In this document: piece by piece, positions 1 through 64,000 of the stretch
Position numbering within the stretch: the first letter of the stretch is position 1
Layout of the letters: every line of letters begins with the position of its first letter
Assembly (NCBI GenBank): GCA_041649175.1
Contig: JBAZNR010000003.1
Coordinates: forward strand, 143,449-207,448
Direction: 5' to 3'
Source of the DNA: Candidatus Omnitrophota bacterium
GTDB lineage: Bacteria; Omnitrophota; Gorgyraeia; Zapsychrales; JBAZNR01
Length of the DNA: 64,000 nt
The notes under the pieces: model-generated
Database searches by the model: none
What the model saw: only the letters and a program-made list of their open reading frames with translations
What the model was told of the DNA's origin: nothing
Translations under genes and position numbers: made by a program

Positions 1-399
1 ATTCCGCGCGCGGCGCTTTTAGCCGACAAAATGGCGGAAGCGGCCGAGTTCTTTTCGTTCGGGACCAATGATCTCACGCAGATGACTTTTGGTTTTTCGC
101 GTGATGATATAGGCGGTTTTCTTGGCGAGTATCTTGAAAAACGTATTTTACCCGAAGATCCATTCCAGTCCATTGATTTGGCTGGCGTTGGGCAACTCAT
201 AGAGTACGGCGTCCAAAGAGGGCGTTCGGTGAAAAAAGACCTCAAAGTCGGTATCTGCGGTGAACACGGCGGAGATCCTGCTTCCATTGATTTCTGTCAT
301 AAGGTTGGCATGACGTATGTCAGCTGTTCGCCTTACCGCGTTCCGATCGCTCGCTTAGCATCTGCGCAAGCGGTGGTTAACAATAGAAAGAAAAAATGA
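1..399 (+). CDS. ppdK: Pyruvate, phosphate dikinase, C-terminal PEP-utilising domain (5' end outside window)
   Basis: Frame 1 is open from base 1. It contains [19 protein letters not shown] and [37 protein letters not shown], typical of the PPDK C-terminus. Stop at 397-399. Confidence 0.8.
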
Positions 400-1223
400 C
401 CGATTCCGTAAAGGCATATCTTAAAGACATCAGGCATATTCCGCTTTTGACGGCGAAAAGTGAGATCGAACTCGCCAAACGGATCAAGAAAGGCGAGGTG
501 GAGGCTCGAAACGAGATGATCCGTTCGAACCTTCGCCTCGTCATTAGTATTGCCAAAAGGTATATGAATTTAGGTATCCCTTTTAACGATCTTATTGAAG
601 AAGGAAATATCGGATTGATGCGCGCGGTGGATAAATTTGATCCCAGAAAAGGGTTTCGATTTTCCACGTACGCGGCCTGGTGGATCAAGCAGGGGATTTC
701 CCGCTCCATTATTGATCAGGGAAAGATGATCCGCATTCCGGTTTATATGAATGAAGAAATATTCAAATGCAAAAAAGTGACCGAGGCGTTGACGCACAAA
801 TTAAAACGCAAGCCGCGCGCCGGGGAGATCGCTAAAAAACTTAAAGTGAGCGTTGATAAAGTGCGCGAACTTAATAACTGGATCACCAAGATGTCAAGCT
901 TGGAGGCGCCCATCGGCGAAGACGGTGAAGGCCAAGTCAAAGATATGATCGAAGATGACAGCCTGGCCGCGCCCGATGAAGAGCTGGACGAATTTTTTAA
1001 CAAAGAGCGCGCCGCGGATTTACTGAAGATGATGAGCGAACGCGAGCGAGAGATCCTGGAGATGAGATTCGGCATTACCGACGGGACAAGCCGTACCTTA
1101 GCCGAAATCGCCAAAAAAATGGGTGTTTCGCGCGAACGCATTCGGCAGGTGGAAGCCGCTGCCTTAAAAAAATTACGCAAAATCCTTAAACAACAAGAAA
1201 GGGTAAAGAAAATTGAAGAATAA
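396..1223 (+). CDS. RNA polymerase sigma factor, sigma-70 family (regions 2, 3 and 4 present; short form)
   Basis: Region 2 motifs: [41 protein letters not shown]. Region 4 HTH: [32 protein letters not shown] overlap with the ppdK stop. Confidence 0.85.
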
Positions 1224-2085
1224 AAAAAGAAATCAAACCTTTGCCTTGGTGGTGCCCCGATTTGAAGATATCTTTCATTCATTTTACGCCGGAGAGATCA
1301 TTAAAGGCGTTGGCCTGGCCGCCAGCCGTCTTAAGGTCGACATCTTGATGCATATCACCGATCGTTTTGATCATCACGAGTGGATGGATTCAGCCATGAT
1401 GGATGAAGATTATGTGGACGGGATTATTTTCGCGGATATCAATAATGATGTCACGATGTTGCGGCGGGTGATCAACAAGGGTATGCCGTATGTTGTCCTT
1501 AATAATACTTTCGTTGAGCCGATCAACTGTATTTCCATTGATAATAAAAAAGCCGCTATTCAGGTTGTGGAATATTTGATCCGCATGGGACATAAAAATA
1601 TCGCGACCATTGCCGGAGACCTTTCGACGCAAGCCGGAAAACAGCGTTTGGAAGGATATAAGGAAGCCTTGACGCTTCACGGCATAAAGTTGATGGAAGA
1701 ATATTTAACCACCGGAGATTTTTTAAGGACTCCCGCGCGCAAATCTGCCGAAAAACTCCTTAAGCTTAAAAACCGTCCCACCGCTATTTTTGCCGCCTCC
1801 GATGTTATGGCGCTGGAAGTTATCGATGAAGCCAGGGCGCAAAAGATCAAGGTCCCCGAAGAGCTTTCTGTGGTCGGTTTTGATGACAATCCGCTAAACG
1901 TCTATAGCCCTATCAAGCTGTCAACGGTGGCACAGCCTCTAGTCGAGATGGGCCGTTTGGGTGTTGAACAATTAGGCCAGATCATCGCCCGGACCGTTAA
2001 AATTCCCTTAAAGACAACTTTGGGAACTAAATTCATGGAGCGCGATTCGACCGCTGTTTTGCCAAACGCAGATTTTAATAAATAG
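1213..2085 (+). CDS. LacI/PBP-type-I-like sugar-binding domain protein with no recognisable N-terminal HTH
   Basis: Resembles the LacI-family ligand-binding core (AIFAASDVMALEVIDEARAQKIKVPEELSVVGFDD). The ORF start overlaps the sigma gene, leaving no room for a DNA-binding domain. Confidence 0.55.
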   Translation: MKNKKRNQTFALVVPRFEDIFHSFYAGEIIKGVGLAASRLKVDILMHITDRFDHHEWMDSAMMDEDYVDGIIFADINNDVTMLRRVINKGMPYVVLNNTFVEPINCISIDNKKAAIQVVEYLIRMGHKNIATIAGDLSTQAGKQRLEGYKEALTLHGIKLMEEYLTTGDFLRTPARKSAEKLLKLKNRPTAIFAASDVMALEVIDEARAQKIKVPEELSVVGFDDNPLNVYSPIKLSTVAQPLVEMGRLGVEQLGQIIARTVKIPLKTTLGTKFMERDSTAVLPNADFNK

Positions 2086-2108
2086 CGAAAAATAAAAAGG
2101 GGAGGCCA

Positions 2109-2630
2109 ATGCGTAAATCTGAACTTAAAAAATGCATTCGCGATATTCCTGATTTTCCCAAGCCCGGAATTATTTTTAAAGACATCACCACGCTTCTTCA
2201 AAACAAAGACGCCTTCAAAAAATCCATCGATCTGATGGCTAAACAGTTTAAGAATGAAAGCATTGATTGCGTGGTGGCGGTTGAATCCAGAGGATTTATT
2301 TTTGGAGCGGCTTTAGCGTATAAGCTAAAAACTGGTTTTGTCCCGGTGCGCAAAAAAGGAAAACTTCCCTTTAAAACAAAAAGCATGACGTATCAATTAG
2401 AATACGGCACAGATTCTTTGGAGATCCATGAAGATGCCGTTACGCCGCAATCAAAGGTTTTGGTTGTGGATGATCTTTTGGCGACCGGAGGAACGGTTAA
2501 AGCGGTCACGGATCTTTTAAAAGAGCAGGGCGCTCAAATTGTCGGCATCGCTTTTCTTGTTGAATTGGGTTTTTTAAAAGGCAAAGAGAAGCTAAAAGAA
2601 TTTCCCATCTATTCTCTAATAAGGTTTTAA
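2109..2630 (+). CDS. apt: Adenine phosphoribosyltransferase
   Basis: Full-length match to the Apt pattern (DIPDFPKPGIIFKDITTLL, VLVVDDLLATGGT). RBS AAAAGGGGAGG upstream. Confidence 0.9.
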   Translation: MRKSELKKCIRDIPDFPKPGIIFKDITTLLQNKDAFKKSIDLMAKQFKNESIDCVVAVESRGFIFGAALAYKLKTGFVPVRKKGKLPFKTKSMTYQLEYGTDSLEIHEDAVTPQSKVLVVDDLLATGGTVKAVTDLLKEQGAQIVGIAFLVELGFLKGKEKLKEFPIYSLIRF

Positions 2631-2634
2631 TAGA

Positions 2635-2670
2635 AATTGAGCCGCAGGCATATATGCCTGCGGCTCAATT
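2635..2670 (+). terminator. Perfect palindromic hairpin downstream of apt (aattgagccgcaggcata/tatgcctgcggctcaatt)
   Basis: 16-bp inverted repeat read directly in the sequence. The U-tract is weak, so it may act bidirectionally. Confidence 0.55.
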
Positions 2671-2707
2671 TCCCTAGTATCAAAAATCAAGGCTTCCCCC
2701 ATTTATT

Positions 2708-4960
2708 ATGTTGTCTAATTTTTCGTTTCACAAAAAATTATTTGTCCTATTAACAGCCGCTTTTCTGATAGCGGTTGTTTTTTTGCCGTACAGCTCCGTT
2801 TTAAAAAATGGACCTGTCCACTTAGGCGATGAGGCGCATTTGACGACGTTCACTTCTACCATCGAGAATAAGATCCTGGGAAACGATCTGTTCTTGCAGC
2901 ACGCGGGCAGCCTTGCTTTGCACAGCGCGATTGTTCTTTTGATATTCTTTTTTCTTTTGCGTTGTCTGAAGCTTCCGATCGGCGCGGCGACGATAGCGGC
3001 TTTGCTATTTGGGCTTCACCCTATTCATGTAGAACCGGTAGCTTGGGCTACCGGCCGCAAAGATATTTTGTATTCCTTATTTTATTTAGCCGGACTGTAT
3101 TCGTACTGGCGGTATTTGGAAACAAGAAAACGATCGCTTTACGCGTGGACGATCGTTTTTTGTGTTTTAGGCATGTTCTCGAGCCCAATGGCGTTCAGTT
3201 TTCCGTTTATTTTGCTTTTATGCGATTGGCTGTTCGGGCGAAAGATGACGCGAGATGTTCTATTTGAGAAAATTCCGTATTTTCTTTTTGCTATTTTTGT
3301 TTTTGGGATAACGCGTTCCTTTAAATTCTTTGTCCTATCAGAAGCGGGGAACTTAACTGAGATCGTTCTCGTTTGGGTTTGGGCTCTGGTATCTCATCTT
3401 CGCCATTTCTTTTTTTCGTATCTTTTTGTTCCGGTTTATCCCGCACCGCAACCAATTTCACTGTTTAATCTAAGCTATGCTTTTTCGATAGCGGCTTTTT
3501 TGTTGTTCGCTCTAGTTATTTTTATTTTCCGAAAAAATAAGTGGGTCGTTTTTTCTTTTGGATTTTATGCTTTATCGGTATTGTTTTCTCTAAAAATTAA
3601 ATACGCGCCGGATGACATTATTATTTCTAACCGTTTTATGTATTTGGCGAGTTTGGGATTTTGTATTTTGATCGGTGTTTATTTTGAGCAGGTTATGGGG
3701 CGCGCGAGAAATAAGGGGGGTATTATTAAACGCGCGGCTTGGTTTTTGCTCATCTCTTTCTTCCTCGTGCTATCCGCTAAAACATTTTTTCAAACACGGA
3801 TCTGGAAAAACAGCGAAACGCTCTGGAGCTATCAGCTGCGCCATTTTCCTAACACGCCGGCTGCCTTAGTCAATCTTGCGAGTTTAAAAAGCAGCCGGTC
3901 AAAGTTTGATGTTGGCGAAGTAATTGCCCTGTATGAAAAAGCTATCGTTGTTTCGCCAACGTATACGCAAGCCTATTATTGTTTGGGCAATTTGTACAAG
4001 GATATTCACGAGTATACCAGGGCGGTGACGGTTTATCGAAAGGTTTTAGCACTTGATTCAAGCTACAAAGACACTAATTTTAACTTAGGATGGATTTATT
4101 TGGAAATCGGGCAGGTTTCTGATGCCATTTTGGCTTTTGAGAGAGTTATTGCGCAAGATCCCCTGAACGAACAATCCTATATGGATGTCCTGGGGGCTTA
4201 TTTTAAAGTCATTAAAAAAGGGCAAAATGATGCGCGATACAAAGAGGCGCAAGCGAAAGTGGCTAATGCTTACATTTATCTTATCCAAAAAAAATCTCCG
4301 GCCGCGGCGTCCTATTTTAATCTAGGCTATATTTATGGAGAACAGGGAGACTTGAAGACAGCCATTGATTTCTACAAAAAAGCCTTGGAGATCAACCCTC
4401 AGTATGCAAAAGCGCTTTATAATTTAGCCAATGCGTATACGGATATGGAGTTGTATAATGAGGCGGTTAATCTTTACCGAAGAGCCATTAAAATTGATCC
4501 CAAGAATAGTGATGTTTATTTGGGTCTGGGAGTTGCCTATACAGCGCTCGGCAATCATCAGGAGGCCGTTTCTTGTTACAAAAAAGCTATTGAGGTCAAC
4601 CCGAGTAATTCAAACGCCTATTTCAACTTGGCATTTAGCTATGAGACAACAGGGCAAATCCGGGATGCGATTGAAAATTACAAGAAAACAACAGAGATCG
4701 ATCCTGCCCATGCGGAAGCCTATTATAATTTAGGGAACTTGTATGTTCACTTAGGGATGACCGAAACTGCCGTTAAAAACTATGAAAAAGCCATTGAGGT
4801 CAGCCCGGAGCATTTGAACGCCTTGATCAATCTCTCTATTGTTTATTCGCAAGAGGGGGAATTTGCAAGATCACTTGAGTATTGTAAACGGGCCATGGCT
4901 TTAGGCTATGAGCCGGAAGCAGAATTCTTAAGGATTTTGAAGGAAAAAACCGGGAATTAG
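2708..4960 (+). CDS. Integral membrane protein with C-terminal TPR-repeat array
   Basis: The N-terminal ~380 aa is strongly hydrophobic with multiple TM helices. The C-terminal half holds tandem 34-aa TPR units (AYYNLGNLY, ALYNLANAY, AYFNLAFSY and similar). Confidence 0.8.
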   Translation: MLSNFSFHKKLFVLLTAAFLIAVVFLPYSSVLKNGPVHLGDEAHLTTFTSTIENKILGNDLFLQHAGSLALHSAIVLLIFFFLLRCLKLPIGAATIAALLFGLHPIHVEPVAWATGRKDILYSLFYLAGLYSYWRYLETRKRSLYAWTIVFCVLGMFSSPMAFSFPFILLLCDWLFGRKMTRDVLFEKIPYFLFAIFVFGITRSFKFFVLSEAGNLTEIVLVWVWALVSHLRHFFFSYLFVPVYPAPQPISLFNLSYAFSIAAFLLFALVIFIFRKNKWVVFSFGFYALSVLFSLKIKYAPDDIIISNRFMYLASLGFCILIGVYFEQVMGRARNKGGIIKRAAWFLLISFFLVLSAKTFFQTRIWKNSETLWSYQLRHFPNTPAALVNLASLKSSRSKFDVGEVIALYEKAIVVSPTYTQAYYCLGNLYKDIHEYTRAVTVYRKVLALDSSYKDTNFNLGWIYLEIGQVSDAILAFERVIAQDPLNEQSYMDVLGAYFKVIKKGQNDARYKEAQAKVANAYIYLIQKKSPAAASYFNLGYIYGEQGDLKTAIDFYKKALEINPQYAKALYNLANAYTDMELYNEAVNLYRRAIKIDPKNSDVYLGLGVAYTALGNHQEAVSCYKKAIEVNPSNSNAYFNLAFSYETTGQIRDAIENYKKTTEIDPAHAEAYYNLGNLYVHLGMTETAVKNYEKAIEVSPEHLNALINLSIVYSQEGEFARSLEYCKRAMALGYEPEAEFLRILKEKTGN

Positions 4961-4972
4961 TAATAGCTTTAT

Positions 4973-4992
4973 GCGCCTGTAGCTCAATTTGG
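4973..4992 (+). repeat. Orphan 5' fragment of a tRNA (acceptor and D-arm) duplicating the start of the downstream tRNA-Arg
   Basis: ttatgcgccTGtagctcaatttgg here versus ttatgcgccCAtagctcaatttgg at 5402-5426. No matching 3' acceptor strand (CAGGCGC) follows. Confidence 0.5.
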
Positions 4993-5107
4993 TTCCGACG
5001 CTCCGACTTTTAAGCGATTTATAAATAGGAAGCGTCGGAGGCCGGAATCCCGACTTCCTAAAATGTTTTAACAGGGAACGTCGGGAATAGAGCAATTGAA
5101 AAACAGT

Positions 5108-5392
5108 ATGGCCTACATTTACATTTTAGTGAGTCAAAGTAGCGGAAAATATTATATTGGCTGTACGGCCGGAGACATTGAATCAAGAGTCCGGAAGCAT
5201 CAGCGAGGGGAAGTTTCATTTACGAAGCGTAATTTACCCGTTAAGTTGGTTCTGGCGCAAAAGTGTTCTAATATGCTCATTGCTCGGGCGGTAGAAAAGA
5301 AAATTAAAAGCCTAAAGAGAAAAGATTACATAAGCAGGATGGTTTTGGAAGGAAGAATCAAGATTTTGGATCGATATTTGAAAAGTGAATAA
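5108..5392 (+). CDS. GIY-YIG nuclease superfamily protein (YhbQ/UPF0213-like small protein)
   Basis: N-terminal AYIYILVSQSSGKYYIGCTAGDIESRVRKHQRG fits GIY-(10-11 aa)-YIG with the downstream conserved R and H. An in-frame TTG at 5096 is an alternative start. Confidence 0.75.
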   Translation: MAYIYILVSQSSGKYYIGCTAGDIESRVRKHQRGEVSFTKRNLPVKLVLAQKCSNMLIARAVEKKIKSLKRKDYISRMVLEGRIKILDRYLKSE

Positions 5393-5406
5393 GTAGATAG
5401 CGTTAT

Positions 5407-5481
5407 GCGCCCATAGCTCAATTTGGATAGAGCGCGGCTCTCCTAAGGCCGTTGTTGGTGGTTCGACTCCACCTGGGCGCA
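5407..5481 (+). tRNA. tRNA-Arg (anticodon CCT)
   Basis: Hand-folded cloverleaf. Acceptor GCGCCCA/TGGGCGC, D-arm GCTC-AATTTGGATA-GAGC, anticodon stem CGGCT/GGCCG with loop CTCCTAA, T-arm GGTGG-TTCGACT-CCACC, discriminator A. Confidence 0.88.
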
Positions 5482-5827
5482 TTTATTTTTTTAGCAGCAC
5501 AGGAGACCTGTATCAAAATTTTACCATTTTTCCTGAATTGTGCCTAATGGCTGCAAAACACTATGGTTACAAAAATTCTTTAAAAAAATGTTGACTCTGC
5601 ACAGCAACTATGGAAAAATGACAATACTTACTTAACCCAGAGATGATTTCAATCTGACACGAAAGGAGGGGATGGACAAAAGCCGTCGGAGGTCATCAGA
5701 TATCTGGAATTGAATCGATAAATACTAGACCATTATAATAAAACTAGATCAACCTATATAGCACAACAGCAGTAAAGCAGTACACAAAGTATCATAACGA
5801 AAGTTAACTCTTAAGGAGGAAACACAA

Positions 5828-7264
5828 ATGAAGAAATTATTATTAGCCGTGTTAGTGGTCGCTTTAGTGGCCATGCCGGCATTTGCCAGCGTGCAAAACG
5901 TTAAGGTCAGTGGTTCCATTAACTCCACCTACCTTAATCGTGATCAGTTTGATTTCGGCAGTACTGCCGGTCAAGTTGGTTGGGAACAGTCACTTTTACT
6001 TACCCAATCAACGTTGCGTGTTGATGCCGATTTAACCGACAATGTTTCAACGACCGTTAAATTGCTCAACGAAAGAGTTTGGGGCGAATCGGATGTTTCT
6101 TCTCCCGATGATGCCAACGACATCGATATCAATTTAGCCTATGCCACCATGAGAGAAATGCTTTATTCTCCCTTGACTGTTGTTATCGGTCGCCAGGAGC
6201 TCTTTTATGGTAATGGCTTAGTTATCGGTAACGGTACTAACAACGTTACAGGCCAAGGTGGTCTTAATGGCGTTGCTGAAGATCTCGCCATGAATACCGC
6301 ATTCGATGCCGTTAAGTTGATCCTTAACTATGATCCTCTGACCATCGATGTTGTTGCTTCCAAAGTTGATAGCAATGTTTCATTAGGTGCCGGTGAGATT
6401 AAAGATGATGTTAATCTTTTCGGTACCAATGCCAATTATAAACTTGGCGACAGCAAGAATACCGAAGTGGAAGCGTATTTTTGGACCAGAGTTGATAATT
6501 CAACTGCAGCAGCTGCTGCTGGTTCTAAGGCTGATACCGTTTACAACCCAGGTCTTCGCGCCAGCACCAATCCTATCAAGGGATTGAATGTTCAGGGCGA
6601 AGTTGCTTGGCAAAGAGGTAATAAAGCTGAAACAGTTGCTGGTGGTGTTCGTGATAATCAACAAAGAGAGGCTATGGCCGCTCAAGTTATCGCTAGCTAC
6701 GCCGTTAGCCATGATTCAGTGGCAAAATGGAACCCGGTTCTTAGCTCATGGTTTACCTATCTATCAGGCGATAACGATGGCATGACAGCGAGTCTCAACC
6801 CATCAACAAAAGAAACATATACCGCATGGGATCCTATGTTCGAAGGTCAAGCGGGTGGTACAATTTACAACACCTTATTTGACTATTCAAACGTTCGTCT
6901 CGTGGGTGGGTCTTTGCAGGTCAATCCTATGCAAGACGTAACCCTCAAGGGTACGGTTACCGGCCTCTGGTTAGATAAAGATCTCGATCAGATAAGTACG
7001 GGAGATGGCAATGGATCTGCGGCAAGCGTATTACGTCAACCGGACGGAACGTTCTCAACATTGAACGTTACCAGCAATCGTCATCTCGGTAATGAGTTTG
7101 ATGTTGCCTTGATGTATGATTACACCGAAGATGTCCAACTTGGTTTAAATGCCGGCTGGTTTTTCCCTGGTGCTGTGTTTGTAAACGCGTACGGCCACAA
7201 TGGTCTTGATGACAATCATCAAATGGCTTCACAGTTGATTGCCAACGTGAATGTAAACTTCTAA
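5828..7264 (+). CDS. Secreted beta-rich protein, probable outer-membrane beta-barrel/porin
   Basis: Signal peptide (MKKLLLAVLVVALVAMPAFA). G/N/T/S-rich amphipathic composition. C-terminal VNVNF ends in Phe as in outer-membrane beta-barrels. Strong RBS AAGGAGGA and a ~340-nt leader. Confidence 0.65.
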   Translation: MKKLLLAVLVVALVAMPAFASVQNVKVSGSINSTYLNRDQFDFGSTAGQVGWEQSLLLTQSTLRVDADLTDNVSTTVKLLNERVWGESDVSSPDDANDIDINLAYATMREMLYSPLTVVIGRQELFYGNGLVIGNGTNNVTGQGGLNGVAEDLAMNTAFDAVKLILNYDPLTIDVVASKVDSNVSLGAGEIKDDVNLFGTNANYKLGDSKNTEVEAYFWTRVDNSTAAAAAGSKADTVYNPGLRASTNPIKGLNVQGEVAWQRGNKAETVAGGVRDNQQREAMAAQVIASYAVSHDSVAKWNPVLSSWFTYLSGDNDGMTASLNPSTKETYTAWDPMFEGQAGGTIYNTLFDYSNVRLVGGSLQVNPMQDVTLKGTVTGLWLDKDLDQISTGDGNGSAASVLRQPDGTFSTLNVTSNRHLGNEFDVALMYDYTEDVQLGLNAGWFFPGAVFVNAYGHNGLDDNHQMASQLIANVNVNF

Positions 7265-7288
7265 TTGATTTAAAATTAGGAGTTGTTT

Positions 7289-7328
7289 TAAAGGCGCCCC
7301 GATATTTTGTCGGGGCGCCTTTGTTTTT
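7289..7328 (+). terminator. Rho-independent terminator after the porin gene
   Basis: aaaggcgccccga-tatttt-gtcggggcgccttt followed by GTTTTT. GC-rich 13-bp stem plus a U-tract. Confidence 0.85.
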
Positions 7329-7372
7329 GGCTGCCTTTTATCCGCATCTGCCATCTTGTTTAAAAGGCAGCC
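7329..7372 (+). other. Second stable hairpin (12-bp stem ggctgcctttta/taaaaggcagcc)
   Basis: Read directly in the sequence, immediately 3' of the terminator. Confidence 0.5.
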
Positions 7373-7485
7373 AACCCCGATGAGTGCAGCGAAATTATTG
7401 AAAAGAATTTCGCTGTAGCTGACGAATCGGGGTATCTTGGCCTTGTTTCCTGTTCCCACAATGTTTTTAATCACCCCCGTTATTT

Positions 7486-7522
7486 CATTGCGCAAAATTA
7501 TTAAAAATAATTTTGCGCAATG
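7486..7522 (+). promoter_or_regulatory. Perfect 17-bp inverted repeat with 3-nt spacer (cattgcgcaaaattatt-aaa-aataattttgcgcaatg)
   Basis: Checked by hand as an exact reverse complement. Lies in a 560-bp intergenic region upstream of the 7828 gene. Could be an operator or an RNA hairpin. Confidence 0.45.
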
Positions 7523-7827
7523 AAACAGAGCACGGGGGTTATTCATTTTCCTCTAATAAAAGCGAGGTAAAAATTGCCCCATCATTTTATTCCTCGAAAT
7601 TATTTTCAACAATTTCTCGGAACAAAATAAAACATGGGGCTTACTCGCTTTTTCCCAATAAAAATCCTGGTAAAGCTCGTAAAATAATCACAAATAATAT
7701 TTGCATTTAGTATTTTTCTGCTATGATAAAAATTAAGAGAAAAATACTACATCTTGTGGTATTTGAACAGATTAAGGCTTAAGTAAAACTATTCGTATTT
7801 TTAAAGAAATAAGGATTTCCGACGCAG

Positions 7828-8403
7828 ATGACCAAAGATGAGATTTATGAGCATTTAGCTCAAGTGTATCTCGGCAAGCAAAAGAAAATTGACAAGAAAA
7901 GAAAGCGCTCGTTAAAGCCGAAGGTATTAATTCAGGGAATTGTTTTAGTTATTCTTTTGGGCTCATCCTTTTACGGTCTTACCGCATTCTTTTCCAAAAA
8001 AAATACTTACACACCGACGAGCATCATCTTCGCGCTTAACAATAGCCCCATCCGCGTTAAGTATAATTTTAATCAGCCGTATCCGCAGCGAGAAGACTTT
8101 GCGCTTCCTATTCCAAAGATTGACGCCACCAAGTATAAAAAAATAAACTTTTCTATTCGCGGTACCGATGATGGTTTTCCGGGGATCGTTAAAGTCGTTT
8201 TGCGCAACCGCAAAAATGAAAATTCTTTTTATTTTGTCCAGAATGTCGGCCTCAAATGGCAGAAGCTTAGTATTCCCTTGGAAGAATTTAGCGCTATTAC
8301 GGACTGGACAAATTTACGCGATATCTCCTTTGTTTTAGAATCTTGGAATGTTGAGCGTAAACGAGGGGCCGTACTGATCGATGAGATTTGTTTTACGAAT
8401 TAA
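7828..8403 (+). CDS. Hypothetical membrane-anchored protein with a C-terminal beta-sandwich (CBM-like) region
   Basis: Basic N-terminus, a single TM helix (VLIQGIVLVILLGSSFYGLTAFF), then a beta-rich domain ending LIDEICF as in some carbohydrate-binding modules. Family not firmly recognised. Confidence 0.55.
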   Translation: MTKDEIYEHLAQVYLGKQKKIDKKRKRSLKPKVLIQGIVLVILLGSSFYGLTAFFSKKNTYTPTSIIFALNNSPIRVKYNFNQPYPQREDFALPIPKIDATKYKKINFSIRGTDDGFPGIVKVVLRNRKNENSFYFVQNVGLKWQKLSIPLEEFSAITDWTNLRDISFVLESWNVERKRGAVLIDEICFTN

Positions 8404-8423
8404 CGGTCTGACCCTAAGACCGT
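8403..8423 (+). terminator. Short hairpin (acggtct-gacccta-agaccgt) after the 7828 gene
   Basis: 7-bp stem with a weak T-tract. May attenuate rather than terminate. Confidence 0.35.
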
Positions 8424-8473
8424 TTATAAGATAAATTAAAAGCGAAAGACTTACTAAAAGGAGGATCAAGAAT

Positions 8474-9634
8474 ATGCGCGTCATATCCATAGCGAACCAA
8501 AAAGGTGGTTGCGGGAAGACGACAACGTCCATTAATCTGGCGGCGGCTTTAGCTGCTCAAGGAAAGAAGGTTCTCCTTTTAGATCTAGATCCTCAGTCGC
8601 ACGCGTCATTGGGATTAAATGTTGAGTCGCAAAATAGCATTTACAATGTCATCTCGCGCTTAACGCCGCATAAATTGGGCATTCAAGACATTATTATCAG
8701 TTTGCCTGACAGCTTTGATATTCTGCCGTCCAATGTTTTAGTCGGGACCCTGGAACAAGAATTGGCGGATGAGATCGGCCGTGAATTAAAGTTGGTGGAA
8801 GCCCTTTCACGCTTAGAAGGGCAGTATGACTATGTTCTTATTGATTGCCCTCCCAGCCTTGGGTTTTTAACGGTCAATGCTATTCGTGCCAGCCAAGAGA
8901 TCATTATTCCGGTTGAAACAAGCCGGTTTTCAATGCAAGGCGTTGAGCGGCTCATGGACATCGTCCATCTTATCAAAGATAGGCTAAATCACACGGTTGT
9001 TGCTAAAGTTTTAGTGACCATGTTCGATTCGCGTTTACGGCATTCGTTTCTCATGCTCGCTAAGATCAAAGAACGGTTTAACGCGATGATCTTTGATACG
9101 ATCATTCACGTGAACGTTAAGCTGAAGGAATCCATTGTTATGGGCCAAACCGTGGCAAGTTATGACAAATATTGCCGCGGGGCTAAAGATTATTCAAGCT
9201 TGGCCAGAGAGCTTTTGCGCGCCAACAATGAGGAGGAAGTGATCGCCTCCTCCATTGCTCGACGGGTAGCTATTGAAACAGATGCGCCCATGCAAAACTC
9301 GTCACGGATACAGCAGTTTATGGAAGAAAGCGCGGCAGAAAGCGCAACAGAAGCTGCTATAGAAAATATTTCAGCACCCGAAGCGGTCTTCTCGCTGGAT
9401 GCGCCGTTTGCCCGCTCAGTTTATGTTGTAGGCAGTTTTAATGAGTGGGGTATTGATGAATCGTTTCGCATGCAAAAAGAAAACGACAAGTGGATCTTAA
9501 AGGCCTCATTGAAACCGGGCCGTTATCGCTATCGTTTTATCGTCGATGGGAAATGGCAGGAAGATCCCGAAAATCCGCAAAACGAAAAAAATCCTTTTGG
9601 TGAGATCGACTCTTTAGTTGAGGTTGGACAATGA
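8474..9634 (+). CDS. ParA/Soj/MinD-family P-loop ATPase fused to a C-terminal CBM48/AMPK-beta glycogen-binding domain
   Basis: Deviant Walker A NQKGGCGKTTTSINLAAALA, then LLLDLDPQ and DYVLIDCPPSLG (ParA signatures). The C-terminal ~85 aa (SVYVVGSFNEWGIDESFRMQKENDKWILKASLKPGRYRYRFIVDGKWQEDPENP) matches the CBM48/AMPK1_CBM glycogen-binding pattern. RBS AAAGGAGGA. Confidence 0.85.
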   Translation: MRVISIANQKGGCGKTTTSINLAAALAAQGKKVLLLDLDPQSHASLGLNVESQNSIYNVISRLTPHKLGIQDIIISLPDSFDILPSNVLVGTLEQELADEIGRELKLVEALSRLEGQYDYVLIDCPPSLGFLTVNAIRASQEIIIPVETSRFSMQGVERLMDIVHLIKDRLNHTVVAKVLVTMFDSRLRHSFLMLAKIKERFNAMIFDTIIHVNVKLKESIVMGQTVASYDKYCRGAKDYSSLARELLRANNEEEVIASSIARRVAIETDAPMQNSSRIQQFMEESAAESATEAAIENISAPEAVFSLDAPFARSVYVVGSFNEWGIDESFRMQKENDKWILKASLKPGRYRYRFIVDGKWQEDPENPQNEKNPFGEIDSLVEVGQ

Positions 9635-9954
9635 CAGAAAATGCTCCGATCAACGAAAAAGAGATCTTAGATGGAAAAATATACGCCGTTTTATCCTATA
9701 TCTCGATTTTGTGCATTAGCCCGATCATATTTAAAAGAGAAAATGCATTTGCGTTATCACACGGAAAACAAGGCTTGATCATATTCGTCGGACAAGTTGC
9801 GGTTCTTATCTTGAGTATTGTTTTTCCCTGGGTTCTCCGTCCCGCGATGTTTTTGCTCTTCTCCTTGGCATTCTGGGGCATTATTGAGGCTTTGCGAGGG
9901 CATTATGTAAGATTGCCGCTCGTATCGGATATTGCGGATAAAATCACATTATAG
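9631..9954 (+). CDS. DUF4870-family small membrane protein
   Basis: GKIYAVLSYISILCISPIIFKRENAFALSHGKQGLII followed by two TM helices, as in DUF4870. ATGA-coupled to the ParA-CBM48 gene. Confidence 0.65.
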   Translation: MTENAPINEKEILDGKIYAVLSYISILCISPIIFKRENAFALSHGKQGLIIFVGQVAVLILSIVFPWVLRPAMFLLFSLAFWGIIEALRGHYVRLPLVSDIADKITL

Positions 9955-9991
9955 CCAGAAATTCTTGGCGTAATGTCTTTCAGAATATCTT

Positions 9992-10546
9992 ATGGCGCTA
10001 TTTCGTCGGATCCTGGAGTCACTCAAGAAAAAATTCCGTCTTTTACCCTCACGACGACGTTTAAAGCGCCGCTCTCCCGCCAAAAAAACAAAAAAACGAT
10101 CGGCTCGCCCCCCAAAGAGTTCTTTAAAACGGGTTTTAAAATCATCCAAGTCTAAAAAACGCATACGAAGACCTGTCGGGCCCAAAAAGGTAAAAACTTT
10201 TAAGGCCAAGGTTCGTTTTACTAAAAAGAAGCCTTCGAAGAAGCTTTTAAAAGGTCGTTCATTGAAGCCCAAAGAAAAGAGCTTAGCGCAAACTGAGGGC
10301 TTTTATGTAGGCGAAATAACGCATTTCTTCTCCAAAATAAAAGTTTGTGTTGTGAGGATCGATAACGGCTCAATTATCGTCGGAGATAAGTTGCGCATTG
10401 AGGGCGGTTCCGGCCATTTTATTCAAAAAGTAATTTCGCTTCAAATTGAGAATAAAGATGTTAAAATAGCAAACAAAGGCCAGTTGGTCGGCCTAAAGGT
10501 TAATAAGAAAACACGTCCCGGAAGCAAGGCCTATAAGATCTCTTAA
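9992..10546 (+). CDS. Protein with an extremely K/R-rich ~95-aa N-terminal tail and a C-terminal beta-barrel domain (translation-factor domain-II-like)
   Basis: The N-terminus is about 45% Lys/Arg (SRRRLKRRSPAKKTKKRSARPPK and similar). The C-terminal segment GEITHFFSKIKVCVVRIDNGSIIVGDKLRIEGG...VISLQIENKDVKIANKGQLVGLKV resembles an EF-Tu domain-2-type barrel. Confidence 0.5.
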   Translation: MALFRRILESLKKKFRLLPSRRRLKRRSPAKKTKKRSARPPKSSLKRVLKSSKSKKRIRRPVGPKKVKTFKAKVRFTKKKPSKKLLKGRSLKPKEKSLAQTEGFYVGEITHFFSKIKVCVVRIDNGSIIVGDKLRIEGGSGHFIQKVISLQIENKDVKIANKGQLVGLKVNKKTRPGSKAYKIS

Positions 10547-10556
10547 GAGGTGCCGT

Positions 10557-10736
10557 ATGAAAGACAAAGCTGGACAAAATACGTTTGAATATATTCTGCT
10601 ATTGGCGGCAGTTGTCGCTGTTTTTATTGTTTTTCTAAATCCTAGCGGGATATTTAGGGGGAAAGTGGAAAGAATTCTCAATACGATCCCCGATCAAGTT
10701 AATTCAATGGCGCGCAATATCCATTTTGAAGAATAA
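10557..10736 (+). CDS. Unannotated 59-aa ORF: Flp/Fap-type pilin-like protein (class III signal peptide)
   Basis: MKDKAGQNTFEYILLLAAVVAVFIVFL fits the Flp prepilin motif: G, then Q/A-x-x-x-E-Y, then a hydrophobic helix. RBS AGAGG 6 nt upstream. One codon below the 60-aa ORF-track cutoff. Confidence 0.5.
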   Translation: MKDKAGQNTFEYILLLAAVVAVFIVFLNPSGIFRGKVERILNTIPDQVNSMARNIHFEE

Positions 10737-10745
10737 TACATTTCT

Positions 10746-11156
10746 ATGGCTCTTTTAGATAAAAATGATAAGAAGCTGGTCAAACGCTATTTAGTATGGT
10801 GTTATAAAACGACTAAAGAAGAGCTTGACCGGGTTGATAGGAAGTTTACTCAGCTCAAAGTAGATGATTTTATTTTGCGTCAGCTGACGGATAAATCAGC
10901 GCAGTCGCAATACAAGAAGCTTCTTAATGATTTTCGTTTGTATATTGCCAAAAAACATGGGGAAGCGCAGGCTGATAAGTTTTCTGGCAATGGGAGTAAG
11001 GCTGTTCGATGCGAATATTTATTTCTAAAAAATCGTTTTGCGGCTATTGAAAAAGCGATCGCATTTTTCTTAGGGAAAAAAGAACTGAAAGTCATCGCCG
11101 CGCTTTACGAACAAGAAATGACGGCGCGTATTTTGCAGTCACGGGAACACACATAA
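10746..11156 (+). CDS. Hypothetical protein
   Basis: Clean 136-aa ORF in the operon context. No recognisable family. Confidence 0.45.
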   Translation: MALLDKNDKKLVKRYLVWCYKTTKEELDRVDRKFTQLKVDDFILRQLTDKSAQSQYKKLLNDFRLYIAKKHGEAQADKFSGNGSKAVRCEYLFLKNRFAAIEKAIAFFLGKKELKVIAALYEQEMTARILQSREHT

Positions 11157-11168
11157 TTCTTTTTAAAT

Positions 11169-12065
11169 ATGTCTAACTCTGAAATCATAAATCGCAAAGA
11201 CCCCTTAACCGGATTTCACACCAAAGACGGGCTTTTCGAATATCTTAACTCTAAGATCGTCTCTGTTTATGAAAAAGCCGGACGCCTGTCTGTTATTATT
11301 CTCGACATAGATAAATTTAAACACATCAATGATACCTATGGCCATCCCGTCGGAGATGATGCCTTGCGACATTTTTCCGCGATCATTAATAAAGCCTTAA
11401 GAGGCCAGCATTTTGTGGCGCGTTATGGCGGCGATGAGTTTGTTATTGTGATGCCGGACAATGCAGAGTGCAAAGAGAGCTTGGAAATTGCCGCGCGTAT
11501 TAAGTCGATGCTCAGCAAAGAGCAGTTTTATACAATCCGTGATCACATCAGGATGAACTCTTCCATTGGCATTGCGACTTATCCGACTGACGCGAAAACA
11601 GCCAAAGACTTGCTTTCTATGGCGGATGAGGCGCTCTATTATGCCAAGCGGCATGGCCGCAATAAGGTCATCATGTCAAAAAGCCTTCGCTCGCGCTCTA
11701 CTAAGGACACTATTTTCAAATTTATCGGATTTCTTGTTCTTGTCTTTTTTGGGGCTGTTGTCTTTTTCTCGTATGCCGGAACGGATTCTCTTAAGGGAGT
11801 TGCGGCCTATTGCCAGGATATTAAAAACTATACGGCCTATTTTACTTATGTAAAAACAAAGAACCGCAATTATTGTTTACTGGAATTAACCGATGGGAAA
11901 AAGATAGAAGGCTGGATCATTGAAGAAAGCGGGGGGTCTCTCGTTATTAGCTTAACGAAACCGGAACTCAACCTTAATCCGATGCGGAAAAATTTTACAG
12001 CGTTGATACAGACGATTAGAATCCCGAAATCAAATATCGTCTCATCAGTAAGAACAATGAAATAA
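11169..12065 (+). CDS. Diguanylate cyclase (GGDEF domain) with a C-terminal TM segment and a small extra domain
   Basis: Active-site RYGGDEF. GGDEF core motifs DPLTGFHTKDG and DIDKFKHINDTYGHPVGD. Hydrophobic helix FIGFLVLVFFGAVVFF after the catalytic domain. Confidence 0.85.
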   Translation: MSNSEIINRKDPLTGFHTKDGLFEYLNSKIVSVYEKAGRLSVIILDIDKFKHINDTYGHPVGDDALRHFSAIINKALRGQHFVARYGGDEFVIVMPDNAECKESLEIAARIKSMLSKEQFYTIRDHIRMNSSIGIATYPTDAKTAKDLLSMADEALYYAKRHGRNKVIMSKSLRSRSTKDTIFKFIGFLVLVFFGAVVFFSYAGTDSLKGVAAYCQDIKNYTAYFTYVKTKNRNYCLLELTDGKKIEGWIIEESGGSLVISLTKPELNLNPMRKNFTALIQTIRIPKSNIVSSVRTMK

Positions 12066-12070
12066 TAAAA

Positions 12071-12349
12071 TTAGAATTTTGTGGTACGCGGCTGATCGTT
12101 GAAGGTATTGTGATAGCGTTGAATTTGGTGCTGGGAGTCTTCGGTAAATTTTCTTTGGGCAATTTCGCTATTTTGGATGATCGCATCTTCTGCTTTTTGC
12201 AGTTGCTCAAATTCAAGCGCCGGGTCGTTACTGGTCGTGGCGGAGGTTGATTGAAAGGCCTTGTGAATACTTCCTAAATACGAAGAAAACATGCCAATGC
12301 CCCAGCCAAGGATCAAAATGAACATAAAGGGCAAGTAGAACTTTTTCAT
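12071..12349 (-). CDS. Small hypothetical membrane or secreted protein
   Basis: Minus-strand ORF with the start placed at MKKFYLPFMFILILGWGIGMF (signal/TM-like). Convergent with the GGDEF gene. No strong RBS. Confidence 0.3.
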   Translation of the reverse strand: MKKFYLPFMFILILGWGIGMFSSYLGSIHKAFQSTSATTSNDPALEFEQLQKAEDAIIQNSEIAQRKFTEDSQHQIQRYHNTFNDQPRTTKF

Positions 12350-12437
12350 AGGGTTATTATAGGAAGAGAACTTGAAATAATAAAGGAAATTATTTTTTAC
12401 TTCAAAGGTTTTAAAAAAGAAATTATTTCTACTCTGC

Positions 12438-14153
12438 ATGATTCTTCAACAAAAACCACGGCTAATTGATGTCCTTCTCCTAGGATTCTTTACTATTCTC
12501 ATTACATTCCAGCCTTTTTATCTTCACGATGATATTATCATGATGGAATCAGGGATACATCTTCCGGTTATCAACGCTGTTTTTCATGGTTTGGTTCCTT
12601 ATCGGGATGTTTTCTTTTTGAGAGGTCCTTTAGAGCTGTATGTGCCGGCGCTAGGAATGCTGTTGTTTGGAAAAAACGCAGCAATTTTACCTACATTTTA
12701 TTATCTTGGGACAATTGCAACACTTTTGCTTTGGGTTTTTATGGCAGCGCAGATCTTCCGAACAAGACTTATTTTGTATCTGGCAATTCCTGTCCTTATT
12801 GCCAGGACATTCCCTCGAGTATCATTCAACTATTGGGGCGGAATGCGGTATGCCATGAGCCTTTTGCCGCTCTTACTCTTTATTATTTTCCTAAAGCGAA
12901 GAAGATTTCGATGGGTGTTTTTCAGCGGCGTTATTTCCGCTGCGGCTCTCCTGACAACCATTGAAGCTGGTTTTTGTGCCACTGTATCCGTCAGCTTCGC
13001 TTTTGTTTTTGCTCTAGTTTTTAAAATAGAAGATCGGCGTTTTCTTCTGAAAGGGATGGCAATTTATGGATTTGGCGTTTTGTGCCTGCTGTTTCCATCT
13101 GCAATTTATTTGATATGGACAAACTCGCTTGTTCCTTTCTTTGACTCAACCCATGCTGTCATCAGGAATCTCTACATTGCTTTTCCTGATGCTCCTGGTA
13201 ATCATCCTGAAAGCTTTGTGGAATTCTTGTCAGCGTTGTGGCCTGGCAGTCGATTCTTCAAGTTTATGACGCCGATTTATTGCTATCTTGTTTTTCTTGT
13301 GTTTTTTGTCTATGTGTTGCGTTTCAAAAAAATAAGCCAGGAACGAATCATTGCTCTTTTTAGCTTGATGGTTTATGGAAGTATCTTGTATATTTCTGCG
13401 TTTCGTAAAATTGAAGGACACCATTTTGAAATGGCGTTGCAGCCAGAAAAACTTTTGTTGTTTTTCATGCTAGAGGAAGTATTTCTATTCTTTAAGGAGA
13501 GAATTTCTTTGATTAAAGCGGCCAGTGCGCAACAAGGGCAGAAATCCAGATCTTGGAAAATCGTAGCAATGTATTGTTTTATTGCGTGTCTTATTCTGTC
13601 ATCGGTGATTTATTCAATCGAACGTTACAATAAGCGATTTGTCATGTCCAAGGTATTCGGCAGGCTGCTTGCGGGTAAGCCCATCTCTGACCTTTCTCCG
13701 CTAGCTGGAAGATCAAAGATGCTGGCGATTGATCGAGCCAAGGGGATGGTTGTCCCCAAGGAGCAAGCGGATGAAATAACAACCGTAGTTGATTTTATAT
13801 CCAGAAATACCAAATCAACAGATGTTGTTTTTACGCCTCCGGAGCTTGGTACATATAATTTTCTTTTTGATCGCCCTTTTGTTGGGCGCTTTGCGGTTGT
13901 AACGGCATCTTGGCTAAAAGAAGATTGGTGGCAAGAACTTATTAACGATTTTAAGGAAGTCAATCCGGAATATGCTGTGATGACCAATGTTGATGATGTA
14001 AGTTTCCCCTCGGAATGGTATTTTCGTAATCCGCGTAATATTGAGCGATATGAAGAACTGACCCAGCTGGTTTTGGGTCGTTATGATGTCGTAAAATCGT
14101 TGCCGTCCGTTTCGATTTATCGCCTAAAGCATTCGTATCGGTTGGCTGAATAA
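12438..14153 (+). CDS. Polytopic integral membrane protein, paralog A, with a C-terminal soluble domain
   Basis: About 9-11 predicted TM helices, then a ~200-aa hydrophilic domain. Shares long conserved blocks with the next gene (LPVINAVFHGLVPYRDVFFLRGPLELYVPA, FEMALQPEK, GMVVPKEQA, ELGTYNFLFDRPF). Confidence 0.65.
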   Translation: MILQQKPRLIDVLLLGFFTILITFQPFYLHDDIIMMESGIHLPVINAVFHGLVPYRDVFFLRGPLELYVPALGMLLFGKNAAILPTFYYLGTIATLLLWVFMAAQIFRTRLILYLAIPVLIARTFPRVSFNYWGGMRYAMSLLPLLLFIIFLKRRRFRWVFFSGVISAAALLTTIEAGFCATVSVSFAFVFALVFKIEDRRFLLKGMAIYGFGVLCLLFPSAIYLIWTNSLVPFFDSTHAVIRNLYIAFPDAPGNHPESFVEFLSALWPGSRFFKFMTPIYCYLVFLVFFVYVLRFKKISQERIIALFSLMVYGSILYISAFRKIEGHHFEMALQPEKLLLFFMLEEVFLFFKERISLIKAASAQQGQKSRSWKIVAMYCFIACLILSSVIYSIERYNKRFVMSKVFGRLLAGKPISDLSPLAGRSKMLAIDRAKGMVVPKEQADEITTVVDFISRNTKSTDVVFTPPELGTYNFLFDRPFVGRFAVVTASWLKEDWWQELINDFKEVNPEYAVMTNVDDVSFPSEWYFRNPRNIERYEELTQLVLGRYDVVKSLPSVSIYRLKHSYRLAE

Positions 14154-14162
14154 AGGAGTAAT

Positions 14163-15827
14163 GTGAACACCGAAAAAAGACTAGGATTTCTTGACGTTCT
14201 TTTGCTTTCTTTATTTATTGTGGTCATTACGTATTATCCGTATTATTTGCACGGAAAAATTAATATTTTTGAAATTGGACTATATTTGCCGGGAATTAAT
14301 GCCGTTTTGCACGGGCTGGTCCCTTATAGGGATTTCTTTCAATTGCGGGGTCCTTTGGAATTGTATGTTCCGGCGGCAATGATGTCCGTTCTTGGCGTGA
14401 ATATACCTGTCTTGTCAGTTTACTTTTATGTGGGAACGGTCTTAACTCTTATTATTGCCGTTTTGATCGCCAAAGAAATCTTTAAGACAAGATGTGTTCT
14501 TTATTTATTTGCCGCGGTTTTAGTCGCGCGGACGTTTCCCAGGGTGGTTTTTACCTATTGGGGAGGAATGCGTTATGCGCTTGGTTTATTAGCGGTTTTT
14601 TGTGTTGTGAAATTTTTCAAGCGAGAAAAACCGATTTGGATGTTTTTTGCAGGCATCGCGTCTATTTGCGGATTGTTGACGAGTGTTGAGATCGGCGTAT
14701 ATTCTGTTGCGGGAGTTCTTGCGGCGATCTCGGTTTCTTATGCCTTTCGCCTTCAAGACAAAAATATTATTTGGCGCGCCGGTTTATTTTATATTGCCGG
14801 CGCAGCGGTCATCATTGTGCCGTATGTTCTATATCTTGTCTTTACTAATTCTTTCATTCCTTTTGTGGATACGATTTATGCGGTTGTGATCAGGAAAGAA
14901 ACCATCATTAACCAGCATGCAATCTCTAATATTCCCAGTAATCTTTTTGAAGCATTAGCGGCCATGACCAATCCGTCAGCAAAGAATTTCCGGCATATGA
15001 CGCCGGCCTATCTTTATCTTTTGCTTGCCGGGTATTTGATCGTTGAAATGCGAAATAAAAAGCTTTCGCGAGAATCAGCGATGCTCGTTTGTATCGGGAT
15101 TTATGGTTTTGTTATGTACAATACGGCCTTTCGCGGTATTTGGGCGCAACAGTTTGAAATGGCGCTGCAGCCGGAAAAGATATTGTTTTTCTTTCTTTTA
15201 GAGCGGGCATATTTTTACTTGAAGGACAAGGAAATTAGAATTTCTAGAATTCAGGTAAGCGTAGCATTTCTAACTCTGATTGTTTTTTCATCCCTCGGTT
15301 ATTCGATCGCGAGATATAATCATCGTTTTTTTGCGTTTCAGTATGTTAGAAATCTTATTTCGGGAAAAGACACAAAATCGTTGGTTCCTTTGAAAGATGT
15401 TGCACTGCGGCCCATCCAGATTGAAAGGGCCAGGGGAATGGTTGTTCCGGTCGAGCAGGCACATGAGATGGAGTCGATCGTTAATTTTATCGACGAGAAA
15501 TCGAGCCGAGAAGATATCGTTTTTACGTATCCGGAATTGGGGACGTATAATTTTCTTTTTGACCGCCCGTTTTTAGGCAGGTTTCCTATCGCAACGTTTT
15601 CTTGGTTTAATGAGCGTTGGCATCGGGAACTGATCTCTGACCTTGAAACTATCAAGCCACGCTGGGTTATCTTTGGAAAAAAATACGATCCAAATTGGCA
15701 GGCTGTTTATTTAGGGCAAGAAGAAAACGTTAAGAAATATAATGACGTTGTGCGTATTATAGAAAATGATTATGTTTTAGTTAAGGAGATGCCTGAATCC
15801 GGCACCTATATTTATAAACATAAATAA
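14163..15827 (+). CDS. Polytopic integral membrane protein, paralog B (tandem duplicate of 12438..14153)
   Basis: Same architecture and the same conserved blocks (LPGINAVLHGLVPYRDFFQLRGPLELYVPA, FEMALQPEK, GMVVPVEQA, ELGTYNFLFDRPF). Confidence 0.65.
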   Translation: MNTEKRLGFLDVLLLSLFIVVITYYPYYLHGKINIFEIGLYLPGINAVLHGLVPYRDFFQLRGPLELYVPAAMMSVLGVNIPVLSVYFYVGTVLTLIIAVLIAKEIFKTRCVLYLFAAVLVARTFPRVVFTYWGGMRYALGLLAVFCVVKFFKREKPIWMFFAGIASICGLLTSVEIGVYSVAGVLAAISVSYAFRLQDKNIIWRAGLFYIAGAAVIIVPYVLYLVFTNSFIPFVDTIYAVVIRKETIINQHAISNIPSNLFEALAAMTNPSAKNFRHMTPAYLYLLLAGYLIVEMRNKKLSRESAMLVCIGIYGFVMYNTAFRGIWAQQFEMALQPEKILFFFLLERAYFYLKDKEIRISRIQVSVAFLTLIVFSSLGYSIARYNHRFFAFQYVRNLISGKDTKSLVPLKDVALRPIQIERARGMVVPVEQAHEMESIVNFIDEKSSREDIVFTYPELGTYNFLFDRPFLGRFPIATFSWFNERWHRELISDLETIKPRWVIFGKKYDPNWQAVYLGQEENVKKYNDVVRIIENDYVLVKEMPESGTYIYKHK

Positions 15828-15869
15828 AACCTATGATGTTCACTCATATGCGATAATCATATTCGAGGA

Positions 15870-16601
15870 TTGATAATGGGAAGCCAGAAAATCAAAAAAC
15901 GATTATTTAAGATCAGGGCATTATTTTGGAAAGTTTATTCTTTCTTTTTGTTGCGCTATGCGTCATTTACGACCAATCACCTCAAAGCGCGGATAAAGTC
16001 CTTTTCGATTGATAAACTGCATATTGGATGCGGGCATATTCTTGTTCCCGGGTGGCTTAATATAAGCCTCGAAAAAGACAGGGAATACGGGCGCCTTATT
16101 AGAATGGATAATGGCGCTTTCTTTTTGAACTATAATTTGCTTAAAAGTTGGCCGGTAGAAGAGGATTCGGTTGTGCATATTGCCGCAAGTCATTTTATTG
16201 AGCACTTCGACTTAAACCAGGGAATGAATTTTACAAAAGAATGTTTTCGTGTCCTTAAAAAAGGCGGAGTTATCCGCTTGAGTTGCCCCGACCTGGAAAT
16301 TTACGCGCGTAATTATGTTGCCAACAATCAGAAATTCTTTGATCATGAGCTTATTCGAGAATGGTGTTGTTTCAAAGCGGCGGCAACACCCGGAGAGGTT
16401 TTTATCGCCAAAGCCTATGACAGCGGCGGTAGTCATAAGTGGTTTTATGATTTTGCGTCGCTCAAGCACATTCTAGAGACGGCCGGATTCCAGGATGTTG
16501 TCCGACGAGACCGTTTAACGGGGACAACGCCGAATTTAAGCATTATTGAACCGGACAAAAGAGAACTTGAGACCGTTTACGTTGAAGCAATTAAGAGGTA
16601 A
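15870..16601 (+). CDS. Class I SAM-dependent methyltransferase (Methyltransf_11-like)
   Basis: LHIGCG...PGWLNI...VHIAASHFIEHF...RVLKKGGVIRLSCP follows the Methyltransf_11/23 pattern. Confidence 0.65.
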   Translation: MIMGSQKIKKRLFKIRALFWKVYSFFLLRYASFTTNHLKARIKSFSIDKLHIGCGHILVPGWLNISLEKDREYGRLIRMDNGAFFLNYNLLKSWPVEEDSVVHIAASHFIEHFDLNQGMNFTKECFRVLKKGGVIRLSCPDLEIYARNYVANNQKFFDHELIREWCCFKAAATPGEVFIAKAYDSGGSHKWFYDFASLKHILETAGFQDVVRRDRLTGTTPNLSIIEPDKRELETVYVEAIKR

Positions 16602-16659
16602 AATATCTTTACGCGTGTGTAAGGCTCTAAAAGCAGGAACAGCTTATTAAAGGCAAGTT

Positions 16660-19182
16660 ATGACATCCAAAAAGACACATCTTTGTATTCACGGACATTT
16701 CTATCAACCTCCCAGAGAAAATCCTTGGATCGAGGAAATTGAAGCTCAAGAAAATGTCGGCGGAATTTATCACGACTGGAATGAGCGTATTTCTTCTGAA
16801 TGCTACCATCCTAATGCGTTCGCGCGTGTTTTAGACGGTGAACAGCAAATCGAAAATATCGTTAATAATTATGAGTCTTTGAGCTTTAACTTTGGCCCAA
16901 CGCTTTTAAGCTGGATGGAAAAGTATGATCCGCGGACTTACGAGCGCATTATCGAAGCAGACCGTAAAAGCATCAAAGAACGCGGCGGCCATGGCAATGC
17001 CTTAGCGCAGGTTTACAATCATATTATTATGCCGCTGGCGAATCGGCGGGATAAAATAACGCAAGTGAAATGGGGTATTGCTGATTTTAAGAAACGTTTT
17101 GGTCGGACCCCCGAATCAATGTGGCTTGCGGAAACAGCTTGCAACGAAGAATCTTTGCAGGTCTTGATCGAAGAGGGAATGAAATTTCTTATTTTGGCGC
17201 CGCATCAAGCCGAGAAAATTAAGCGTTTTTCGGATGCCCATTGGAGCGATGTTTCCGGTGGTAACGTAGACCCAACGCATCCTTATCGATGTTTTTTAAA
17301 TGATAGTTCCGGTCGTTATATTGACATCTTTTTTTATGATGGCCCTGTTTCAAAATCAGTTGCCTTTGATGATCTCGTGAATGATGCCAGGATCTTTGCG
17401 CATCGCTTGGAAAATGCCCGGCGTCCGGACCGGCGCCATACCGAGCTCATCCACGTTGCCACCGACGGAGAAACATACGGGCATCATAAGATCTTCGGAG
17501 ATCGTGCCTTGGCGTATTTGTTGAAGACGGAAGCCGCAAAACACGGATTTGTGATCACCAATTACGGTGAGTTCTTGGAAAAGTTTCCACCGGAATATGA
17601 GGTTAAAATTAAATCCGGCGAAAATGGCCTAGGAACTTCCTGGAGCTGTGCGCATGGCGTGAAGCGCTGGAGTGATCATTGCGGTTGCCGGGGAGACGGC
17701 CCGGGGCATTGGCGGCAGGATTGGCGCAGGCCCTTACGCGAAACGTTCGATTGGCTTCGAGACGAGCTCGCTCTTATTTTCACGAAAGAGGGAAATAAGT
17801 ATTTTCACGATGCCTGGGAAGCGCGCAATGATTATATTAACGTGGTTTTGGACCGCAGCCATAAATCCAGGGAAGATTTCTTTCGTAAGCACGCGAAATA
17901 TATTTTATCCAAAGATGATGTGGTGATTTGCTACAAGCTTTTGGAAATGCAGCGCAGCGCAATGCTGATGTATACAAGCTGCGGATGGTTCTTTACGGAA
18001 GTTTCTGGGGAAGAAACGGTACAGGTGATCAAATATGCCGCGCGCGCTGTTCAGCTCGCCGAAAGTGTTATCAAGGCAGACTTAACGACAGAATTCAGCA
18101 GCCGTTTAAGAAAAATCAAAAGCAACATGGAATATTTTGGCGACGGAGAAGGCGTTTATGAGCATTTGGTTAAGCCTTCCATTGCTACCCTAGAGCGGGT
18201 GGTCAGCCATTTTGCGATCAGTTCCTTATTCAAGAATTACAATGATCAATTTACGATCTATGGTTATGAGTTTGAGAATTTGGATTATCGCAAGGAGAAC
18301 TTGGGGGATTTGACACTGTGCTTGGGGCGGGTTAAAGTTCGTTCCATTGTAACGTTTGAAGAAATCGATGTTGTTTATGTTCTTTTGCAATCTGAAATTT
18401 ATGATTTTTATTGTTACGTGCGGCCTTTTTCGGAAATTTCCGATTATTTAAAATTCGGCCATGAACTTTTTGGAGAATTTCTTTTAGGGCATCGTAATTC
18501 CATGGGAAAGATCATTTATGAGCGTTTTGGCACGGAATATTTTTCTCTGAAGGATCTCTTTAAAGAGGAGCGCAAGGAAATTCTGGCCTTGCTGTCTCGG
18601 GATGCCATTGAGCGGTTTAAACATTTGGCGGATGAACTTTTGCAAAAGCACCGCCGCATGATCGATGTCTATCGGATGACCAAAATCCCATTACCGGATG
18701 AATGCCGTTTTGTCGTCGAGCAAAAGCTTTCCGGGGATTTTAATGACCTGATTAATAAATCGATCCTATCTGATTCTGAGGTCTTTGATCGAGCGCATGC
18801 GATACGCGTTTTAGCTAAAGAATTGGGGTTAAAACTTAATCGTAGCCACGCAGAACAGTTTTTAACAAAGCAGCTTAACGAAACGATCGCTGGTTTGCGC
18901 ATTAAGTGGAATGATGGGAAGATCAAAGATTGTTTAAGTATGGTTAAAGTGGCTCAGCGCTTAGGCATTGAGGTTGATTTCCGTATGTCTCAAGAACATT
19001 ATTTAGCGATCGCGGAAAGGCTAGAGCATGATAAAACCTATGCGGCGACTGCCGGTGGCCAGAGTATTTTTGATTTTATTGATCTCGGCCGAAGGCTAGG
19101 GATCAACGTGGAAGCCATTAAATTAAACAGGGAAAGTCCTTTATTTAAGGCTGCGTTTTTTCCAAGCCAACCTGGCAATTAA
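16660..19182 (+). CDS. Glycoside hydrolase family 57 protein (alpha-glucan-active; amylase/branching/4-alpha-glucanotransferase type)
   Basis: N-terminal LCIHGHFYQPPRENPW and the GH57 catalytic region (WLAETACNEESL, HVATDGETYGHH). 840 aa with a long helical C-terminal extension. Confidence 0.8.
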   Translation: MTSKKTHLCIHGHFYQPPRENPWIEEIEAQENVGGIYHDWNERISSECYHPNAFARVLDGEQQIENIVNNYESLSFNFGPTLLSWMEKYDPRTYERIIEADRKSIKERGGHGNALAQVYNHIIMPLANRRDKITQVKWGIADFKKRFGRTPESMWLAETACNEESLQVLIEEGMKFLILAPHQAEKIKRFSDAHWSDVSGGNVDPTHPYRCFLNDSSGRYIDIFFYDGPVSKSVAFDDLVNDARIFAHRLENARRPDRRHTELIHVATDGETYGHHKIFGDRALAYLLKTEAAKHGFVITNYGEFLEKFPPEYEVKIKSGENGLGTSWSCAHGVKRWSDHCGCRGDGPGHWRQDWRRPLRETFDWLRDELALIFTKEGNKYFHDAWEARNDYINVVLDRSHKSREDFFRKHAKYILSKDDVVICYKLLEMQRSAMLMYTSCGWFFTEVSGEETVQVIKYAARAVQLAESVIKADLTTEFSSRLRKIKSNMEYFGDGEGVYEHLVKPSIATLERVVSHFAISSLFKNYNDQFTIYGYEFENLDYRKENLGDLTLCLGRVKVRSIVTFEEIDVVYVLLQSEIYDFYCYVRPFSEISDYLKFGHELFGEFLLGHRNSMGKIIYERFGTEYFSLKDLFKEERKEILALLSRDAIERFKHLADELLQKHRRMIDVYRMTKIPLPDECRFVVEQKLSGDFNDLINKSILSDSEVFDRAHAIRVLAKELGLKLNRSHAEQFLTKQLNETIAGLRIKWNDGKIKDCLSMVKVAQRLGIEVDFRMSQEHYLAIAERLEHDKTYAATAGGQSIFDFIDLGRRLGINVEAIKLNRESPLFKAAFFPSQPGN

Positions 19183-19247
19183 CAGCGCAAAATAGGATTG
19201 TTTAGTAGTAGTTCAAGGTCAAAGTTAACAAAAAGGAGGAGCTACAG

Positions 19248-19448
19248 ATGGCAAAGGGTAAGGTCAAGTGGTTTAACAACCAAAAAGGTTATGGTTTTAT
19301 TACCCCGGAAAGCGGCAGCGACGTTTTTGTTCATTACACCGCCATACAAGGCGATGGGTATAAAACGCTTGCGGAAGGCCAGGATGTCGAATTTGAAATT
19401 ACCAAAGGAGACAAAGGCGAACAGGCTACTAATGTTGTAAAATTATAA
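19248..19448 (+). CDS. cspA: Cold-shock protein (CspA family)
   Basis: [21 protein letters not shown]...VFVHYTAIQ is the canonical CSD. RBS AAAAGGAGGA. Confidence 0.95.
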
Positions 19449-19460
19449 TACGAAAAATTG

Positions 19461-19517
19461 AGGGGCTGTTTTGTTCGCTATCGGATTACTAGCGAACGAA
19501 ACAGCCCCTTTCATTTT
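19461..19517 (+). terminator. Rho-independent terminator after cspA
   Basis: 19-bp perfect stem aggggctgttttgttcgct / agcgaacgaaacagcccct followed by TTCATTTT. Confidence 0.85.
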
Positions 19518-19591
19518 AGTTTTCCTCCCGCTTCCTGGCGGGTTTTTTGTTTGACGAAAATCATATTTAGCGATAAGCTATAGCCATTATT

Positions 19592-20491
19592 ATGGTTACA
19601 AAAAATATCCCTTCCAGGAAAACCACATGGGAAATCAGCATCGATTGCAGTCATTACGATCTTTCCGCTCAAAAGATCTTGAAAAATCTCCTTATTAACC
19701 GTTGCGGCGTTGACCCCTTTAAGGTGATTGAATATAACACGAATTTATCTCGGCAAATACGGGTTTACCCCGGATCACATCAAGAAGCCAAAAAACTTAG
19801 AAGAATAATTTCAAATTTTCAGCTGAACAGTATCAAAATCCGGTTGCGATGTCTTAAAGTTGTGCAGTGGCGCGACCGATGGAAGAAAGATTTTCATATT
19901 TTTGCGCTTACGCCGCGCATTGACATTGTCCCAACTTGGCAAAAAAAGATCTATAAACCAAGCACTCGCCGCCCAATTTTTATAAATACCGCGACGTCCT
20001 TTGGGACAGGGTTGCATGAGACAACAAGGTTCATGGCGCATTTAATTGAATCTTGCCGCGGCCGTTTTGAAAGCTTTCTTGATATCGGTACCGGAACCGG
20101 GATCCTTTCTTTAGTGGCGTTTTTATCCGGAGCTCAAAATGTTCAAGCCATTGATATTGATGCAAACTGCATTGAGACTGCAAAAGGAAATTTCCGTTTG
20201 AATCGGCGTTTGCCCGACAAAGTCCAAGCGGTTGATTTTGGAAAAATGAAAACCTTAAAACAATTCGACCTTATCGCGGCAAATTTGCTGACGGATGACC
20301 TTATCGTCATGAAAAGAAAGATCGTTTCCAAAGTTAAGCCCGGAAAATTTTTGGCGGTTTCCGGCATCTCACTTGAGAATCTGCCGCGTCTTAAAAAGAC
20401 ATTTTGTGGCTTGCCATTACGCTGTTTAAAAATTAAAAAAGGCCGCGCCTGGGCCGCGCTTCTTTATCAAAGAAAAGGGAAAAACAAATGA
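19592..20491 (+). CDS. prmA: Ribosomal protein L11 methyltransferase
   Basis: FGTGLHETTRFMAHLIE, LDIGTGTGILSLVAFLSGA, AIDIDANCIETAKGN. Confidence 0.8.
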   Translation: MVTKNIPSRKTTWEISIDCSHYDLSAQKILKNLLINRCGVDPFKVIEYNTNLSRQIRVYPGSHQEAKKLRRIISNFQLNSIKIRLRCLKVVQWRDRWKKDFHIFALTPRIDIVPTWQKKIYKPSTRRPIFINTATSFGTGLHETTRFMAHLIESCRGRFESFLDIGTGTGILSLVAFLSGAQNVQAIDIDANCIETAKGNFRLNRRLPDKVQAVDFGKMKTLKQFDLIAANLLTDDLIVMKRKIVSKVKPGKFLAVSGISLENLPRLKKTFCGLPLRCLKIKKGRAWAALLYQRKGKNK

Positions 20492-20913
20492 ATCCTTTTG
20501 GCGTTTCTGAAGAAAAATATTTAACTCAATTAAAGAAAATGGCCCGCTTAAAAGTCCTTGAGCGTGATCTCGAAGAATCCTTTATTCGTTCATCCGGGCC
20601 AGGCGGTCAAAATGTCAACAAAGTCGCTACCTGTGTCGTCTTGCGCCATCAACCGACAGGCATTGTTGTCAAGTGCCAGCAAGAGCGTCAGCAAGCCTTG
20701 AACCGGTTTTTAGCGCGCCGCTTGCTTTTAAATGAAATTGAACGCCGGCAAGCTGATCTTATTTTAAAAGAAATGAATCAGCGAGAGAAAATACGGCGTC
20801 AAAAGCGCAAGCGCTCAAAAAATTCTAAAGAAGAGATCTTGAAGCGAAAACATATTCACGGGCAAAAGAAGAAAGACCGTCAACCGTTAAGCCTTCATCG
20901 ATTTAAAGAATAA
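20488..20913 (+). CDS. arfB: Peptidyl-tRNA hydrolase ArfB (RF-1 domain, GGQ motif, basic C-tail)
   Basis: SSGPGGQNVNKVATCVVLRHQPTGIVVKCQQERQQ followed by a K/R-rich tail. ~140 aa. ATGA-coupled to prmA. Confidence 0.75.
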   Translation: MNPFGVSEEKYLTQLKKMARLKVLERDLEESFIRSSGPGGQNVNKVATCVVLRHQPTGIVVKCQQERQQALNRFLARRLLLNEIERRQADLILKEMNQREKIRRQKRKRSKNSKEEILKRKHIHGQKKKDRQPLSLHRFKE

Positions 20914-20914
20914 A

Positions 20915-21760
20915 ATGCAATTGATCATTAATGCGGATGATGCCGGTATCGATATTGGAAGAAACCAGGGGATATTTGAAGCTGTCCAAAAAGGAGTCGT
21001 TACTAGTATTTCGCTGATCGTAGGGCAGGCTGGCTGGCAAGATGCTTTAAGTCAAATCCGAAAAAATTCGAATGTGGGCGTCGGCTTGCATTTCAATCTT
21101 ACAGCCGGAAAACCAATTGCCCAAGGATTAAAAACTATTGTTAAGCCTGACGGCTGTTTCTTTAATAAGTTTGAACTGTGGCAACGGTCTGTCGATGGAG
21201 TGATCGACTCGGATGAAGTTGCCAGGGAATTTTACGCACAGCTTGATGCTTTTAAAAAGGCCGGGCTTAAGCTTTCGCATGTGGACGGGCATAACCATGT
21301 TCATCTTTTACCTTGTGTTCGGGATGGATTCTTAAAGGCTGCTCCGGCGCGTAGTTGGGTTAGGCTTCCATTTGAGCACAGCAAGGATTCGCGAAATCCT
21401 CTTAAGGAAGACGCTTATTCTGTGTATAATAATGCCGAATTCTTAGTTCCGGCGGCGAACTTTTTATCACAGGAAGCTTTTGGGATTTGGAAAGACCGTT
21501 TTCGCTATATTGATGATTTTTCTGGAACGCTTCTAACGCCTTATCCGACTCTGGAAGGTTTTAAAAAGGCTGTAACCGAATTGCGTGGAAATGTTTGTGA
21601 ATTAATGTGTCATCCCGGGGGAAAGCCGCAAAGCGATGCGGTTAATTTCTCAAAGCTAATGGAACGTCAAAAAGAATTTCAAATTCTCACAAGTACGTCG
21701 TTCAAAGGATTTCTTAATGAACAAAACATCCACCTTATTTCTTATCAAGATCTAAATTAA
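20915..21760 (+). CDS. YdjC/ChbG-family carbohydrate deacetylase
   Basis: MQLIINADDAGIDIGRNQGIFEA...GVGLHFNLTAGKP...HVDGHNHVH matches the YdjC family. Confidence 0.75.
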   Translation: MQLIINADDAGIDIGRNQGIFEAVQKGVVTSISLIVGQAGWQDALSQIRKNSNVGVGLHFNLTAGKPIAQGLKTIVKPDGCFFNKFELWQRSVDGVIDSDEVAREFYAQLDAFKKAGLKLSHVDGHNHVHLLPCVRDGFLKAAPARSWVRLPFEHSKDSRNPLKEDAYSVYNNAEFLVPAANFLSQEAFGIWKDRFRYIDDFSGTLLTPYPTLEGFKKAVTELRGNVCELMCHPGGKPQSDAVNFSKLMERQKEFQILTSTSFKGFLNEQNIHLISYQDLN

Positions 21761-21761
21761 T

Positions 21762-22967
21762 ATGATTTCCGTCGATAAGGCATTGAATATTATTTTGAAA
21801 AGACTGAGGCTTGTTTCTCGCGAGCGAGTATCTTTTCAAGAATCTTTAGGCCGTGTTTTGGCTAAAGATATTAAAGCGACGATCAATCTTCCTCCGTTTA
21901 GCCGTTCCTCCGTGGATGGTTTTGCCGTTCGCAGCATTGATGTGAAAAAAGTTCTGGCAGAGAAAAGTGCTGAGTTTAAGATCGTCGGCAGAATTCAAGC
22001 GGGGAGCCATCCGTTAAAATGTTTAAGAAAATTTGAGACAATGAAAATTATGACCGGGGCTATGATCCCCGCTGGAGCGGATGCGGTTATTATGAAAGAA
22101 TATGCTCAAGAATTGGATGGGCAAGTTAAATTCTTAAGGGTTGTGCGGAGCGGTGAAAATATTCGATTTAAGGGAGAAGACACAAAGAAGGGCGCAACTG
22201 TTTTGAAAAAGGGAAACCTCGTCACTTCGGGTGTTGTTTCGCTTTTAGCCGCATTGGGGACCAAAAAGATTGCGATTTATCGGAAGCCAAAAGTAGCTGT
22301 TCTTGTGACAGGCAATGAACTGTTAAGTATTGGCAGGCGGCTAACCCCAGGAAAGATCTATAGCGCTAATGAGTTTGGGCTTTTTGGGCAAATTAAAGAA
22401 GCGGGAGGCAAGCCTGTATTGCTAGGCGTGGCGGCGGATCGCTTAAGTGTTTTACGCAAGAAGATTTTGCAGGGATTTAAGTACGATTGTTTTATTATTT
22501 CCGGTGGAGTATCGGTGGGAGATTTTGATTTTGTTCCGCGGATTCTGAAAAAACTAAGCGTGAAGATACATTTTCACGGAGTATCTGTACAGCCGGGGAA
22601 GCCTCTTTTATTTGGGCAAAAAGGCAAAACGTATGTTTTTGGCCTTCCGGGTAATCCGGTTTCTACCGCAATGACTTTTTATAAATTTGTTCGGCCGTTG
22701 CTCCTTAAAATAGGCGGGCAAGATAATATTTTATTGAAAAGCAGCATGGCAATATTAGCGGAAGATGTTAAAATGCAGGCACGACGTTCGAAGATTTTTA
22801 GGGCAGAAAGTTTTTGGAAGAACAATGATCTTTTTGTGCGATTGGCGAGCCATCAGGGCTCCGGTAACGTTGTGTCTTTAGCAAAAGCAACTGCGATCTT
22901 TGAAGTTCCGGAAGACGTTTCATTCTTAAAGAAAGGGACAAGGCTGAGGATTTTTTACTTACCTTGA
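21762..22967 (+). CDS. moeA: Molybdopterin molybdenumtransferase
   Basis: FSRSSVDGFAV...MTGAMIPAGADAV...IISGGVSVGDFDFV...GLPGNPVS. Confidence 0.85.
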   Translation: MISVDKALNIILKRLRLVSRERVSFQESLGRVLAKDIKATINLPPFSRSSVDGFAVRSIDVKKVLAEKSAEFKIVGRIQAGSHPLKCLRKFETMKIMTGAMIPAGADAVIMKEYAQELDGQVKFLRVVRSGENIRFKGEDTKKGATVLKKGNLVTSGVVSLLAALGTKKIAIYRKPKVAVLVTGNELLSIGRRLTPGKIYSANEFGLFGQIKEAGGKPVLLGVAADRLSVLRKKILQGFKYDCFIISGGVSVGDFDFVPRILKKLSVKIHFHGVSVQPGKPLLFGQKGKTYVFGLPGNPVSTAMTFYKFVRPLLLKIGGQDNILLKSSMAILAEDVKMQARRSKIFRAESFWKNNDLFVRLASHQGSGNVVSLAKATAIFEVPEDVSFLKKGTRLRIFYLP

Positions 22968-23470
22968 TCACGGTTAAAAGAATTAAAGCGATGACGAAAA
23001 AGAAAATAAATCATCAAAAATTGGGAATGGTTGATGTAAGCCATAAGCCGATCACAAAAAGGATAGCGATTGCTTCAGCAACCATTGCAATGAGCAAAGT
23101 TACTTTTATGGCTCTTATGAAGAATCGTTCTCCTAAGGGTAATGTTTTGGAAGCCGCAAAAATAGCCGGCATTATGGCGGCGAAGAAAACACCGGACATT
23201 ATTCCTCTGTGCCATCCTTTAGAAATTCAGAAAGTAAATGTGGAATTTGAATTAAGCCGATTAGATTGTTCCGTTTTAGCAAAAGCAACAGTAATTTGTT
23301 TGGGGCGAACCGGTGTTGAAATGGAAGCGTTAACGGCAGCGACGGTAGCTGTTTTAACGATTTACGATATGATGAAGTGGTCTGATAGAACGATGGTTAT
23401 TAAAGATATTATATTATTGCATAAAAACGGCGGAAAGAGCGGATCGTATAACAGAAAGAAGAAACAATAA
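22964..23470 (+). CDS. moaC: Cyclic pyranopterin monophosphate synthase
   Basis: MVDVSHKPITKRIA...GNVLEAAKIAGIMAAKKT...IPLCHPL. ATGA-coupled to moeA. Confidence 0.88.
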   Translation: MITVKRIKAMTKKKINHQKLGMVDVSHKPITKRIAIASATIAMSKVTFMALMKNRSPKGNVLEAAKIAGIMAAKKTPDIIPLCHPLEIQKVNVEFELSRLDCSVLAKATVICLGRTGVEMEALTAATVAVLTIYDMMKWSDRTMVIKDIILLHKNGGKSGSYNRKKKQ

Positions 23471-24492
23471 TGGTTAATATCGGTTTGATCGGTTGTGGTT
23501 ATTGGGGACCCAATCTTCTTCGCAGTTTTAATAGTATTTCTGATTGTCGTGTCCAAAAAGTAGCGGAATTAGATGCTGCCCGTCTTGCGTATATTCAACA
23601 GAATTATCCGACTGTTTCTATAACAAAGAATTACAAGGATTTATTAGGAAGCAAGATCGATGCCGTAGTGATCGCGACGCCGGCGCGCACTCATTTTCAA
23701 TTTGCCAAAGAAGCTATTCAAAATAAAAAGCATGTTTTGATCGAAAAGCCAATGGCCATGACGGTCAAAGAGGCTAAAGAGTTAATGGCACTTGCCCAAA
23801 AAAACCGATGCAAAATCATGGTGGGTCATACCTTTGAATACAATGCGGCAGTAAGAAGTTTAAAAAAATATATTCAAAACGGGACGATTGGCCAGCCGTA
23901 TTATCTTTACGCTCAGCGGCTTAATTTTGGCATCGTACGTAGCGACATTAATGCTCTATGGAACTTAGCGCCGCATGATATTTCGATTCTACTCTATCTT
24001 TTAGAAAAAATGCCTTTAGCAGTCTCGGCCAGGGGCGATGATTTTATCCAAAAGGGAATTGAAGATGTTGTTTTTGTCGTTTTATATTTTCCCGGTGATA
24101 TCATGGCTCATATCCATGTCAGCTGGCTTGACCCGAACAAAACCAGGAAACTAACGGTGGTGGGCAGTGAGAAAATGATCGTTTACGATGATGTCAGTGA
24201 TGCCAAGATCCAGATCTATGATAAGGGAATTAAGAAAAAGAATATCAAAGATTCTCTGGGAGAGTATGATGACTTTGCAAAATTTCAAACGGCAAAAGTT
24301 GCCGGAGATAAAACCATCCCGAAAATTGATTTTATCGAACCTTTGAAAACAGAATGTGCTCATTTTATTGATTGCATTTTGAATGATAAAACTCCTCTTA
24401 CAGATGGATTAAATGGCTTGCGTGTTGTACGCGTTTTAGAAGCGGCGCAAGAATCCATGAAGCGCAACGGACAATTAATCAATGTGAAATAA
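23470..24492 (+). CDS. Gfo/Idh/MocA-family NAD(P)-dependent sugar oxidoreductase
   Basis: VNIGLIGCGYWGPNLLRSF Rossmann start, then EKPMAMTVKEA. First gene of the glycan island. Confidence 0.85.
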   Translation: MVNIGLIGCGYWGPNLLRSFNSISDCRVQKVAELDAARLAYIQQNYPTVSITKNYKDLLGSKIDAVVIATPARTHFQFAKEAIQNKKHVLIEKPMAMTVKEAKELMALAQKNRCKIMVGHTFEYNAAVRSLKKYIQNGTIGQPYYLYAQRLNFGIVRSDINALWNLAPHDISILLYLLEKMPLAVSARGDDFIQKGIEDVVFVVLYFPGDIMAHIHVSWLDPNKTRKLTVVGSEKMIVYDDVSDAKIQIYDKGIKKKNIKDSLGEYDDFAKFQTAKVAGDKTIPKIDFIEPLKTECAHFIDCILNDKTPLTDGLNGLRVVRVLEAAQESMKRNGQLINVK

Positions 24493-24499
24493 ATTTCTT

Positions 24500-25618
24500 A
24501 TGATAAAAATCCCTTTAGTTGATTTAAAAAGACAATATCAAACGATCAAAAAAGAGATTGACCGAGCACTTTTAGATATTGTTGAGCGTTCGTCTTTTAT
24601 ATCAGGTCCGGAAATAAATACTTTTGAACGATCTTTTGCAAAGATGTGCGGCGCGGATTGTGCGGTTGCCGTAAGCTCGGGCACAACGGCTATTTATTTA
24701 GCGTTGATGGCGTTAAAAATTGGAAAGGGTGATGAGGTTATTACGGCGCCGAATACTTTTATCGCGACAACGGAGGCTATTTCGCAAACCGGCGCTAAAG
24801 TTGTTTTTGCTGATGTGGATGACCGAACGCTGAACATTGATCCAGAAAAACTTAAAAAAATGATCACACGGCGGACAAAAGCCGTCATTCCGGTCCATCT
24901 GTACGGACAAATGTGTGATATGGATGCGATCATGAACATCGCAAGGCGCCATCATTTATTAGTCATTGAGGATGCGGCTCAGGCTCATCTAAGCGAGTTT
25001 AAAGGAAAAAGAGCCGGAAGCTTTGGCGCGGCGGGTTGTTTTAGCTTTTTCCCGGGTAAAAATCTGGGAGCTTACGGTGATGCCGGAGCCATTGTTACTA
25101 ATGATAAAAAACTGGCAAAAGAGATGAAAATGCTCTCTGATCATGGGCGCATTGCCAAATATGAGCATCTCAAAGAAGGTTATAATTACCGCATGGATAA
25201 TATTCAGGCGGCTATTTTAAATATCAAATTAAAATATTTACCGCGCTGGACAGAAAAACGCAGAAAAATTGCTCAACGATACAGTGAATTATTTGCAGGA
25301 ACCGATATAAAAACTCCTTACATTGATCTTCGCGCCAAGCCTGTTTATCACCAGTATGTTGTCCGCATAAAAAACAGAGATAAAGTTCAGGGTTATTTAA
25401 TCGAGCAGGGAATATCAACGGGAATTCATTACCCCATTGCGCTTCATTTGCAAAAGGCGTATCGCTATTTGGGCTATAAAAAAGGTGATTTTCCAATTGT
25501 GGAAAAGGCTGCCAGCGAAATCTTGTCTCTTCCTATTTTTCCGGAATTAACCGAGAACGAAATGCAGATCATTGTGCGGGCATTAAAAACAGCCTGTGCG
25601 AAATCGTTCGGAGCATAA
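24500..25618 (+). CDS. DegT/DnrJ/EryC1/StrS-family PLP-dependent sugar aminotransferase
   Basis: SGPEINTFERSFA...AVSSGTTAIYLAL...VIPVHLYGQMCDMD...FSFFPGKNLGAYGDAGAI. Confidence 0.9.
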   Translation: MIKIPLVDLKRQYQTIKKEIDRALLDIVERSSFISGPEINTFERSFAKMCGADCAVAVSSGTTAIYLALMALKIGKGDEVITAPNTFIATTEAISQTGAKVVFADVDDRTLNIDPEKLKKMITRRTKAVIPVHLYGQMCDMDAIMNIARRHHLLVIEDAAQAHLSEFKGKRAGSFGAAGCFSFFPGKNLGAYGDAGAIVTNDKKLAKEMKMLSDHGRIAKYEHLKEGYNYRMDNIQAAILNIKLKYLPRWTEKRRKIAQRYSELFAGTDIKTPYIDLRAKPVYHQYVVRIKNRDKVQGYLIEQGISTGIHYPIALHLQKAYRYLGYKKGDFPIVEKAASEILSLPIFPELTENEMQIIVRALKTACAKSFGA

Positions 25619-25645
25619 AATATAAACCTACCAAGAGGATAAAAT

Positions 25646-26590
25646 ATGTACCGAAATAAAAAGATTTCCATTGTGATCCCGGCCTACAATGAAGAAAAGC
25701 TGATCAAGCCTACCTTGGAACATATTCCGCCGTTAATTGATAAGATCTATGTTATTGATGATGCAAGCACGGACGGCATGACGGCCATTGTTAAAGAAAT
25801 AGCCAGGAAAGACTCTCGTGTCGAGCTTATTTCCCATCCCAAAAACGAAGGGCCGGGGCAAGCCATTATTACGGGGTATTTACGGTCGTCGAAAGATGGA
25901 TTTGACATTACAGTTGTGGTTGGTGGGGATTTTCAAATGCCCCTAGAACAAGTTGAGCAATTTTTAGATCCTTTAATTGACGGACAGGCGGATTATGCAA
26001 AGGGAAATAGATTCTTACTCTGGGATATTACACGCGAACAGATGCCGAGAATTAGGATTTTAGGAAATATCATTATTACGGGATTGACGAAAATTGCTTC
26101 CGGCTACTACAAAGTGATGGATGTGGTGGATGGTTATACGGCGATTACAAAAAGAGCCATTGAGACGATCAACTGGGATAATGCTTGGAAAAAATACGGA
26201 TATCCAATGGATTTTCTGATTAGGCTCAATGCTTACGGGTTTCGGGTCAAAGATATTGCCCGGACGCCCATTTATTTAAAAGGCGAAAGGCAGTCGCAGA
26301 TCAAGGGGTTTCGTTATGCGCTTAAGACATCACCGATGCTTATCCGGGGATTTATCTGGAGAATGCTTTTTAAATATGTTTACCGCGATTTTCATCCGCT
26401 TGTTTTTTTCTTTTTTTGCGGGTTAGTGTTTTTGCCTTTGGGGTTATTATTTGGGCTTTATTTAATATATTTATCTTTGGCCGGGATCGGTGTTTCCGGG
26501 CCCAAAGCGATCCTTTGCGCGCTGCTTGTTTTGACGGGACTGCAGTTTGTTCTGTTCGGCATGTGGTTTGATATGGAAGCGAGCAAGTAG
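25646..26590 (+). CDS. Family 2 glycosyltransferase (Dpm1/polyprenyl-phosphate sugar synthase-like) with C-terminal TM helices
   Basis: ISIVIPAYNEE...YVIDDASTDGM...DGDFQMP, then two hydrophobic helices. Confidence 0.85.
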   Translation: MYRNKKISIVIPAYNEEKLIKPTLEHIPPLIDKIYVIDDASTDGMTAIVKEIARKDSRVELISHPKNEGPGQAIITGYLRSSKDGFDITVVVGGDFQMPLEQVEQFLDPLIDGQADYAKGNRFLLWDITREQMPRIRILGNIIITGLTKIASGYYKVMDVVDGYTAITKRAIETINWDNAWKKYGYPMDFLIRLNAYGFRVKDIARTPIYLKGERQSQIKGFRYALKTSPMLIRGFIWRMLFKYVYRDFHPLVFFFFCGLVFLPLGLLFGLYLIYLSLAGIGVSGPKAILCALLVLTGLQFVLFGMWFDMEASK

Positions 26591-26622
26591 GCAAACTTTT
26601 TAAAGAAAAAATTTGAGGAACA

Positions 26623-27753
26623 ATGAATTCTGGTGTTTGCACGCGATGCGTCTTGGATACAACCATTCCCGAAATCCGTTTTGATGAAAACGGTGTTTGT
26701 CAGTATTGCAAAATCCACGATGACCTGGAAAAAGAATATCCGCTCAATGACGATGGAAAACGCAAGCTTGATCGCTGGGTTGAAAAAATAAAAAAAGATG
26801 GGCAGGGGAAACCGTACGACATTATCGTGGGAGTAAGCGGCGGGCGGGACAGTACGTTTGGCCTGTATATGGTTGTTAAGTTAGGACTACGTCCCCTAGC
26901 TGTTCACTTTGACAATGGATGGAATTCGGAGATCGCCGTTACAAATATCAAGCGGGCAACGGAAAAATTAAATGTTGATTTACATACCTTTGTGGTGGAT
27001 TGGGACGAATTTAAGGATCTGCAGATCTCTTTTTTAAAAGCATCAACGTCTGATGCCGAAATTCCCACTGATGTTGCCATTCATGGGATTTTGCACCGCG
27101 TTGCAGCGCAGGAAAATATTAAATACATTCTTTTCGCGCATTCTTTTCGAACGGAAGGGTTTTCACCCATTGGCTGGACGTATATGGACGGGCGGTATAT
27201 CCGCGAAGTTCAAAAGAAATTCGGCACAAAAAAATTAAAAACCTTTCCAAATCTGACCATTTCAAATTTCTTTTATTATCGCCTTATCAAAAAGATCCAG
27301 GTTGTTCCTCTTTTATCATTGATGGAATACCGCCATAAAGAAGCCCAAGAGTTGCTAGAAAAGGAATTAGGCTGGAAATATTACGGCGGGCATCACCATG
27401 AGTCGTATTATACGCATTTTTTTCAGTCATTTTATTTGCCGCGAAAATTTAACATTGATAAACGCAAACTTGAATATTCAGCGCTTATTCGTTCGGGGCA
27501 GATGACCCGCGAAGCCGCACTTACGGATATTACGCAAAACGTCTATCCTTATGATGAAGAGCTTGTGAAATACACCATGAATAAATTGGGATTGAGCAAA
27601 GAGGACTTTGAAAGCATCATGAAAGCTCCCCGAAAAAATTTTCAAGACTACCCGACGTATTTTCCGCTTTTGAAAATTCTCAAATTTCCGATCCTTTGGG
27701 CGACAAAACTCAATATTTTCCCAAAACATCTTTATATGAAATATTTAGGCTGA
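26623..27753 (+). CDS. N-acetyl sugar amidotransferase (WbpG/PseA/WbuX-type PP-loop enzyme)
   Basis: CTRCVLDTTIPEIRFDENGVCQYCKIHD zinc-ribbon start and GVSGGRDSTF PP-loop. Confidence 0.85.
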   Translation: MNSGVCTRCVLDTTIPEIRFDENGVCQYCKIHDDLEKEYPLNDDGKRKLDRWVEKIKKDGQGKPYDIIVGVSGGRDSTFGLYMVVKLGLRPLAVHFDNGWNSEIAVTNIKRATEKLNVDLHTFVVDWDEFKDLQISFLKASTSDAEIPTDVAIHGILHRVAAQENIKYILFAHSFRTEGFSPIGWTYMDGRYIREVQKKFGTKKLKTFPNLTISNFFYYRLIKKIQVVPLLSLMEYRHKEAQELLEKELGWKYYGGHHHESYYTHFFQSFYLPRKFNIDKRKLEYSALIRSGQMTREAALTDITQNVYPYDEELVKYTMNKLGLSKEDFESIMKAPRKNFQDYPTYFPLLKILKFPILWATKLNIFPKHLYMKYLG

Positions 27754-27760
27754 TCATTTC

Positions 27761-28528
27761 ATGCTAAAAATTCGCGTCTTTCCATGTCTTTTGTTGCAAG
27801 AAACACGGTTGGTAAAAACAGTCCAATTTAAGGATCCCACATATATCGGCGATCCGATGAATGCTATTCGAATCTTTAACACTAAAGAAGCTCACGAATT
27901 AATCTTGTTGGATATTTTGGCAACTTCTCTTAATCGTAAACCGGACTTTGAATTGATCGCCCGGGTTTCGGAAGAATGCAATATGCCGTTAACCGCCGGA
28001 GGGGGCGTTCGAGAAATCAGCGATGTTCATGCTATGCTCGATGCCGGAGCGGAAAAAGTTGTGATCAATAGTTTTGCGGTTGAAGATCCAGATTTTATTG
28101 CGCAGGCGTCGGAAAAATTCGGTAGCCAGGCAATTGTTGTCTCAATAGATGCGAAATGTCATTCGGATGGCGCCTATGAGGTTTTTACTCATAACGGGCG
28201 AAAACCGACAAAAATAAGCCCCGTTGATTTTGCCGTTCAAATGGAAAAACAGGGGGCCGGCGAAATCTTTTTAAACTCTATTGATAAAGACGGCACTATG
28301 TCAGGTTATGACATTGCTTTGATCAAAAGCGTTACTCAGGCAGTCAATATTCCCGTTATCGCTTGCGGCGGGGTGGGTAAGCTTGAAGATTTTCGTGATG
28401 CTGTTGAAAATGGCGGAGCTTCAGCGGTTGCCGCCGGAAGCTTTTTTGTTTTTCACGGCCGCCGTCGGGCGGTTTTGATCAATTTTCCAACAAGGCAGGA
28501 GCTAGAAGTAACCTTATCAGGAAGATAG
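27761..28528 (+). CDS. HisF-like imidazole glycerol phosphate synthase cyclase paralog (WbuZ-type)
   Basis: RVFPCLLLQETRLVKTVQFKDPTYIGDPMNAIRIFNTKEAHELILLDI...VIACGGVG. Confidence 0.85.
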   Translation: MLKIRVFPCLLLQETRLVKTVQFKDPTYIGDPMNAIRIFNTKEAHELILLDILATSLNRKPDFELIARVSEECNMPLTAGGGVREISDVHAMLDAGAEKVVINSFAVEDPDFIAQASEKFGSQAIVVSIDAKCHSDGAYEVFTHNGRKPTKISPVDFAVQMEKQGAGEIFLNSIDKDGTMSGYDIALIKSVTQAVNIPVIACGGVGKLEDFRDAVENGGASAVAAGSFFVFHGRRRAVLINFPTRQELEVTLSGR

Positions 28529-28552
28529 GGTTTATTTTTTAAGGAGTCAGCT

Positions 28553-29599
28553 ATTAAGATTGTCATTGATATCAATCATCCGGCGCATGTCCATTTCTTT
28601 AAGAACCTGATCTGGGCTCTTCAAGAAAAAGGGCATCGGGTTTTGATCACGGTTAAAGATAAGGAAATTGCCTGCTATCTTTTGGACGCGTTAAAATTCC
28701 CTTATATCAAATTGGGAAAGCATTCAAAAACGCTCTTAGGAAAGCTTATCAGTATTCCGGCCATGGATTGGCGAATGTACCGGGCGGTTAAGGATTTTAA
28801 GCCGGATCTTTTTTTGGGGCTCGCTTCGGTGCGCGCGGCACATGTAGCGAGTTTTCTTAAAAAGCAATGTATCAACTTTGATGACACGGAAAATGGAGTT
28901 GCCGAATTACGGCTTTATCTGCCGTTTGTCAGCTTCGTGTGCACGCCTTCCTGTTATCAAAAGAACTTAGGCGCGAAACAAATTCGGTATGACGGTTATC
29001 ACGAGTTAGCATATCTACATCCTTCCCGATTTAAACCCGACCCAGCTGTTTTAAATCTACTTGGCGTTAAATCCGACGAGAAATATGTTATCGTCCGCTT
29101 TGTTTCTTGGCAGGCGGTTCATGATATTGGACATAAGGGATTTTCGCTTGCCATGAAACGAAAAGCCGTGAAAGAATTCGCAAAGTACGCGAAAGTTTTT
29201 ATTACATCCGAAGGGCCGCTTCCCAAAGACCTGGAATCATTTCGCTTGCAAATTCCTGCAGAAAAAGTTCACAGCGCATTATATTACGCGACACTTCTTT
29301 TTGGCGAGAGTGCCACGATGGCTTCCGAAAGTGCTGTTTTGGCAACGCCGGCGATCTATTTGGATAATGAAGGCCGCGGATACACAGATGAAGAAGAAAA
29401 AACTTACGGATTGGTTTTTAATTTCAAGGAATCACCAGAAGATCAAGAGCGCTCGGTCCAAAAGGGAATAGAAATTCTAAAGCAAGATTACGCTAGCGTT
29501 AAAGAGGTTTGGCGTAAAAAAACACAAAAATTGCTTCAGGACAAAATTGATGTGACCGCTTGGATAGAAAATTTTATCAATCAAGCTTTGAGGCCATGA
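28553..29599 (+). CDS. DUF354-family protein, predicted to initiate at an ATT codon
   Basis: The track ORF starts at 28643. The in-frame upstream sequence IKIVIDINHPAHVHFFKNLIWALQEKGHRVLITVKD matches the conserved DUF354 N-terminus (MKIWIDI.N.PHVHFF). It begins immediately after the hisF-like stop. AAGGAG lies 6 nt before ATT at 28553, and no ATG/GTG/TTG is in frame. Confidence 0.6.
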   Translation: MKIVIDINHPAHVHFFKNLIWALQEKGHRVLITVKDKEIACYLLDALKFPYIKLGKHSKTLLGKLISIPAMDWRMYRAVKDFKPDLFLGLASVRAAHVASFLKKQCINFDDTENGVAELRLYLPFVSFVCTPSCYQKNLGAKQIRYDGYHELAYLHPSRFKPDPAVLNLLGVKSDEKYVIVRFVSWQAVHDIGHKGFSLAMKRKAVKEFAKYAKVFITSEGPLPKDLESFRLQIPAEKVHSALYYATLLFGESATMASESAVLATPAIYLDNEGRGYTDEEEKTYGLVFNFKESPEDQERSVQKGIEILKQDYASVKEVWRKKTQKLLQDKIDVTAWIENFINQALRP

Positions 29600-29600
29600 T

Positions 29601-31427
29601 ATGTGCGGGATAGCCGGAATTTATTCTAAGCGCCAAGAGATTAGGGAATCGGATATAAAAGCTGTTCAAACGATGAATGACATTCAAAAGCACCGCGGCC
29701 CCGATGACCAAGGATTGTTTTCGGATAAGATATGTGTTCTAGGGCATCGCCGTTTATCCATCATTGACTTATCTAAAGACGGGCATCAGCCGTTCTTTTC
29801 TGATGATGGGCGATATATTCTCATTTTTAACGGAGAGATTTACAATTATATTGAACTTCGCGATGAACTTGTGAAGCTCGGATGTCGTTTTAAAACCAAG
29901 ACAGATACGGAAGTTTTATTAAAAAGCTTTGAACAATTCGGTTCCCGTTGTTTAGAAAAGTTTAACGGGATGTTCGCCTTTGCTATTTACGACAAAAAAG
30001 AAAACTCTCTATTCCTGGCGCGCGACAGGGTTGGGGTTAAGCCGCTCTATTATTGCGTACATAACGGAAAATTATATTTTGCTTCTGAAATTAAGGCGCT
30101 ACGAAGTATTCCGGGCATTCACTTTTCAATGAGCAGGCAAGCGGTTTTTGATTATTTGGTTTTTAACCGGACAGATATTTTTGATGAAACATTTTTAAAT
30201 GAGATCAAGCGTATTCCCAAAGGGCATTATGCAACTTTTCGTGATGAAAAATTGCAATTGATCCAATGGTGGGATCCTGAAAGTTACTTTAACCAAAATA
30301 TTTCTGTTTCTCTCGATGAGGCATCTAAGCACATAAGAGATCTTCTTGTTTCTTCGGTCGATTTTCGATTACGCAGTGATGTGACGGTGGGGTCTTGCCT
30401 TAGCGGAGGGTTGGATTCTTCGATTTTGACGGGAATACTTTTTTCGCATCATGCAATTGAGCAAAATTATTCAACATTTACCGCTTCAATTCCCGGGCAT
30501 AAAATTGATGAGACAAAGTATGTTGATGCTTTAAATCAAAAATATCCTTTTAAAAATTACCGCACTTTTCCGGACGGGCAAAAGGCTTTTAAAGATTTAC
30601 GTGATTTTGTTTATGCGATCGATGAACCATCAACCGATGCGACCTATTATGCGCAATATGAAGTGATGCGACTAGCCAAAGAACACAATGTTACTGTTTT
30701 ATTAGACGGGCAGGGCGGTGATGAGGTTTTTGCGGGCTATCCCTATTTTCTGGGATTTTATTTGTATGGATTGTGGAATAAAAAAAGGATTGGGAAATTT
30801 GCCTACGAATTAGGAAAGAGCATTTTGCGCCGTCAGGAACGCTTGGCTTATGAAACTTTTCTCTTCCAGGTATTGCCGGATGTTGTAAAAAAGAAAATCC
30901 TTATGAGGCAAGCTTCATTCATAAATCCTGATTTCTTTAAGGAACATATCGATTCAAGTCTTATTTATAAGAAATTCTTTGACGCGAGTAGTCTCAATGT
31001 CAGCCTCTTGCGGCATTTCCAATATAAACTTGAACATCTTCTACGGTTGGAAGACCGTAATTCGATGATTTTCTCACTTGAGGCGCGCGTACCTTATCTG
31101 GATTACCGGCTTATTGAATATGTTTTGGGCCTAAGCGAGGATTTAAAAATCAGATCGGGAGAAACAAAGTTTTTACAAAAACAGGCTGTGGGGCGATATA
31201 CGGTTGATGAGATATTGAATAGAAAAGACAAGATAGGATTTGGCGTTCCGACGCAAGAGTGGATGAGTATACCGCAGTGGCGGCAGATGACGGAAGAAAG
31301 CTATGAGCAGCTGCAAGAATCTTTTCCAGAAATCTTCAGAAATAATTCTGTTTTGCCTGAAGAAAATTCTTATCGCTGGAAGATTAGTCAGTTAAATACC
31401 TGGAAAGGCATTGTCTCGATAAAATGA
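29601..31427 (+). CDS. asnB: Asparagine synthase (glutamine-hydrolysing)
   Basis: MCGIAGIY N-terminal nucleophile and the SGGLDSS PP-loop. Confidence 0.9.
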   Translation: MCGIAGIYSKRQEIRESDIKAVQTMNDIQKHRGPDDQGLFSDKICVLGHRRLSIIDLSKDGHQPFFSDDGRYILIFNGEIYNYIELRDELVKLGCRFKTKTDTEVLLKSFEQFGSRCLEKFNGMFAFAIYDKKENSLFLARDRVGVKPLYYCVHNGKLYFASEIKALRSIPGIHFSMSRQAVFDYLVFNRTDIFDETFLNEIKRIPKGHYATFRDEKLQLIQWWDPESYFNQNISVSLDEASKHIRDLLVSSVDFRLRSDVTVGSCLSGGLDSSILTGILFSHHAIEQNYSTFTASIPGHKIDETKYVDALNQKYPFKNYRTFPDGQKAFKDLRDFVYAIDEPSTDATYYAQYEVMRLAKEHNVTVLLDGQGGDEVFAGYPYFLGFYLYGLWNKKRIGKFAYELGKSILRRQERLAYETFLFQVLPDVVKKKILMRQASFINPDFFKEHIDSSLIYKKFFDASSLNVSLLRHFQYKLEHLLRLEDRNSMIFSLEARVPYLDYRLIEYVLGLSEDLKIRSGETKFLQKQAVGRYTVDEILNRKDKIGFGVPTQEWMSIPQWRQMTEESYEQLQESFPEIFRNNSVLPEENSYRWKISQLNTWKGIVSIK

Positions 31428-32626
31428 TCAAAACCGCAAACTATGAACCGGTGTTGTTGGGCGCGCTCAAAAGCGCGCAAGCCAATGATTATAAAGGCTA
31501 TGATAAGTTTGATGCGCTTAATAGCCCGTTTTTGCAGCAGCTTTCGTTCGGCAATCCATGGCTGCGTTTTATTTTGATCCAATTGGTCAAAGAATCTCCT
31601 TTTAATATTCGTCCGTTTTTAGGCGTTCAAACATTCCGTAATCCTAAGGGCATAGCGCTTTTTGCGCGCGCGTATCTGTTCCTTTACCGGAAAACAAAAA
31701 ACGAGGAATATTTAAAAGAAGCAAAGATTCTTTTGGATTGGCTGTTAGAAAATCCTTCGCCGGGATATAAAAATTTATGCTGGGGCTATCAATTTGCCTG
31801 GCAGGATATCCCGCCATTTTTTCAAAATAAGGGCGAACCGAATTGTGTGGTAACCGTTTTTACCGGGGAAGCCCTGATCCATGCATTTCGTGAAACACGC
31901 GACAGAAAATATCTGGATGCGGCATGCTCGGTTGCCAGGTTTTTAACGGAAGATTTGCCCGTTATCTATGAAAAAGGCGAAGAAAGAGCTATTTCTTATA
32001 TTGCGCAACCGATCAATTTGATCGTTATCAATATTCAGGTTTTGTCGGCGGCTTTCTTGACGAAGATCTTTTGGCACAAACAGGATCAAAAAATCCTGGA
32101 TATCGCCAGAAAACAATTGAATTTTGCGTATCATCGTCGAACATCGTATAATGCCTGGTATTATACCGAGCCCAAAGGAAAGTCGTTTATCCGCCATGAT
32201 AATTATCATACGGGTGGGATCTTGGACGGATTTTTAGAATATTTTGAAGAAACAAAAGATGAACGGTACATGGATGTTTACTGGCAAGGCTTAGACTATT
32301 ATCAAAAAAACCTTTTTGAGGATAACGGAGCGCCACGCTGGATGAACGACCAGAAATATCCGCTTGATATTCATGGCGCGGCGCAAGGAATTATAAGCTT
32401 TGCTAAAGCCGGACGATATAAAAAAGAATATATAGTGCAGGCTGCTCGTATTGGCGAGTGGACGATGAATAATCTTTATCGGTCTCGAGCTCAAGATTTT
32501 ATTTACCGTCAAGGCAGGTTCTTTAAGTGTGATTTTTCGCTGATGCGCTGGTGTAATGCCTGGATGGCCAGGGCCTTAGCGGAATATGTTTTAGCCGATT
32601 CTGATCCTGTGAAAAAAGGAATTTAA
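31424..32626 (+). CDS. Hypothetical protein, possibly an (alpha/alpha)6-toroid fold
   Basis: Clean 400-aa ORF, ATGA-coupled to asnB. Rich in W/Y helical hairpins. Family not recognised. Confidence 0.45.
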   Translation: MIKTANYEPVLLGALKSAQANDYKGYDKFDALNSPFLQQLSFGNPWLRFILIQLVKESPFNIRPFLGVQTFRNPKGIALFARAYLFLYRKTKNEEYLKEAKILLDWLLENPSPGYKNLCWGYQFAWQDIPPFFQNKGEPNCVVTVFTGEALIHAFRETRDRKYLDAACSVARFLTEDLPVIYEKGEERAISYIAQPINLIVINIQVLSAAFLTKIFWHKQDQKILDIARKQLNFAYHRRTSYNAWYYTEPKGKSFIRHDNYHTGGILDGFLEYFEETKDERYMDVYWQGLDYYQKNLFEDNGAPRWMNDQKYPLDIHGAAQGIISFAKAGRYKKEYIVQAARIGEWTMNNLYRSRAQDFIYRQGRFFKCDFSLMRWCNAWMARALAEYVLADSDPVKKGI

Positions 32627-32628
32627 TT

Positions 32629-33390
32629 ATGCTGGGCCAGGAATTAATTTACGATCAATCATTATCTGGGGCAGAACGATTTTATATCCGGATCTTTGGA
32701 ATTCCGATCAATGGCTTAAGAATTCGGGCGCGGCGCATTCTACCGCTGATTACGGCAAAATACAGCAAAATCCTTGATGCGGGCTGCGGGCAGGGGATTT
32801 TTACCTTTGAGATGGCGCGGCGCCTTCCTAAAAGTCAAATTACCGGCATTGATATCGATAAAAAACTCTTAGAGCGCAACGAGAAAATCGCAAAAAAAGT
32901 CAGTCTTGTAAATTGTCAATTTCTCTATCAGGATATCAATCATTTAAGTTTTAAAAACCAATACGATCTGGTTCTCAATGTTGATAATCTAGAACATCTT
33001 GAAGAGGATGAAAAAGCGTTGTGTAATTTCTACGCGGCGTTAAAGCCTGGAGGAGAGCTGATCCTCCATGTTCCGGCATATTATCGGCGCTGGATTTTCT
33101 TTGGCTGGAAAGTTAACTTTGATGTGGACGGGCATTATCGTCCAGGATATACTATGGAAGATATTTTGGAGAAAATCAAGAGAGTCGGCTTCCAGGTCGT
33201 AGAAAATTATTATACATACGGCTGGCTTGAGACGATCACGAATAATATCTCCTATTTAATTACAAAAGCCCGCATGAAGAATAAATGTCTTTATGCGGCT
33301 GTTTTTCCTTTCCTTTTAATCGTTTCTTATTTTGGCCGTAACAGTAAGCCGGCACGCGGAGCAGGTGTGTTGGTGATTGCAAGAAAATAA
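32629..33390 (+). CDS. Class I SAM-dependent methyltransferase
   Basis: ILDAGCGQGIFTFEMA...DLVLNVDNLEHLEED...LKPGGELILHVP. Confidence 0.8.
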   Translation: MLGQELIYDQSLSGAERFYIRIFGIPINGLRIRARRILPLITAKYSKILDAGCGQGIFTFEMARRLPKSQITGIDIDKKLLERNEKIAKKVSLVNCQFLYQDINHLSFKNQYDLVLNVDNLEHLEEDEKALCNFYAALKPGGELILHVPAYYRRWIFFGWKVNFDVDGHYRPGYTMEDILEKIKRVGFQVVENYYTYGWLETITNNISYLITKARMKNKCLYAAVFPFLLIVSYFGRNSKPARGAGVLVIARK

Positions 33391-35506
33391 AAATATGAAA
33401 CAGCTCATACGCCGCGTTATTGACCCAAAAGGTATTATTCGTATCGAAGAAATTCCTACTCCTCATGCTGGAGAAAACCAGGCGCTTATCTCTTCTCATT
33501 ATTCGCTTATTAGCTCGGGAACAGAGCTAGCTGAAATCAGCAAGAATCCCATTGAATTGGCCAAACTTGCTTTGACCGATCCGTGGATGCGTAATGCAGT
33601 TAAAGATCTTATTTTTTCCGGAGGCCTAAAAGAGACAGCGGATACCATCACGAATGAATTGTTTCTTTATAGACTGATCGGTTACAGCGGTTCAGGGATC
33701 GTTTTGGCAAAAGGAAAAAATATTACTGATGTCCAGGTCGGAGACAAGGTTGCTTTTGCCGCTCAGGGTCATGCCGAACAAGTTGCGGCTTACGCCAATC
33801 ATGTTGTAAAAATTCCCGAGAATCTTGATTTAAAATATGCTGCTTTTGCGACAGTTGGCGCGGTTGCTTTGCAGGGTATTCGTCGGTCTCAAGGGCAGAT
33901 TGGCGAGTGGGTTGTTGTTTACGGTTTAGGGCTATTAGGACAGCTTGCGGCTCAAATTCTTCTGGCTTCGGGAATGCGCGTGATCGGTATTGATCTTAGC
34001 GAGCAAAGAGTTGAATTGGCAATGAAGGCAGGGCTAAAATACGTCGTTAATCCGGCAAAAGATGATGCGGTGGATACAGTTTTGCGCATAACAGCGGGCA
34101 AAGGAGCAGATTGTGTGATGATCTGCGCTGCTTCTCAAGATTCTGTTATTGCGAATAATGCGATGAAAATGGCAAGAAAGCAAGGGAGGGTTACTTTTGT
34201 CGGGATTGTCAAAATGGACCTTGAGCGTAAACCGTTTTTCTTAAATGAACTTGATTTGTCGTTTTCGCGGGCGTATGGGCCTGGCAGTTATGATCCTTCC
34301 TATGAGAAAGGACGGATCGAATATCCGTATCAGTATATTCGATGGACGGAAAAACGGAATTTAGAAGAAGTGATCCGGCTCATGGCTGAAAACCGCCTGA
34401 ATATTGAGCCTTTAATCGATTCAATTTTTCCGCTTGGTGAAGCACAAAAAGCATTTGATAAAGTTAAAACTTCCCAAATGAAGTCTGTAGCTGTGCTTCT
34501 TTCGTATCCCAAAAATGAGAAAATAGAAACGAAAATTGTTAGCGCCGTACCTCGTAGGCATGTTTCTAAGGATGTTATCAATATCGGCGTTATTGGTTCT
34601 GGGAATTTTACCCGCAATGTCCATATTCCGAATTTATCAAGATTAAAGAAATTTAATATTAAGGCTATTTGTTCTGCTTCAGGTATGAATGCGGCCGCGA
34701 TGGCCAAACGCTACAATATTGAGTGTGTGACGACTCAGTATCACGATATTTTGCAAGACCCGAATATTGACACCATTTTGATCGCAACACGCCACGATCT
34801 GCATTCTTTGATCGCCATTGAGGCGGCAAAAGCCCAAAAGAACATCTTTGTAGAAAAACCAGTGGCGATGAGTCTGCAAGACCTGGATGCTGTCCGGCAA
34901 GCAGTAAAAGAGAACGATGTTTGCTTTATGGCTGGCTATAACCGGCGATTTTCACCGATCGTTCAAAAAGCAAAGAAATATATTACTCAAAAACCTATTG
35001 TGATGAATTATGTGGTAAATATAAAAAATCTTTCCGATTCTCACTGGACACTGGATCCTGTTGAGGGTGGTGGTCGCTTGTTAGGGGAAGCGGACCATTT
35101 TTTCGACCTGATGAATTGTTTTGCCGGATCGCGACCAAAAGAAGTTTCGGCAGCTTCCTTTCCGATATCAACAGATACCAAAGAAGGGTTGTTCAACTTT
35201 GCAGTTCAAGTGAAATATGAGAACAATAGTCTTGGACAGCTTATTTATACAAGTTTGGGCGGCCCAAAAATTCCTCGGGAAAGGCTTGAAATATTTTGTG
35301 GAAGCAAGACTTTAGAAATCATTGATTTCAATACGCTTCTCATTAACGGGAAGATTCAATCGAAAATGTTAGGGATGGGGCATTTTGAAGAGTTGGAATA
35401 TTTTAGCACAAAAATATCCGGACATTGTTCAGATGAGGATTTGGATGATGCATTATCCGCCTCTTGGGTTTGCCTTAAAGCTCACGAACAAATAATCCAT
35501 CGTTGA
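33377..35506 (+). CDS. Bi-domain oxidoreductase: zinc-type alcohol dehydrogenase (MDR) N-terminus fused to a Gfo/Idh/MocA C-terminus
   Basis: MDR-like N-half (VVVYGLGLLGQLAAQ, VIGIDL). Gfo/Idh/MocA-like C-half (INIGVIGSGNFTRNVHIPNL, VEKPVAMSLQD). Confidence 0.75.
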   Translation: MQENKNMKQLIRRVIDPKGIIRIEEIPTPHAGENQALISSHYSLISSGTELAEISKNPIELAKLALTDPWMRNAVKDLIFSGGLKETADTITNELFLYRLIGYSGSGIVLAKGKNITDVQVGDKVAFAAQGHAEQVAAYANHVVKIPENLDLKYAAFATVGAVALQGIRRSQGQIGEWVVVYGLGLLGQLAAQILLASGMRVIGIDLSEQRVELAMKAGLKYVVNPAKDDAVDTVLRITAGKGADCVMICAASQDSVIANNAMKMARKQGRVTFVGIVKMDLERKPFFLNELDLSFSRAYGPGSYDPSYEKGRIEYPYQYIRWTEKRNLEEVIRLMAENRLNIEPLIDSIFPLGEAQKAFDKVKTSQMKSVAVLLSYPKNEKIETKIVSAVPRRHVSKDVINIGVIGSGNFTRNVHIPNLSRLKKFNIKAICSASGMNAAAMAKRYNIECVTTQYHDILQDPNIDTILIATRHDLHSLIAIEAAKAQKNIFVEKPVAMSLQDLDAVRQAVKENDVCFMAGYNRRFSPIVQKAKKYITQKPIVMNYVVNIKNLSDSHWTLDPVEGGGRLLGEADHFFDLMNCFAGSRPKEVSAASFPISTDTKEGLFNFAVQVKYENNSLGQLIYTSLGGPKIPRERLEIFCGSKTLEIIDFNTLLINGKIQSKMLGMGHFEELEYFSTKISGHCSDEDLDDALSASWVCLKAHEQIIHR

Positions 35507-35528
35507 TCATCAAGAAAATCTTAACATC

Positions 35529-36305
35529 ATGAAAACTCCTTCTAAGCTGTCGGATTCTTATGCCGTTATATTATGCGGCGGGCGGGGACTGCGCATGGGA
35601 ACATTAACTCGCCATGTTCCAAAACCGTTGGTCTTAATAAACGGCAAACCGATCCTTTGGTATATATTTCGAGAGCTTTATAGTATAGGTTTTCGAAAAT
35701 TTATTTTTCCTTTAGGGTATCTTGGGAATATGATTAAATCTTATGTCGATAGGAATTTCGCGCAACTTAATTGTGAGATCGTCCTTGTTGATACCGGAAT
35801 TAATACCCCGATTGCGCGGCGTTTGGCGAAGATTGCTCGTTTTATTCCGGACGGAAAAGATTTTCTCTTGCTTAACGGCGATGCATTTTTTCGCTTTGAT
35901 CTGAAAGAGATGTATAAAAAACATTCAAGAACAAAATCTTGGTTGACCTTGGCGTCGGCCGAGATCGTTTCAAATTACGGTCTTATTTATGAGAAAAATG
36001 GACGGGTTATTAATTTTGACCGTGATGCAAAAATTGATCGGTATGGTTTGTCCGGAAAGAAAAATAATTACGGTTTTATCTATTCCGGAATTGCTTTTTT
36101 GAATAAAAGAGCGTTGACCGCCACTAACCTTCGGCAGTGTGATTCGTTTGAAGAAAAGCTGTATCCATTATTGATCCGAAAAGGGAAAGCCACTCATTGG
36201 GCGGCGAAAGGCTTTTGGCATTCCGTAGATAGCCCCAAAGATATTCAGCAGGCGGAAAATATTGTTCGAAAATTTAAACTAACGACGTTACGGGAAATTA
36301 AATAA
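35529..36305 (+). CDS. Sugar-phosphate nucleotidyltransferase
   Basis: AVILCGGRGLRMGTLTRHVPKPL is the NTP_transferase signature. Confidence 0.8.
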   Translation: MKTPSKLSDSYAVILCGGRGLRMGTLTRHVPKPLVLINGKPILWYIFRELYSIGFRKFIFPLGYLGNMIKSYVDRNFAQLNCEIVLVDTGINTPIARRLAKIARFIPDGKDFLLLNGDAFFRFDLKEMYKKHSRTKSWLTLASAEIVSNYGLIYEKNGRVINFDRDAKIDRYGLSGKKNNYGFIYSGIAFLNKRALTATNLRQCDSFEEKLYPLLIRKGKATHWAAKGFWHSVDSPKDIQQAENIVRKFKLTTLREIK

Positions 36306-37459
36306 TGACGCCTGATCTACTTAAGAGATATTCCTATCAAAATCGCTATGTCAGCGATGTTGATGAAGTCATAAGAAAAATCCTTAATAAAACGATTATC
36401 CCCCATCAACTTGAGATCCAGCCGGGCCGTCTTGGTGGGGATAAGCTTTGCTGGTTAAGCTGTCCTTATTGCTATGGAGGCACATCAAAGAATACCCAAG
36501 AGCGCTTAAGACCTGAAAGATATGTCGAGATCTTGCGCCAGGCGGCGCAGGGGCCGAACGGCGGCATCAATAAATTTATTTTTGCAGGGTATGCCACGGA
36601 TCCTCTTAATTACGAGCATATCGATGACCTTTTGCAAACAGCGCGCGATAACAATGTTATTTTCGGTTTTCATACTAAGTCGATTAGGTTTTCTGACCGC
36701 TTTCTCGGGCTATTGACGGGATCAAATATCCAGAAACTAAGTTATTTCAGCATCAGCGTTGATGCGGGGAATCCAGAAAGTTACAATCGTACTCATGGAG
36801 TAGGGCATTCGAGTGGAGATATCTATCATAAGGTCTTAGAGAACATTCGCCGTGTTACAGCGGCGCGCAAACTGACAAATTGTCCGCTAGATGTCAGCGC
36901 AACATACTTGGTAACCCAATTTAATAATTCAACAGAGGAAGTTGTTTCGGCCATTAAAGATCTTACGGCGGCGGGGGTTGATATTATTCGCTTTACGTTT
37001 CCGCAAGTGCCGCGTGGACATGAAAAAGCGGACCAGGATGTTATGGTGCCCGGGCGACAAGAAATTCTTGATAGTTTTAAACGCCTAAAGCCGGTCATTG
37101 ACAGCTTTACTTCGGATCAAGTGCAGGTCGTTATTTTGGATTTTGACGCGGACTATGGGATCGCGGAGCAGAGGCGCACGCATCCGTGTTTTGCCAGATT
37201 TGTTTTTCCGACCATAGGTTTTGACGGATATTTGGCGCATTGTTCGGAGTCGGCCGCTCCGCATTTTCGCGATATGAGCTTGGGCAATTTAGCTCAGCGT
37301 GATTTTTGGGACCTCTTTTATGATTATGATGTAAAGAATTTTAAGAAATACGTCGAATCCTTCTTTGTTAAGATGTGCAAGAATGATTGCCGTTGTGACC
37401 GAAAAGAACACGTTGTTAATAGCCTATTTAAGCAATCAGGAATCATTGAAAAAATCTGA
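36305..37459 (+). CDS. Radical SAM domain protein
   Basis: CWLSCPYC gives the CxxxCxxC cluster motif near the N-terminus. Additional Cys-rich C-terminus (CKNDCRCDRKEH). Confidence 0.7.
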   Translation: MTPDLLKRYSYQNRYVSDVDEVIRKILNKTIIPHQLEIQPGRLGGDKLCWLSCPYCYGGTSKNTQERLRPERYVEILRQAAQGPNGGINKFIFAGYATDPLNYEHIDDLLQTARDNNVIFGFHTKSIRFSDRFLGLLTGSNIQKLSYFSISVDAGNPESYNRTHGVGHSSGDIYHKVLENIRRVTAARKLTNCPLDVSATYLVTQFNNSTEEVVSAIKDLTAAGVDIIRFTFPQVPRGHEKADQDVMVPGRQEILDSFKRLKPVIDSFTSDQVQVVILDFDADYGIAEQRRTHPCFARFVFPTIGFDGYLAHCSESAAPHFRDMSLGNLAQRDFWDLFYDYDVKNFKKYVESFFVKMCKNDCRCDRKEHVVNSLFKQSGIIEKI

Positions 37460-38366
37460 TCAATTACAGGTTGCGGTTTTAGGAGCGAGCGGTATCGGGC
37501 GGGCTCATGTTCGAGAATTTACAAGAGCCGGTGCTTTTGTTAAAGGCATTTTGGGACGCTCGCAAGAATCGGCCAGCCAAACCGCTGCCCGGCTTAACAA
37601 GGAATTTCGCCTGTCCCTTAAACCGTTTTGGAATATTGAGGAATTGCTTAACTGCGGCATTGACGCCGTTAGCATCGCGACACCGTGGGATATCCATTTC
37701 GAGCAGATCAGAAAGTCTCTGGATAAAGGTTTATTTGTTTTTTGTGAAAAACCTCTTTTTTGGAACAAGGCGGTCACGCCGGAAGGAATTAAAAAAGATT
37801 GCCGGTATCTTTTAGAAAATGCGCAAGAAAAACTAGCTCTTAATATCTGCAATATTGCTTACCTACAAGCCTATGAAAAACTTTATGGGCTTCCTCCAAA
37901 AATTGAGTCTTTTGAATTTTCTTATTTTGCTCAAGGGAAGCACAATGGCGATGAGATCGGCGTTGATCTTTTGCCTCATGGGATCTCGTTAATAAATTAC
38001 CTCGCGCCTCGTGGGGTGCTCTCCTCATTAAAAAAAGAAATTACACAAAATGATTATCATTGTTGGTTCCAGTATACGGGCATCAAATGCCACTTTCATT
38101 TTAAGGAAGATCCAAAGGGGCCTAAAGAATTCAGTTTCAAGATAAATGGCTTAAAAACATCGAGATCCTTTGAGGTCCGGGATAATCAATATTGCCCATC
38201 GCTTATTCGGGACGATGAGTTAAGGCAAGAAAATCCAGTTGCAGATCCTTTTTTTGTTTTTATCAGCGACTTTGTTAATAAGATTAAAACAAAAGAGAAG
38301 TTTCTTTGTGACACGAAGGCAGCGGTTCAAAATATGCAGATGGTTTCAGATATTATTCTTGCTTAA
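37446..38366 (+). CDS. Gfo/Idh/MocA-like NAD(P)-binding oxidoreductase (TTG start proposed)
   Basis: LQVAVLGASGIGRAHVREF Rossmann motif. TTG at 37446 places the start after a weak AGGAA and keeps the overlap with the radical SAM stop to 14 nt. The ATG at 37365 would overlap by 95 nt. Confidence 0.55.
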   Translation: MKKSDQLQVAVLGASGIGRAHVREFTRAGAFVKGILGRSQESASQTAARLNKEFRLSLKPFWNIEELLNCGIDAVSIATPWDIHFEQIRKSLDKGLFVFCEKPLFWNKAVTPEGIKKDCRYLLENAQEKLALNICNIAYLQAYEKLYGLPPKIESFEFSYFAQGKHNGDEIGVDLLPHGISLINYLAPRGVLSSLKKEITQNDYHCWFQYTGIKCHFHFKEDPKGPKEFSFKINGLKTSRSFEVRDNQYCPSLIRDDELRQENPVADPFFVFISDFVNKIKTKEKFLCDTKAAVQNMQMVSDIILA

Positions 38367-38378
38367 CAAAAGGCCAGC

Positions 38379-39575
38379 ATGAATATTGTTCATATTTCTT
38401 CGAGTGTTTTTCGCATCCATGGCGCAAGCAAGTGGCTGTTGCTTTTTACGACAACCTTAGAAGAAAAAGGGCATAACAATACCATTGTTTGTCCAAGGTT
38501 TTGCATCCCTTTGCCATTTTGGTTTAAAGGGTCCATTCAGCCGCTTTTCAAATCTAAAACTAAGGTCAGAGAGAAATCCGGATTTGTTAAAATTTGTTCG
38601 ATCTTTAGCCAAATAGCAACCATCATATTCTTGCCGATCATTATTCCTCGAAAAACGGATGTTATCGTTTTGCATTCCGAAGAGAGCCTTTTTGCGGCTG
38701 TATTATCCAAGATACTTTTCCCTAAGGCTAAGCTGATTTATTATTGTTATCAGATCCCAAGGGAGTTATATGACCTGCGTGATTGTACGAAAAAAACATA
38801 TGGTATTTGGATGACGGTTTTTTCGCCTTTTATCGCTGTTTACAAGGTTTTACACAAAAGGTTGCCGCGCTTGGCCGATGGTGTTTTGGTCTGGAGCTCT
38901 CAGGAAATAATTTCCGCGCGTTCGTTATATGGCGACTTGCGTTTTTGCGTAGTGCCGGCCGGTGTCGATTATTTACGCTTTGAGATCACGGACGATGCAG
39001 CAAAAAAGGTTGAAGCATTCAGGAATCGTTTAAGCCTCGGAAAAAAGAAAATACTGCTTATGAACGCCTCCTTAACGAAAAAAAAGAATATCCCGGAATT
39101 TTTAGATCTTATCTACCGGTTGACCCATGAAAGACAGGAAATCCATGGCCTTATCATCGGTGAGGGGCCGGAATACGGGCAGCTCCAGGATACCGTTCGC
39201 CGCTTGGGCATTGAAAAAAGTGTAACGTTTTTGGGTTACGTCGCCCAGGAAGATCTGTCGACCTATTATTTTTTATGTGACATTTTATTTTTTATCGAGT
39301 TTAATCCACCGTGGACCATGTCGATCATAGAGGCCGCGGCCGCTAAAAAGCCGGTTATTGTTACTACCGGAGGCTCGATCCCAACTTTGGTGAAAGACAA
39401 GGAAACGGGATATGTTGTTCAGGATCTTGCGGATGATCTGTATCAACGTACGAAGTTCCTATTAGATGATCCCAGGCGGTGTCAAGAGATGGGAGAAAAT
39501 AATTTTCAGCATTGTCGTCCGTTTTCGGCAGAGGAAAGCGTAAAAAATTTCTTAAAGATGCTTGAAAACCTCTAA
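38379..39575 (+). CDS. Family 4 (GT-B) glycosyltransferase
   Basis: C-terminal GT4 motifs: FLGYVAQEDL, PPWTMSIIEAAAAKKPVIVT, ETGYVV. Confidence 0.8.
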   Translation: MNIVHISSSVFRIHGASKWLLLFTTTLEEKGHNNTIVCPRFCIPLPFWFKGSIQPLFKSKTKVREKSGFVKICSIFSQIATIIFLPIIIPRKTDVIVLHSEESLFAAVLSKILFPKAKLIYYCYQIPRELYDLRDCTKKTYGIWMTVFSPFIAVYKVLHKRLPRLADGVLVWSSQEIISARSLYGDLRFCVVPAGVDYLRFEITDDAAKKVEAFRNRLSLGKKKILLMNASLTKKKNIPEFLDLIYRLTHERQEIHGLIIGEGPEYGQLQDTVRRLGIEKSVTFLGYVAQEDLSTYYFLCDILFFIEFNPPWTMSIIEAAAAKKPVIVTTGGSIPTLVKDKETGYVVQDLADDLYQRTKFLLDDPRRCQEMGENNFQHCRPFSAEESVKNFLKMLENL

Positions 39576-40521
39576 GGTAACCCATATGAAACGTTATAGC
39601 TTAATTTTTTCGGGAATTGTTTTCTTCATTAGTTGCTTTTATCTTTATGAAAACCGGGATCAGTTTTTCTTATTCAGAAGCATAAATATTTTGAATATCC
39701 TTTGCCTGCTATTCCTGATCCTCGCATTTTTCTTTGTCACCGGATATACCTTTCGTCTTGTGGTAAATCTCTTAAATGTCGAATTAACTTTAGCGGAGAC
39801 ATTTGGGCTGTCCATCTTAACTAATTTTGGCAATTATTTAGGCCCGACCAGTCCCGGTTCAATTATTAAGGCCGTTTACTTGAAAGCGGTGAAAGGGCTA
39901 GAGTATTCGAAATTTACGTCTGTTTTCTTTGCGAGTGCTTTCTTGGGGGTCTTTATGACCGGGATTTTTGGGGTCATTTTATTTTTTTCTCTCAAGATCG
40001 CAGCAACAAAAGTTTCCATGATCCTTCTTGCGGTTTGTTGGGCATTCGTGATCGTGGCCATTGTTCCGTTTGTTTTACATATACCCCAAATTACTTCTCA
40101 ACGGCGCATCGCGCAGATGTTGAAGCTGGCCCTTGAAGGGTTTGATGCCATTCGTAATCAGAAAATGGGCTTGATGCGCATTGGCATATCATATGTCGCG
40201 CAGTTTGCCCTAAGTGCTTTTATTTTTCAATCAGCATTTTATGCCTTGGGGATCTCGGTATCATATGAACAGGCACTGGCGGTCGGTGTCTATACGACAA
40301 TCGTAAATTTCGTTAGCATCACGCCAAGCAACTTAGGCATTCAAGAAGCTATGATCGCGTTGATTTTTTCGGTTCTTGGGCAAAGTTTTTCTGTGGGGGT
40401 TATGGGCGCGGCGCTTATTCGGGTGGTACATTTGTTGATTACTTTTAGCTTAACGCCAATTTTCACATATCTTTTGTTTAAACGTAAAGGTCTTTCGCTG
40501 GCAGGGTTAGATAAAAAATAA
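39562..40521 (+). CDS. Flippase-like membrane protein (lysylphosphatidylglycerol-synthase TM-region family)
   Basis: 8 predicted TM helices. NFGNYLGPTSPGSIIKAVYLK is reminiscent of the UPF0104/flippase-like family. Confidence 0.55.
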   Translation: MKTSKVTHMKRYSLIFSGIVFFISCFYLYENRDQFFLFRSINILNILCLLFLILAFFFVTGYTFRLVVNLLNVELTLAETFGLSILTNFGNYLGPTSPGSIIKAVYLKAVKGLEYSKFTSVFFASAFLGVFMTGIFGVILFFSLKIAATKVSMILLAVCWAFVIVAIVPFVLHIPQITSQRRIAQMLKLALEGFDAIRNQKMGLMRIGISYVAQFALSAFIFQSAFYALGISVSYEQALAVGVYTTIVNFVSITPSNLGIQEAMIALIFSVLGQSFSVGVMGAALIRVVHLLITFSLTPIFTYLLFKRKGLSLAGLDKK

Positions 40522-42689
40522 TGATAACTGCAGGATTTAAGAAAATATTCTTATTTTTTAAAGAGAATATCTGCATTCTTCTTCCCGTCGCAGTCTGGAT
40601 TTTCATTTTTCGAGGATATTTTTTTGCCGAGCCCTCCATGACCCGTCATGGGATCGATTACTACCATATTATCAAACACTATATGGACAATCTTTCGCGC
40701 GGTGTTTTTCCGATGTGGGATCCGTTTTATTCATGGGGCAGGCTTGATAATATTGATCTGCGCTTTATTGGCGAATTTAATCCTTTTCTATGGGTCTATG
40801 CTGCTTTAAGCCATACAAGCTTATCACCCATGTCGTCTTTTGCCGTGTATTCGACATCGTATTATTTTCTGGGGTTGTTTGGGTTTTATCTCTTGGCTAA
40901 AAAATTTCTTGGCAGGGTAGATCTGGCGGTAATTTCTTTTACGCTTCTTTTGTTCTCCTCTTTAACGTTTACGATCTTCAACAATTATTGCATCCTGCTT
41001 CTTTTTGTTCCGTCGGTATGGTTTTTCTATTTCTTAGCGGTGTTTATGGGAAGCCCTGAAAAAAAGTATTTATTGGGCTTAACATTTTCGTTGATGATCG
41101 TCACTACGACATATATGCCGTTTTATTTTGTAACGATCTCTGCCGCCGTATTCCTTGTTTTTGTTTTGCTGTTTTTTCCTGAAATAAAGCGTCAGCTTCC
41201 TAAAGTTTCTGCTTTTCTAAGAAAGAACAAGGCATTATCGATTTTTTGCATCGCATCTATTTTGGCTTCTCTTATCCCGGGCTTACTTTGGTATTGGGAA
41301 GGTTTTAAGGGAGACCAAATTTTATCTTGGCGCCATGAAGGAGCCGGCGACGCGCATACGGCCAGTATGGATATTGACACGATCAATACAGGATCTATCA
41401 TTGGCCCTGTTACGTTTAAGTGGTTATTTTCGGAACTTGCTTTTCCGGATCAAACTTTGTTTTACATGTCGGTGTTTATTTTTATTATCCTTCTGCTCTC
41501 AATGGTTAACTATTTAAATCGAAGATTGCTCGCGTTATTCATTTCGGGATTTATTGTGCTTCTTGTCATGTTGACGGACGCAACGCCGGCACACCGATTT
41601 CTATATGACCACATCTATTTCTTTAAGTTGTTTCGAAACATCTTTTATCTTCTCTATTTGTGTTTCCCAATTCTTATTTTGTTTTGCGTTGAGCAGCTGC
41701 GGATCTTTCTTGAACATGATCCCAGATCCACAAGAAAGAAAAATATTCTTCTTGGATTTATTACGCTCGTTCATTTATTTCTTATTGTGTTTTTATTTAG
41801 ACAAGGCGATATTGTCATGGCTTCGTATGCGGCCGTTGTTTTAAGCTTCGTATTTTTCTTCGCGCATTTTTCCGGACTCTTTAAGGGAAGAAAAATCCTG
41901 CCTTGCTTTCTTTTGCTTGTTGTTGTCTTGATTCAGCCGGTGGAGGTATTTTCCCACTACATAAAAAACAAAAGCGGGGTTGTTGCATGGTTTCCGGTGG
42001 ATCGTTTTTATCCAAAGTTTTCTTTTATTCGCCCGGCGCGTGAAAACGACAGTTATTTTAAAGGGCGAAGCCCGAAAGAGATGCAAGACGGATCCGGATT
42101 TGACGGCACTAAATACACGGGGTTGAGCTATCCATATGTACTGCAAAAAAATATCAAATATGATGTTTTTGAGAATTACGCGCGCAATAAGTTCATTGTT
42201 TATGATACGGTCGAGCATGTAGATACGAGTGATATTGATTTTAAACGCATGGAAGAGGTTTTTCGCGCTGAAAGAAACCTTGCGTTCATTTTTGATGATG
42301 TGAATGATTTTTCTGCGGCCGGCTTAAGCAAGCATCCGGCAGATCAATTTGAGAAGATTGCTCAAAATTCACCGCAACTGACGGTTTTGGACTTCGACCT
42401 CAACAAGATAAAATTTCGAACGAATTTCTCCGAAACCAAATTCTTGGTTTACAACGACAGCTTCCACAATGAGTGGAAGTGTTTTATGGATAACCAAAAG
42501 ATAGATATCCATCGGGCGAATTTTGCTTTCAAAGGGATTTGGATCCCGGCAGGAGAGCATATCGTTTATTTTCATTTTGGAGTTGCGTGGCGATATTGGC
42601 TGAGCTATTTCTTGCTGGCATTTTACGCTCTGTTTTTTGTTTTTGTTATATATCTTTTCATCAAACAGGATCAAAAACAGTATGTTTAA
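40521..42689 (+). CDS. YfhO-like GT-C-fold polytopic membrane protein
   Basis: Many N-terminal TM helices, a periplasmic-type domain, and a C-terminal module NEWKCFMDNQKIDIHRANFAFKGIWIPAGEHIVYFHF with a final TM helix, as in YfhO. Confidence 0.5.
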   Translation: MITAGFKKIFLFFKENICILLPVAVWIFIFRGYFFAEPSMTRHGIDYYHIIKHYMDNLSRGVFPMWDPFYSWGRLDNIDLRFIGEFNPFLWVYAALSHTSLSPMSSFAVYSTSYYFLGLFGFYLLAKKFLGRVDLAVISFTLLLFSSLTFTIFNNYCILLLFVPSVWFFYFLAVFMGSPEKKYLLGLTFSLMIVTTTYMPFYFVTISAAVFLVFVLLFFPEIKRQLPKVSAFLRKNKALSIFCIASILASLIPGLLWYWEGFKGDQILSWRHEGAGDAHTASMDIDTINTGSIIGPVTFKWLFSELAFPDQTLFYMSVFIFIILLLSMVNYLNRRLLALFISGFIVLLVMLTDATPAHRFLYDHIYFFKLFRNIFYLLYLCFPILILFCVEQLRIFLEHDPRSTRKKNILLGFITLVHLFLIVFLFRQGDIVMASYAAVVLSFVFFFAHFSGLFKGRKILPCFLLLVVVLIQPVEVFSHYIKNKSGVVAWFPVDRFYPKFSFIRPARENDSYFKGRSPKEMQDGSGFDGTKYTGLSYPYVLQKNIKYDVFENYARNKFIVYDTVEHVDTSDIDFKRMEEVFRAERNLAFIFDDVNDFSAAGLSKHPADQFEKIAQNSPQLTVLDFDLNKIKFRTNFSETKFLVYNDSFHNEWKCFMDNQKIDIHRANFAFKGIWIPAGEHIVYFHFGVAWRYWLSYFLLAFYALFFVFVIYLFIKQDQKQYV

Positions 42690-43377
42690 TTTTCTTAAGG
42701 ACTTCTTGAAGAATGTGACGCATTCGATGCTTAAGATAGGAGGTTTTTCTTGGGCCTTGTATCTTGCCGCGTTTTTACTTTTGTCTGCGATCCTTGATCA
42801 GGGCAAGATCCAGGCAAGGCTTTTGAATTATTTTAAGGTTCCTATGGATTATTTATTGGATTTGTCCGCTGCCAAGGTTCTTCCTAATGAGTTTCAGCTG
42901 CGCGAACAAATTCGGTATTATGAGCGATTAGCGCAATATGCGCTTCATCAGCCCGAACCGCCGTATCTTTTAGGATTTTGTTATTACTATTTAGGCGATC
43001 ATAAGAAATCTATTGAATTCTATAAAAAAGCGGTTGAAAAAGCTCCGCAATCGTTTTGGACATATTACAATCTGGGAGTTGTTTATTTTAAATCCGGGCA
43101 ATTTGAGAAGGCTTTGTCTTCCTGGCGCAAGGCCAAGGCCGTTGACTTAAGAGAAACGCTGAGATTTGTATTTGCATCCGTATTTTTTGAGAAGAGATAT
43201 TTTGGGTCAAAAGAAAACTTGATCCTAGCCGCGGAACTTAATCTTAAAGAAGCTTACGATCAATGCCAAGAAATATTGATGCTTTGCGACGCTCAAAATG
43301 GCTTGTCCTCATTAAGATTCTTAGAACGTGCTCGTGTTTTACAAAGAGATAAAAATTTTAATCCAAAAATCTTTTAA
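42682..43377 (+). CDS. TPR-repeat protein with N-terminal TM anchor
   Basis: ATG at 42682 overlaps the upstream stop (ATGTTTAA). The track's longer start at 42637 would overlap by 53 nt. TPR units: YYYLGDHKKSIEFYKKAVE, YYNLGVVYFKSGQFEKAL. Confidence 0.5.
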   Translation: MFNFLKDFLKNVTHSMLKIGGFSWALYLAAFLLLSAILDQGKIQARLLNYFKVPMDYLLDLSAAKVLPNEFQLREQIRYYERLAQYALHQPEPPYLLGFCYYYLGDHKKSIEFYKKAVEKAPQSFWTYYNLGVVYFKSGQFEKALSSWRKAKAVDLRETLRFVFASVFFEKRYFGSKENLILAAELNLKEAYDQCQEILMLCDAQNGLSSLRFLERARVLQRDKNFNPKIF

Positions 43378-43404
43378 TGATAATATGAACGTTGGAGGCG
43401 AAGC

Positions 43405-44019
43405 ATGAAAACACAAAAAAATGATTATTTTTGTCACCCAACATCCTGCGTTGAAGAGGGCGCTACAATAGGGCAAGGGACAAAGATCTGGTTTTATTCG
43501 CATATTTTAAAAGGGGCGAAGATCGGGCAGCGCTGTCATTTGGGGCAAAACGTGGTGGTGCATCCGACGGCTGTGATCGGAAATGGCGTCAAGATCCAAA
43601 ATAATGTTTCCGTGTACGATGCGGTAACACTGGAAGATGATGTCTTCTGCGGGCCGTCTTGCGTTTTTACAAATGTAATAAATCCCCGGTCTGCTATCTC
43701 GAGGAATTCCGCTGAATTCTTCAAGAAAACTTTAGTGAAAAAGGGGGCGACCATTGGCGCGAACGCGACCATTTTGTGCGGCATTACTATTGGCCGTTTT
43801 GCTTTTGTCGGAGCGGGGGCGGTGGTGACGAAAAGCGTTCCTGATTTTGGGCTTTTTTTCGGTAATCCGGCACGTTTAATGGGGTGGATGTGCGCTTGCG
43901 GCACAAAAATAAAGTTCTTGGCCGCGAAGGGAACTTGTGTAAGCTGTAAGGCCGTTTATAAAAAATCAGGGAAAGTGGTTGTTGCCGCTTTAAAGAAAAG
44001 TAAAATTCAAAATCAATGA
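43405..44019 (+). CDS. Left-handed beta-helix (hexapeptide-repeat) sugar N/O-acetyltransferase
   Basis: Repeating [LIV]G-x4 hexapeptides (GATIGQGTKIWF, IGNGVKIQNNVSV, GATIGANATI, FVGAGAVV). Confidence 0.8.
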   Translation: MKTQKNDYFCHPTSCVEEGATIGQGTKIWFYSHILKGAKIGQRCHLGQNVVVHPTAVIGNGVKIQNNVSVYDAVTLEDDVFCGPSCVFTNVINPRSAISRNSAEFFKKTLVKKGATIGANATILCGITIGRFAFVGAGAVVTKSVPDFGLFFGNPARLMGWMCACGTKIKFLAAKGTCVSCKAVYKKSGKVVVAALKKSKIQNQ

Positions 44020-46559
44020 AGATCCTGTCTTTAATATCGAAGACTTTTAGCCTTGAGAAAAAACCGGTTAAGTTTTTAGCGCTGGGAATTGCTCTTCTGA
44101 TCGTTCTTGTTTTCGCGTATACCGGATTCTTAAAGGCATCAACACAAATTGATTATGCGCTTTTTAGCATTGATCAAACCTTTTCCTGGCGCAGCACGCC
44201 CGAAGGGATCTTGCGCACGGATGCGTTGGCGGATTACGACACCCTTCTTTTGTCCAAAGATTCTTGGAATGATTTTGATCTGTCGTTTTTGTTAATAAAT
44301 CCGAAAGATTGCGGCGTGCTTTACAATTTTAAAGATGATAAAAACTTTCATTTTGTATATTTTAACAAAGCCCAGCAAAAGATATTTATCGGCCTTAATA
44401 CCCAACAAAAGCCCTACCTTATTAAATCCTTTCCTTTTGATATTTCCTTAGTGCTACGCGTTAATTTAAAGGTGGATCAAAATACGGTCCATATCGCGAT
44501 CAACGATAAGCCGTTATTCCAATTTAATATTCCGCAAGCGGAAGGAAAATTAGCTCTTGTTTTAAATGATGCCAAGCTTCCTAAAACCGCTTTTAGCCAG
44601 ATCTCAATGAGCGGTCACACGCGTGACGGCAGGCACATTGTCCGTCGAGCAAGCCCGGAATATCTCTCAGGATCTCATCTTATTTCTTCATTCTTTCTTT
44701 TAGCGGCGATGCTGGCGTTCAGTGGTTATCTAGCCAAGGTCTTTGAATATTTGTCAAAGAATGCTCTAGCGCATCCAACTCAGAAAAACTCTTTTGGGAT
44801 CCTTTGGGCGGTTTTTATCCATTTGCTAACTGCGACTTTTGTTTTTTGGCCGTTTCTTTTAAAGGGAAGTGTTTTGGTGTCTAGCGCCGACAATTTTGGA
44901 GAAATCTTTCCGCTATTCTTCTTATCAAAACATAACTTTATCGATATCTTAAGCGGGCAATCTTTGTCTTTGTGGAACCCATATACGCACAATGGAATGC
45001 CGTTTTTTTCCAGCCATTGGAATATGATCTATTATCCGCTGAATTGGGTCATTTTCCTATTTGACGATAAGAATGTTTTAACCGCGTTAACGGCGCGGAC
45101 ATTTTTAGAAGTTTTCTTGATCGGAATTTTTGCTTATCAATTCTTTCGCCGCGAACTAAGATCTCAGGGTTGGGCGCTTTTTTCTTCAGTGGTATACCAA
45201 TTATGTTCTTTGTTGATCTTTACATTGACGGTTTTTCCGGCCATATCGCTGTATTTTGCCATGACTTTGTATCTTTATTTGATCTGGTCACTCAGTGAAA
45301 GGACAAAGATATGGAATTATCTTTGGGTAACCGTGTCTCTTATTTTGATCTTCACATCGGCCAACATGGCGTTTATTTTTTATGCCGGCATTTCGCTGGC
45401 GATCTTTACAGTGTATCGGCTGATAAGCCAGGAAGTAGGACAAAAAGCCAGGAATGAGAACTTTGTTTTAATTTTTGCCAGCGTGATCACGGCTATTTTA
45501 ATTTCTGCGATTCGCCTGATCCCGTGCGCGCTGGGCATTTTAGCCAGCAATCGAATTGTGGATAATTTTTACACTCTCCACGATCGTTCGGCAATGCTGG
45601 TGAGACTTTTTGTTCCGGAAATTGCCGGATGGTTCGGGTCTCATTCTTTTAATGCCCTGACATCAAGGAATTTAAATCTGATCTTTGAACGCAGCGACTT
45701 ACCGTCTAATTCTCAAAATATGTTTTTTGTTTATTTTGGGATCGTGGCGGCGCTATTGCTTGTGTGCAATTTATTTATAAAGGCCAAAAATCAGCATGGG
45801 TTTTGGAAACTTTATTCATTTTTGGCGGTCGCGGCAGCACTTTTATTCCAGCCGATCTGGGGGATTTTAAGCATTTTGCTTTTTCCTCTTAATCATTACA
45901 GCTATCACTTGATCATTCTTCCGGTGGGAATTTGCATGTTGGCGGGGTATACCGGACTTTATTTGGAACAAGGCAAATTTGATATCTTTAAAAATCTAAA
46001 TCGGCTTACCGCTATCTTGCTTTTGTTGCAGGCTTTGCTCATCGTGATCCTTACGTATCTTTTTCCGTCGTTGACCGTGCTCTCTCGGATTATTTTCTTA
46101 AGTATGATCGGTTGGTATGTGATCTTACGTTTTCATGTTTCTAAAAATCAGCATGACCGTAATGCATTTCTAGTCAAAACTACTTTAGCGATGACTGTCT
46201 TTGCTTGGATAGCGATGTTCCTAACCGCAACGGCAATCTTTATCCGGCCCATTGATGAAAAAGAAGGCGCGGCAGCGTTTATTTTCATTCCGGCCTTGAT
46301 CATTTTTGCGGTTATTGCGGCCGCATTTACGATCTATATGAATTTTATAAGGCGTAAGACCGTTTTTAACTTAACGAAAATGATCATTTGCTTCCTGGCA
46401 GGATTCATGATTATTTTTGCGATATTCCTGCGGCCTTTTCTTTTGAGCTTATTTAATTTGGATGCGCCGGTTTTAACTTATGGGCTTGATATCTTTTTGG
46501 GCCATTTACGGTTTTGGTTGATCGCCTTGATCTTTTTCTCGGCGGTGGTCTCTTTTTAA
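44016..46559 (+). CDS. YfhO-like GT-C membrane protein, N-terminal 847-aa part, ended by an in-frame TAA
   Basis: More than 20 hydrophobic helices. The same reading frame continues after a single TAA into 46584..47480. Confidence 0.55.
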   Translation: MKILSLISKTFSLEKKPVKFLALGIALLIVLVFAYTGFLKASTQIDYALFSIDQTFSWRSTPEGILRTDALADYDTLLLSKDSWNDFDLSFLLINPKDCGVLYNFKDDKNFHFVYFNKAQQKIFIGLNTQQKPYLIKSFPFDISLVLRVNLKVDQNTVHIAINDKPLFQFNIPQAEGKLALVLNDAKLPKTAFSQISMSGHTRDGRHIVRRASPEYLSGSHLISSFFLLAAMLAFSGYLAKVFEYLSKNALAHPTQKNSFGILWAVFIHLLTATFVFWPFLLKGSVLVSSADNFGEIFPLFFLSKHNFIDILSGQSLSLWNPYTHNGMPFFSSHWNMIYYPLNWVIFLFDDKNVLTALTARTFLEVFLIGIFAYQFFRRELRSQGWALFSSVVYQLCSLLIFTLTVFPAISLYFAMTLYLYLIWSLSERTKIWNYLWVTVSLILIFTSANMAFIFYAGISLAIFTVYRLISQEVGQKARNENFVLIFASVITAILISAIRLIPCALGILASNRIVDNFYTLHDRSAMLVRLFVPEIAGWFGSHSFNALTSRNLNLIFERSDLPSNSQNMFFVYFGIVAALLLVCNLFIKAKNQHGFWKLYSFLAVAAALLFQPIWGILSILLFPLNHYSYHLIILPVGICMLAGYTGLYLEQGKFDIFKNLNRLTAILLLLQALLIVILTYLFPSLTVLSRIIFLSMIGWYVILRFHVSKNQHDRNAFLVKTTLAMTVFAWIAMFLTATAIFIRPIDEKEGAAAFIFIPALIIFAVIAAAFTIYMNFIRRKTVFNLTKMIICFLAGFMIIFAIFLRPFLLSLFNLDAPVLTYGLDIFLGHLRFWLIALIFFSAVVSF

Positions 46560-46583
46560 ATTAGCTGGGTTTCGGCACGGCTT

Positions 46584-47480
46584 TTGATAGGGTTGTGTAT
46601 TTTTGTCACGATCTTTGACCTGTTTTGCTTTAATGCCCGTTTTGACAATGTGGTCGCACCGACACCTCTCAAGGAAGCGTATTACAAAATACCTTTTCCA
46701 TACCAAGACCTGGATGTGAAATTACGAAGCAGTATCGATATTGTTAATTATCGCTGTGACGCGATCCATACCGGCGGGATGCTTTCCAACAAAAATCTTA
46801 TTTTTGGCGTTCCAAGCTACAGCGGAATTATCGGCTATATGCCTAAAAGATTCTCGGATCTGATCAATAATTTTGGCTATCCAAAAGGAACTGTGCTTAT
46901 TTATCCCAGCGATGTTGCGCAGAGTGAACGTTTCCTTGATCTGTCGGCCGCCAAATATACGTTTAAAGACCTGGCATCCGCCCAAGTCCGCCCCAGCGCC
47001 TTATCCCGACTTATGCTGTTTTACAATTATTCGATTATTCCTGATGACCGCCGGACACTTGAAATATTAAAAGATGAAAAATTTAATCCACAAGCAGAAA
47101 TTTTGCTGTCGCAACCTCTTCAGGAAAATTTTACAGCAAGTCCGGGTTTGCCAGGGAAGGCCGTTTTTATTAGTGCGGCAACTTCTGATGCGGTTGCCGC
47201 GAATGTCGAGACTCCTACGCCGGCTTTGCTATTGTTTTCTGAATCTTACTCAAACGGCTGGAAGGCGTATGTAGATGATAGGCCTGCTCCTGTCTACCGT
47301 GCGAATTTTAATTTTTTAGCTTGTCCCATTCCCTCAGGCGAACACAAAGTCATTTTTAGATTTGAACCGAAAAGCTTTTTTGTTTCCGCTTGGATCAGTT
47401 TGGCAGGGTTGGTGATGTTTTTTGCCGCATCCATTTATTTGATCTCGCGCAAAAATAAAAAAGAGAAAATTCTCTCCTAA
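46584..47480 (+). CDS. YfhO-like C-terminal module (TM helix, periplasmic domain, terminal TM helix), same frame as 44016..46559
   Basis: SYSNGWKAYVDDRPAPVYRANFNFLACPIPSGEHKVIFRF plus a final TM helix matches the YfhO C-terminal signature. Also seen in the intact paralog at 40521..42689. Confidence 0.55.
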   Translation: MIGLCIFVTIFDLFCFNARFDNVVAPTPLKEAYYKIPFPYQDLDVKLRSSIDIVNYRCDAIHTGGMLSNKNLIFGVPSYSGIIGYMPKRFSDLINNFGYPKGTVLIYPSDVAQSERFLDLSAAKYTFKDLASAQVRPSALSRLMLFYNYSIIPDDRRTLEILKDEKFNPQAEILLSQPLQENFTASPGLPGKAVFISAATSDAVAANVETPTPALLLFSESYSNGWKAYVDDRPAPVYRANFNFLACPIPSGEHKVIFRFEPKSFFVSAWISLAGLVMFFAASIYLISRKNKKEKILS

Positions 47481-47487
47481 ATTTCAT

Positions 47488-48201
47488 ATGAAAGAATACT
47501 TAGTTGGAACCTGCGTTCTTAATGAAGGTGAAAAGATCAAGCGAATGCTTTCTAAGTGTGATCGGTACGATCTCTATGATGTTTTAGTGATCGACGACGG
47601 ATCGACCGATGGCTCTCTTCTTGGCTTTGACAATCATTTATCCATTAAAATTATAAGAAATTCAATCAATCAAGGCGCGGGACATTGTGTTCGGCAAATT
47701 TTCAATTATGCCAAAGAAAACAAATATACGGCCGTGTTTTTTGTTTCCGGAAATGACAAAGATGATCCGCAGGATATTTTGAAACTAAAAGATGCCGTTG
47801 AACAAGGCTTTGACCTGGTGCAGGGCTCAAGGTATTTGTCAGGAGGCATTTCCGGAAAGATGCCTTTTTATAGAAAAATAGCAACTCGCCTTATTCATCC
47901 CGCCCTTTTTTCTCTGGTCTCCGGGCAAAGGATTACTGATTCAACAAATGGCTTTCGAGCTGTTAGGATCTCTATGCTTTTAGATAAGCGCATTGATCTT
48001 GACCAACCGTGGCTTAACCAGTATGAATTAGAGCCGTATCTTTTTTATAAAGCGATCAAGCTTGGTTATAAAGTAAAAGAAGTTCCGGTCAGCAAAATTT
48101 ATCCCGACAAAAAAGAGGGGTACACCAAAATGAAGCCTTGGGTTGGATGGTGGAGCATCTTAAGACCCTTGGTGTATTTGGGGTTGGGAATTAAAAAATA
48201 G
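47488..48201 (+). CDS. Family 2 glycosyltransferase (polyprenyl-phosphate glycosyltransferase type)
   Basis: VLVIDDGSTDGS...GSRYLSGG...TNGFRAV. Confidence 0.8.
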   Translation: MKEYLVGTCVLNEGEKIKRMLSKCDRYDLYDVLVIDDGSTDGSLLGFDNHLSIKIIRNSINQGAGHCVRQIFNYAKENKYTAVFFVSGNDKDDPQDILKLKDAVEQGFDLVQGSRYLSGGISGKMPFYRKIATRLIHPALFSLVSGQRITDSTNGFRAVRISMLLDKRIDLDQPWLNQYELEPYLFYKAIKLGYKVKEVPVSKIYPDKKEGYTKMKPWVGWWSILRPLVYLGLGIKK

Positions 48202-48216
48202 CTAGTGAGTGCGCTA

Positions 48217-49167
48217 TCAAGAAGTTTTATTGAAGTGGTGCAAGATGTAGTTTTTTTCGTAGGAAGTCAAAAACTGGTGAACAGGAAAGTAGAATCCGCT
48301 TTGTCCATAGTATTCCGTCGCTTCAACGCCTGCCTTAATTAAGTTTTGTTTTCTAATAGAACCTCTGAAATTCTTTGTTGCCTTCATTAAGAAAACTCCC
48401 GGAATAATTTTCTCGCTTAACGGAAAATAGGGAACAATGCCTTGCTTTTTTAATTTCTCGGCAAAAAAATTCCAATTCGATCGGCGAATTTCATTCCAGC
48501 CGTAGCAATAAAGCAAAGAATTAATAAGCGTTGTTTTGATCAAAGCTTGGTCGTGAGCTGAAACTTCTTTGACAGCGCCAAGAGGTTTTTTGGAAGCCAA
48601 GATCCCGCCGAAGGGAATTGGGTAATATTTTGGGAGGCTATAAATGGCATAATCGCCGAATGTTCCCACGGATTCTCCCTCGAGCCTTGTTCCGATGGAA
48701 TAAGCCCCGTCTTCAATAATAGGTAAACCTTCTTGACGATAAGGCTCGATAGTTTCTTGCGGGCAGGGAAAACCAAATTCATGAATGGCTAAAACAGCGC
48801 GGGTTTTTAAGCTCAGTTTCCTTGACCACTGACAGACCGATTCAATTGTTTTTGTAACGCAAGAACTGATGTAGGGCCCCGGTGTTGTTTTGACAATGAG
48901 AACTTCATCAGCAGGTTTAAGCCGAAGATGTTTTAAAGAAAAATAAATAGCCTGACGGCCGCTATTTAAAAGCCGGATATCGCGGGCATTGTCGAGCCAG
49001 AATTCCGGCTCTATGATCGCAGAACGGTTTTCGTGTCCTTGTTGGCCGGTAAGTTTATCCCACTCGATGGCGCTAAAAGGCGAAATGCGGATGTGAGCTG
49101 TCATGTGCGCCATAAGCTCGAAGGAATTAAGCATGGATCGATCGATCGATTTTCTTGTCGTTTTCAT
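48217..49167 (-). CDS. DegT-like PLP-dependent aminotransferase-fold protein (short form)
   Basis: IIEDGAYSIG...FGDYAIYSLPKYYPIPFGGIL resembles the DegT family PLP-lysine region. At 316 aa it is shorter than typical. Confidence 0.5.
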   Translation of the reverse strand: MKTTRKSIDRSMLNSFELMAHMTAHIRISPFSAIEWDKLTGQQGHENRSAIIEPEFWLDNARDIRLLNSGRQAIYFSLKHLRLKPADEVLIVKTTPGPYISSCVTKTIESVCQWSRKLSLKTRAVLAIHEFGFPCPQETIEPYRQEGLPIIEDGAYSIGTRLEGESVGTFGDYAIYSLPKYYPIPFGGILASKKPLGAVKEVSAHDQALIKTTLINSLLYCYGWNEIRRSNWNFFAEKLKKQGIVPYFPLSEKIIPGVFLMKATKNFRGSIRKQNLIKAGVEATEYYGQSGFYFPVHQFLTSYEKNYILHHFNKTS

Positions 49168-49168
49168 T

Positions 49169-49891
49169 TTACGTTTTTTCTAAGATAACATCATAACGGG
49201 AAATGTCGGTTAATTTCCCCGGAATATTTTGCGATAGAATATGGCAGCAATAACCTTTTTTCTGTCCGTATTTCTTAAAAAATGACGGCGGAAATGTCAG
49301 TTTTTTTAAATTGTGGTTTAAAAAAGAAGGCCACCATGATTTGCTTGACGGATTCTTCTTCAGTTCTTTTTGAAGTTTTTGTTTTAAAAGTGATTCAGGC
49401 AAGAGGACATCTCCAATGAAAACACGCCCTTTAGGCTTAATAGTACGCATAAATTGATTAAGAACTTTTTCTGCTTCTTTTTGGCCCGATAAATAATGAA
49501 AAACGCTGTAACATAAGATTTGGTCAAAAGCGTTCGCCGCAAAGGGAAGTGACGCGGCGTTACAAGCAAGAAAAATTCCTCGCGGATTTAGTTTGCGGGC
49601 GTCGAAGAGCATTGCAGGGGCAATGTCGGTGCCGATAACTTTTCGTAAGCGCTTTTGAAAAACTTTTGAAAAAAGTCCGGCCCCTGCGCCGACATCCAAG
49701 AGAACAGAATTTCTTGAGGGCTTCAGTTTCTTCCAAACATCCTCATGGATCGCTTTCATAACTCTTTTTGAAAGCGGTCTTCCTTGTTCATAATAAGCCA
49801 TCTTCATGCGCGGGTCTTTGTAGTGTTGCGCGCAACGGTTGAACCATTCGCTCCAGGAAGACGCTTTAGATCTTTTAGATGATATTTTCAT
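49169..49891 (-). CDS. Class I SAM-dependent methyltransferase
   Basis: LLDVGAGAGLFS...GTDIAPAML...FDQILCYSVFHYL...IKPKGRVFIGDV. Confidence 0.75.
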   Translation of the reverse strand: MKISSKRSKASSWSEWFNRCAQHYKDPRMKMAYYEQGRPLSKRVMKAIHEDVWKKLKPSRNSVLLDVGAGAGLFSKVFQKRLRKVIGTDIAPAMLFDARKLNPRGIFLACNAASLPFAANAFDQILCYSVFHYLSGQKEAEKVLNQFMRTIKPKGRVFIGDVLLPESLLKQKLQKELKKNPSSKSWWPSFLNHNLKKLTFPPSFFKKYGQKKGYCCHILSQNIPGKLTDISRYDVILEKT

Positions 49892-49912
49892 TGGTGAACG
49901 TTTATAAACATA

Positions 49913-50674
49913 TTATCGAAGGCGGGCATTGATAAAGATTTCATTGGCAAGTTCCGGATATTTTCTTCCTAGAATAAAGAGACCTTCCATGACAGGGGCA
50001 GTGAGGACTTTTTTGATGGAGTCCATTTGGCTATTGCTGAAAGGCTTTAAAAGGCATCCGCCCGATCCGGCAATGGCAAACCCTTGGCTAATGACAAGAT
50101 TTGTCAAAGAGCGAAGATCAAATACGTGGTGTTGCATAAGTTGTTTGTTGCGCCGGCTAAATGCCTTGACATCTTTGATGAGCCCCATAGCTTTAGCCAG
50201 GCGCCGGTGCAAAGAATTTCCATTGGAGACATTGATGTGGATCGTTCCTTTCCTGCTGAGAAGAGATCGGGCGGCTCTGAGAAGTTCGTCGGGATTTGGA
50301 ACTTCGTGCAAAAGCCCGGTGCAAACAATAAAATCGATGGGGCCGTGAGTTATTTCGCGAATATCTTGGGCGGCATCTTCAAGGAAATTCTGGATGACAA
50401 AAAGAGGAATTTTCTTTTGAGCAGAACGCTTGGCAACTTGAGCAAATTTTGCCGATGGTTCCACAATGATCCATTGCTTTATAGACAGACGGGCTTTGAG
50501 TGCTTTTTTGTAGAGCAGATCGGCACCGCAGCCGACTTCAACGACAATGACCGGCTTTTTCTGTTGCAGGGTTTCTAAGGCAATTCTTTGGCGGCTGGCG
50601 ACGGCGTTTTTTTCAAATCCGTAGTCGGCAAGATAAATTCCGGGGTAAAGTTTGATTCGTTTTTGCTTGTCCAT
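49913..50674 (-). CDS. Class I SAM-dependent methyltransferase
   Basis: VVEVGCGADLL...WIIVEPSAKF...IDFIVCTGLLHEV...LSRKGTIHINV. Confidence 0.7.
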   Translation of the reverse strand: MDKQKRIKLYPGIYLADYGFEKNAVASRQRIALETLQQKKPVIVVEVGCGADLLYKKALKARLSIKQWIIVEPSAKFAQVAKRSAQKKIPLFVIQNFLEDAAQDIREITHGPIDFIVCTGLLHEVPNPDELLRAARSLLSRKGTIHINVSNGNSLHRRLAKAMGLIKDVKAFSRRNKQLMQHHVFDLRSLTNLVISQGFAIAGSGGCLLKPFSNSQMDSIKKVLTAPVMEGLFILGRKYPELANEIFINARLR

Positions 50675-50878
50675 GCTCGATTTTCTAGAAATTATTCTAA
50701 TAATGTTTTGACGACTTTCTAAAAATAACAGGTGATACTATAGCATAATTTTTACCTGTTCGTCTAATAGTAATCACGTAGTTTTGCTGCGAAGGCGGAA
50801 GAAAAGAGTTTTTCCTTGCGTCAAATTTTTGATGACTGTAGAATAACACGATATATTCACATTTCTTAAAGGTCAATA

Positions 50879-52492
50879 ATGGCAAAGCAATTTCCAACGC
50901 AAAAATATCTTCTATCGGCTCCGGTCATTTTTTCTTTACTTATTCTTGGGCTAGGGCTTGTCCTCCGTTTCGCAAATATCAATAATGACAACTTTTTTCT
51001 GTATGATGAGGGGTATTATCTTAATTACAACCGGCCTGTCCTTGAGTTGATCGACGGGCATTTTCCGGTGAAAATGCCCGACATGATCCAAGCGGTCTAT
51101 CTTTCTTTGCGCGCGGCGTTAGCGACGGGAAAACCATTATGGTTCTTTATCGTTGACGCGCGCGTTTTCTTTGGAGGCGTGCATCAATGGTTTTTTCCTC
51201 ATCTTGTTTCGGCGGTCTTTGGCACTTTGACTTTGGGGCTTGTGTTTTTATTTGCCAGAAAGCTTTTCAACTCCACAACGGCAGGGCTCTTGAGTTTAAT
51301 GATCTTAAACGTTTTGCCAAGCCATGTTTTTTATTCACGCTTAGCGTTGCAAGAGGGTTTATGCGCTTTTCTTTTCTTGGCAGGTTTTTATTTTTATCTT
51401 TTTCCCGCCCGGTTTGGCGCTAAGACTTTTCTATCATCTTTTCTTTTAGTGTTGGCGTATTTCTCAAATTATCGCCTTGTCATCCTTCCGGGTTTGGTCT
51501 TGTTCGCCGAATTTTATATAAGCCTTTCCTCGGGTCAAAAGCCTAATTTCAGGAAGTATTTTTGGCATACTTTAATTTTTATCTTCCTTGTGCTGATGAT
51601 CGGAAGCATTGATAAGGGAAGATACATAACGGTCGTTTTCGCCTGGATGTTCCATCAGGCAGATCTGGCGCAGTCTCAGCGTCATTTTTTGGATCTATTT
51701 TCCTATCCTTATTATATTTTCCGCCTGGAAGGAATTGTATTTGCGACTTTGTTTTTCGCGAACGGATATTACCTGATGAAGCGGCAATGGCAAAGGGCTT
51801 TTTGTTTTTCCCTCGCTTGTTTTTATATGCTCATCTTTTCTCTGACCGCCGAAAAAGGGGCGAGGTATTTATGTGTTATGCTCCCCTTTATGGCCATGGC
51901 GGTTGCGGGATTTCTGGAACAATTATTTTCGAAAGATAATTTAAAGATTAACCGCAAGTTTGTTGTCATTATCACTATTATTCTTTTTGCCGGCTTGATC
52001 GTGCGCTCAATTGATGTGGCACAATTTCGTTCGGATTATAAGAATTCTGTCAAATACATTCGCGCCGTGAGTCCTCAATTTAAGATCATCACGACTCAGC
52101 CTTGGATCCAGAAACTTTATGTAAGCCAAGATGACGTGGCGGAAATGCCAAAAAATTACGAAGCCTTGCTTGGCGCTTACAAAAAAGGGTATCGGTATCT
52201 GATCATTTGCCCGCAGGCGTTTATTTCCTGGACGGACAATAAAGAGAAATTTGATCCCCATTTGCTTCCGTATTTAAAATTCATTACGACATTTGTTGAG
52301 CCGGTTAAAACTTTTTCGCATTTTAACAATCGACTTTTGGAACGGTTTGTTTTTGAGCATAACGAAAATCTGAAAACGTCAGTCCAATTCTTATCATCAG
52401 GAAAGAAAGATTTAGGCGCGCTGCGAGTTTACGATCTAAAGACATGCATCAACGCAGTTGAGAACGTTTATCACCCGAAAAAAGGGAAGTAA
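50879..52492 (+). CDS. ArnT/PMT-like (GT39/GT83-type) GT-C glycosyltransferase
   Basis: N-terminal TM, then FFLYDEGYYLNY (DE-containing first periplasmic loop as in PMT/ArnT enzymes). About 11 TM helices and a C-terminal soluble domain. Confidence 0.6.
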   Translation: MAKQFPTQKYLLSAPVIFSLLILGLGLVLRFANINNDNFFLYDEGYYLNYNRPVLELIDGHFPVKMPDMIQAVYLSLRAALATGKPLWFFIVDARVFFGGVHQWFFPHLVSAVFGTLTLGLVFLFARKLFNSTTAGLLSLMILNVLPSHVFYSRLALQEGLCAFLFLAGFYFYLFPARFGAKTFLSSFLLVLAYFSNYRLVILPGLVLFAEFYISLSSGQKPNFRKYFWHTLIFIFLVLMIGSIDKGRYITVVFAWMFHQADLAQSQRHFLDLFSYPYYIFRLEGIVFATLFFANGYYLMKRQWQRAFCFSLACFYMLIFSLTAEKGARYLCVMLPFMAMAVAGFLEQLFSKDNLKINRKFVVIITIILFAGLIVRSIDVAQFRSDYKNSVKYIRAVSPQFKIITTQPWIQKLYVSQDDVAEMPKNYEALLGAYKKGYRYLIICPQAFISWTDNKEKFDPHLLPYLKFITTFVEPVKTFSHFNNRLLERFVFEHNENLKTSVQFLSSGKKDLGALRVYDLKTCINAVENVYHPKKGK

Positions 52493-53523
52493 TGATAAAA
52501 ACAATACCGCTAACAAAAGAAAATATTAAGACGATCGCGCTCCCGGGATTAGAGCGGAATTTGTTTTCTTCCGCCGCGTGGCTGTCTGTGCTTTGCCAGA
52601 CCTATAAGCTTAGTTTGTTCGCAAAATATATTGAAGAAAATGATCAAATCAAAAGCTATATCATCTATTCAATTGTTGACAATTTTCTAGAGCAGAAGAT
52701 CTGCATTTGCTCTTACTGTGATTATTTTGATTGTCATGTTCAAACACCCGAACATTGGCAGATGTTCTTTGATTCTTTGAGAAAAGAATATCCGCGCTAT
52801 CGCATCGCGATCCGAAATCTGCGCGATCAGCTCGCGCGAGAAAATCCTAATTTTGCTTTGCTCAGCAAAGAGCGATTTCACATTTTGGATATTAATGATG
52901 ATTTAGATTCTATCTGGAAGAAAACCCACGATTCGTTTCGGTCGGCGGTGAAACAAGCACAAAAAAACGGGATTGAAGTTAAGCGCGGCGCAAGAGCTGA
53001 TCTGGACAAATTCTACAAGCTTCATTTGAGGCTAAGAAAAAGCAAATACCGTCTTTTTCCTCAGCCCTTTAGGTTTTTCGATAAGATCTGGCGCGAATAT
53101 ATGGAAAGCGGCAATGGTTTTCTGTTGGGCGCTTACAATCGAGATGGGAAATTTGTCGGAGGAAATGTTTTTCTTCGCTGCGGAGATACGCTGTATTATA
53201 AATTCAATACCTCAGATTTGAATTTTGTAAAACTGCGGGTGAACAATCTTCTTTTGTGGGAAGGGATCAAACTAGCCAAGGAACTTAACCTAAAATTTTT
53301 AGATCTAGGCTCTAGCGGATATGAGCAACACGGACTCATCATGTTTAAAGATCATGTTGGCGCAAAATGTTTGGATATCTGTCATCTCGGATTTAATCCA
53401 CCCGATTATAAATTCAGCCAAAAAAGGATCTTGAAAGTATTTACCCATACTTTGACCGCTCCATGGGTTCCGGATTTTATTACGCGGGCAGGGAGTAGTA
53501 TTATTTATCCGTTTTTGGCGTAG
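52492..53523 (+). CDS. FemAB-family/GNAT-fold aminoacyl- or acyl-transferase-like protein
   Basis: Size and the LLWEGIKLAKELNLKFLDLGSS region resemble FemAB/acetyltransf_6 proteins. Weak recognition. Confidence 0.45.
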   Translation: MIKTIPLTKENIKTIALPGLERNLFSSAAWLSVLCQTYKLSLFAKYIEENDQIKSYIIYSIVDNFLEQKICICSYCDYFDCHVQTPEHWQMFFDSLRKEYPRYRIAIRNLRDQLARENPNFALLSKERFHILDINDDLDSIWKKTHDSFRSAVKQAQKNGIEVKRGARADLDKFYKLHLRLRKSKYRLFPQPFRFFDKIWREYMESGNGFLLGAYNRDGKFVGGNVFLRCGDTLYYKFNTSDLNFVKLRVNNLLLWEGIKLAKELNLKFLDLGSSGYEQHGLIMFKDHVGAKCLDICHLGFNPPDYKFSQKRILKVFTHTLTAPWVPDFITRAGSSIIYPFLA

Positions 53524-53663
53524 GTTTTTATTCTTTAAAGTTGAAGCGCCAGTAAAGATGTTCTGGCACTTAAAATAAAAAAGTAAACCAATGCCGTATT
53601 TCACGGAAATTTTGCTATAATAAGTCCAATCTTGCTGTTTAATCTGATGCGACGGAGTTATCC

Positions 53664-55691
53664 TTGAAAAAATCTTCCTCAAAAAAGCAATCATCTTATT
53701 CTTACCAGGATTTTGCCGGGCTTATCGATCGTTTTGACTCGGTTTATAAGTCGGACATCGATGAGCAGAAATATTTTGGATTTCCTCTGGACCCGATTTT
53801 GAAGATCGAAAATCAATTGTTAGGCGGCCAAGCTAAAACGATCGCTTATTTTTCAATGGAATTTGGTATTGCGCCGAGCATCTATAACTCGTTTGGTTTA
53901 AGCCGTCCGATGAGCGAAAAGAATAAATTCTTTAAGCATGAAGTTTTTTCGAATTACTGGCTTTCCGATTATGTGTTTAAGATCCAGATCGACAAGATGC
54001 TGGACATCCCTATCTACAGCGGAGGCTTAGGTGTTTTAGCCGGGGATTCCATGAAAAGCATTGCCGACCTGGGGCTTCCGGTGACCGGCATTGGTATTTT
54101 GTGGAATAAGGGATATTTCAAGCAAAATTTCTGGTATAAACACGGCCAAGTTCCTGAGGAGCTTACTTGGGATCCGCATACGTATCCGGGGCTTATTCCG
54201 CTCAAAAATATTGTTACCATTGAAACGAAGCAAGGGCCGCTCAACTTAAAGCTTTGGAAGTATTATGTCTATAGTTATGATAAGAAAAATGCTTGCCCCA
54301 TCATCCTTCTTGATTCAAATCTTCCTGAAAATAGCGAGCCGTTTCGAAAATTGACCGACCAGCTTTACCGAAGCGATGATATGTGGTGGAAGATCTTCCA
54401 ACGGGCCATTCTTGGTATTGGCGGCGTTAAGGCCTTAGATAGCTTAGGCTACAACATTGGAACTTATCATTTGAATGAAGGGCACGCGGCGTTCGCTATT
54501 ATCGAAAAATATCTTTCTTTAGATGATAAAAGCGAAATGAAGGATTTGATGAAGCATTTTGTCTACACCTGTCATACGCCGGTGGTGGCAGGGCATGACC
54601 GTTTTAAGGTGAGCGAATTGCGCAATATTTTTGACGAGAGATATGTTCGGGCGGCGGAAGAATTTGGAAAAGAAAACGCGCAGTCTCCGGAAATAAATCT
54701 TACCTTTATGGCGCTTAATCATTGCAACAAGGTTAATGCCGTCGCCAAAAAACACGGCGAAGTTATGCGTATTCAATTCCCGGATTTTGCCAAGAAAGTG
54801 CAATCCATCACCAACGGTGTTCATACGCATACATGGGTTTCGGAAAGTTTCGCCAAGCTCTTTGATAAATACGAAAAGATCCTCGGCGACTGGCGGGCAG
54901 ACCCCACGTTACTTTCGCGTATCACTGCTTTAGCAGAAAGTAAAGCATTCCGGCGAGATTTGTTTGAAGCTCATCAGGAAAATAAGCGTAATCTTATCAA
55001 TGTGGTTAAACATTGGCAGCTGAAGGAAGATATTTTTACGCTTTCTTGGGCAAGGAGAATTGCCGGTTATAAAAGACCCGCGCTTATTTTTCATGATACC
55101 CAAAGGCTTGTTGATATCGCCAGGCGCGTTGGGCCGATGCAGATCATCCTGGCCGGTAAGGCTCATCCAAATGATAATTTGGGCGCGGCGCATATTGAAG
55201 ATATCTTAGACCATATTGACGCGTTGAATGATTATAGCGATGTTGTCAAAGTGCTTATTTTGGAAAATTACGATACGTATTTTGGGAAATTACTGAGCAA
55301 TTCGGTTGATGTTTGGTTAAATAATCCTCTGCCGCCTTTTGAGGCTTCCGGAACTAGCGGTATGAAAGCTATTTTAAATGGTGTTTTGCAAATGAGCACA
55401 GTTGATGGATGGGTTGTTGAAGCTGTTTCGGATGATATTGGATGGCTTTTTGGCTATCGTCATAAAGGGTCGGATATCGGCAACGAGAACGATTTGCGCC
55501 TAGATGAGGACTCTAAGGCTCTTTGTGACACATTAGAGGAAGCCGTCGGGCTATATTATAAAACATGTAAAAGCGGTAAAATTGTTACGGAAAGCCCATG
55601 GATCGATAAGATGATCCACTGTATTGAAAAAAGCGGGTTTTTTAATACGCAACGCATGATCGGGCAATATAAGTCTCAGATGTGGGAATAG
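53664..55691 (+). CDS. Alpha-glucan (glycogen/maltodextrin) phosphorylase, GT35 family
   Basis: YFSMEFGI, YSGGLGVLAGD, HLNEGHAAF, TCHTPVVAGHD, EASGTSGMK (the PLP-lysine region). Confidence 0.85.
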   Translation: MKKSSSKKQSSYSYQDFAGLIDRFDSVYKSDIDEQKYFGFPLDPILKIENQLLGGQAKTIAYFSMEFGIAPSIYNSFGLSRPMSEKNKFFKHEVFSNYWLSDYVFKIQIDKMLDIPIYSGGLGVLAGDSMKSIADLGLPVTGIGILWNKGYFKQNFWYKHGQVPEELTWDPHTYPGLIPLKNIVTIETKQGPLNLKLWKYYVYSYDKKNACPIILLDSNLPENSEPFRKLTDQLYRSDDMWWKIFQRAILGIGGVKALDSLGYNIGTYHLNEGHAAFAIIEKYLSLDDKSEMKDLMKHFVYTCHTPVVAGHDRFKVSELRNIFDERYVRAAEEFGKENAQSPEINLTFMALNHCNKVNAVAKKHGEVMRIQFPDFAKKVQSITNGVHTHTWVSESFAKLFDKYEKILGDWRADPTLLSRITALAESKAFRRDLFEAHQENKRNLINVVKHWQLKEDIFTLSWARRIAGYKRPALIFHDTQRLVDIARRVGPMQIILAGKAHPNDNLGAAHIEDILDHIDALNDYSDVVKVLILENYDTYFGKLLSNSVDVWLNNPLPPFEASGTSGMKAILNGVLQMSTVDGWVVEAVSDDIGWLFGYRHKGSDIGNENDLRLDEDSKALCDTLEEAVGLYYKTCKSGKIVTESPWIDKMIHCIEKSGFFNTQRMIGQYKSQMWE

Positions 55692-55700
55692 CGAATTATC

Positions 55701-56516
55701 ATGAAGCAATATTTGGATCTAGTGCAGTATATTTTTGACCACGGGGAAAAGAAGGAAGACCGCACCGGAACAGGAACCATTTCCGTTTTTGGCTACCAAG
55801 CAAAATACGATTTGCGCGATGGATTTCCGCTTGTCACGACAAAAAAAGTCCTTTTTGATGCCGTTGTTCGGGAATTGTTATGGTTTCTAAAAGGGGCAAC
55901 CAATATTAATGACGGCCTTAAGCAGTACACGCCGATCTGGAACGCCTGGGCGAACGAAAAAGGGGAATTAGGCCCTATTTATGGTTATCAGTGGCGCAAG
56001 TGGGAAAGGTTTTCCTGGGATGAAAAGTCGAAGAATTTTCAAAAAGAATACGTTGACCAGATCAAGTTGGCTATTGACCTCATCAAAAGTAAACCGCATT
56101 CCCGCAGAATTATTGTCAGCGCCTGGAATGTTGCGGATATTGACAGGATGGCTTTGCCGCCGTGTCACGCCTTTTTTCAATTCTATGTTTCCAACGGCCG
56201 CTTGGATTGCCAGCTGTATCAGCGCTCGGCGGATGTGGCCTTAGGAGTTCCTTTTAATATCGCCAGTTATGCCTTGCTTTTAGCCATGGTAGCGCAGGAA
56301 TGCCGTCTTATGCCGGGAATTTTCGTGCACACGTTCGGAGACGTTCATATTTATCTTAATCACGTTGACGGTTTAAAATTACAGCTTCAACGAAAGCCAA
56401 GGCCTTTGCCTCAAATCCAAATTGCCCAGAAATCTCTTTTCGATCTGGCGTTTGAAGATATCAAGCTGGTGAATTATCAGCATGATGATTTTATAAAATT
56501 TCCCATCGCTGTTTAA
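55701..56516 (+). CDS. thyA: Thymidylate synthase
   Basis: [53 protein letters not shown]. Confidence 0.95.
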
Positions 56517-56529
56517 TCAAATAAAATTT

Positions 56530-57066
56530 ATGCGCACATTCGACATTATTGTTGCCGTTGATAAAAAATTTGGGATCGGCCGCGACGGAACGATCCCTTG
56601 GCAGCTTTCCGATGACTTAAAGCATTTTAAAGCGATCACAACGGCAACCAGATCTCTCGATAAAAAGAATGCTGTGATCATGGGGCGAAAGACGTGGGAA
56701 TCTTTGCCGGATAAATTTCGCCCGCTTCCCGGGCGCATCAATCTGGTTTTGACAAAGAGCAAAGGGTTTTCGCTTCCGGAAGGTGTTTTGCAAGCCGGAA
56801 GTTTTGAGGCGGCTTTAAGCCTGCTTTCAACAGAGCCATGGAAGACCAGTGTTGAGAAGGTTTTTGTTATTGGAGGAGGGCAGATTTTCGCGGAAGCTCT
56901 CAAAAGCAATCAAACGAGTACTATTTACTTAACGCAAATCCTTGAAGACTTTCACTGTGATACCTTTTTCCCTCATTTTGATAAGAATTTTAAAAAGATT
57001 TTCATTTCTCCGCATTTTTTGTCCAAATCTCTTAAGTATTTCTTTACGATTTTCTCTCGAATTTAG
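56530..57066 (+). CDS. folA: Dihydrofolate reductase
   Basis: IVAVDKKFGIGRDGTIPW, VIMGRKTWESLP, VIGGGQIF. Confidence 0.9.
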   Translation: MRTFDIIVAVDKKFGIGRDGTIPWQLSDDLKHFKAITTATRSLDKKNAVIMGRKTWESLPDKFRPLPGRINLVLTKSKGFSLPEGVLQAGSFEAALSLLSTEPWKTSVEKVFVIGGGQIFAEALKSNQTSTIYLTQILEDFHCDTFFPHFDKNFKKIFISPHFLSKSLKYFFTIFSRI

Positions 57067-57275
57067 TTATCTATAAAAATCCACGATACCACGAATTTTC
57101 TTAAGAAATAGCAGTTATTTTGTAACTACTTGGTATTTATATAGATAAAACTAAAGAAATATTATATTTTTTTGGTATTTCATTTTTTCGTCAGTTATAC
57201 TTAAAGTAACGTACTGAGAACAGCGGGAAGCATTTAGCAGGTAAGCGTTACCTTCTAGCGGGAAGGAAGGAAACA

Positions 57276-58445
57276 ATGACTGACAGAAAAAGAGTCTTGG
57301 TTGTTGATGATGAGCGCAATGTAGCCGAGATGATGTCCATGATGCTTGAAACCCGCGGCTATGAGGTCAACATTGCCGGTTCCGGGCAAGAGGCTATGGA
57401 GAAGGCCAGCACGAAGCCTGATCTCATTTTGCTTGATCTCATCCTTCCTGATATTGAAGGTTTTGAAGTTTGTCGCAGGCTCCGCGAAGAAAAATCAACC
57501 CGCAATATCCCCATCATTATGATCAGCGTCAAATACCTATTCGAAGATAAAATCGAAGGGCTTTATTTGGGAGCTGATGATTACCTGACAAAACCGTTTG
57601 ATCACGAAGAGCTCTTTGCCCGCATTGAAGCTGTTTTAAGGCGGGCTCTTATTTTTGATGAAGGATCGGATTATCGTGACTCGGTGATCTTCGAAGCAAA
57701 AAAGATCATCAAGGAGGGCTTGATCACGCCGTTCTACCAGCCGATATTTTTCCTACAGCCATTTCAGCTTTTTGGGTTTGAAGCCCTGAGCCGCCCCCCG
57801 AGCAAAAGTGTTTTAGCAAATCCCGAATTACTTTTTAAAGTAGCCCTGCGTTTTGGTTTGTATTGCGATTTAGAGTTGCTTTCCTGGAGAAAAGCTATTG
57901 AATCCCGGCCGGAAAGCGTTGCGGGGAAGAAGCTATTTTTGAACTGCAATCCCTATCTCGTTGAAAGCCCGAAATTCTTTAAGATCAAATCAATTTTTGA
58001 AGAGAACAATATTTCCGCCAAAGACACGGTTTTGGAAATCACAGAACGTTCTGCCATCCATGATTTTGATTCATTTTATGAACGCCTGCGTTTTTATCGT
58101 GATTATGGATTTAGCATTGCCATTGATGACGTTGGTTGCGGGTTTGCCAGCTTGGAATCTATTGTCCAAACAAAGCCTAATATCCTAAAGATCGACAGGC
58201 GTTTGGTGGAGAATTTGGATCAAGATGCTATCAAAAGAAGCTTGATCAAATTCGTTGTTTCTTTTTGCAAGGAGAACAATATCATTTCACTGGCGGAAGG
58301 AATTGAACGTAAATCCGACCTTGATGTTTTGATTGATCTGGGAGTTGATGCCGGGCAAGGGTATTTGCTTTGCCGCCCCATGCCGGAGATCAATATCAAT
58401 GAAATTTATAAAGATATTTATGTCCGCCTAGGGTTGTCTGTATAA
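57276..58445 (+). CDS. Response-regulator receiver fused to an EAL-domain c-di-GMP phosphodiesterase
   Basis: REC: VLVVDDE...DLILLDLILPD...DDYLTKPF. EAL: FYQPIF...FEALSRP, EITER, DDVGCG, QGYL. Confidence 0.85.
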   Translation: MTDRKRVLVVDDERNVAEMMSMMLETRGYEVNIAGSGQEAMEKASTKPDLILLDLILPDIEGFEVCRRLREEKSTRNIPIIMISVKYLFEDKIEGLYLGADDYLTKPFDHEELFARIEAVLRRALIFDEGSDYRDSVIFEAKKIIKEGLITPFYQPIFFLQPFQLFGFEALSRPPSKSVLANPELLFKVALRFGLYCDLELLSWRKAIESRPESVAGKKLFLNCNPYLVESPKFFKIKSIFEENNISAKDTVLEITERSAIHDFDSFYERLRFYRDYGFSIAIDDVGCGFASLESIVQTKPNILKIDRRLVENLDQDAIKRSLIKFVVSFCKENNIISLAEGIERKSDLDVLIDLGVDAGQGYLLCRPMPEININEIYKDIYVRLGLSV

Positions 58446-58480
58446 GCGACAGGATATAGTTAATTAAGTTTGATTTGGCA

Positions 58481-58535
58481 AAAAAGATGATTAACGCTAT
58501 AATAGGTGCGCGTTGATCATCTTTTTATTTTTTTG
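58481..58535 (+). terminator. Rho-independent terminator after the REC-EAL gene
   Basis: aaaaagatgattaacgc / gcgttgatcatcttttt (16 of 17 paired) followed by ATTTTTTT. Confidence 0.7.
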
Positions 58536-58605
58536 GATTGCATAGAGTATCTAACTTACGTGTTTTCTTTAGGATGGAGCTGTTCTTTAATTCAAACCTG
58601 ATCTC

Positions 58606-59604
58606 ATGATTTCTTTATCTTTCCTTATTATTGGTGTACTTTTAGCTTCGTCGATCTGCTCCATGGCGGAGGCGGCTATCCTTAGCTTGCCTTTGGTGCG
58701 CGCGAGAATTCTTTCCGAAGAAAAGCGTAGAAATTCCAAAACAGTCCTCTATTTAAAAGAACATATCAATACAGTTGTTGCCTCGATTGTTGTTGTCAAT
58801 AACGCGATCAATATTATTGGCGCGTTTTTCATCGGGCAAAAGGTGAGTGAGTTATTTGGCAATGAGTGGCTTGGGCTTGCTTCTGCTGTCATGACGCTGG
58901 GGATCATTGTTTTTGGGGAAGTTATCCCTAAGACGATCGGAGAACGGTACAAAGCGCCGGTTTCTTTATTATTTGCTAGGCCTTTGTGGCTTTTAGTCTG
59001 GATATTGGGTCCGTTTGTTAAATTTCTCGTGCGACTAGCCGGTCCGGTCGTTAAGGGGAGCCGATTACCGAAGGTCACTGAAGAGGAAATCAAGCATATG
59101 CTGGAGCTGGGAAGAGATTCCGGAACTGTTGAAATGGACGAAGAAGTGCTTTGCAAAAGAGTCTTCAAGCTGAATGACTTGCAGGCTTTCCAAATGATGA
59201 AACCGATCGACCAAATTTTTGCTTTACCCGGTGATAAAACCCTAAGCGAAATGAAAGAAACTATTCTCAATGCTCCTTTTAGCCGCATTGCCGTTTACGA
59301 CAAAGACCCTTTGAATATTGTTGGTATGGTTTATTTAAGCATTCTCTTAAAACATATTGCCAAGGGCGATGACCAGATCATGATCAAAGAATTTATGACC
59401 AAGCCTATCGTTGTTCATCACCTAACAAAGGCTGACGCGCTTTTAGCGAAATTTATCGCCTACAATCAACATCTTTTCATTGTGCAAAACGACGCCAAAA
59501 AAGACCTCGGCCTTTTAACCATGGAAGATGTTTTGGAAGAGCTTTTCGGCGAGATTTACGATGAAAAAGATATCAAGCATAAAGCCAGAAGGGGAATCAA
59601 ATAA
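58606..59604 (+). CDS. CNNM/CorC/HlyC-family transporter (DUF21 TM domain plus CBS pair)
   Basis: SMAEAAILSL...GEVIPKTIG (DUF21), then CBS-type repeats. Confidence 0.8.
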   Translation: MISLSFLIIGVLLASSICSMAEAAILSLPLVRARILSEEKRRNSKTVLYLKEHINTVVASIVVVNNAINIIGAFFIGQKVSELFGNEWLGLASAVMTLGIIVFGEVIPKTIGERYKAPVSLLFARPLWLLVWILGPFVKFLVRLAGPVVKGSRLPKVTEEEIKHMLELGRDSGTVEMDEEVLCKRVFKLNDLQAFQMMKPIDQIFALPGDKTLSEMKETILNAPFSRIAVYDKDPLNIVGMVYLSILLKHIAKGDDQIMIKEFMTKPIVVHHLTKADALLAKFIAYNQHLFIVQNDAKKDLGLLTMEDVLEELFGEIYDEKDIKHKARRGIK

Positions 59605-59631
59605 GCGCTGTCAGTTGCGGCTAAACCGGTC

Positions 59632-60552
59632 TTGCCTATGTCGTTTTTATCTCAATTCGTTACGATCTATTTTGCGTATCTTCAGGAATTATGGCTGGCC
59701 CTTTTTCTTGGGTTTTTCTTGAGCGGGCTTTGCTATGAGTTTATTCCTACAAAGATGGTTGAACGCTATTTAGGAAGAAAGGGCTTGGTTCCAATTCTTT
59801 CTTCATCGATCTTGGGGGCGGTGCTGCCGATCTGTTGTTTCGGATCTCTGCCGGTGGCGGTAACGTTAAAAAGGAAAGGCGCTAAGCTGGGCCCTGTTTT
59901 AGCATTTTTGATCACGACTCCCGCTACTTCTGTTCCGGCGCTGATCATAAGCTGGAAACTACTAGGCCCGATATTTACGGTCTATATTTTTTGCGCTGTT
60001 ATTGTTATGGGGTTTGTGATGGGACTTGTCGGAAATATGCTAAGATTCAACGCGAGCGCTACAGAATTACTGCAGGCTGATCCTTGCTGCGCAAATGATC
60101 TCAAGAAAGAACCGCTTAAAACGGTTAAGAAAAAAATACGCGACGCCCTAACTTATGGATTTATCACATTGCCTCAGGCGATCGGGCTTTCCTTGTTGCT
60201 TGGAATTGCCGTAGCGAGCTTAATCGCGATGATCCCCCAGGCTCAACAGCTTCTCCATCAATATTTGACTGGGATCCAAGGCTATTGCATCAGCCTAGCG
60301 GCGGGATTTTTGACTTATGCCTGCTCGACGGGAAGCGTTCCTTTGGCTGATGCTTTACTGAAGAGCGGTGTTACGCCCGGATCGGTCATGATTTACTTGA
60401 TCGCCGGGCCCATTACCAGCTACGGAATGATTTTTACGGTTAAAAAAGAATTTGGACTTAAAGTTTTAAGCGTGTATGTTCTAGGAATTTTACTCCTCTC
60501 TTTGTCGGCCGGTATGGGATATAATTTTTTGGTGACCGGAGATTTATTTTAA
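59632..60552 (+). CDS. Predicted permease (DUF318/ArsP-like family)
   Basis: PICCFGSLPVAVTLKRKGAKLGPVLAFLITTPATS and a second Cys-containing repeat, as in DUF318 permeases. Confidence 0.55.
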   Translation: MPMSFLSQFVTIYFAYLQELWLALFLGFFLSGLCYEFIPTKMVERYLGRKGLVPILSSSILGAVLPICCFGSLPVAVTLKRKGAKLGPVLAFLITTPATSVPALIISWKLLGPIFTVYIFCAVIVMGFVMGLVGNMLRFNASATELLQADPCCANDLKKEPLKTVKKKIRDALTYGFITLPQAIGLSLLLGIAVASLIAMIPQAQQLLHQYLTGIQGYCISLAAGFLTYACSTGSVPLADALLKSGVTPGSVMIYLIAGPITSYGMIFTVKKEFGLKVLSVYVLGILLLSLSAGMGYNFLVTGDLF

Positions 60553-60611
60553 TGGTTAAATGGTTGTTAGCCTGAAGGGGCTGTGCTAAAATCGTTCAGC
60601 GTTTTAAAAAA

Positions 60612-61163
60612 ATGAAAAAAACATACCTCTTTTTTCTTCTGTCTGTTCTGTGTTTTGCTTCGGGTTGCCTTTTTTCACATCCCAAAGAATCTCCCATGAT
60701 AATTGAAGATGCCATCGGGCAAGGCAAAGTGTTTGATGTGAGCCATCTTAAAAGCGGAGGCAATCTTTTTATCGCTCCTTTTAAGGCCGGTGCGGGGGTT
60801 GAGGCGACGAAGCAGCTAAATCATGTTGTGCTTTTGGCAGTAAAAGAGATCGTTGAAACGCTTCAAGAAGCAAAAACGTCGCTCAACATTGTTTTTGAAG
60901 ACAATGAAGAAAAAGCGGATTTTGTTTTGAAAGGGCACGTCGTTTCTTTTAAAGAGCCTCAAGGGATTTTGAACAGGTGGGGCTTACGAAAAAAAGAGTT
61001 GAGTTTTGGCATTGATTGTCAAATGACGGATGTAGCCAGCGGCGAGGTTATTCTTCGCTTCTCTCATCTTGAAACGACCCGGGAAAAAAATGAAGGTTTT
61101 GAATCGGTGGCGCGTAAAATAGGCCGGGAAATTGGAACGTTTATTCTTGATCAGCTGCAATAG
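60612..61163 (+). CDS. Hypothetical lipoprotein
   Basis: Signal peptide with the lipobox LCFASGC. Confidence 0.5.
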   Translation: MKKTYLFFLLSVLCFASGCLFSHPKESPMIIEDAIGQGKVFDVSHLKSGGNLFIAPFKAGAGVEATKQLNHVVLLAVKEIVETLQEAKTSLNIVFEDNEEKADFVLKGHVVSFKEPQGILNRWGLRKKELSFGIDCQMTDVASGEVILRFSHLETTREKNEGFESVARKIGREIGTFILDQLQ

Positions 61164-61192
61164 TTTAAAGTAGAAAAAAGAGCGAGGAAATC

Positions 61193-62164
61193 GTGATAGT
61201 CTTAACGGGTGCGGCAGGATTTATCGGAAGCTGTATTTTGAGCGTGTTAAACGCTTCCGGAAAAAAAGATATCGTGATCGTTGACGAGCTTGCGGGGGAT
61301 GCCGATCCAAAGAAAAAAAACCTAGCAGGAAAAGAATTTACTGATTTTTTTGACAAAAAAGACTTTATTAAACTTATCAGGGATGATAAGGTAAAAGGGA
61401 ATATTGATTGCGTGATCCATATGGGCGCGTGCAGCTCAACGACTTTGCAGGACGCCCAGTATTTTGAGGAGAATAACTTTCTCTACTCGCGCGATTTGGC
61501 AAAATGGTGCTTAAAAAGAAAGGTCCGCTTGATCTACGCGAGCTCGGCGGCAACTTACGGAGATGGCTCTGGCGGCTATAACGATGCGGATGAGTCAACG
61601 CGCCGATGCCGGCCCTTAAATCTTTACGGCGAATCAAAGCAGAAATTTGATCTTTGGGTTTTAGACAACGGCGTGATCGATAAGGTTGTCGGCCTTAAGT
61701 TTTTCAATGTTTTCGGGCCCAACGAATATCACAAAGGCGATATGCAAAGTGTTGTTGCTAAGGCCTATACGCGCGTTGCCAGCGAAGGAACAATGTCGCT
61801 GTTCAAGTCGTATAAAAAAGAATATGCGCACGGTGAACAAAAACGTGATTTCATTTACATCAAAGATGCTGTTGATATTGTGATGTATTTTCTGAATAAT
61901 TCGACATTGCACGGTATTTATAATGTCGGAACGGGGAAAGCCCGAACATGGAACGATCTAGCCGGTGCATTGTTTTCATCCGTCGGGAAAAAACCCAATA
62001 TCGAATATGTTGATATGCCGCCAGGGCTGGAACAAAGGTATCAGTATTTTACTCAAGCGGATATGGAAAAGCTGCGAAAAACAGGCTATAAAAAAGCCAT
62101 GATGACACTAGAGGATTCCATTAAAGATTACGGGAAATATTTAAGTCAACATGCGTACCTTTAA
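61193..62164 (+). CDS. hldD: ADP-L-glycero-D-manno-heptose 6-epimerase (GTG start)
   Basis: IVLTGAAGFIGS, then YASSAATYG and the HldD-typical C-terminus. RBS GAGGA before GTG. Confidence 0.8.
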   Translation: MIVLTGAAGFIGSCILSVLNASGKKDIVIVDELAGDADPKKKNLAGKEFTDFFDKKDFIKLIRDDKVKGNIDCVIHMGACSSTTLQDAQYFEENNFLYSRDLAKWCLKRKVRLIYASSAATYGDGSGGYNDADESTRRCRPLNLYGESKQKFDLWVLDNGVIDKVVGLKFFNVFGPNEYHKGDMQSVVAKAYTRVASEGTMSLFKSYKKEYAHGEQKRDFIYIKDAVDIVMYFLNNSTLHGIYNVGTGKARTWNDLAGALFSSVGKKPNIEYVDMPPGLEQRYQYFTQADMEKLRKTGYKKAMMTLEDSIKDYGKYLSQHAYL

Positions 62165-62513
62165 GAAATTGCCCAAAGTTTTTATTTTGACGCTTTTGCT
62201 GATTGTCGCATCGGTGAGTTTCTCCTGGGCCATGACCGAAGATGAGTATGTCCATATGGCGGCGGAAAGTGTTATTATGATGCACGATGCCAAAATACAA
62301 AATCAGGATATGGTTAAGGCATCTGAAGAATTCTTATCTCATTACAGTCAGACAAAGATCCAGGAATATGCGCAGATGGCTCAGCAGATGATCCAAGATC
62401 CCAAAACAGCGAAAAGGATCGGCGAGAAAATCGCTGATGTTCTGTCACGAAAAGGCTATGATGTTGGGTCTGAGGCCGGAAGCGATATAGGAAATATCAT
62501 AAGAAAACGTTAG
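62151..62513 (+). CDS. Hypothetical secreted protein
   Basis: Signal peptide LTLLLIVASVSFSWA. No recognisable family. Confidence 0.45.
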   Translation: MRTFKKLPKVFILTLLLIVASVSFSWAMTEDEYVHMAAESVIMMHDAKIQNQDMVKASEEFLSHYSQTKIQEYAQMAQQMIQDPKTAKRIGEKIADVLSRKGYDVGSEAGSDIGNIIRKR

Positions 62514-62546
62514 TCATGCAAATAAATAAAAGGCGAGGCGGTTAAT

Positions 62547-63803
62547 ATGGTGATGATCGTACTTTCTGTTTTAGGAGTCACCCTATTTGTTATTGGAATT
62601 TCGTTAGCGCTTAAGGGTTTTTTTGCCATCCCTAATGCCAGTACGGTCGTTGCTCGCCTAGAATTTGAAACATTAAAAAGAAACTTTAATCAATTAAAAG
62701 AATCTGAAGAAAAAACGAAAGCAGAATTAAGTGCCGCAAAAACTGAATTAAAAACCACGCAAGATCATCTTCAACTGTCCCGCCAAACCGAAGAAAAAGC
62801 CTACAAAGAACTTGAAAAGCTTCGCGTGATCACCGAGGAGCTACAAAATAAATTTGATGTTCAAGCCAGTGAAACTACAGCGCTCATTGAAAATTTAAGG
62901 TCGGAACGTGACAGTCTTTTATCAGCTCAAGAAGCCGTCAAGGCGAAGGCCGGAGAACTAGAAGGCTTATTGAGCGCGGTCCAACAAAAAGCTGATGAGC
63001 AAGCCCGCGGCGCCCTTGAAGTCATTGATGAGCTGAAAAAAGAGGGCGAAGTTTTAAAGAAAAACGAAGAAAGTTATCAAACACAGATAACTCAGTTGCA
63101 AAATGCTCTCAGTGATATGGAAGTGAAATTAGGGCAAAAGGAAAACGACGCGGCGGAAAACCTAAACCAGCTAAAAACTCAAAACGAATTATTGCAAAAA
63201 GAATCCGAAGGGCAATTAACTAAAATTGAAGAGCTCGGCGAAGCACTGGCGATGGCCGAGGAAAAAAGCGGAAGCAGTGTTCGGGAATTAGCGCAGTTAA
63301 ATACGCAGTTGCAAGAAGAAAATGCTTCTTTGCGTGTGCAAATAGGCGAGATCCAAGACAAGCTGAACAATCAAAATGAAGAATTTTCAACCCTTAAAGA
63401 AAAAAATGAAAATACGGCTGTTCGCGTGAAACAGTTGCTTGATGCGGCGGCGGGCATTAAAGAAGATTATGAGCGGCAAATCGACGAGCTTTTAGAGACC
63501 ATTGAAAGTTTCCGGGCTGAGAACGAGCAATTGAAGATCAAGGGCGTTGATGTTTCGGAACTACAGAAGCTCCACGAGCTCAACAATCAACTCGAAGAAA
63601 AAGAACAGCTGGCTCAGTATGAATTAGCTAAAAACCGCGCTCAGGCAGGCGGCCTGGAGAAAATTTGCGCCGATTTTAAATCAAAATTAGAGGGAATGGC
63701 GGCCCTGGAAGAAGAATTGCAAAAAACAAAGAAGCTGCTTGGCCTTTTGGAAAAAGAAAATGAAGAGCTGAAAGCGAAAAGAAATTCGTCACCGACAGTT
63801 TGA
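62547..63803 (+). CDS. Membrane-anchored long coiled-coil protein
   Basis: N-terminal TM helix, then about 380 aa of heptad-rich E/K/Q/L sequence. Confidence 0.6.
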   Translation: MVMIVLSVLGVTLFVIGISLALKGFFAIPNASTVVARLEFETLKRNFNQLKESEEKTKAELSAAKTELKTTQDHLQLSRQTEEKAYKELEKLRVITEELQNKFDVQASETTALIENLRSERDSLLSAQEAVKAKAGELEGLLSAVQQKADEQARGALEVIDELKKEGEVLKKNEESYQTQITQLQNALSDMEVKLGQKENDAAENLNQLKTQNELLQKESEGQLTKIEELGEALAMAEEKSGSSVRELAQLNTQLQEENASLRVQIGEIQDKLNNQNEEFSTLKEKNENTAVRVKQLLDAAAGIKEDYERQIDELLETIESFRAENEQLKIKGVDVSELQKLHELNNQLEEKEQLAQYELAKNRAQAGGLEKICADFKSKLEGMAALEEELQKTKKLLGLLEKENEELKAKRNSSPTV

Positions 63804-63825
63804 ACTTTTGGGATAAATCTTATTG

Positions 63826-64000
63826 ATGACAAAAAAACGATCGCCGAAGGTTAAAGTTAATTTCCAGAAAATTCTCGCCCAAGACCTCATGTCCGAAGTT
63901 GTTGTCAATGTCACCCAAGATACTTTAGTGAAAGAAGTTGCTCATCTTATGCTACGTGACCGTATCAGCGGCCTTCCGGTCGTTGACCGAAAAAAGAATA
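63826..64000 (+). CDS. CBS-domain protein (3' end outside window)
   Basis: ATG at 63826. DLMSEVVVNVTQDTLVKEVAHLMLRDRISGLPVVD matches the CBS-domain pattern. Confidence 0.55.
   Translation, partial: MTKKRSPKVKVNFQKILAQDLMSEVVVNVTQDTLVKEVAHLMLRDRISGLPVVDRKKN

What the first reader, a model, noticed from the sequence alone, without database searches (positions are those of the whole stretch)
4961..5483. GIY-YIG nuclease gene bracketed by a duplicated tRNA 5' segment, with stable hairpins
**Seen.** The 24-nt string ttatgcgccYRtagctcaatttgg occurs twice, at 4968-4992 and 5402-5426. The second copy is the start of an intact tRNA-Arg(CCT). The first has no 3' half.

Between the copies lie two strong hairpins (roughly 4994-5045 and 5046-5090, stems of 10-11 bp) and a 94-aa GIY-YIG nuclease ORF.

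**Inferred.** tRNA-fragment direct repeats are the usual scar of site-specific insertion at tRNA genes. GIY-YIG is a homing-nuclease fold. This could be a minimal mobile GIY-YIG cassette targeting the tRNA 5' end, or the remnant of one.

A group I intron inside the tRNA is excluded because the downstream tRNA is contiguous.
Basis: partly seen in the sequence, partly recalled or inferred. Interest (0 to 1): 0.55.

Follow-up and report, generated by a model that had tools for sequence, protein, structure and literature searches.

The report
Hairpin-and-nuclease element invading tRNA genes
The tRNA-Arg gene here is preceded by a broken extra copy of its own 5' end, split by two conserved hairpins and followed by a tiny nuclease gene, and the same three-part unit sits in many different tRNA genes of uncultured bacteria, so it looks like an undescribed small mobile element that breaks tRNA genes and supplies a replacement copy.

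Summary
It is 27/30 identical, and 34/37 once the hairpins are removed in silico. So the upstream copy is the leader plus tRNA nt 1-27, split between nt 20 and 21 by a 94-nt twin-hairpin module (4993-5086).

That module belongs to a large family. It has a conserved foot (TCCCGAC...GTCGGGA), covarying upper stems, a conserved 1-nt bulge and dyad symmetry. A covariance model built from unrelated contigs hits the window only here, on both strands (E ~1e-9).

The 94-aa ORF is a single-domain GIY-YIG protein under purifying selection. Its relatives lie directly beside same-strand tRNA genes (20 of 31).

A syntenic Omnitrophota locus (L133) is an empty site. Other orthologous loci carry the same parts in other orders.

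In L019 and L054 a host tRNA is cleanly split by [module - nuclease - replacement tRNA - module]. Deleting the insert restores the host tRNA.

The closest known analogue is the Ssn nuclease with its hairpin repeats (2025). For that system, neither tRNA targeting nor mobility has been described.

Best reading: the decayed left half of a tRNA-invading element that carries its own spare tRNA. The mechanism is inferred.

The parts
4963..4972 (+). Copy of the 10-nt tRNA leader (ATAGCTTTAT). The live tRNA has ATAGCGTTAT at 5397-5406.
   Evidence: Repeat family D1; sequence.
4973..4992 (+). Fossil tRNA-Arg(CCT) nt 1-20 (GCGCCTGTAGCTCAATTTGG). It differs from the live copy by two transitions, at nt 6 and 7.
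   Evidence: Joined to the live 3' part with the module removed, ARAGORN calls a tRNA-Arg(CCT).
4993..5047 (.). Hairpin 1 of the twin-hairpin module (foot TTCCG.../...CGGAA, with an inner CCGAC/GTCGG stem).
   Evidence: Folds. Covariance model R1 hit at 4993-5086 on both strands, 43.3 and 42.1 bits, E ~1e-9, the only hit in 64 kb.
5048..5086 (.). Hairpin 2 of the module (TCCCGAC-TTCC...GGGAA-C-GTCGGGA), with the canonical foot and the 3' bulged C.
   Evidence: Family consensus and bulge statistics; covariation.
5087..5093 (+). Fossil tRNA nt 21-27 (ATAGAGC). This is where the duplicated tRNA segment ends.
   Evidence: 34/37 identity to 5397-5433 once 4993-5086 is removed.
5108..5392 (+). Single-domain GIY-YIG nuclease gene, 94 aa, on the same strand as the tRNA. 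Its stop codon lies 14 nt before the tRNA.
   Evidence: Pfam PF01541, E = 3e-11. Invariant Y5, Y16, G18, R27, H31 and E63. AlphaFold2 pLDDT 92. Foldseek and profile hits to UPF0213, Slx1 and I-TevI. Purifying selection.
5397..5406 (+). Leader of the live tRNA; second copy of the repeat's leader part.
5407..5482 (+). Functional tRNA-Arg(CCT).
   Evidence: ARAGORN; Rfam RF00005 at 63.1 bits.

Best explanation
**What it is.** Window 4963-5482 is a tRNA-Arg(CCT) locus holding the left half of a small tRNA-invading DNA element. In its best-preserved form (L019, L054) the element is about 0.5 kb: [twin-hairpin module M] - [single-domain GIY-YIG nuclease gene G] - [replacement tRNA] - [M]. It is inserted cleanly into the D-arm of a host tRNA gene of the same anticodon.

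In the window, the displaced host 5' part survives as a fossil (leader plus nt 1-27), with M between nt 20 and 21. G follows. The live tRNA continues into the native downstream flank.

**Shown.**
- The insertion / empty-site polymorphism.
- Clean splitting of host tRNAs.
- Conservation and covariation of M.
- Tight, same-strand linkage of G to tRNA genes.
- Purifying selection on G.

**Inferred.**
- G works like the Ssn nucleases. It would recognise its cognate hairpin only in single-stranded DNA and nick a few nt to one side.
- M is dyad-symmetric. Each strand offers one 5' G-bulged hairpin, so nicks would fall at opposite edges of M.
- The resulting break sits inside tRNA homology. Recombination with the cognate tRNA gene would always leave one intact and one M-disrupted copy.
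- A crossover 5' of M would give the window type (fossil-5' - M - G - tRNA). A crossover 3' of M would give the mirror type (tRNA - G - M - fossil-3': L001, L002, L134).
- The disrupted copy then decays by deletion.
For: - **Empty site.** L133 is collinear with the window over at least 9 genes (47-76% aa identity). It has only an intact tRNA-Arg(CCT) between the TPR and porin genes.
- **Other orthologous loci carry the parts in other orders.** L131 has two 5' fossils, each with M in the D-loop, then G and the tRNA. L001 and L002 have tRNA - G - M - 3' fossil.
- **Host tRNAs are cleanly split.** Removing 473 nt (L019) or 516 nt (L054) restores a complete outer tRNA-Val(GAC) or tRNA-Lys(CTT). 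In L019 the inner tRNA is a different allele.
- **M can be a simple insertion.** Deleting M in L134 restores tRNA-Thr(CGT). That copy is nearly identical to the intact orthologue in L041.
- **M is a structured family.** 95.6% of cells are paired, and 10 of 20 pairs show changes on both sides. No shuffle out of 500 reaches the observed score, and slid controls pair at 58% or less. The bulge is G in 26/30 cases (hairpin 1, 5' side) and C in 40/45 (hairpin 2, 3' side).
- **The window's module belongs to that family.** Model R1 hits the window only at 4993-5086, on both strands. It hits every module in the related loci searched and nothing in the empty site.
- **G lies beside tRNA genes.** 20 of 31 distinct G genes have an intact tRNA within 60 nt, all 20 on the same strand. 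All nine protein-selected tRNA loci show a tRNA beside G.
- **G is under selection.** dN/dS = 0.08 between L001 and L002.
- **Precedent.** Ssn (PMC11893778) is a 94-aa single-domain GIY-YIG enzyme. It binds flanking hairpin repeats as ssDNA and cuts upstream of them.
Against: - No biochemical data exist for this protein.
- Membership in the Ssn clade (cd10448) could not be tested. The nearest solved relatives are UPF0213 proteins.
- The published Ssn hairpin consensus matches 0 of 55 modules.
- The window has only one M and no right-hand fossil. Its history as a full element is therefore inferred from other loci.
- G looks long-resident at this locus. Synonymous sites are saturated between window and L001/L002, and divergence is comparable to host genes. 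G may be domesticated rather than actively selfish.
- More than half of the twin modules sampled have neither a tRNA nor G nearby.
- In L019 the two flanking modules differ in sequence. A simple duplication of M on insertion does not explain every case.
Confidence: 0.6

Rival explanations
1. Classical free-standing GIY-YIG homing endonuclease, like phage T4 SegB in its tRNA cluster. The protein would cut double-stranded tRNA-gene DNA in naive alleles, and the gene would spread by double-strand-break repair. The hairpins would be incidental, for example terminators or mRNA stabilisers.
For: - GIY-YIG fold with catalytic residues.
- Position next to tRNA genes.
- Presence/absence polymorphism.
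- The SegB precedent (PMC2330249, listed; PMC13096335, listed).
Against: - The protein is 80-100 aa with no DNA-binding domain.
- At least ten different tRNA identities and several insertion positions are used. One sequence-specific site is therefore unlikely.
- The hairpin module is conserved, covaries, and sits exactly at the break of the fossil.
- No terminator-like T-run is present.
Confidence: 0.15
2. Resident housekeeping UPF0213/YhbQ-like gene with no mobility. The repeat would be a local duplication, and the hairpins would be regulatory or processing signals of a tRNA-mRNA operon.
For: - Strong purifying selection, and apparently vertical divergence at this locus.
- Best PDB matches are UPF0213 proteins.
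- G is always co-oriented with the tRNA.
Against: - Empty orthologous site.
- Different orders of the parts among orthologous loci.
- Host tRNAs split by an insert that carries a divergent replacement tRNA.
- Several copies per contig (L105, L110, L147).
- No match in NCBIfam.
Confidence: 0.12
3. The module is an RNA-level intervening sequence, an intron-like insert in the D-arm that is removed from the pre-tRNA.
For: - Modules lie inside tRNA sequence at loop and stem-junction positions.
- In L134 and L023, removal in silico restores a full tRNA.
Against: - In the first sample, 0 of 137 candidate modules restored a tRNA when deleted.
- Interrupted copies are usually truncated.
- In the interrupted copies examined in detail, an intact tRNA of the same anticodon lies nearby.
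- The DNA-level dyad symmetry and the both-strand model hits are unnecessary for an RNA element.
- No Rfam family matches.
Confidence: 0.05
4. Scar of an integrase-mediated genomic island at a tRNA gene, with an attL/attR duplication.
For: Direct repeat of tRNA sequence flanking foreign DNA.
Against: - No integrase lies between or beside the repeats.
- The insert is only about 0.4 kb.
- The 5' part of the tRNA plus its leader is duplicated.
- The copy is itself interrupted by the module.
Confidence: 0.02

Closest known systems
Ssn nucleases with NTS/SRM hairpin repeats (Chenal et al. 2025, Nat Commun 16:2388, PMC11893778)
   Same: - Single-domain GIY-YIG protein of the same size (SsnA is 94 aa).
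- The gene is flanked by cognate hairpin repeats with a conserved foot and a variable stem.
- The authors noted that hairpin-gene-hairpin looks like an insertion sequence.
   Different: - The hairpin motif differs: the SRM consensus matches 0 of 55 modules.
- Here the hairpins come as dyad-symmetric pairs.
- They sit inside tRNA genes, with fossil tRNA pieces and a spare tRNA.
- The paper never mentions tRNA and shows no mobility.
- Clade membership (cd10448) was not testable. The nearest solved structures are UPF0213 proteins.
IS200/IS605 insertion sequences and REP/RAYT systems (own knowledge; also cited in PMC11893778)
   Same: - Hairpin-forming ends recognised as ssDNA.
- Insertion without target duplication: L019, L054 and L134 restore the tRNA exactly.
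- Gene-less hairpin derivatives are scattered elsewhere.
   Different: - No HUH/Y1 transposase is present. The only protein is a GIY-YIG nuclease, and no strand-joining activity is known for such proteins.
- The target is tRNA genes at several positions, not one short sequence.
Phage T4 SegB, a free-standing GIY-YIG homing endonuclease in a tRNA gene cluster (PMC2330249; PMC13096335)
   Same: - GIY-YIG nuclease gene embedded among tRNA genes.
- SegB promotes inheritance and amplification of the tRNA region.
   Different: - SegB has a DNA-binding domain (own knowledge) and is described as a site-specific endonuclease (abstract of PMC2330249).
- No hairpin module and no tRNA fossils are described for it.
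- This protein has no tblastn match in 50,697 phage records.
Integrative islands and prophages that insert into tRNA genes and carry a replacement tRNA segment (own knowledge)
   Same: - The tRNA gene is the target.
- Function is preserved because the element brings the missing tRNA part.
- A direct repeat of tRNA sequence remains.
   Different: - No integrase.
- The element is about 0.5 kb.
- The break is in the D-arm, not at the 3' end.
- A whole spare tRNA is carried in the complete forms.
UPF0213 / YhbQ-type stand-alone GIY-YIG proteins (PDB 1ZG2, 1YWL)
   Same: Closest solved relatives by profile (E = 3e-17 and 1.5e-13) and by fold.
   Different: - Their function is unknown.
- This family has a conserved C-terminal LKRKDYIEKI..G.IK extension beyond the matched core.
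- It also shows fixed linkage to tRNA genes and hairpin modules.

Membership tests
GIY-YIG nuclease superfamily | Pfam PF01541 match above the gathering score | tested here: met
   43.9 bits against a cut-off of 22.6, E = 3.1e-11.
GIY-YIG nuclease superfamily | Catalytic Tyr (GIY), Tyr (YIG), Arg, His and Glu conserved | tested here: met
   Y5, Y16, G18, R27, H31 and E63 are invariant in 20 relatives.
GIY-YIG nuclease superfamily | Beta-sheet core flanked by helices, matching solved GIY-YIG domains | tested here: met
   AlphaFold2 pLDDT 92.1, pTM 0.82. The top Foldseek hits are UPF0213 BH0048, Slx1 and the I-TevI catalytic domain, though all have E above 0.001. The profile search gives 1ZG2 at E = 3e-17.
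Ssn site-specific ssDNA nucleases (cd10448) | Single-domain protein of about 90-100 aa | tested here: met
   94 aa with no second domain.
Ssn site-specific ssDNA nucleases (cd10448) | Gene flanked by cognate hairpin repeats | tested here: met
   The module lies 21 nt upstream of the ORF in the window. Modules sit beside G in L001-L003, L016-L020, L054, L094, L113, L120, L121, L131, L134, L147 and L148.
Ssn site-specific ssDNA nucleases (cd10448) | Hairpin fits the published SRM consensus HGTCWYN(0-2)YYVSBRHN(0-5)WNVSBRGN(0-2)RNCYNB | tested here: not met
   0 of 55 modules and 0 sites in the window match; the NTS control matches.
Ssn site-specific ssDNA nucleases (cd10448) | Placement in the cd10448 clade, with homology to N. 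meningitidis SsnA | not testable with these tools
   No CDD search was available and no SsnA sequence was held. The nearest solved relatives are UPF0213 proteins.
Ssn site-specific ssDNA nucleases (cd10448) | Cuts only ssDNA, next to the hairpin | not testable with these tools
   Needs a biochemical assay.
Classical GIY-YIG homing endonucleases (I-TevI, Seg proteins) | Catalytic domain joined to a sequence-specific DNA-binding domain (about 200-270 aa in all) | tested here: not met
   Relatives are 80-130 aa with the catalytic domain only. NCBIfam grpIintron_endo reaches only 24.7 bits against a 56 cut-off, and covers 32 residues of one relative.
Classical GIY-YIG homing endonucleases (I-TevI, Seg proteins) | Filled and empty alleles of the same site | tested here: met
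   L133 is empty; the window, L131, L001 and L002 are filled.
IS200/IS605-like hairpin-ended ssDNA transposons | HUH/Y1 transposase (TnpA) | tested here: not met
   The only ORF in the unit is the GIY-YIG protein.
IS200/IS605-like hairpin-ended ssDNA transposons | Hairpins at both ends and insertion without target duplication | tested here: inconclusive
   Met in L019, L054 and L134, where the tRNA is restored exactly. The window itself has one module only.
Integrase-type tRNA-targeting islands | Tyrosine or serine integrase next to the att repeat; 3' end of the tRNA duplicated | tested here: not met
   The neighbours are a TPR protein and a porin. The duplicated part is the leader plus nt 1-27.
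Bacterial tRNA introns (group I) | Ribozyme core in the anticodon loop of an otherwise complete tRNA | tested here: not met
   No Rfam intron hit. The insert is in the D-loop, the interrupted copy lacks nt 28-76, and the live tRNA is contiguous.

The most novel reading that the evidence does not exclude
The twin-hairpin module and the single-domain GIY-YIG nuclease form a new class of prokaryotic mobile element. In this reading, a hairpin-specific ssDNA nuclease stands in for a transposase. The element inserts into the folded, single-stranded form of tRNA genes at D-arm, anticodon-arm and T-loop positions. It survives by carrying or duplicating a spare tRNA, and so drives tRNA gene duplication, allele replacement and decay in Omnitrophota, candidate-phyla-radiation bacteria and Margulisiibacteriota. 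It would also supply the missing evidence that Ssn-type nuclease/hairpin pairs began as mobile DNA.
Probability: 0.35. Interest if true: 0.85.

Novelty: new variant of a known kind. Interest (0 to 1): 0.7.

Why it matters
- **A possible new way of moving DNA.** GIY-YIG nucleases are known from homing endonucleases and from eukaryotic Penelope elements. No bacterial transposable element built on a stand-alone GIY-YIG domain has been described in the literature I could search.
- **Evidence about the origin of Ssn-type systems.** The Ssn paper (2025) noted that hairpin-gene-hairpin resembles an insertion sequence but showed no mobility. Here there are filled and empty sites, and host tRNA genes split without loss of a single base.
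- **Annotation and biology of tRNA genes.** The element would explain tRNA fragments, duplicated tRNA genes and odd tRNA alleles in small-genome uncultured bacteria. These are easily misread by annotation pipelines.
- **Possible tools.** The family may offer new hairpin/nuclease pairs for ssDNA applications. It has 26,586 representative clusters at E <= 0.001.

Tried and rejected
- **Rfam on 4700-5900, permissive threshold.** Only the tRNA is significant; nothing matches the hairpins.
- **Single-protein scan of species-representative genomes.** An alignment query would have been better.
- **Simple in-silico deletion of the module.** It restored no tRNA in 0 of 137 candidates. This argued against an intron-like reading, but complete interrupted copies turned up later (L134, L023).
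- **My regex-based module finders.** They miss nested or long hairpins, so the census numbers are lower bounds. The automated search for [module...module] inserts recovered L019 but was noisy. L054 was confirmed by hand.
- **tblastn against plasmids and phages.** No match.
- **PADLOC and PHROGs.** Only marginal GIY-YIG-motif hits, so no defence-system assignment.
- **SsnA sequence.** I could not obtain it from the paper's supplements or any other paper.
- **Possible remnant of an older nuclease gene.** It would lie upstream of the repeat, at about 4930-4962, now the end of the TPR ORF. The similarity is too weak to claim.
Full report
**1. The observation**

The window comes from an Omnitrophota genome. 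An identical protein is named 'MAG: GIY-YIG nuclease family protein [Candidatus Omnitrophota bacterium]'.

- **Repeat.** The 24-nt string occurs exactly twice, at 4969-4992 and 5403-5426, with no matches in 100 shuffles. It extends to 30 nt, 4963-4992 vs 5397-5426, 27/30 identical. It includes 10 nt of leader upstream of the tRNA.
- **tRNA.** The downstream copy begins the only tRNA gene in the 64 kb: tRNA-Arg(CCT), 5406/5407-5482 (ARAGORN; Rfam 63.1 bits).
- **Hairpins.** Two hairpins lie between the copies, at 4993-5047 and 5048-5086. Both folds give z = -3.89.
- **ORF.** The 94-aa ORF at 5108-5392 matches Pfam GIY-YIG at E = 3e-11.
The 7 nt after the hairpins (ATAGAGC, 5087-5093) are the next 7 nt of the tRNA.

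With 4993-5086 removed, the two copies match at 34/37 and then diverge. So the upstream copy is the leader plus tRNA nt 1-27, with a 94-nt insertion between nt 20 and 21, in the D-loop.

**2. The hairpins belong to a large, structured family**

Close relatives of the ORF (L001, L002, L003) carry two hairpins with the same foot (T-N-CCGAC ... GTCGG-N-A). In each case the hairpins abut tRNA-derived sequence.

In many of these the flanks read as pieces of a tRNA D-arm.

- **Consensus.** TCCCGAC-G-stem/loop-GTCGGGA followed by TCCCGAC-stem/loop-C-GTCGGGA.
- **Bulge.** The 5' bulge of hairpin 1 is G in 26/30 cases. The 3' bulge of hairpin 2 is C in 40/45. The centre is GATC in 34 of 55.
- **Symmetry.** The module is dyad-symmetric as DNA. 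Each strand reads as a G-bulged hairpin followed by a C-bulged hairpin.
- **Upper stems.** They differ completely between loci yet stay complementary. Inner stems of 5 bp or more occur in 22% of halves, against 2% after shuffling.
- **Covariation.** On 24 modules from unrelated contigs, 95.6% of cells pair and 10 of 20 pairs change on both sides (58 cells). No shuffle out of 500 reaches this, and slid controls pair at 58% or less. The foot was fixed by my selection. The covarying pairs were not.
- **Membership of the window's module.** A covariance model built from those 24 hits the window only at 4993-5086, on both strands (43.3 and 42.1 bits, E ~1e-9). It also hits every module in L001, L002, L131 (two), L003, L018, L019, L054, L147 and L148. 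It finds nothing in L133, L130 or L009.

Rfam has no matching family.

**3. The protein**

- **Fold and catalytic residues.** It is a single GIY-YIG domain. Y5, Y16, G18, R27, H31 and E63 are invariant in 20 relatives. There is also a conserved C-terminal LKRKDYIEKI..G.IK segment.
- **Predicted structure.** The AlphaFold2 model is confident: pLDDT 92, pTM 0.82.
- **Nearest solved relatives.** The UPF0213 proteins BH0048 and EF2693 (profile E = 3e-17 and 1.5e-13), then Slx1 and the I-TevI catalytic domain.
- **Family size.** 26,586 representative clusters at E <= 0.001 and 5,634 at E <= 1e-10, mostly 80-130 aa.
- **Taxa of named members.** Omnitrophota, Nomurabacteria, Kuenenbacteria, Wildermuthbacteria, Margulisiibacteriota and WOR-1.
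- **Selection.** dN/dS is 0.08 between L001 and L002. The window differs from those two at pN 0.17-0.19, with synonymous sites saturated.
- **Other libraries.** No match in plasmids or phages. No NCBIfam match for the window protein or its closest relative; a more distant relative (P0006) has only a sub-threshold hit to the group I intron endonuclease model. PADLOC and PHROGs give only marginal hits.

**4. Linkage to tRNA genes**

- Of 31 distinct nuclease genes in the fetched loci, 20 have an intact tRNA within 60 nt of the ORF. All 20 are on the same strand.
- Others lie 89-540 nt from a tRNA or tmRNA.
- The ORF often starts at the last bases of one tRNA. It often stops inside the first 10 nt of the next, for example at the TAG of ...TGTAGCTC.
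- Nine tRNA loci were chosen through the protein or a neighbouring gene, not through the hairpin: the window, L001, L002, L003, L131, L134, L144, L147 and L148. All nine have a tRNA beside G. L002 is a truncated contig that retains only the 3' end of the tRNA. Eight of the nine have clear modules and tRNA fossils. A tenth such locus, L009 (Gangjinia), lies beside a tmRNA gene.
- The tRNA identities include Arg(CCT, TCT, CCG), Val, Met, Thr, Lys, Ile, Ala, Glu and Pro.
- Of 40 pattern-derived twin modules that my finder accepts, 11 lie within 150 nt of an intact tRNA. Eleven lie within 600 nt of the nuclease gene. By my estimate, chance would give about 2% or less for either.

**5. It is an insertion**

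L133 is collinear with the window over at least 9 genes, at 47-76% aa identity. Between the TPR gene and the porin gene it has only an intact tRNA-Arg(CCT).

Other orthologous loci carry the same parts differently.

- **L131.** Two 5' fossils, each with a module in the D-loop. The first has the 5' allele seen in L133 (GCCCCTG...). The second is identical to the live tRNA's 5' part.
- **L001 and L002.** The mirror order: tRNA - nuclease gene - module - tRNA nt 21-76. In L002 this is followed by the first 25 nt of what looks like an older copy of the unit.

**6. The complete element**

In L019 and L054 a host tRNA is split in the D-arm, at 10|11 and 12|13. The insert is [module - a few D-arm nt - nuclease gene - complete tRNA of the same anticodon - about 20 nt - a few D-arm nt - module].

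- Deleting 473 nt (L019) or 516 nt (L054) restores a full tRNA-Val(GAC) or tRNA-Lys(CTT).
- In L019 the inner tRNA is a different allele from the outer one, so the insert brought its own tRNA.
- In L054 the two modules are identical.

In L134-L143 (Nomurabacteria) a complete tRNA-Thr(CGT) after the nuclease gene carries a module at 10|11. Deleting it restores a tRNA that is almost identical to the intact orthologue in L041. So a module can be a simple insertion with no target duplication. L121 is a deletion derivative of the same locus.

Further cases:

- L023 has an outer tRNA-Ile split twice.
- L148 has a tRNA-Pro fossil with three hairpin insertions.
- L147 has a 5' fossil and a 3' fossil flanking an intact tRNA-Arg(TCT) and the nuclease gene.

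Insertion points cluster at 10|11 and 24|25. These are symmetric positions across the D-stem. Others lie in the D-loop, at 12|13, 15|16 and 27|28, in the anticodon region and in the T-loop.

**7. Reading of the window**

The window has the left half only: fossil 5' part - module - 7 nt - nuclease gene - live tRNA - native downstream flank. The simplest history is a full element, or a circle carrying [module-disrupted tRNA + nuclease gene], recombining with the resident tRNA 5' of the module. Deletion between the repeated 3' parts would then follow.

The fossil differs from the live copy by three mismatches in 37, so the event is not recent. Joined to the live 3' part without the module, the fossil still forms a tRNA-Arg(CCT).

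**8. Mechanism**

The closest characterised system is Ssn (PMC11893778).

- SsnA is a 94-aa single-domain GIY-YIG enzyme.
- It binds a flanking hairpin repeat only as ssDNA and cuts a few nt upstream.
- 71% of its homologues have such repeats nearby.
- The authors remarked that repeat-gene-repeat looks like an insertion sequence. They never mention tRNA.

By analogy, I propose the following. All of these steps are inferred.

- The nuclease recognises the G-bulged hairpin in ssDNA.
- The dyad symmetry puts one such hairpin on each strand, at opposite edges of the module.
- The resulting breaks lie inside tRNA homology and drive recombination with cognate tRNA genes.
- This leaves one intact and one disrupted copy.

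Short D-arm remnants of about 4-14 nt lie on the inner side of the modules. They fit cleavage at a short, fixed distance from the hairpin.

Points against:

- The published hairpin consensus does not match (0 of 55).
- Clade membership is untested.
- The modules flanking L019 differ in sequence.
- More than half of the sampled modules have no tRNA or nuclease gene nearby.
- The gene looks long-resident and selected at this locus, so it may be partly domesticated.

**9. Rivals**

- **Classical homing endonuclease.** Disfavoured by the lack of a DNA-binding domain, the many target tRNAs, and the conserved module at the break.
- **Housekeeping gene with a local duplication.** Disfavoured by the empty site, the rearranged orthologous loci and the split host tRNAs.
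- **RNA-level intervening sequence.** Disfavoured because interrupted copies are mostly truncated, and those examined in detail had an intact copy nearby. The symmetry is also a property of DNA.
- **Integrase scar.** Excluded.

**10. Novelty**

Searches of the held literature found no description of GIY-YIG/hairpin units in tRNA genes. I file this as a new variant of a known kind. It is an Ssn-like nuclease/hairpin pair with a new hairpin class, tRNA genes as target, a spare tRNA as cargo, and direct evidence of insertion.

Noticed in passing
window 5590-5700 (also L131 3790-3880, L133 3790-3870, L130 128-215, L002 585-715): A conserved promoter-like TTGACAC ... CTATGGAAAAAT lies about 200 nt upstream of the alginate-export porin gene in five Omnitrophota loci. 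It is followed by a conserved leader (ACTTA..CCAGAGATGATTTCAAT..GAAAGGAGGGG). No Rfam family matched. It could be a regulatory 5' UTR.
   Followed up: partly
L023 1460-1790: An outer tRNA-Ile(GAT) with an encoded CCA is split twice. One split is a twin-hairpin module at 10|11. The other is a roughly 165-nt insert in the anticodon loop that holds a complete, different tRNA-Ile, flanked by an 18-nt inverted repeat (CCCGCACCTAACAAGGA). Removing both inserts restores the outer tRNA.
   Followed up: partly
L004 5330-5547, L006 3405-3623, L040 3780-3985; L018 2070-2270: Tandem arrays of 141-nt (L004, L006, L040) or roughly 120-nt (L018) units follow an intact tRNA-Val. Each unit is [spacer - few D-arm nt - hairpin module - tRNA 3' part]. 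This suggests repeated insertion, or unequal exchange at the module.
   Followed up: partly
window 4930-4962: The last ~10 codons of the TPR gene (...RILKEKTGN*) resemble, weakly and with a gap, the 3' end of the nuclease gene (...KILDRYLKSE*) at the matching distance from the repeat. This may be a remnant of an older nuclease gene copy. The similarity is too weak to claim.
   Followed up: partly
L009 2058-3228 (Gangjinia marincola) and L117: Relatives of the nuclease gene lie downstream of tmRNA genes instead of tRNA genes, on the same strand. The module model does not hit L009.
   Followed up: no
L148 1240-1400 and 1790-1900: In a Margulisiibacteriota contig, a tRNA-Pro(GGG) fossil carries three separate hairpin insertions (D-loop, after the anticodon, T-loop) next to an intact copy. 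A second fossil follows tRNA-Pro(CGG).
   Followed up: partly
L134 vs L136, upstream of locus position ~1850: An identical nuclease protein (P0158) and an identical tRNA-Thr/nuclease/module block sit behind unrelated upstream sequence in two contigs. The breakpoint is at the 5' end of tRNA-Thr(GGT). L135 also has two VIT1 genes inserted before prfB.
   Followed up: no
L105 297-987, L110 324-1003, L147 1501-2282: Two nuclease gene copies lie within 1 kb of each other. In L105 and L110 they are tandem; in L147 they are separated by tRNA-Leu and tRNA-Gly. The family is therefore multi-copy in some genomes.
   Followed up: no

Follow-up and report, generated by a model that had tools for sequence, protein, structure and literature searches.

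The gene run and its boundaries

The window, by which we mean the whole stretch of 64,000 nucleotides analysed here, belongs to a 659 kb contig of a metagenome-assembled genome of Candidatus Omnitrophota. A preliminary description of this DNA had reported seven forward-strand genes around a gene coding for a ParA-CBM48 fusion: we found all seven open reading frames again at the same coordinates, and a public gene caller applied to the source contig predicted the same seven genes. We call them g1 to g7 and list them here with the features which surround them.

5828-7264: porin gene upstream of g1, Alginate_exp family (Pfam)
7289..7323, + strand: intrinsic terminator of the porin gene, a 16-bp stem (9 GC pairs) with a run of T after it
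7375..7642, no strand: array of three tandem units of ~102-103 bp (repeat and inverted-repeat search)
7700..7727, + strand: sigma-70-like promoter with an extended -10, TTTGCA-16-TGcTATGAT (consensus scan)
7828..8403, + strand: g1, 191 aa, TM helix 31-58, CBM11-like jelly roll 67-190
8474..9634, + strand: g2, 386 aa, ParA/Soj-type ATPase aa 1-250, variable linker, C-terminal CBM48
~9380-9628, + strand: AMPK-beta-type CBM48 of g2, aa ~303-385 (Pfam, PDB profile search)
9631..9954, + strand: g3, 107 aa, small multi-TM protein whose start overlaps the g2 stop (ATGA)
9992..10546, + strand: g4, 184 aa, pI 11.7, amphipathic helix aa 2-16, beta barrel aa 104-183
10557..10736, + strand: g5, 59 aa, Flp/class-III-signal-like (G|QNTFEY), sub-threshold in Pfam
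10746..11156, + strand: g6, 136 aa, basic protein, probably helical or coiled-coil
11169..12065, + strand: g7, 298 aa, diguanylate cyclase, GGDEF 11-166, TM helix ~182-204
12071..12439, - strand: convergent small TM/coiled-coil gene (public gene call: 84 aa, 12071-12325)

The ATGA overlaps and gaps under 15 bp which had been put forward for this run amount to one overlap, between g2 and g3 (9631-9634), and three gaps (g4-g5, 10 nt; g5-g6, 9 nt; g6-g7, 12 nt), the longer gaps being those of g1-g2 (70 nt) and g3-g4 (37 nt). However, 56 of the 66 open reading frames of the window lie on the + strand, and its same-strand gaps have a median of 12 nt, 27 out of 49 being of 15 nt or less. This means that genes running in one direction at short distances are usual in the window: not being beyond chance, these features were given no weight as evidence. 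The run nevertheless has boundaries: on its 5' side a strong terminator together with a conserved promoter-like site, on its 3' side the conserved convergent gene. A sequence scan found no convincing terminator inside it. Hence a single transcription unit g1-g7 is plausible in this genome, and all seven genes are probably co-transcribed from the conserved sigma-70-like promoter at ~7700-7727.

The spacer between the porin gene and g1 (563 bp, RNA fold z = -9.65) is made of the porin terminator, which delimits the unit on its 5' side, the hairpin array, the conserved σ70-like promoter and a UTR of ~90 nt, the start of transcription being predicted ~90 nt 5' of g1. It had been described as a 560-bp structured leader. 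Highly structured it is, but as most of this structure lies upstream of the promoter-like element, it is unlikely to be transcribed as a leader. Each unit of the array forms one long hairpin (7375-7436, 7470-7543 and 7574-7642), and the array contains a perfect 20+20 palindrome at 7483-7525. An Rfam search of it returned no family at threshold, and no further copy was found elsewhere in the window or in 80 related loci; the spacer of relatives measures just 160-332 nt. The three-unit array is lineage-specific. The promoter block, for its part, is kept upstream of g1 in the related loci L004, L005, L007, L008, L013 and L016.

The proteins encoded by g1 to g4

The fusion of a ParA domain and a CBM48 in g2 was borne out by both of its halves (AAA_31, E 5e-56; AMPK1_CBM, 55 bits for a cut-off of 26.8), the CBM scoring 23 bits with the CBM_48 model. 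In a PDB profile search the best solved relative of the ATPase is M. xanthus ParA (8ray, E 9e-59), while the CBM matches that of AMPK beta (1z0n, E 9e-12). Seven residues are invariant in 73 orthologues: K10 and K15, which form the deviant Walker A signature, D37, D39, D124 (Walker B), W325 and W361. We take these two tryptophans to be the equivalents of the sugar-stacking Trp residues of AMPK beta. R187, kept in 72 of the 73 orthologues, is presumably the counterpart of the DNA-binding arginine of B. subtilis Soj (R189). According to the 8ray profile alignment, K216 aligns with R238 of M. xanthus ParA, whose R238E variant is devoid of non-specific DNA binding (PMC12462528). Position 216 is a lysine in 45 of 48 close orthologues and A, K, R or S in the distant group. 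Since K216 is not conserved there, nucleoid binding may not be universal in the family.

The g1 protein had been read as a TM-anchored, CBM-like beta sandwich, and its AF2 model (pLDDT 83) and Foldseek matches (CBM11/8/28/29/30, E down to 8e-7) confirm this. The alignment shows a nearly invariant N-terminal helix, predicted to be cytoplasmic, which reads MT[KR]DEIYEHLAQVYLGK and ends at the invariant K17; a K-rich linker joins it to the TM helix. A prediction by the positive-inside rule places the jelly roll in the periplasm. The small membrane protein g3, first assigned to DUF4870, looks like a remote DUF4870/Tic20-like relative: the copy of the window has no match and five orthologues stay below threshold (14-23 bits for a cut-off of 25). 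As for g4, it is indeed a K/R-rich protein (44 K/R and 2 D/E in its first 100 aa) with a beta barrel. Alignment and AF2 model give a conserved basic N-terminal helix, a disordered region rich in K/R and, at the C-terminus, a likewise conserved barrel of translation-protein type. This barrel matches the C-domain of a U32 peptidase (4he6, TM 0.84-0.88), and also IF2 and EF-Tu D2, in Foldseek.

Conservation of the gene neighbourhood

We compared the neighbourhoods of 80 related loci, divided into a close and a distant group. Only g1, ParA-CBM48, g3 and g4 form a conserved unit; for the other three of the seven genes the order is not conserved in relatives. g1 stands directly upstream of ParA-CBM48 in 45 of 47 close loci (median gap 21 nt), g3 directly downstream of it in 28 of 44 (median gap -1 nt), and g4 at most two genes away in 34 of 44. 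In 9 of 24 distant loci, where the other neighbours differ, a remote homologue of g1, as defined by reciprocal HMM matches (E 1e-5 to 5e-11), still precedes ParA. The four-gene module is widespread in Omnitrophota, the g1-ParA pair being present in other phyla as well, and full-length relatives were counted in at least 583 species genomes. The ATPase motor, membrane anchors and cationic protein of the preliminary description do travel together.

In this genome the unit has gained the remaining three genes, which were added at its 3' end. Homologues of g5 were found in 5-7 and of g6 in 7-8 of the 80 loci, in the closest clade only: both are lineage-variable accessory genes. The Flp-like signal noticed in g5 is present but sub-threshold (21.3 bits for a cut-off of 33.5), and g6 has no family match, apart from a weak one to the coiled coil of the ClpB M-domain. 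In g7 the succession of a GGDEF domain (Pfam, 140.8 bits) and a TM helix was found as described, with an intact GGDEF motif, no RxxD I-site and a C-terminal domain of ~95 aa after the helix. No GGDEF gene adjoins the module in any of the 80 loci, so c-di-GMP output, which had been tentatively counted among the functions of the operon, is not a conserved part of it; g7 was inserted in this genome. The convergent gene is the conserved 3' boundary of the module, and since its homologues follow g4 (L002, L003, L006, L012), g5 (L005) or g6 (L004, L011, L016), the 3' end is variable. A seven-gene machine coupling the motor, anchors, cationic adaptor and pilin-like subunit to c-di-GMP synthesis could draw on the gaps of 9-12 nt from g4 to g7, the want of a convincing internal terminator and the intact GGDEF motif. 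But in this genome such gaps are usual, and with the shifting 3' end and the rarity of g5, g6 and g7 beside the module, this reading, already weakened by the comparison, is very improbable.

Another explanation is that the order was simply inherited, in a compact and mostly one-strand genome, with no shared function behind it. The strand bias and the median gap given above agree with this, as does the wider synteny of the close clade, where flanking housekeeping genes are also kept (porin, TPR protein, phosphoribosyltransferase), so that a part of the conservation may reflect inherited order rather than selection for linkage. Yet the g1-ParA pair persists in distant lineages in which all other neighbours have changed, the start/stop overlaps of ParA and g3 recur, and three distant loci again show linkage to the GH57 gene described below. 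We hence consider mere inheritance quite improbable.

A proposed role in the positioning of glycogen

A gene for a GH57 α-glucan enzyme (~520 aa) stands directly upstream of g1 in 23 of 55 loci, separated from it by 43-72 nt, and three distant loci carry it no more than 8 kb away. It is absent from that slot in the window, which is why the preliminary description could not see the link; the window does encode a glycogen phosphorylase and, 4.6 kb downstream, a GH57-DUF3536 protein. The linked GH57 proteins have no signal peptide and begin directly with the catalytic region, and so they are cytoplasmic.

Most likely, this uncharacterised four-gene set connects glycogen reserves with a positioning machine of the ParA type. 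We propose, with a probability of about 0.4, a hitherto undescribed ParA-type module for the positioning or tethering of glycogen, in which g1 is the membrane-anchored partner. The analysis shows the genes with their domains, the intact motifs, the conserved neighbourhood and the linkage to GH57; in the following scheme we infer the binding of DNA and of glycogen, the partner roles and the identity of the positioned body. The ParA domain of g2 would be a functional Soj-type ATPase whose ATP dimer binds the nucleoid, while its flexibly tethered CBM48 would bind alpha-glucan (glycogen) particles; the ATPase would thus carry its own cargo-binding domain. Six distant loci have, immediately after ParA-CBM48, a gene whose product starts with KKLG(K/R)GLEDIS, which we take to be the ParB-type motif; the canonical motif is absent from both g1 and g4. 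The partners of ParA/MinD proteins work via short basic N-terminal peptides (PMC10241942; PMC12462528). The candidate partner, g1, would display its nearly invariant cytoplasmic peptide at the inner membrane, recruit the ParA dimer and stimulate ATP hydrolysis, possibly together with g4 through its basic helix. ATP cycling would then distribute glycogen, or tether it, relative to the nucleoid and the membrane.

Glycogen is cytoplasmic, but the predicted place of the g1 jelly roll is the periplasm, which could point to a function in the envelope. ParA-CBM48 would then position or regulate a membrane complex of g1 and g3. This could help, jointly with the porin upstream, to take up or handle alpha-glucan located in the periplasm or outside the cell, and CBM48 would sense or hold imported glucan chains instead of storage granules. 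The resemblance of the jelly roll to true carbohydrate-binding modules, the membrane nature of g3, the Alginate_exp-type outer-membrane channel upstream in 38 loci and the wealth of glycan-synthesis genes in the window are in keeping with it. But a strong terminator and a promoter separate the porin from g1, no porin lies beside the distant g1-ParA pairs, the conserved set holds no transporter, and the GH57 proteins without signal peptide point to the cytoplasm. We find this reading unlikely.

It could also be imagined that nothing is moved: a ParA of chromosome segregation or the cell cycle would sense glycogen through CBM48, as in AMPK beta, and tune segregation or division to the carbon reserves. 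The kinship of the ATPase with chromosomal ParA/Soj, the higher score of the AMPK-beta-type model over the enzyme-linked one, and the fact that the window showed no further ParA or ParB speak for such an energy sensor. However, no locus has an adjacent ParB gene, and members of the g2 family were also found on contigs labelled Myxococcota and Desulfobacteraceae. These groups have canonical ParAB, so there ParA-CBM48 would come as an additional ParA, served by a partner gene of its own. As the tight linkage to g1, g3, g4 and GH57 is moreover left unexplained, we regard it as distinctly unlikely.

Comparison with known systems

The module does not match the gene sets of ParABS, Min, Mcd or Tad, as had been stated before. 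BcsQ, the ParA/MinD-type protein of the cellulose synthase complex, often has c-di-GMP genes nearby; like it, g2 belongs to the ParA/MinD family and would work with membrane partners and a polysaccharide machine. No bcs genes are present here, however, and the implied polymer is an alpha-glucan. The BcsQ models were rejected for g2, being far below their cut-offs (69.9 bits for 157.85).

PhaF and PhaM, which are not ATPases, tether PHA storage granules to the nucleoid and so distribute them between daughter cells. They share with the proposed module the concept of a link between storage polymer granule and nucleoid, and their histone-like K-rich tail resembles the basic region of g4. We know of no homology between them and the module, in which tethering would be the work of an ATP-driven ParA.

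ParABS provides the closest sequence relatives of the ATPase domain (8ray, 6iub, 1wcv), with the Walker motifs and basic surface residues conserved in g2, and the downstream genes of six distant loci carry what we take to be a ParB-type N-terminal LG(R/K)GL motif. Unlike it, the Omnitrophota module has neither a ParB-domain protein nor the ParB-type motif, g2 has an additional C-terminal CBM48, and the context is not that of an origin-proximal parAB.

In AMPK beta and plant PTST, CBM48 targets proteins to glycogen or starch. The CBM of g2 is of the same subtype, with the two presumed sugar-stacking tryptophans conserved, and would likewise serve as a targeting module on a protein which is not a glycosidase. 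It differs in being bacterial and fused to a P-loop positioning ATPase, not to a kinase scaffold or a coiled coil.

Finally, McdA/McdB, a system of the ParA/MinD family, position the carboxysome. There are no carboxysome genes here, the cargo-binding CBM48 is fused to the ATPase instead of lying on the partner, and one candidate partner is a membrane protein; g1 and g4 are not known to have any homology with McdB. But in both systems a ParA-type ATPase distributes, or here would distribute, a cytoplasmic body other than DNA, the gene next to it encodes a partner that is small, carries a high charge and is disordered in part, and the gene neighbourhood indicates the cargo.

The gene run and its boundaries

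The window is part of a contig of 659 kb, which belongs to the metagenome-assembled genome of a Candidatus Omnitrophota bacterium. The preliminary description had read seven forward-strand genes in it as a single operon, and all seven open reading frames are indeed present, the public gene caller giving identical genes (g1 to g7 below).

Genes of the run and the features at its two ends (window positions)
7289-7323, strong intrinsic terminator past the upstream porin gene
7828-8403, +, g1
8474-9634, +, g2 (ParA-CBM48)
9631-9954, +, g3
9992-10546, +, g4
10557-10736, +, g5
10746-11156, +, g6
11169-12065, +, g7 (GGDEF)
12071-12325/12439, -, convergent small gene immediately 3' of g7

Within the run there is one ATGA overlap (g2/g3) and there are three gaps of 9-12 nt, the other two gaps being of 70 and 37 nt. 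Our ORF map places 56 of the window's 66 ORFs on the + strand; neighbours on one strand are separated by a median of 12 nt, and 27 of 49 gaps do not exceed 15 nt. The + strand and short gaps are thus typical of the whole window and do not distinguish the run. What delimits the run is the terminator of the porin gene, the spacer of 563 bp between that gene and g1, and the convergent small gene just past g7. Directly downstream of the module, at 12438-15827, two large multi-TM proteins (571 and 554 aa) are encoded, neither of which has a Pfam match; their homologues come after the module in two related loci, L014 and L016.

Conservation of the gene order

When one genome per species was scanned, full-length relatives of ParA-CBM48 turned up in at least 583 genomes; 80 loci around such relatives were fetched, and their ORFs were called and clustered. 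The fetched loci, among which we distinguish a close and a distant group, are mostly from Omnitrophota, and relatives of 35-45% identity lie on contigs labelled Planctomycetia, Phycisphaerae, Desulfobacteraceae, Myxococcota and others.

Conservation of the gene order in relatives had been named as a check on the operon; the order g1-ParA-CBM48-g3-g4 is kept and that of g5, g6 and g7 is not. Of the 47 close loci that could be evaluated, 45 have a g1 homologue immediately before ParA-CBM48 (median gap 21 nt), g3 comes after ParA in 28/44 close loci (median gap -1 nt), and g4 is at most two genes away from ParA in 34/44. A remote g1 homologue of 240-300 aa with the same layout is directly upstream in nine of 24 distant loci (reciprocal HMM E 1e-5 to 5e-11), the remaining neighbours at these nine loci being unrelated housekeeping genes. 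As for the later genes of the run, g5 occurs in 5-7 loci and g6 in 7-8, all of the closest clade, and a GGDEF gene adjoins the module in none of the related loci (80 fetched), so that c-di-GMP output is not supported as a conserved part of the module.

A convergent gene for a small TM/coiled-coil protein forms a conserved 3' boundary, which is placed after g4 in four loci (L002, L003, L006 and L012), after g5 in one (L005) and after g6 in three (L004, L011 and L016). In the window this protein is encoded at 12071-12439 (-); it is kept in at least eight loci, and its orientation is always convergent to the module. Since the gene content before this conserved boundary is variable, g5, g6 and g7 are variable insertions between core and boundary. 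It is very probable that g1, ParA-CBM48, g3 and g4 make up a conserved four-gene core and that g5 to g7 are accessory; conservation within the close clade is partly shared with flanking housekeeping genes. The seven-gene unit is restricted to this lineage.

The window copy of g3, which had been called DUF4870, has no match to that family; five orthologues have DUF4870 (PF09685) as their best match, over nearly the full length but below the cut-off (14-23 bits for 25). The motif G|QNTFEY of g5 fits the Flp pilin pattern G|XXXXEY, but its description as Flp-pilin-like is not reached by the scores, both Flp1_like (21.3 bits for a cut-off of 33.5) and the class III signal match being below threshold. 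No family was found for g6, as its label of hypothetical protein would have it, and in a PDB sequence search its matches, all coiled-coil-like, were to the ClpB M domain alone. The protein g7 is a GGDEF protein with a TM helix after its catalytic domain, as described (PF00990, 140.8 bits; TIGR00254, 159 bits). Its active site RYGGDEF is intact, and its sequence has no RxxD I-site five residues upstream. The layout of g7 is inverted: the catalytic domain is followed by a TM helix at about aa 182-204 and by a C-terminal domain of about 95 aa, which would be located outside the cytoplasm, and there is no N-terminal sensor.

The ATPase and its carbohydrate-binding domain

The ATPase domain of g2 is of the ParA/Soj type (AAA_31, E 5e-56; CbiA, E 3.5e-22) and carries at aa 9-16 a deviant Walker A motif, QKGGCGKT, which conforms to the ParA/MinD pattern KGGxGK[ST]. 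The signature and Walker A lysines (K10 and K15), D37/D39 of Walker A' and D124 of Walker B are invariant in 73 full-length orthologues. By its motifs g2 belongs to the ParA/MinD deviant Walker A ATPases, and it would therefore be expected to dimerise with ATP and to hydrolyse it under stimulation by a partner. The residue R187, kept in 72 of the 73 orthologues, is presumably the counterpart of the DNA-binding Arg of B. subtilis Soj. In the PDB, a profile built from 23 orthologues picks out the chromosomal ParA of M. xanthus (8ray, E 9e-59; PMC12462528), together with other Soj structures. The R238E variant of the M. xanthus protein loses non-specific DNA binding (PMC12462528); K216 of g2 aligns with this R238 and is a Lys in 45 of 48 close orthologues, the position being variable in the distant group. 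The interdomain linker varies in length and sequence. At aa ~268-285 (window 9270-9330), within this linker and just before the CBM48, there is a short conserved motif of consensus S-E-R-M-Q-x-L-I, possibly a regulatory or docking helix.

That g2 fuses a ParA to a CBM48 had been claimed beforehand, and this is borne out: its C-terminus is a CBM48 of the AMPK beta type (PF16561, 55.3 bits for a cut-off of 26.8), which also matches PF02922 (22.8 bits for a cut-off of 22.4), and the profile of 23 orthologues finds AMPK beta carbohydrate-binding modules in the PDB (E 9e-12 to about 1e-11). W325 and W361, which we take to be equivalent to the sugar-stacking Trp residues of AMPK beta, are invariant in all 73 full-length orthologues. 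The subtype is AMPK1_CBM, and binding of glycogen or alpha-glucan is predicted. Existing annotations give g2 no other name than "AAA family ATPase" and "chromosome partitioning protein", both of which are misleading as annotations of ParA-CBM48 genes.

GH57 is an alpha-glucan-active family. In 23 of 55 loci that could be evaluated, g1 is immediately preceded by a GH57 gene of about 520 aa (PF03065, E 8e-63), the gap being 43-72 nt; where the two genes adjoin, they probably share an operon. Three distant loci (L052, L056 and L069) also have GH57 genes, at a distance of less than 8 kb. In the window, the slot upstream of g1 is occupied by the 563-bp spacer alone. The linkage to GH57, taken with the CBM48, ties the module to glycogen.

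GH57 genes directly upstream of g1 (five examples of the 23, positions in the fetched loci) and two genes of the window
L020, 5774-7339, GH57
L022, 5758-7329, GH57
L032, 5811-7376, GH57
L041, 5748-7343, GH57
L046, 3472-5025, GH57
window, 16660-19182, GH57-DUF3536 protein
window, 53664-55691, glycogen phosphorylase

Elsewhere in the window, a long one-strand glycan-synthesis cluster (19592-53523: glycosyltransferases, aminotransferases, radical SAM, YfhO and PMT-like proteins) is followed by the glycogen phosphorylase and by a response-regulator-EAL phosphodiesterase (57276-58445). Between the window and the public ENA contig there are exactly three base differences, at 46557, 46560 and 46563 (inside 44016-47480). 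They are all at codon first positions (C>T, C>A and C>A), CAA CTT CGC becoming TAA ATT AGC, and the in-frame TAA at 46557 splits a YfhO-family gene of 1154 aa into ORFs of 847 and 298 aa. Two other compared stretches of the public contig are identical to the window.

Candidate partners of the ATPase

The protein g1 has no family match. Its AlphaFold2 model (pLDDT 83) begins with an N-terminal helix, from which a disordered, K-rich linker leads to a TM helix (31-58); a jelly roll of nine strands comes last and finds its best solved matches in CBM11, CBM8, CBM28/29/30 and CIA30 (E down to 8e-7); model and matches agree with the earlier reading of g1 as a TM-anchored, CBM-like beta sandwich. Its N-terminal peptide is nearly invariant, M-T-[KR]-D-E-I-Y-E-H-L-A-Q-V-Y-L-G-K, with an invariant final Lys, and the LAxxY[FL] core of this peptide is retained in distant g1-like proteins. 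Likewise g4 is, as had been noted, a K/R-rich beta-barrel protein, with a pI of 11.7; the first 100 residues contain 44 K/R and 2 D/E. In its model, a helix at the N-terminus (2-16) and a disordered middle region precede a confidently modelled C-terminal barrel, which matches the C-terminal domain of U32 peptidases (TM 0.84-0.88) and the domain-2 barrels of IF2 and EF-Tu, with which a sub-threshold GTP_EFTU_D2 match is consistent. The basic N-terminal helix of g4 is conserved.

In ParA/MinD systems, short positively charged N-terminal peptides of the partners bind the ATPase dimer, and the cargo is usually named by the gene neighbourhood (PMC10241942, PMC12462528). For ParB, a binding pocket at the dimer interface has been described (PMC12462528). 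This known mode of binding and the N-terminal features of g1 and g4 make both of them candidate partners of the ParA. At six distant loci, the gene just downstream of ParA-CBM48 starts with KKLG(K/R)GLEDIS..F[LI]S, which we assume to be a ParA-binding motif of the ParB type. Of the six proteins, four are degenerate MinD/ParA-like proteins of about 310 aa, and two are of about 180 aa.

Genes starting with KKLG(K/R)GLEDIS (positions in the fetched loci)
L056, 9128-10045
L066, 9099-9641
L067, 3339-4277
L069, 4476-5462
L070, 9091-9639
L078, 9126-10058

The spacer upstream of g1

The preliminary description had made of the spacer a structured leader of 560 bp. The structure is real, since the spacer as RNA folds far better than its shuffles (z = -9.65); a transcribed leader it probably is not, the hairpin array being upstream of the likely start site.

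Features of the spacer (window positions)
7289-7323, terminator of the porin gene
7327-7374, second hairpin
7375-7642, array of three tandem units of about 102-103 bp
7375-7436, 7470-7543 and 7574-7642, long A/T-cored hairpins, one in each unit
7387-7415, 7483-7525 and 7585-7630, palindromes within the array, that at 7483-7525 perfect (20+20)
7700-7727, sigma-70-like promoter with extended -10, TTTGCA-16-TGcTATGAT

The promoter is inside a block, 7695-7729, which is common to the window and to L004, L005, L007, L008, L013 and L016. As this conserved promoter-like block is 3' of the array, the array would lie upstream of the likely start (about 7735), and the real 5' UTR would be of about 90 nt. 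A degenerate fourth copy of the array core, at 7678-7701, overlaps the -35. The array may consist of (phased) operator-like palindromes, or it may be an inserted repeat. It is lineage-specific: neither the rest of the window nor any of the 80 loci has a further copy of the hairpin unit, and in relatives with the porin gene directly before g1 the spacer is only of 160-332 nt. With Rfam, the sole above-threshold match in the whole window and the spacer is a tRNA, all matches in the spacer being far below the gathering score. Two other readings of this stretch were rejected: blastx shows no remnant of a decayed GH57 gene, and a 105-aa minus-strand ORF (7229-7546) overlies the hairpin array, is absent from the public calls and is without homologue.

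Proposed function and comparison with known systems

ParA/MinD ATPases are the general means by which bacteria place large objects such as chromosomes, plasmids, carboxysomes, chemoreceptor arrays, flagella and the divisome. We propose that the module is a ParA-type positioning or tethering system for glycogen, a reading to which we give a probability of about 0.4. In such a system, the ATP dimer of ParA-CBM48 would bind the nucleoid, the two tethered CBM48s of the dimer would hold glycogen, and g1 at the membrane, perhaps with g4, would trigger hydrolysis and release. The jelly roll of g1 is predicted to be periplasmic, and the model gives no account of it. Tentatively, and with the odds against it, we suggest that this is the first ParA/MinD-family system with a storage polysaccharide as cargo, in which a nucleoid-binding ATPase with its own glycogen-binding domain, the membrane-anchored g1 and the polycationic g4 actively distribute glycogen granules in ultra-small Omnitrophota cells, with variants in several other phyla. 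If true, this would mean a further class of cargo and also a new architecture, in which the adaptor function is fused to the motor. The family, in at least 583 species genomes, has its cargo-binding domain on the ATPase itself and a strictly conserved candidate membrane partner; the CBM48, the 17-residue g1 peptide and the N-terminal helix of g4 are testable reagents for bacterial glycogen organisation.

Full-text literature searches turned up no publication that treats a ParA-CBM48 protein or describes glycogen as the cargo of a ParA, and searches for Omnitrophota with glycogen and with ParA returned none on ParA-CBM48. A storage polysaccharide as ParA/MinD cargo is absent from the ParA/MinD paper checked for that point (PMC10241942).

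The run had been said not to match the Tad, Min, Par or Mcd gene orders, and our comparisons with these systems agree. As to ParABS, no ParB-type domain is found in the six neighbours or in the conserved neighbour clusters, and g2 scores 117 bits with NCBIfam ParA_partition (cut-off 180). As to Min, g2 scores 58 bits with minD_bact (cut-off 212.9), it ends in a CBM48 where MinD has a membrane-targeting helix, and there is no MinC or MinE match among the neighbours. The window holds no carboxysome gene across its 64 kb, and the McdA structures 6non/6noo are distant from g2 (E about 1e-13, against 9e-59 for ParA); CpaF, TadB/C and a secretin, expected of a Tad/Flp pilus, are likewise missing from the window. 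A role as a BY-kinase/Wzc-type or BcsQ-type ATPase was rejected: the scores are far below the cut-offs (TIGR03371, 69.9 bits for 157.85), there is no tyrosine cluster, and no bcs genes are nearby. The PADLOC defence models gave a P-loop-only match of 28 bits for g2 and none for the other six proteins. We propose that the module works most like McdAB or ParABS. Two things distinguish it from them: the ATPase itself carries the cargo-binding domain, and one candidate partner is a membrane protein.

Follow-up and report, generated by a model that had tools for sequence, protein, structure and literature searches.

Glycogen is the commonest carbon store among bacteria, and to our knowledge the placement, separation and sharing between daughter cells of bacterial glycogen granules are essentially unknown. 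ATPases of the ParA/MinD family organise chromosomes, plasmids, carboxysomes, chemoreceptor arrays, flagella and division sites. A gene in the 64,000-nucleotide stretch of Candidatus Omnitrophota DNA analysed here (the window) brings these two subjects together, because its product reads as a ParA-type ATPase that ends in a glycogen-binding module. The locus raises the question of what such a fusion does, which partners it works with and whether glycogen is its cargo.

A Soj-like ATPase is predicted to carry a C-terminal CBM48

The initial annotation of the window described a ParA/MinD ATPase with a KGGCGKTT motif fused to a C-terminal CBM48, and profile searches bore out both halves of that description (Table 1). 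In Pfam, AAA_31 matched residues 1-174 (E = 5e-56; 189.9 bits, cut-off 27) and CbiA matched residues 4-226 (E = 3.5e-22; 79.1 bits, cut-off 25.4). The nearest solved structures in a PDB sequence search were the chromosomal ParA/Soj proteins of M. xanthus (ParA, 8RAY), T. thermophilus and H. pylori (both Soj), with residues 2-250 aligning to 8RAY at E = 1.5e-48. Foldseek with the predicted model likewise returned 8RAY (E ~2e-15) and 1WCV (E ~3e-14), with target-normalised TM-scores of 0.75-0.77 and identities of 35-37%. By motif, profile and predicted fold, the domain is assigned to the deviant Walker A P-loop class of ParA/MinD ATPases, and to judge from its sequence and model it is Soj-like and complete.

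Table 1. Positions of the operon, its domains and the more distant alpha-glucan genes in the window.
Feature	Position	Strand	Residues	Remarks
Intrinsic-terminator-like hairpin, strong	7289..7323	+		16-bp stem then T run, after Alginate_exp porin gene
p191, membrane protein	7828..8403	+	191 aa	Candidate activator/anchor of the ATPase
p191 conserved cytoplasmic N-terminal helix, MTKDEIYEHLAQVYLG	7828-7875		3-14	Followed by a Lys-rich stretch
p191 transmembrane (TM) helix	7918-8001		31-58
p191 CBM11-like beta-sandwich	8020-8400		65-191	Probably periplasmic
Ribosome-binding site (RBS) of ParA-CBM48 gene, AAAGGAGGA	8458..8466	+		8 nt 5' of start codon
ParA-CBM48 fusion gene	8474..9634	+	386 aa	ATG start
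ParA/Soj-type ATPase domain	8474..9238	+	1-255	Pfam, PDB sequence search, Foldseek
Walker A K10GGCGK15TT	8501-8524			Walker A' D37/D39; Walker B D124
Acidic linker	9239..9379	+	256-302	~47 aa, low confidence, flexible
AMPK-beta/CBM48 module and stop codon	9380..9634	+	303-386	Pfam, PDB search, AlphaFold
p107, small membrane protein	9631..9954	+		Relatives match PF09685 (MamF_MmsF)
p184	9992..10546	+		Lys/Arg-rich disordered N-terminal half; C-terminal beta-barrel like EF-Tu domain 2
Terminator-like hairpin after p184	10603..10620	+		Probable operon end
GH57+DUF3536 alpha-glucan-active enzyme	16660..19182	+		Context, 7 kb downstream
Alpha-glucan phosphorylase	53664..55691	+		TIGR02094 416 bits, cut-off 191.7; distant context

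The catalytic residues K10, K15, D37, D39 and D124 are invariant among 129 family members. The Walker A Cys is present in 122 of the 129, in place of the Val found in both solved ParA/Soj sequences compared, and His or Arg at position 212 replaces a Pro of ParA/Soj; the PRNVRLSEAP motif of the latter becomes H-V-N-V-K-L-K-E-S in ParA-CBM48. K216 lies at the position of the DNA-binding Arg of Soj (Bs R189 / Mx R238), where 100 of 129 members have Lys or Arg, and a second basic residue, K218, has Lys or Arg counterparts in 108. We infer that the ATPase may bind DNA through one or two basic residues, with Lys here at the place of the canonical Arg. In M. xanthus ParA, six hydrophobic pocket residues bind the ParB peptide (PMC12462528). 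Five of these positions stay hydrophobic in ParA-CBM48 (L129, F131, V134, L166 and L171), and the sixth, V116 in M. xanthus, is the non-hydrophobic Q95. The linker that follows contains a short helix with an S-x-R-[MI]-Q motif, which is kept within Omnitrophota, and ranges from ~5 to 350 aa in length across the family.

At the C-terminus, PF16561 (AMPK1_CBM) matched residues 314-385 with 55.3 bits when the whole protein was searched and 58.8 bits for an isolated segment of 100 aa (gathering cut-off 26.8), and PF02922 (CBM_48) scored 22.8 and 26.1 bits, respectively (cut-off 22.4), which places both profiles above threshold. PDB sequence matches comprised the N-terminal domain of neopullulanase 4aef, which we take to be the CBM48 of that enzyme (E = 2.9e-8), the AMPK beta1 and beta2 CBMs (5e-8) and, further, SEX4 and the N-domains of GlgB. 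AlphaFold modelled residues 301-386 with a pLDDT of ~87-97 (10-residue block means). The assignment of this module was made by sequence, since the top 50 Foldseek matches of the full model all came from the ATPase domain and add nothing on the CBM. The sugar-contact residues W100, K126, W133, L146 and N150 of AMPK beta1 correspond to W325, R354, W361, F375 and D379 here. Among 135 diverse members, these putative contact positions hold Trp in 135, Lys or Arg in 129, Trp in 131, Phe, Tyr or Leu in 105 and Asn or Asp in 123. Taken together, sequence and model indicate that the module is an AMPK-beta-type CBM48 in which putative alpha-1,4-glucan contact residues are retained.

ParA-CBM48 proteins form a large family

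The fusion is not a lone curiosity. Both domains were present in 135 of the 150 best cluster representatives at 50% identity, and databases hold thousands of members of the ParA-CBM48 family under generic names. Named members belong to Omnitrophota, Nitrospirota, Desulfobacterales, Schekmanbacteria and PVC bacteria, a breadth that was read from sequence names and extends beyond the 80 loci of our genome scan. That scan used a degenerate pattern derived from an 8-sequence CBM alignment and ranked loci by similarity to the window's CBM, which is why its 80 loci are nearly all from Omnitrophota. Several records are titled 'uncultured Planctomycetales'. Among papers readable without a subscription, we found no description of the fusion and none of a ParA system for glycogen, which agrees with the initial annotation on the latter point. 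Sequence comparison identifies ParA-CBM48 as a distinct, selected and so far uncharacterised family that is large and spans several phyla.

The fusion gene appears to lie in a conserved operon

The genes for p191, ParA-CBM48, p107 and p184 appear to constitute one operon, for which the strong hairpin behind the porin gene is the predicted upstream boundary. The start of p107 overlaps the stop codon of the fusion gene (ATGA), which suggests translational coupling. In the 80 genomes of the scan, p191 is encoded directly 5' of the fusion gene in 73, and p107 and p184 are encoded downstream of it in 43 and 70, respectively; a homologue of p184 also occurs in a distant locus, L007 (blastp 5e-19). 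The beta-barrel of p184 scored below threshold for GTP_EFTU_D2 in Pfam (27.2 against 30.3 bits), and searches of PDB and NCBIfam gave nothing usable for p184, for p136 or for the f3 partner described below.

No Pfam family matched p191. Its model (pLDDT 82.8) had CBM11, CBM8 and CBM30 as best PDB folds, with modules of BcsB and AlgX weaker. Eleven Lys/Arg residues precede the TM helix, which by the positive-inside rule suggests that the outer domain is periplasmic. The N-terminal peptide on the opposite, cytoplasmic side is near-invariant across 70 species.

Neighbouring genes likely encode activator partners

An N-terminal motif was found in 80 of the 1857 ORFs examined, and each of the 80 lies right next to a family gene. 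In the partners f12, f3 and f17, the motif reads LG[RK]G[LI]E[DE]I, the motif through which ParB binds ParA, and the p191 motif matches the second half only of this ParB-like peptide. Neighbours with a ParB-like N-terminal peptide are therefore likely the activator partners of the ATPase, and the partner in Omnitrophota is likely p191, a membrane-anchored protein with an extracytoplasmic CBM11-like domain. We also considered p184 as a general activator. Its N-terminus in the window, FRRILESL, fits the ParB pattern, and this fit is kept in only ~3 of 71 orthologues, on which grounds p184 was set aside.

These partners bear on the initial annotation's description of the protein as an orphan ParA. 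The part of that description that concerns ParB stands, as no ParB domain was detected in window ORFs of >=150 aa, no GERRxRA box in any frame of the window and no parB gene within it. The label itself is misleading, because the gene belongs to a conserved operon and has neighbours with a conserved N-terminal peptide that is plainly ParB-like in other phyla.

Gene context in independent lineages links the family to glycogen

The initial annotation pointed to a GH57 enzyme and a glucan phosphorylase in the same window, and both are present. At 7 kb and 44 kb from the fusion gene, they make weak context on their own. The GH57+DUF3536 protein, which is the nearest alpha-glucan enzyme, had no match in PDB and only a far sub-threshold match in NCBIfam, and no GH57 gene occupies the adjacent position in the window. 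Elsewhere in Omnitrophota, the gene just upstream, on the same strand, encodes a cytoplasmic GH57 in 41 of the 54 genomes with enough flank. This adjacent GH57 (PF03065, 211 bits) resembles amylopullulanase 8zyi (E ~1e-83) and opens at its catalytic motif, and from its sequence it appears to be made without a signal peptide.

Similar neighbourhoods occur in other lineages. In a Desulfobacterales locus (L089), ParA-CBM and its partner are accompanied by PilZ, a 1471-aa debranching enzyme, a CBM48 protein and GlgP; in two PVC loci (L090 and L091), ParA-CBM stands with two partners, DUF4912 and a GH57 branching enzyme; and in locus L006, GlgC is encoded 3.6 kb from the family gene. Thus, in at least three lineages, family genes stand right beside genes for alpha-glucan enzymes. 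In addition, Omnitrophota MAGs have been reported to encode glycogen synthesis (PMC8542988). The link to glycogen is supported by gene context in independent lineages, although conserved gene order inside a single phylum may come from common descent and not from a common function. Together with the retained CBM residues, this context gives the initial annotation's proposal of an alpha-glucan or glycogen cargo a firmer footing than the window alone; that the protein positions granules is a further step, which we infer from these sequence data.

ParA-CBM48 differs from known ParA/MinD systems

With Soj/ParA (8RAY, 1WCV, 6IUB), ParA-CBM48 shares the fold, the deviant Walker A with its signature Lys, a mostly kept pocket and a basic residue at the DNA-binding position, and it differs in the added linker and CBM48 and in having no ParB/parS partner nearby. 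Could it nevertheless be an ordinary chromosome-partitioning ParA with an accessory C-terminal domain, whose ParB and parS are encoded elsewhere? Chromosomal ParA/Soj proteins are its best matches in structure and sequence, the ParB-peptide pocket is largely retained and some databases name it a 'chromosome partitioning protein'. However, an ORF with a ParB box was adjacent to 0 of 19 and 0 of 80 family loci, and to none in the window, compared with 26 of 40 unfused control loci drawn from the same scan. On this contrast we rejected a canonical ParABS ParA. In addition, NF041546 (ParA_partition) in NCBIfam scored 117.2 bits, short of its cut-off of 180. Because the family also has signature residues of its own, such as Cys in Walker A and H/R212 for Pro, and neighbouring partners of its own that bear the activating peptide, we give the chromosome-partitioning reading very little credence. 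Membership of MinD was likewise rejected: the protein reached 58.3 bits for minD_bact (cut-off 212.9), and its C-terminus is a CBM48 rather than an amphipathic membrane-targeting helix.

ParA-CBM48 resembles McdA/McdB, PpfA/ParC, PomZ, MipZ and FlhG as an orphan ParA-family ATPase with a presumed non-DNA cytoplasmic cargo, encoded near cargo genes and a small partner. This likeness to McdAB concerns working mode rather than membership, since McdA structures matched at E ~1e-14, much weaker than Soj at ~1e-48, and Pfam recognised no McdB family among the neighbours. In these positioning systems, a separate adaptor both binds the cargo and activates the ATPase, whereas in ParA-CBM48 the presumed cargo module is fused and the activator is another protein. 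The presumed cargo, a polysaccharide granule, has not been described for ParA/MinD positioners. The module itself is like those of AMPK beta, SEX4 and GH13 enzymes (PF16561/PF02922; two Trp, Lys/Arg, Leu/Phe and Asn/Asp positions retained), but it sits on a P-loop positioning ATPase instead of a kinase scaffold, a phosphatase or a glycoside hydrolase.

BcsQ is a ParA/MinD-family organiser of cellulose synthase, and it provides another comparison, as a ParA/MinD fold linked with both a polysaccharide and membrane proteins. A BcsQ-like ATPase might localise or energise a membrane complex of p191, p107 and the porin for a secreted glucan, with the CBM48-like module binding that polymer or a protein. 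This idea draws on a Pfam match to CBP_BcsQ (51.6 bits), on the two membrane proteins in the operon, on the outer domain of p191, which looks like a CBM and, to a lesser degree, like modules of BcsB and AlgX, on an Alginate_exp porin gene upstream in 40 of 80 loci and on Wza/Wzz-type genes downstream in some. Yet the BcsQ match is far weaker than that to AAA_31, and TIGR03371 in NCBIfam scored 69.9 against a cut-off of 157.85; with no cellulose synthase genes in the window, and no bcs or alg synthase genes nearby, we rejected BcsQ itself. In the window, a strong terminator stands between the porin gene and the operon, and other phyla retain cytoplasmic glycogen enzymes while having neither porin nor membrane partner. 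The CBM keeps its putative alpha-glucan binding residues, the adjacent GH57 appears to have no signal peptide, and the polysaccharide implied by CBM and neighbouring genes is, unlike that of BcsQ, a cytoplasmic alpha-glucan. We regard the envelope role as improbable.

The CBM48 of AMPK beta reports glycogen load and does not carry cargo, and AMPK beta CBMs are among the closest sequence relatives of the present module. ParA-CBM48 might accordingly sense glycogen status, such that glycogen binding sequesters or frees a switch that acts on another process through its partners, for example division, the envelope via p191 or c-di-GMP-linked behaviour. ParA/MinD ATPases are often regulators (e.g., MinD, FlhG and MipZ), the p191 partner is a membrane protein with a CBM-like domain facing outward, and genes for a diguanylate cyclase or PilZ protein lie close to the operon in the window and in the Desulfobacterales locus. 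Against a sensor speak the lack of a kinase or other output domain in ParA-CBM48 and the identity of the most often conserved neighbours across phyla, which are alpha-glucan enzymes and not division or signalling genes; moreover, a dimer with two tethered CBMs would suit multivalent attachment to a particle. We consider a sensor unlikely, though slightly less so than the envelope role.

Discussion

The reading that we prefer, and to which we give an even chance, is that ParA-CBM48 is a tether, switched by ATP, through which the cell organises its cytoplasmic glycogen. The ATP-bound ATPase would dimerise and attach via the Lys/Arg pair 216 and 218 to a surface, most probably the nucleoid. The dimer would show two CBM48 modules on flexible tethers, and these would keep hold of glycogen particles in the cytoplasm or of enzymes at work on them. 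ParB triggers ATP hydrolysis and release in ParA; similarly, the short N-terminal helix of a partner would enter the hydrophobic pocket at the dimer edge and cause ATP hydrolysis and release. That partner would here probably be p191, encoded just upstream, and in other phyla a soluble protein with a ParB-like LG[RK]GLE[DE]IS..FLS peptide. Cycles of binding and release could distribute, anchor or hand over glycogen granules, and so provide for their spread through the cell and their inheritance at division.

Some features sit less easily with this tether model. Hints of an envelope-related role come from the membrane anchor and periplasmic CBM-like domain of p191 and from the porin gene that is often near, and the initial annotation's picture of a cargo on the nucleoid, in its pure form, did not predict a membrane partner with an extracytoplasmic CBM11-like domain. 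In addition, a cargo module on the ATPase itself would give a tether and not a ratchet of the classical kind, where the activator rides on the cargo.

With somewhat less assurance than an even chance would express, we suggest that the family is the first ParA/MinD-type system devoted to a storage polysaccharide, in which a CBM48 tether for glycogen granules is reset by activators that bear ParB-like peptides on unrelated scaffolds. The scaffold in Omnitrophota would be transmembrane, and its outer CBM-like domain could couple events at the envelope to the internal carbon store. If this proposal is true, storage polysaccharides would join the list of ParA/MinD cargoes, and the family would represent a new design in which the cargo-binding module is built into the ATPase. 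The presence of a ParB-like peptide on unrelated partner scaffolds further points to modular evolution of ParA activators.

Domain structure of the fusion protein

The fusion gene, whose ATG follows a ribosome-binding site (AAAGGAGGA) by 8 nt, encodes a ParA/Soj-type ATPase in its N-terminal part (Pfam AAA_31, E 5e-56; CbiA, E 3.5e-22), and residues 2-250 align with structures of chromosomal ParA/Soj proteins, led by M. xanthus ParA (8RAY, E 1.5e-48) and followed by Thermus Soj and Helicobacter Soj. The predicted structure agrees with this match (Foldseek, E 2e-15). Residues 314-385 match AMPK1_CBM (55.3 bits with the whole protein as query, 58.8 bits with its last 100 residues alone; gathering score, 26.8), and the related CBM_48 model scores just past its cut-off. 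The C-terminal module (pLDDT ~87-97), which follows a low-confidence linker of ~47 residues, aligns with AMPK beta1/beta2 CBMs, SEX4, GlgB N-domains and the N-terminal domain of a neopullulanase, which we take to be that enzyme's CBM48. Taken together, these structural matches and the HMM check of the C-terminus, in which both models exceeded their cut-offs, bear out the initial annotation of a ParA ATPase fused to a CBM48.

Alignments equate five residues of the module with those that we take to be the sugar contacts of AMPK beta1, and the corresponding positions were scored across the family (see table). The fusion protein lacks a signal peptide and its ATPase is cytoplasmic; therefore, cytoplasmic glycogen or maltodextrin is the obvious candidate ligand.

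In the family alignment, the catalytic residues K10, K15, D37, D39 and D124 are invariant. To map the remaining functional positions, we used a study of M. xanthus ParA, in which R238 is the DNA-binding arginine and six hydrophobic residues make up the pocket for ParB's N-terminal peptide (PMC12462528). The R238 equivalent is K216 (K/R in 100/129 family members), and five of the six pocket positions are hydrophobic in the fusion protein (L129, F131, V134, L166, L171), with the sixth being Gln (Q95). With the catalytic residues kept, the pocket largely so and a basic residue at the DNA-binding position, the protein could plausibly act as an ATP switch that has a basic surface and a pocket for a partner peptide.

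Family breadth

NCBI has an identical protein from a Candidatus Omnitrophota MAG, named just 'AAA family ATPase', and more than 120 full-length relatives, all with PF16561, share 54-66% identity. From a search of 1.84 billion cluster representatives (50% identity), the 150 best were taken and scored with purpose-built HMMs for the ATPase and CBM halves. An ATPase with a C-terminal CBM was found in 135 of them, with linkers of ~5 to 350 residues; 11 had the ATPase alone, some being fragments, and four were multi-CBM repeat proteins. Using a profile of 40 diverse members, we matched at least 7997 proteins at E < 1e-30, with source names that include Omnitrophota, Schekmanbacteria, 'PVC group', Desulfobacterales, Nitrospirota and Leptospirillia. 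This survey, which the initial annotation had proposed, places the ParA-CBM48 fusion in a large family rather than as a one-off. Its members carry no functional names beyond 'AAA family ATPase', 'chromosome partitioning protein' and 'hypothetical protein', and share a signature: Cys in the Walker A KGGCGKT (122/129 members) versus Val in two solved ParA/Soj sequences, H/R/N in place of Pro at position 212, and an additional K/R at position 218.

Among the best query matches were the giant ATPase-free proteins P0121 (1812 aa), P0158, P0194 and P0253, with 6-18 tandem AMPK-type CBM copies, which may serve as multivalent scaffolds for glycogen or alpha-glucan.

The Omnitrophota operon

A CBM-pattern scan of GTDB species genomes yielded 570 confirmed stretches, of which the best 80 loci were analysed. 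The ATPase is fused to the CBM in 78/80 (contig ends cut the remaining two). A homologue of the 191-aa gene (p191) lies directly upstream in 73/80 and one of the 184-aa gene (p184) downstream in 70/80; a homologue of the 107-aa membrane protein (p107) is present in 43/80 and an Alginate_exp porin farther upstream in 40/80. In the window, a terminator with a 16-bp stem follows the porin gene and a terminator-like hairpin follows p184. Because these signals flank four genes and p107 overlaps the stop codon of the fusion gene, we read p191, ParA-CBM48, p107 and p184 as one operon.

PDB and NCBIfam searches with p184 gave no match. At the place where the window has p136, a family-less protein of 136 aa conserved in a mere subset of relatives (see table), most other Omnitrophota loci (35 loci) carry a DUF134 DNA-binding protein. 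The c-di-GMP components near the system (see table) may hint at second-messenger control. Many operon-bearing GTDB records (L010, L012, L016 and others) have 'uncultured Planctomycetales/Planctomycetia' as their title, and 'Margulisiibacteriota' and 'Woesearchaeota' each title one record; every such record shows the Omnitrophota-type gene order, so these titles are probably labelling or binning artefacts.

Features of the fusion protein, its operon and related loci (window coordinates unless a locus or protein is named)
Feature	Location	Strand	Description	Occurrence
Fusion gene	8474-9634	+	386 aa	
Operon, as read	7828-10546			
W325 (AMPK beta1 W100)	position 325		W	135/135 members
R354 (AMPK beta1 K126)	position 354		K/R	129/135 members
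W361 (AMPK beta1 W133)	position 361		W	131/135 members
F375 (AMPK beta1 L146)	position 375		F/Y/L	105/135 members
D379 (AMPK beta1 N150)	position 379		N/D	123/135 members
p191 N-terminal helix	p191 residues 3-14		predicted model	
p191 disordered stretch	after N-terminal helix		Lys-rich; predicted model	
p191 TM helix	p191 residues 31-58		predicted model	
p191 beta-sandwich			predicted model, confident; best PDB matches CBM11, CBM8, CBM30, CBM28	
p184	9992-10546		Lys/Arg-rich disordered N-terminal half; C-terminal beta-barrel like EF-Tu domain 2	conserved; homologue in distant lineage (L007:8111-8536)
p136	10746-11156; L002:12234-12635		downstream of operon	3/80 GTDB loci (tblastn) and L002/L003
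GGDEF protein	11169-12065		just past operon	
Receiver-EAL protein	57276-58445		farther on	
PilZ protein	L089:2964-3332		within Desulfobacterales glycogen cluster	
Two adjacent large proteins	12438-14153; 14163-15827		571 and 554 aa; no Pfam match	same position in closest relative, L010
Mostly surface-polysaccharide or glycan-modification genes	23470-53523 (~30 kb)		DegT aminotransferase, GT2/GT1 glycosyltransferases, AsnB-like amidotransferase, radical SAM, YfhO/PMT-like membrane proteins, methyltransferases, acetyltransferases; two large ORFs without Pfam match (722, 847 aa)	
~300-aa partners	L090:8107-9030; L091:8153-9070; L005:2057-3010; L004:10094-10927		resemble ParA/MinD folds with Walker A lost; ParB-like N-terminal peptide	
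CBM-less ATPase	L109:8001-8882			
f12 partner	L109:8903-9844		ParB-like peptide KRLGKGIEDISHLFLS	

Candidate partners

Outside Omnitrophota, the gene immediately downstream of the fusion gene is often translationally coupled to it, and such partners start with KKLG[KR]G[LI]E[DE]IS..FLS, the first half of which is ParB's motif for binding ParA, LGRGLxxL (PMC12462528). Their bodies are unrelated: ~300-aa degenerate MinD-like (minD_arch, 27 bits), ~180-aa and ~230-aa. The ~300-aa partners would be pseudo-ATPases that activate a real ParA. In Omnitrophota, p191 carries a nearly invariant N-terminal peptide (consensus MDKK[ED]IYEHLA[KN]IYLDAS; window version, MTKDEIYEHLAQVYLG), whose second half can be aligned with EDISYLFLSA. 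When this motif was searched as a regular expression in the 1857 ORFs of all loci retrieved, 80 matched, and 80/80 immediately adjoin a family gene. By the positive-inside rule, the N-terminal helix of p191 would be cytoplasmic and the beta-sandwich periplasmic, and the peptide may bind and activate the ATPase. The ATPase of L109 lacks a C-terminal CBM yet is followed by a partner of family f12, as is probably the case in L113, which a contig end cuts; the ATPase-partner pair can thus exist without the CBM.

Alpha-glucan gene neighbourhoods

Clustering all ORFs of the 80 Omnitrophota loci revealed a 519-aa GH57 gene (PF03065, 211 bits), with the GH57 amylopullulanase 8ZYI as nearest solved relative (E ~1e-83). 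This gene is found on the same strand in the interval from the porin to p191 in 52/80 loci, and in 41/54 loci with enough upstream sequence; it is missing from that interval in the window. The GH57 enzyme and glucan phosphorylase that the initial annotation had placed in the window are present: the former is a GH57+DUF3536 gene located 7 kb downstream of the fusion gene, the latter an alpha-glucan phosphorylase at a distance of 44 kb. Omnitrophota MAGs reportedly encode glycogen synthesis (PMC8542988). Downstream of the fusion gene, a Desulfobacterales MAG encodes, on one strand, a partner, then a PilZ protein, a debranching enzyme of 1471 aa, a free-standing CBM48 protein and a glucan phosphorylase. 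Two PVC-group MAGs have two partners, then DUF4912 and a GH57 branching enzyme, after the fusion gene, and in one further locus GlgC lies 3.6 kb away. Within a single phylum, synteny might stem from inheritance and not from function, and recurrence across phyla in differing gene orders is the stronger argument for an alpha-glucan link.

Discussion

The component families are known, and the architecture can already be seen in public databases, where its names are generic. In the full-text literature searched, most subscription journals being outside its scope, there was no description of the combination, of its operon partners or of its glycogen context; consistent with the earlier statement that no described ParA-type system for glycogen was known, we found neither such a system nor a ParA-CBM48 fusion there.

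A plain chromosomal ParA that carries an accessory domain is very improbable. No ParB domain was found in window ORFs of at least 150 aa and no GERRxRA ParB box in any frame of the window, in agreement with the earlier report of no parB nearby. A ParB-box ORF was present in 26/40 unfused Soj-type loci of the metagenome scan whose downstream sequence was 1.2 kb or longer, which served as internal control, versus 0/19 fused metagenome loci and 0/80 Omnitrophota genome loci, and the NCBIfam ParA_partition cut-off was not reached; we therefore rejected a chromosomal ParA identity. The protein could instead organise an envelope polysaccharide machine in the manner of BcsQ, which we consider doubtful: the membrane partner and nearby porin keep envelope-related readings alive for Omnitrophota, whereas the soluble partners and glycogen enzymes of other phyla favour a cytoplasmic glycogen role. 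A glycogen-status sensor that controls some other process is unlikely, if somewhat less so.

A cytoplasmic glycogen role would be the common denominator across phyla. The most likely reading, which we hold at roughly even chances, is an ATP-dependent dimer that would sit on the nucleoid or another matrix and hold glycogen particles through its two flexibly tethered CBM48 modules, until the partner peptide triggers hydrolysis and thereby releases the dimer. By this mechanism, glycogen granules would be spread, anchored or handed over.
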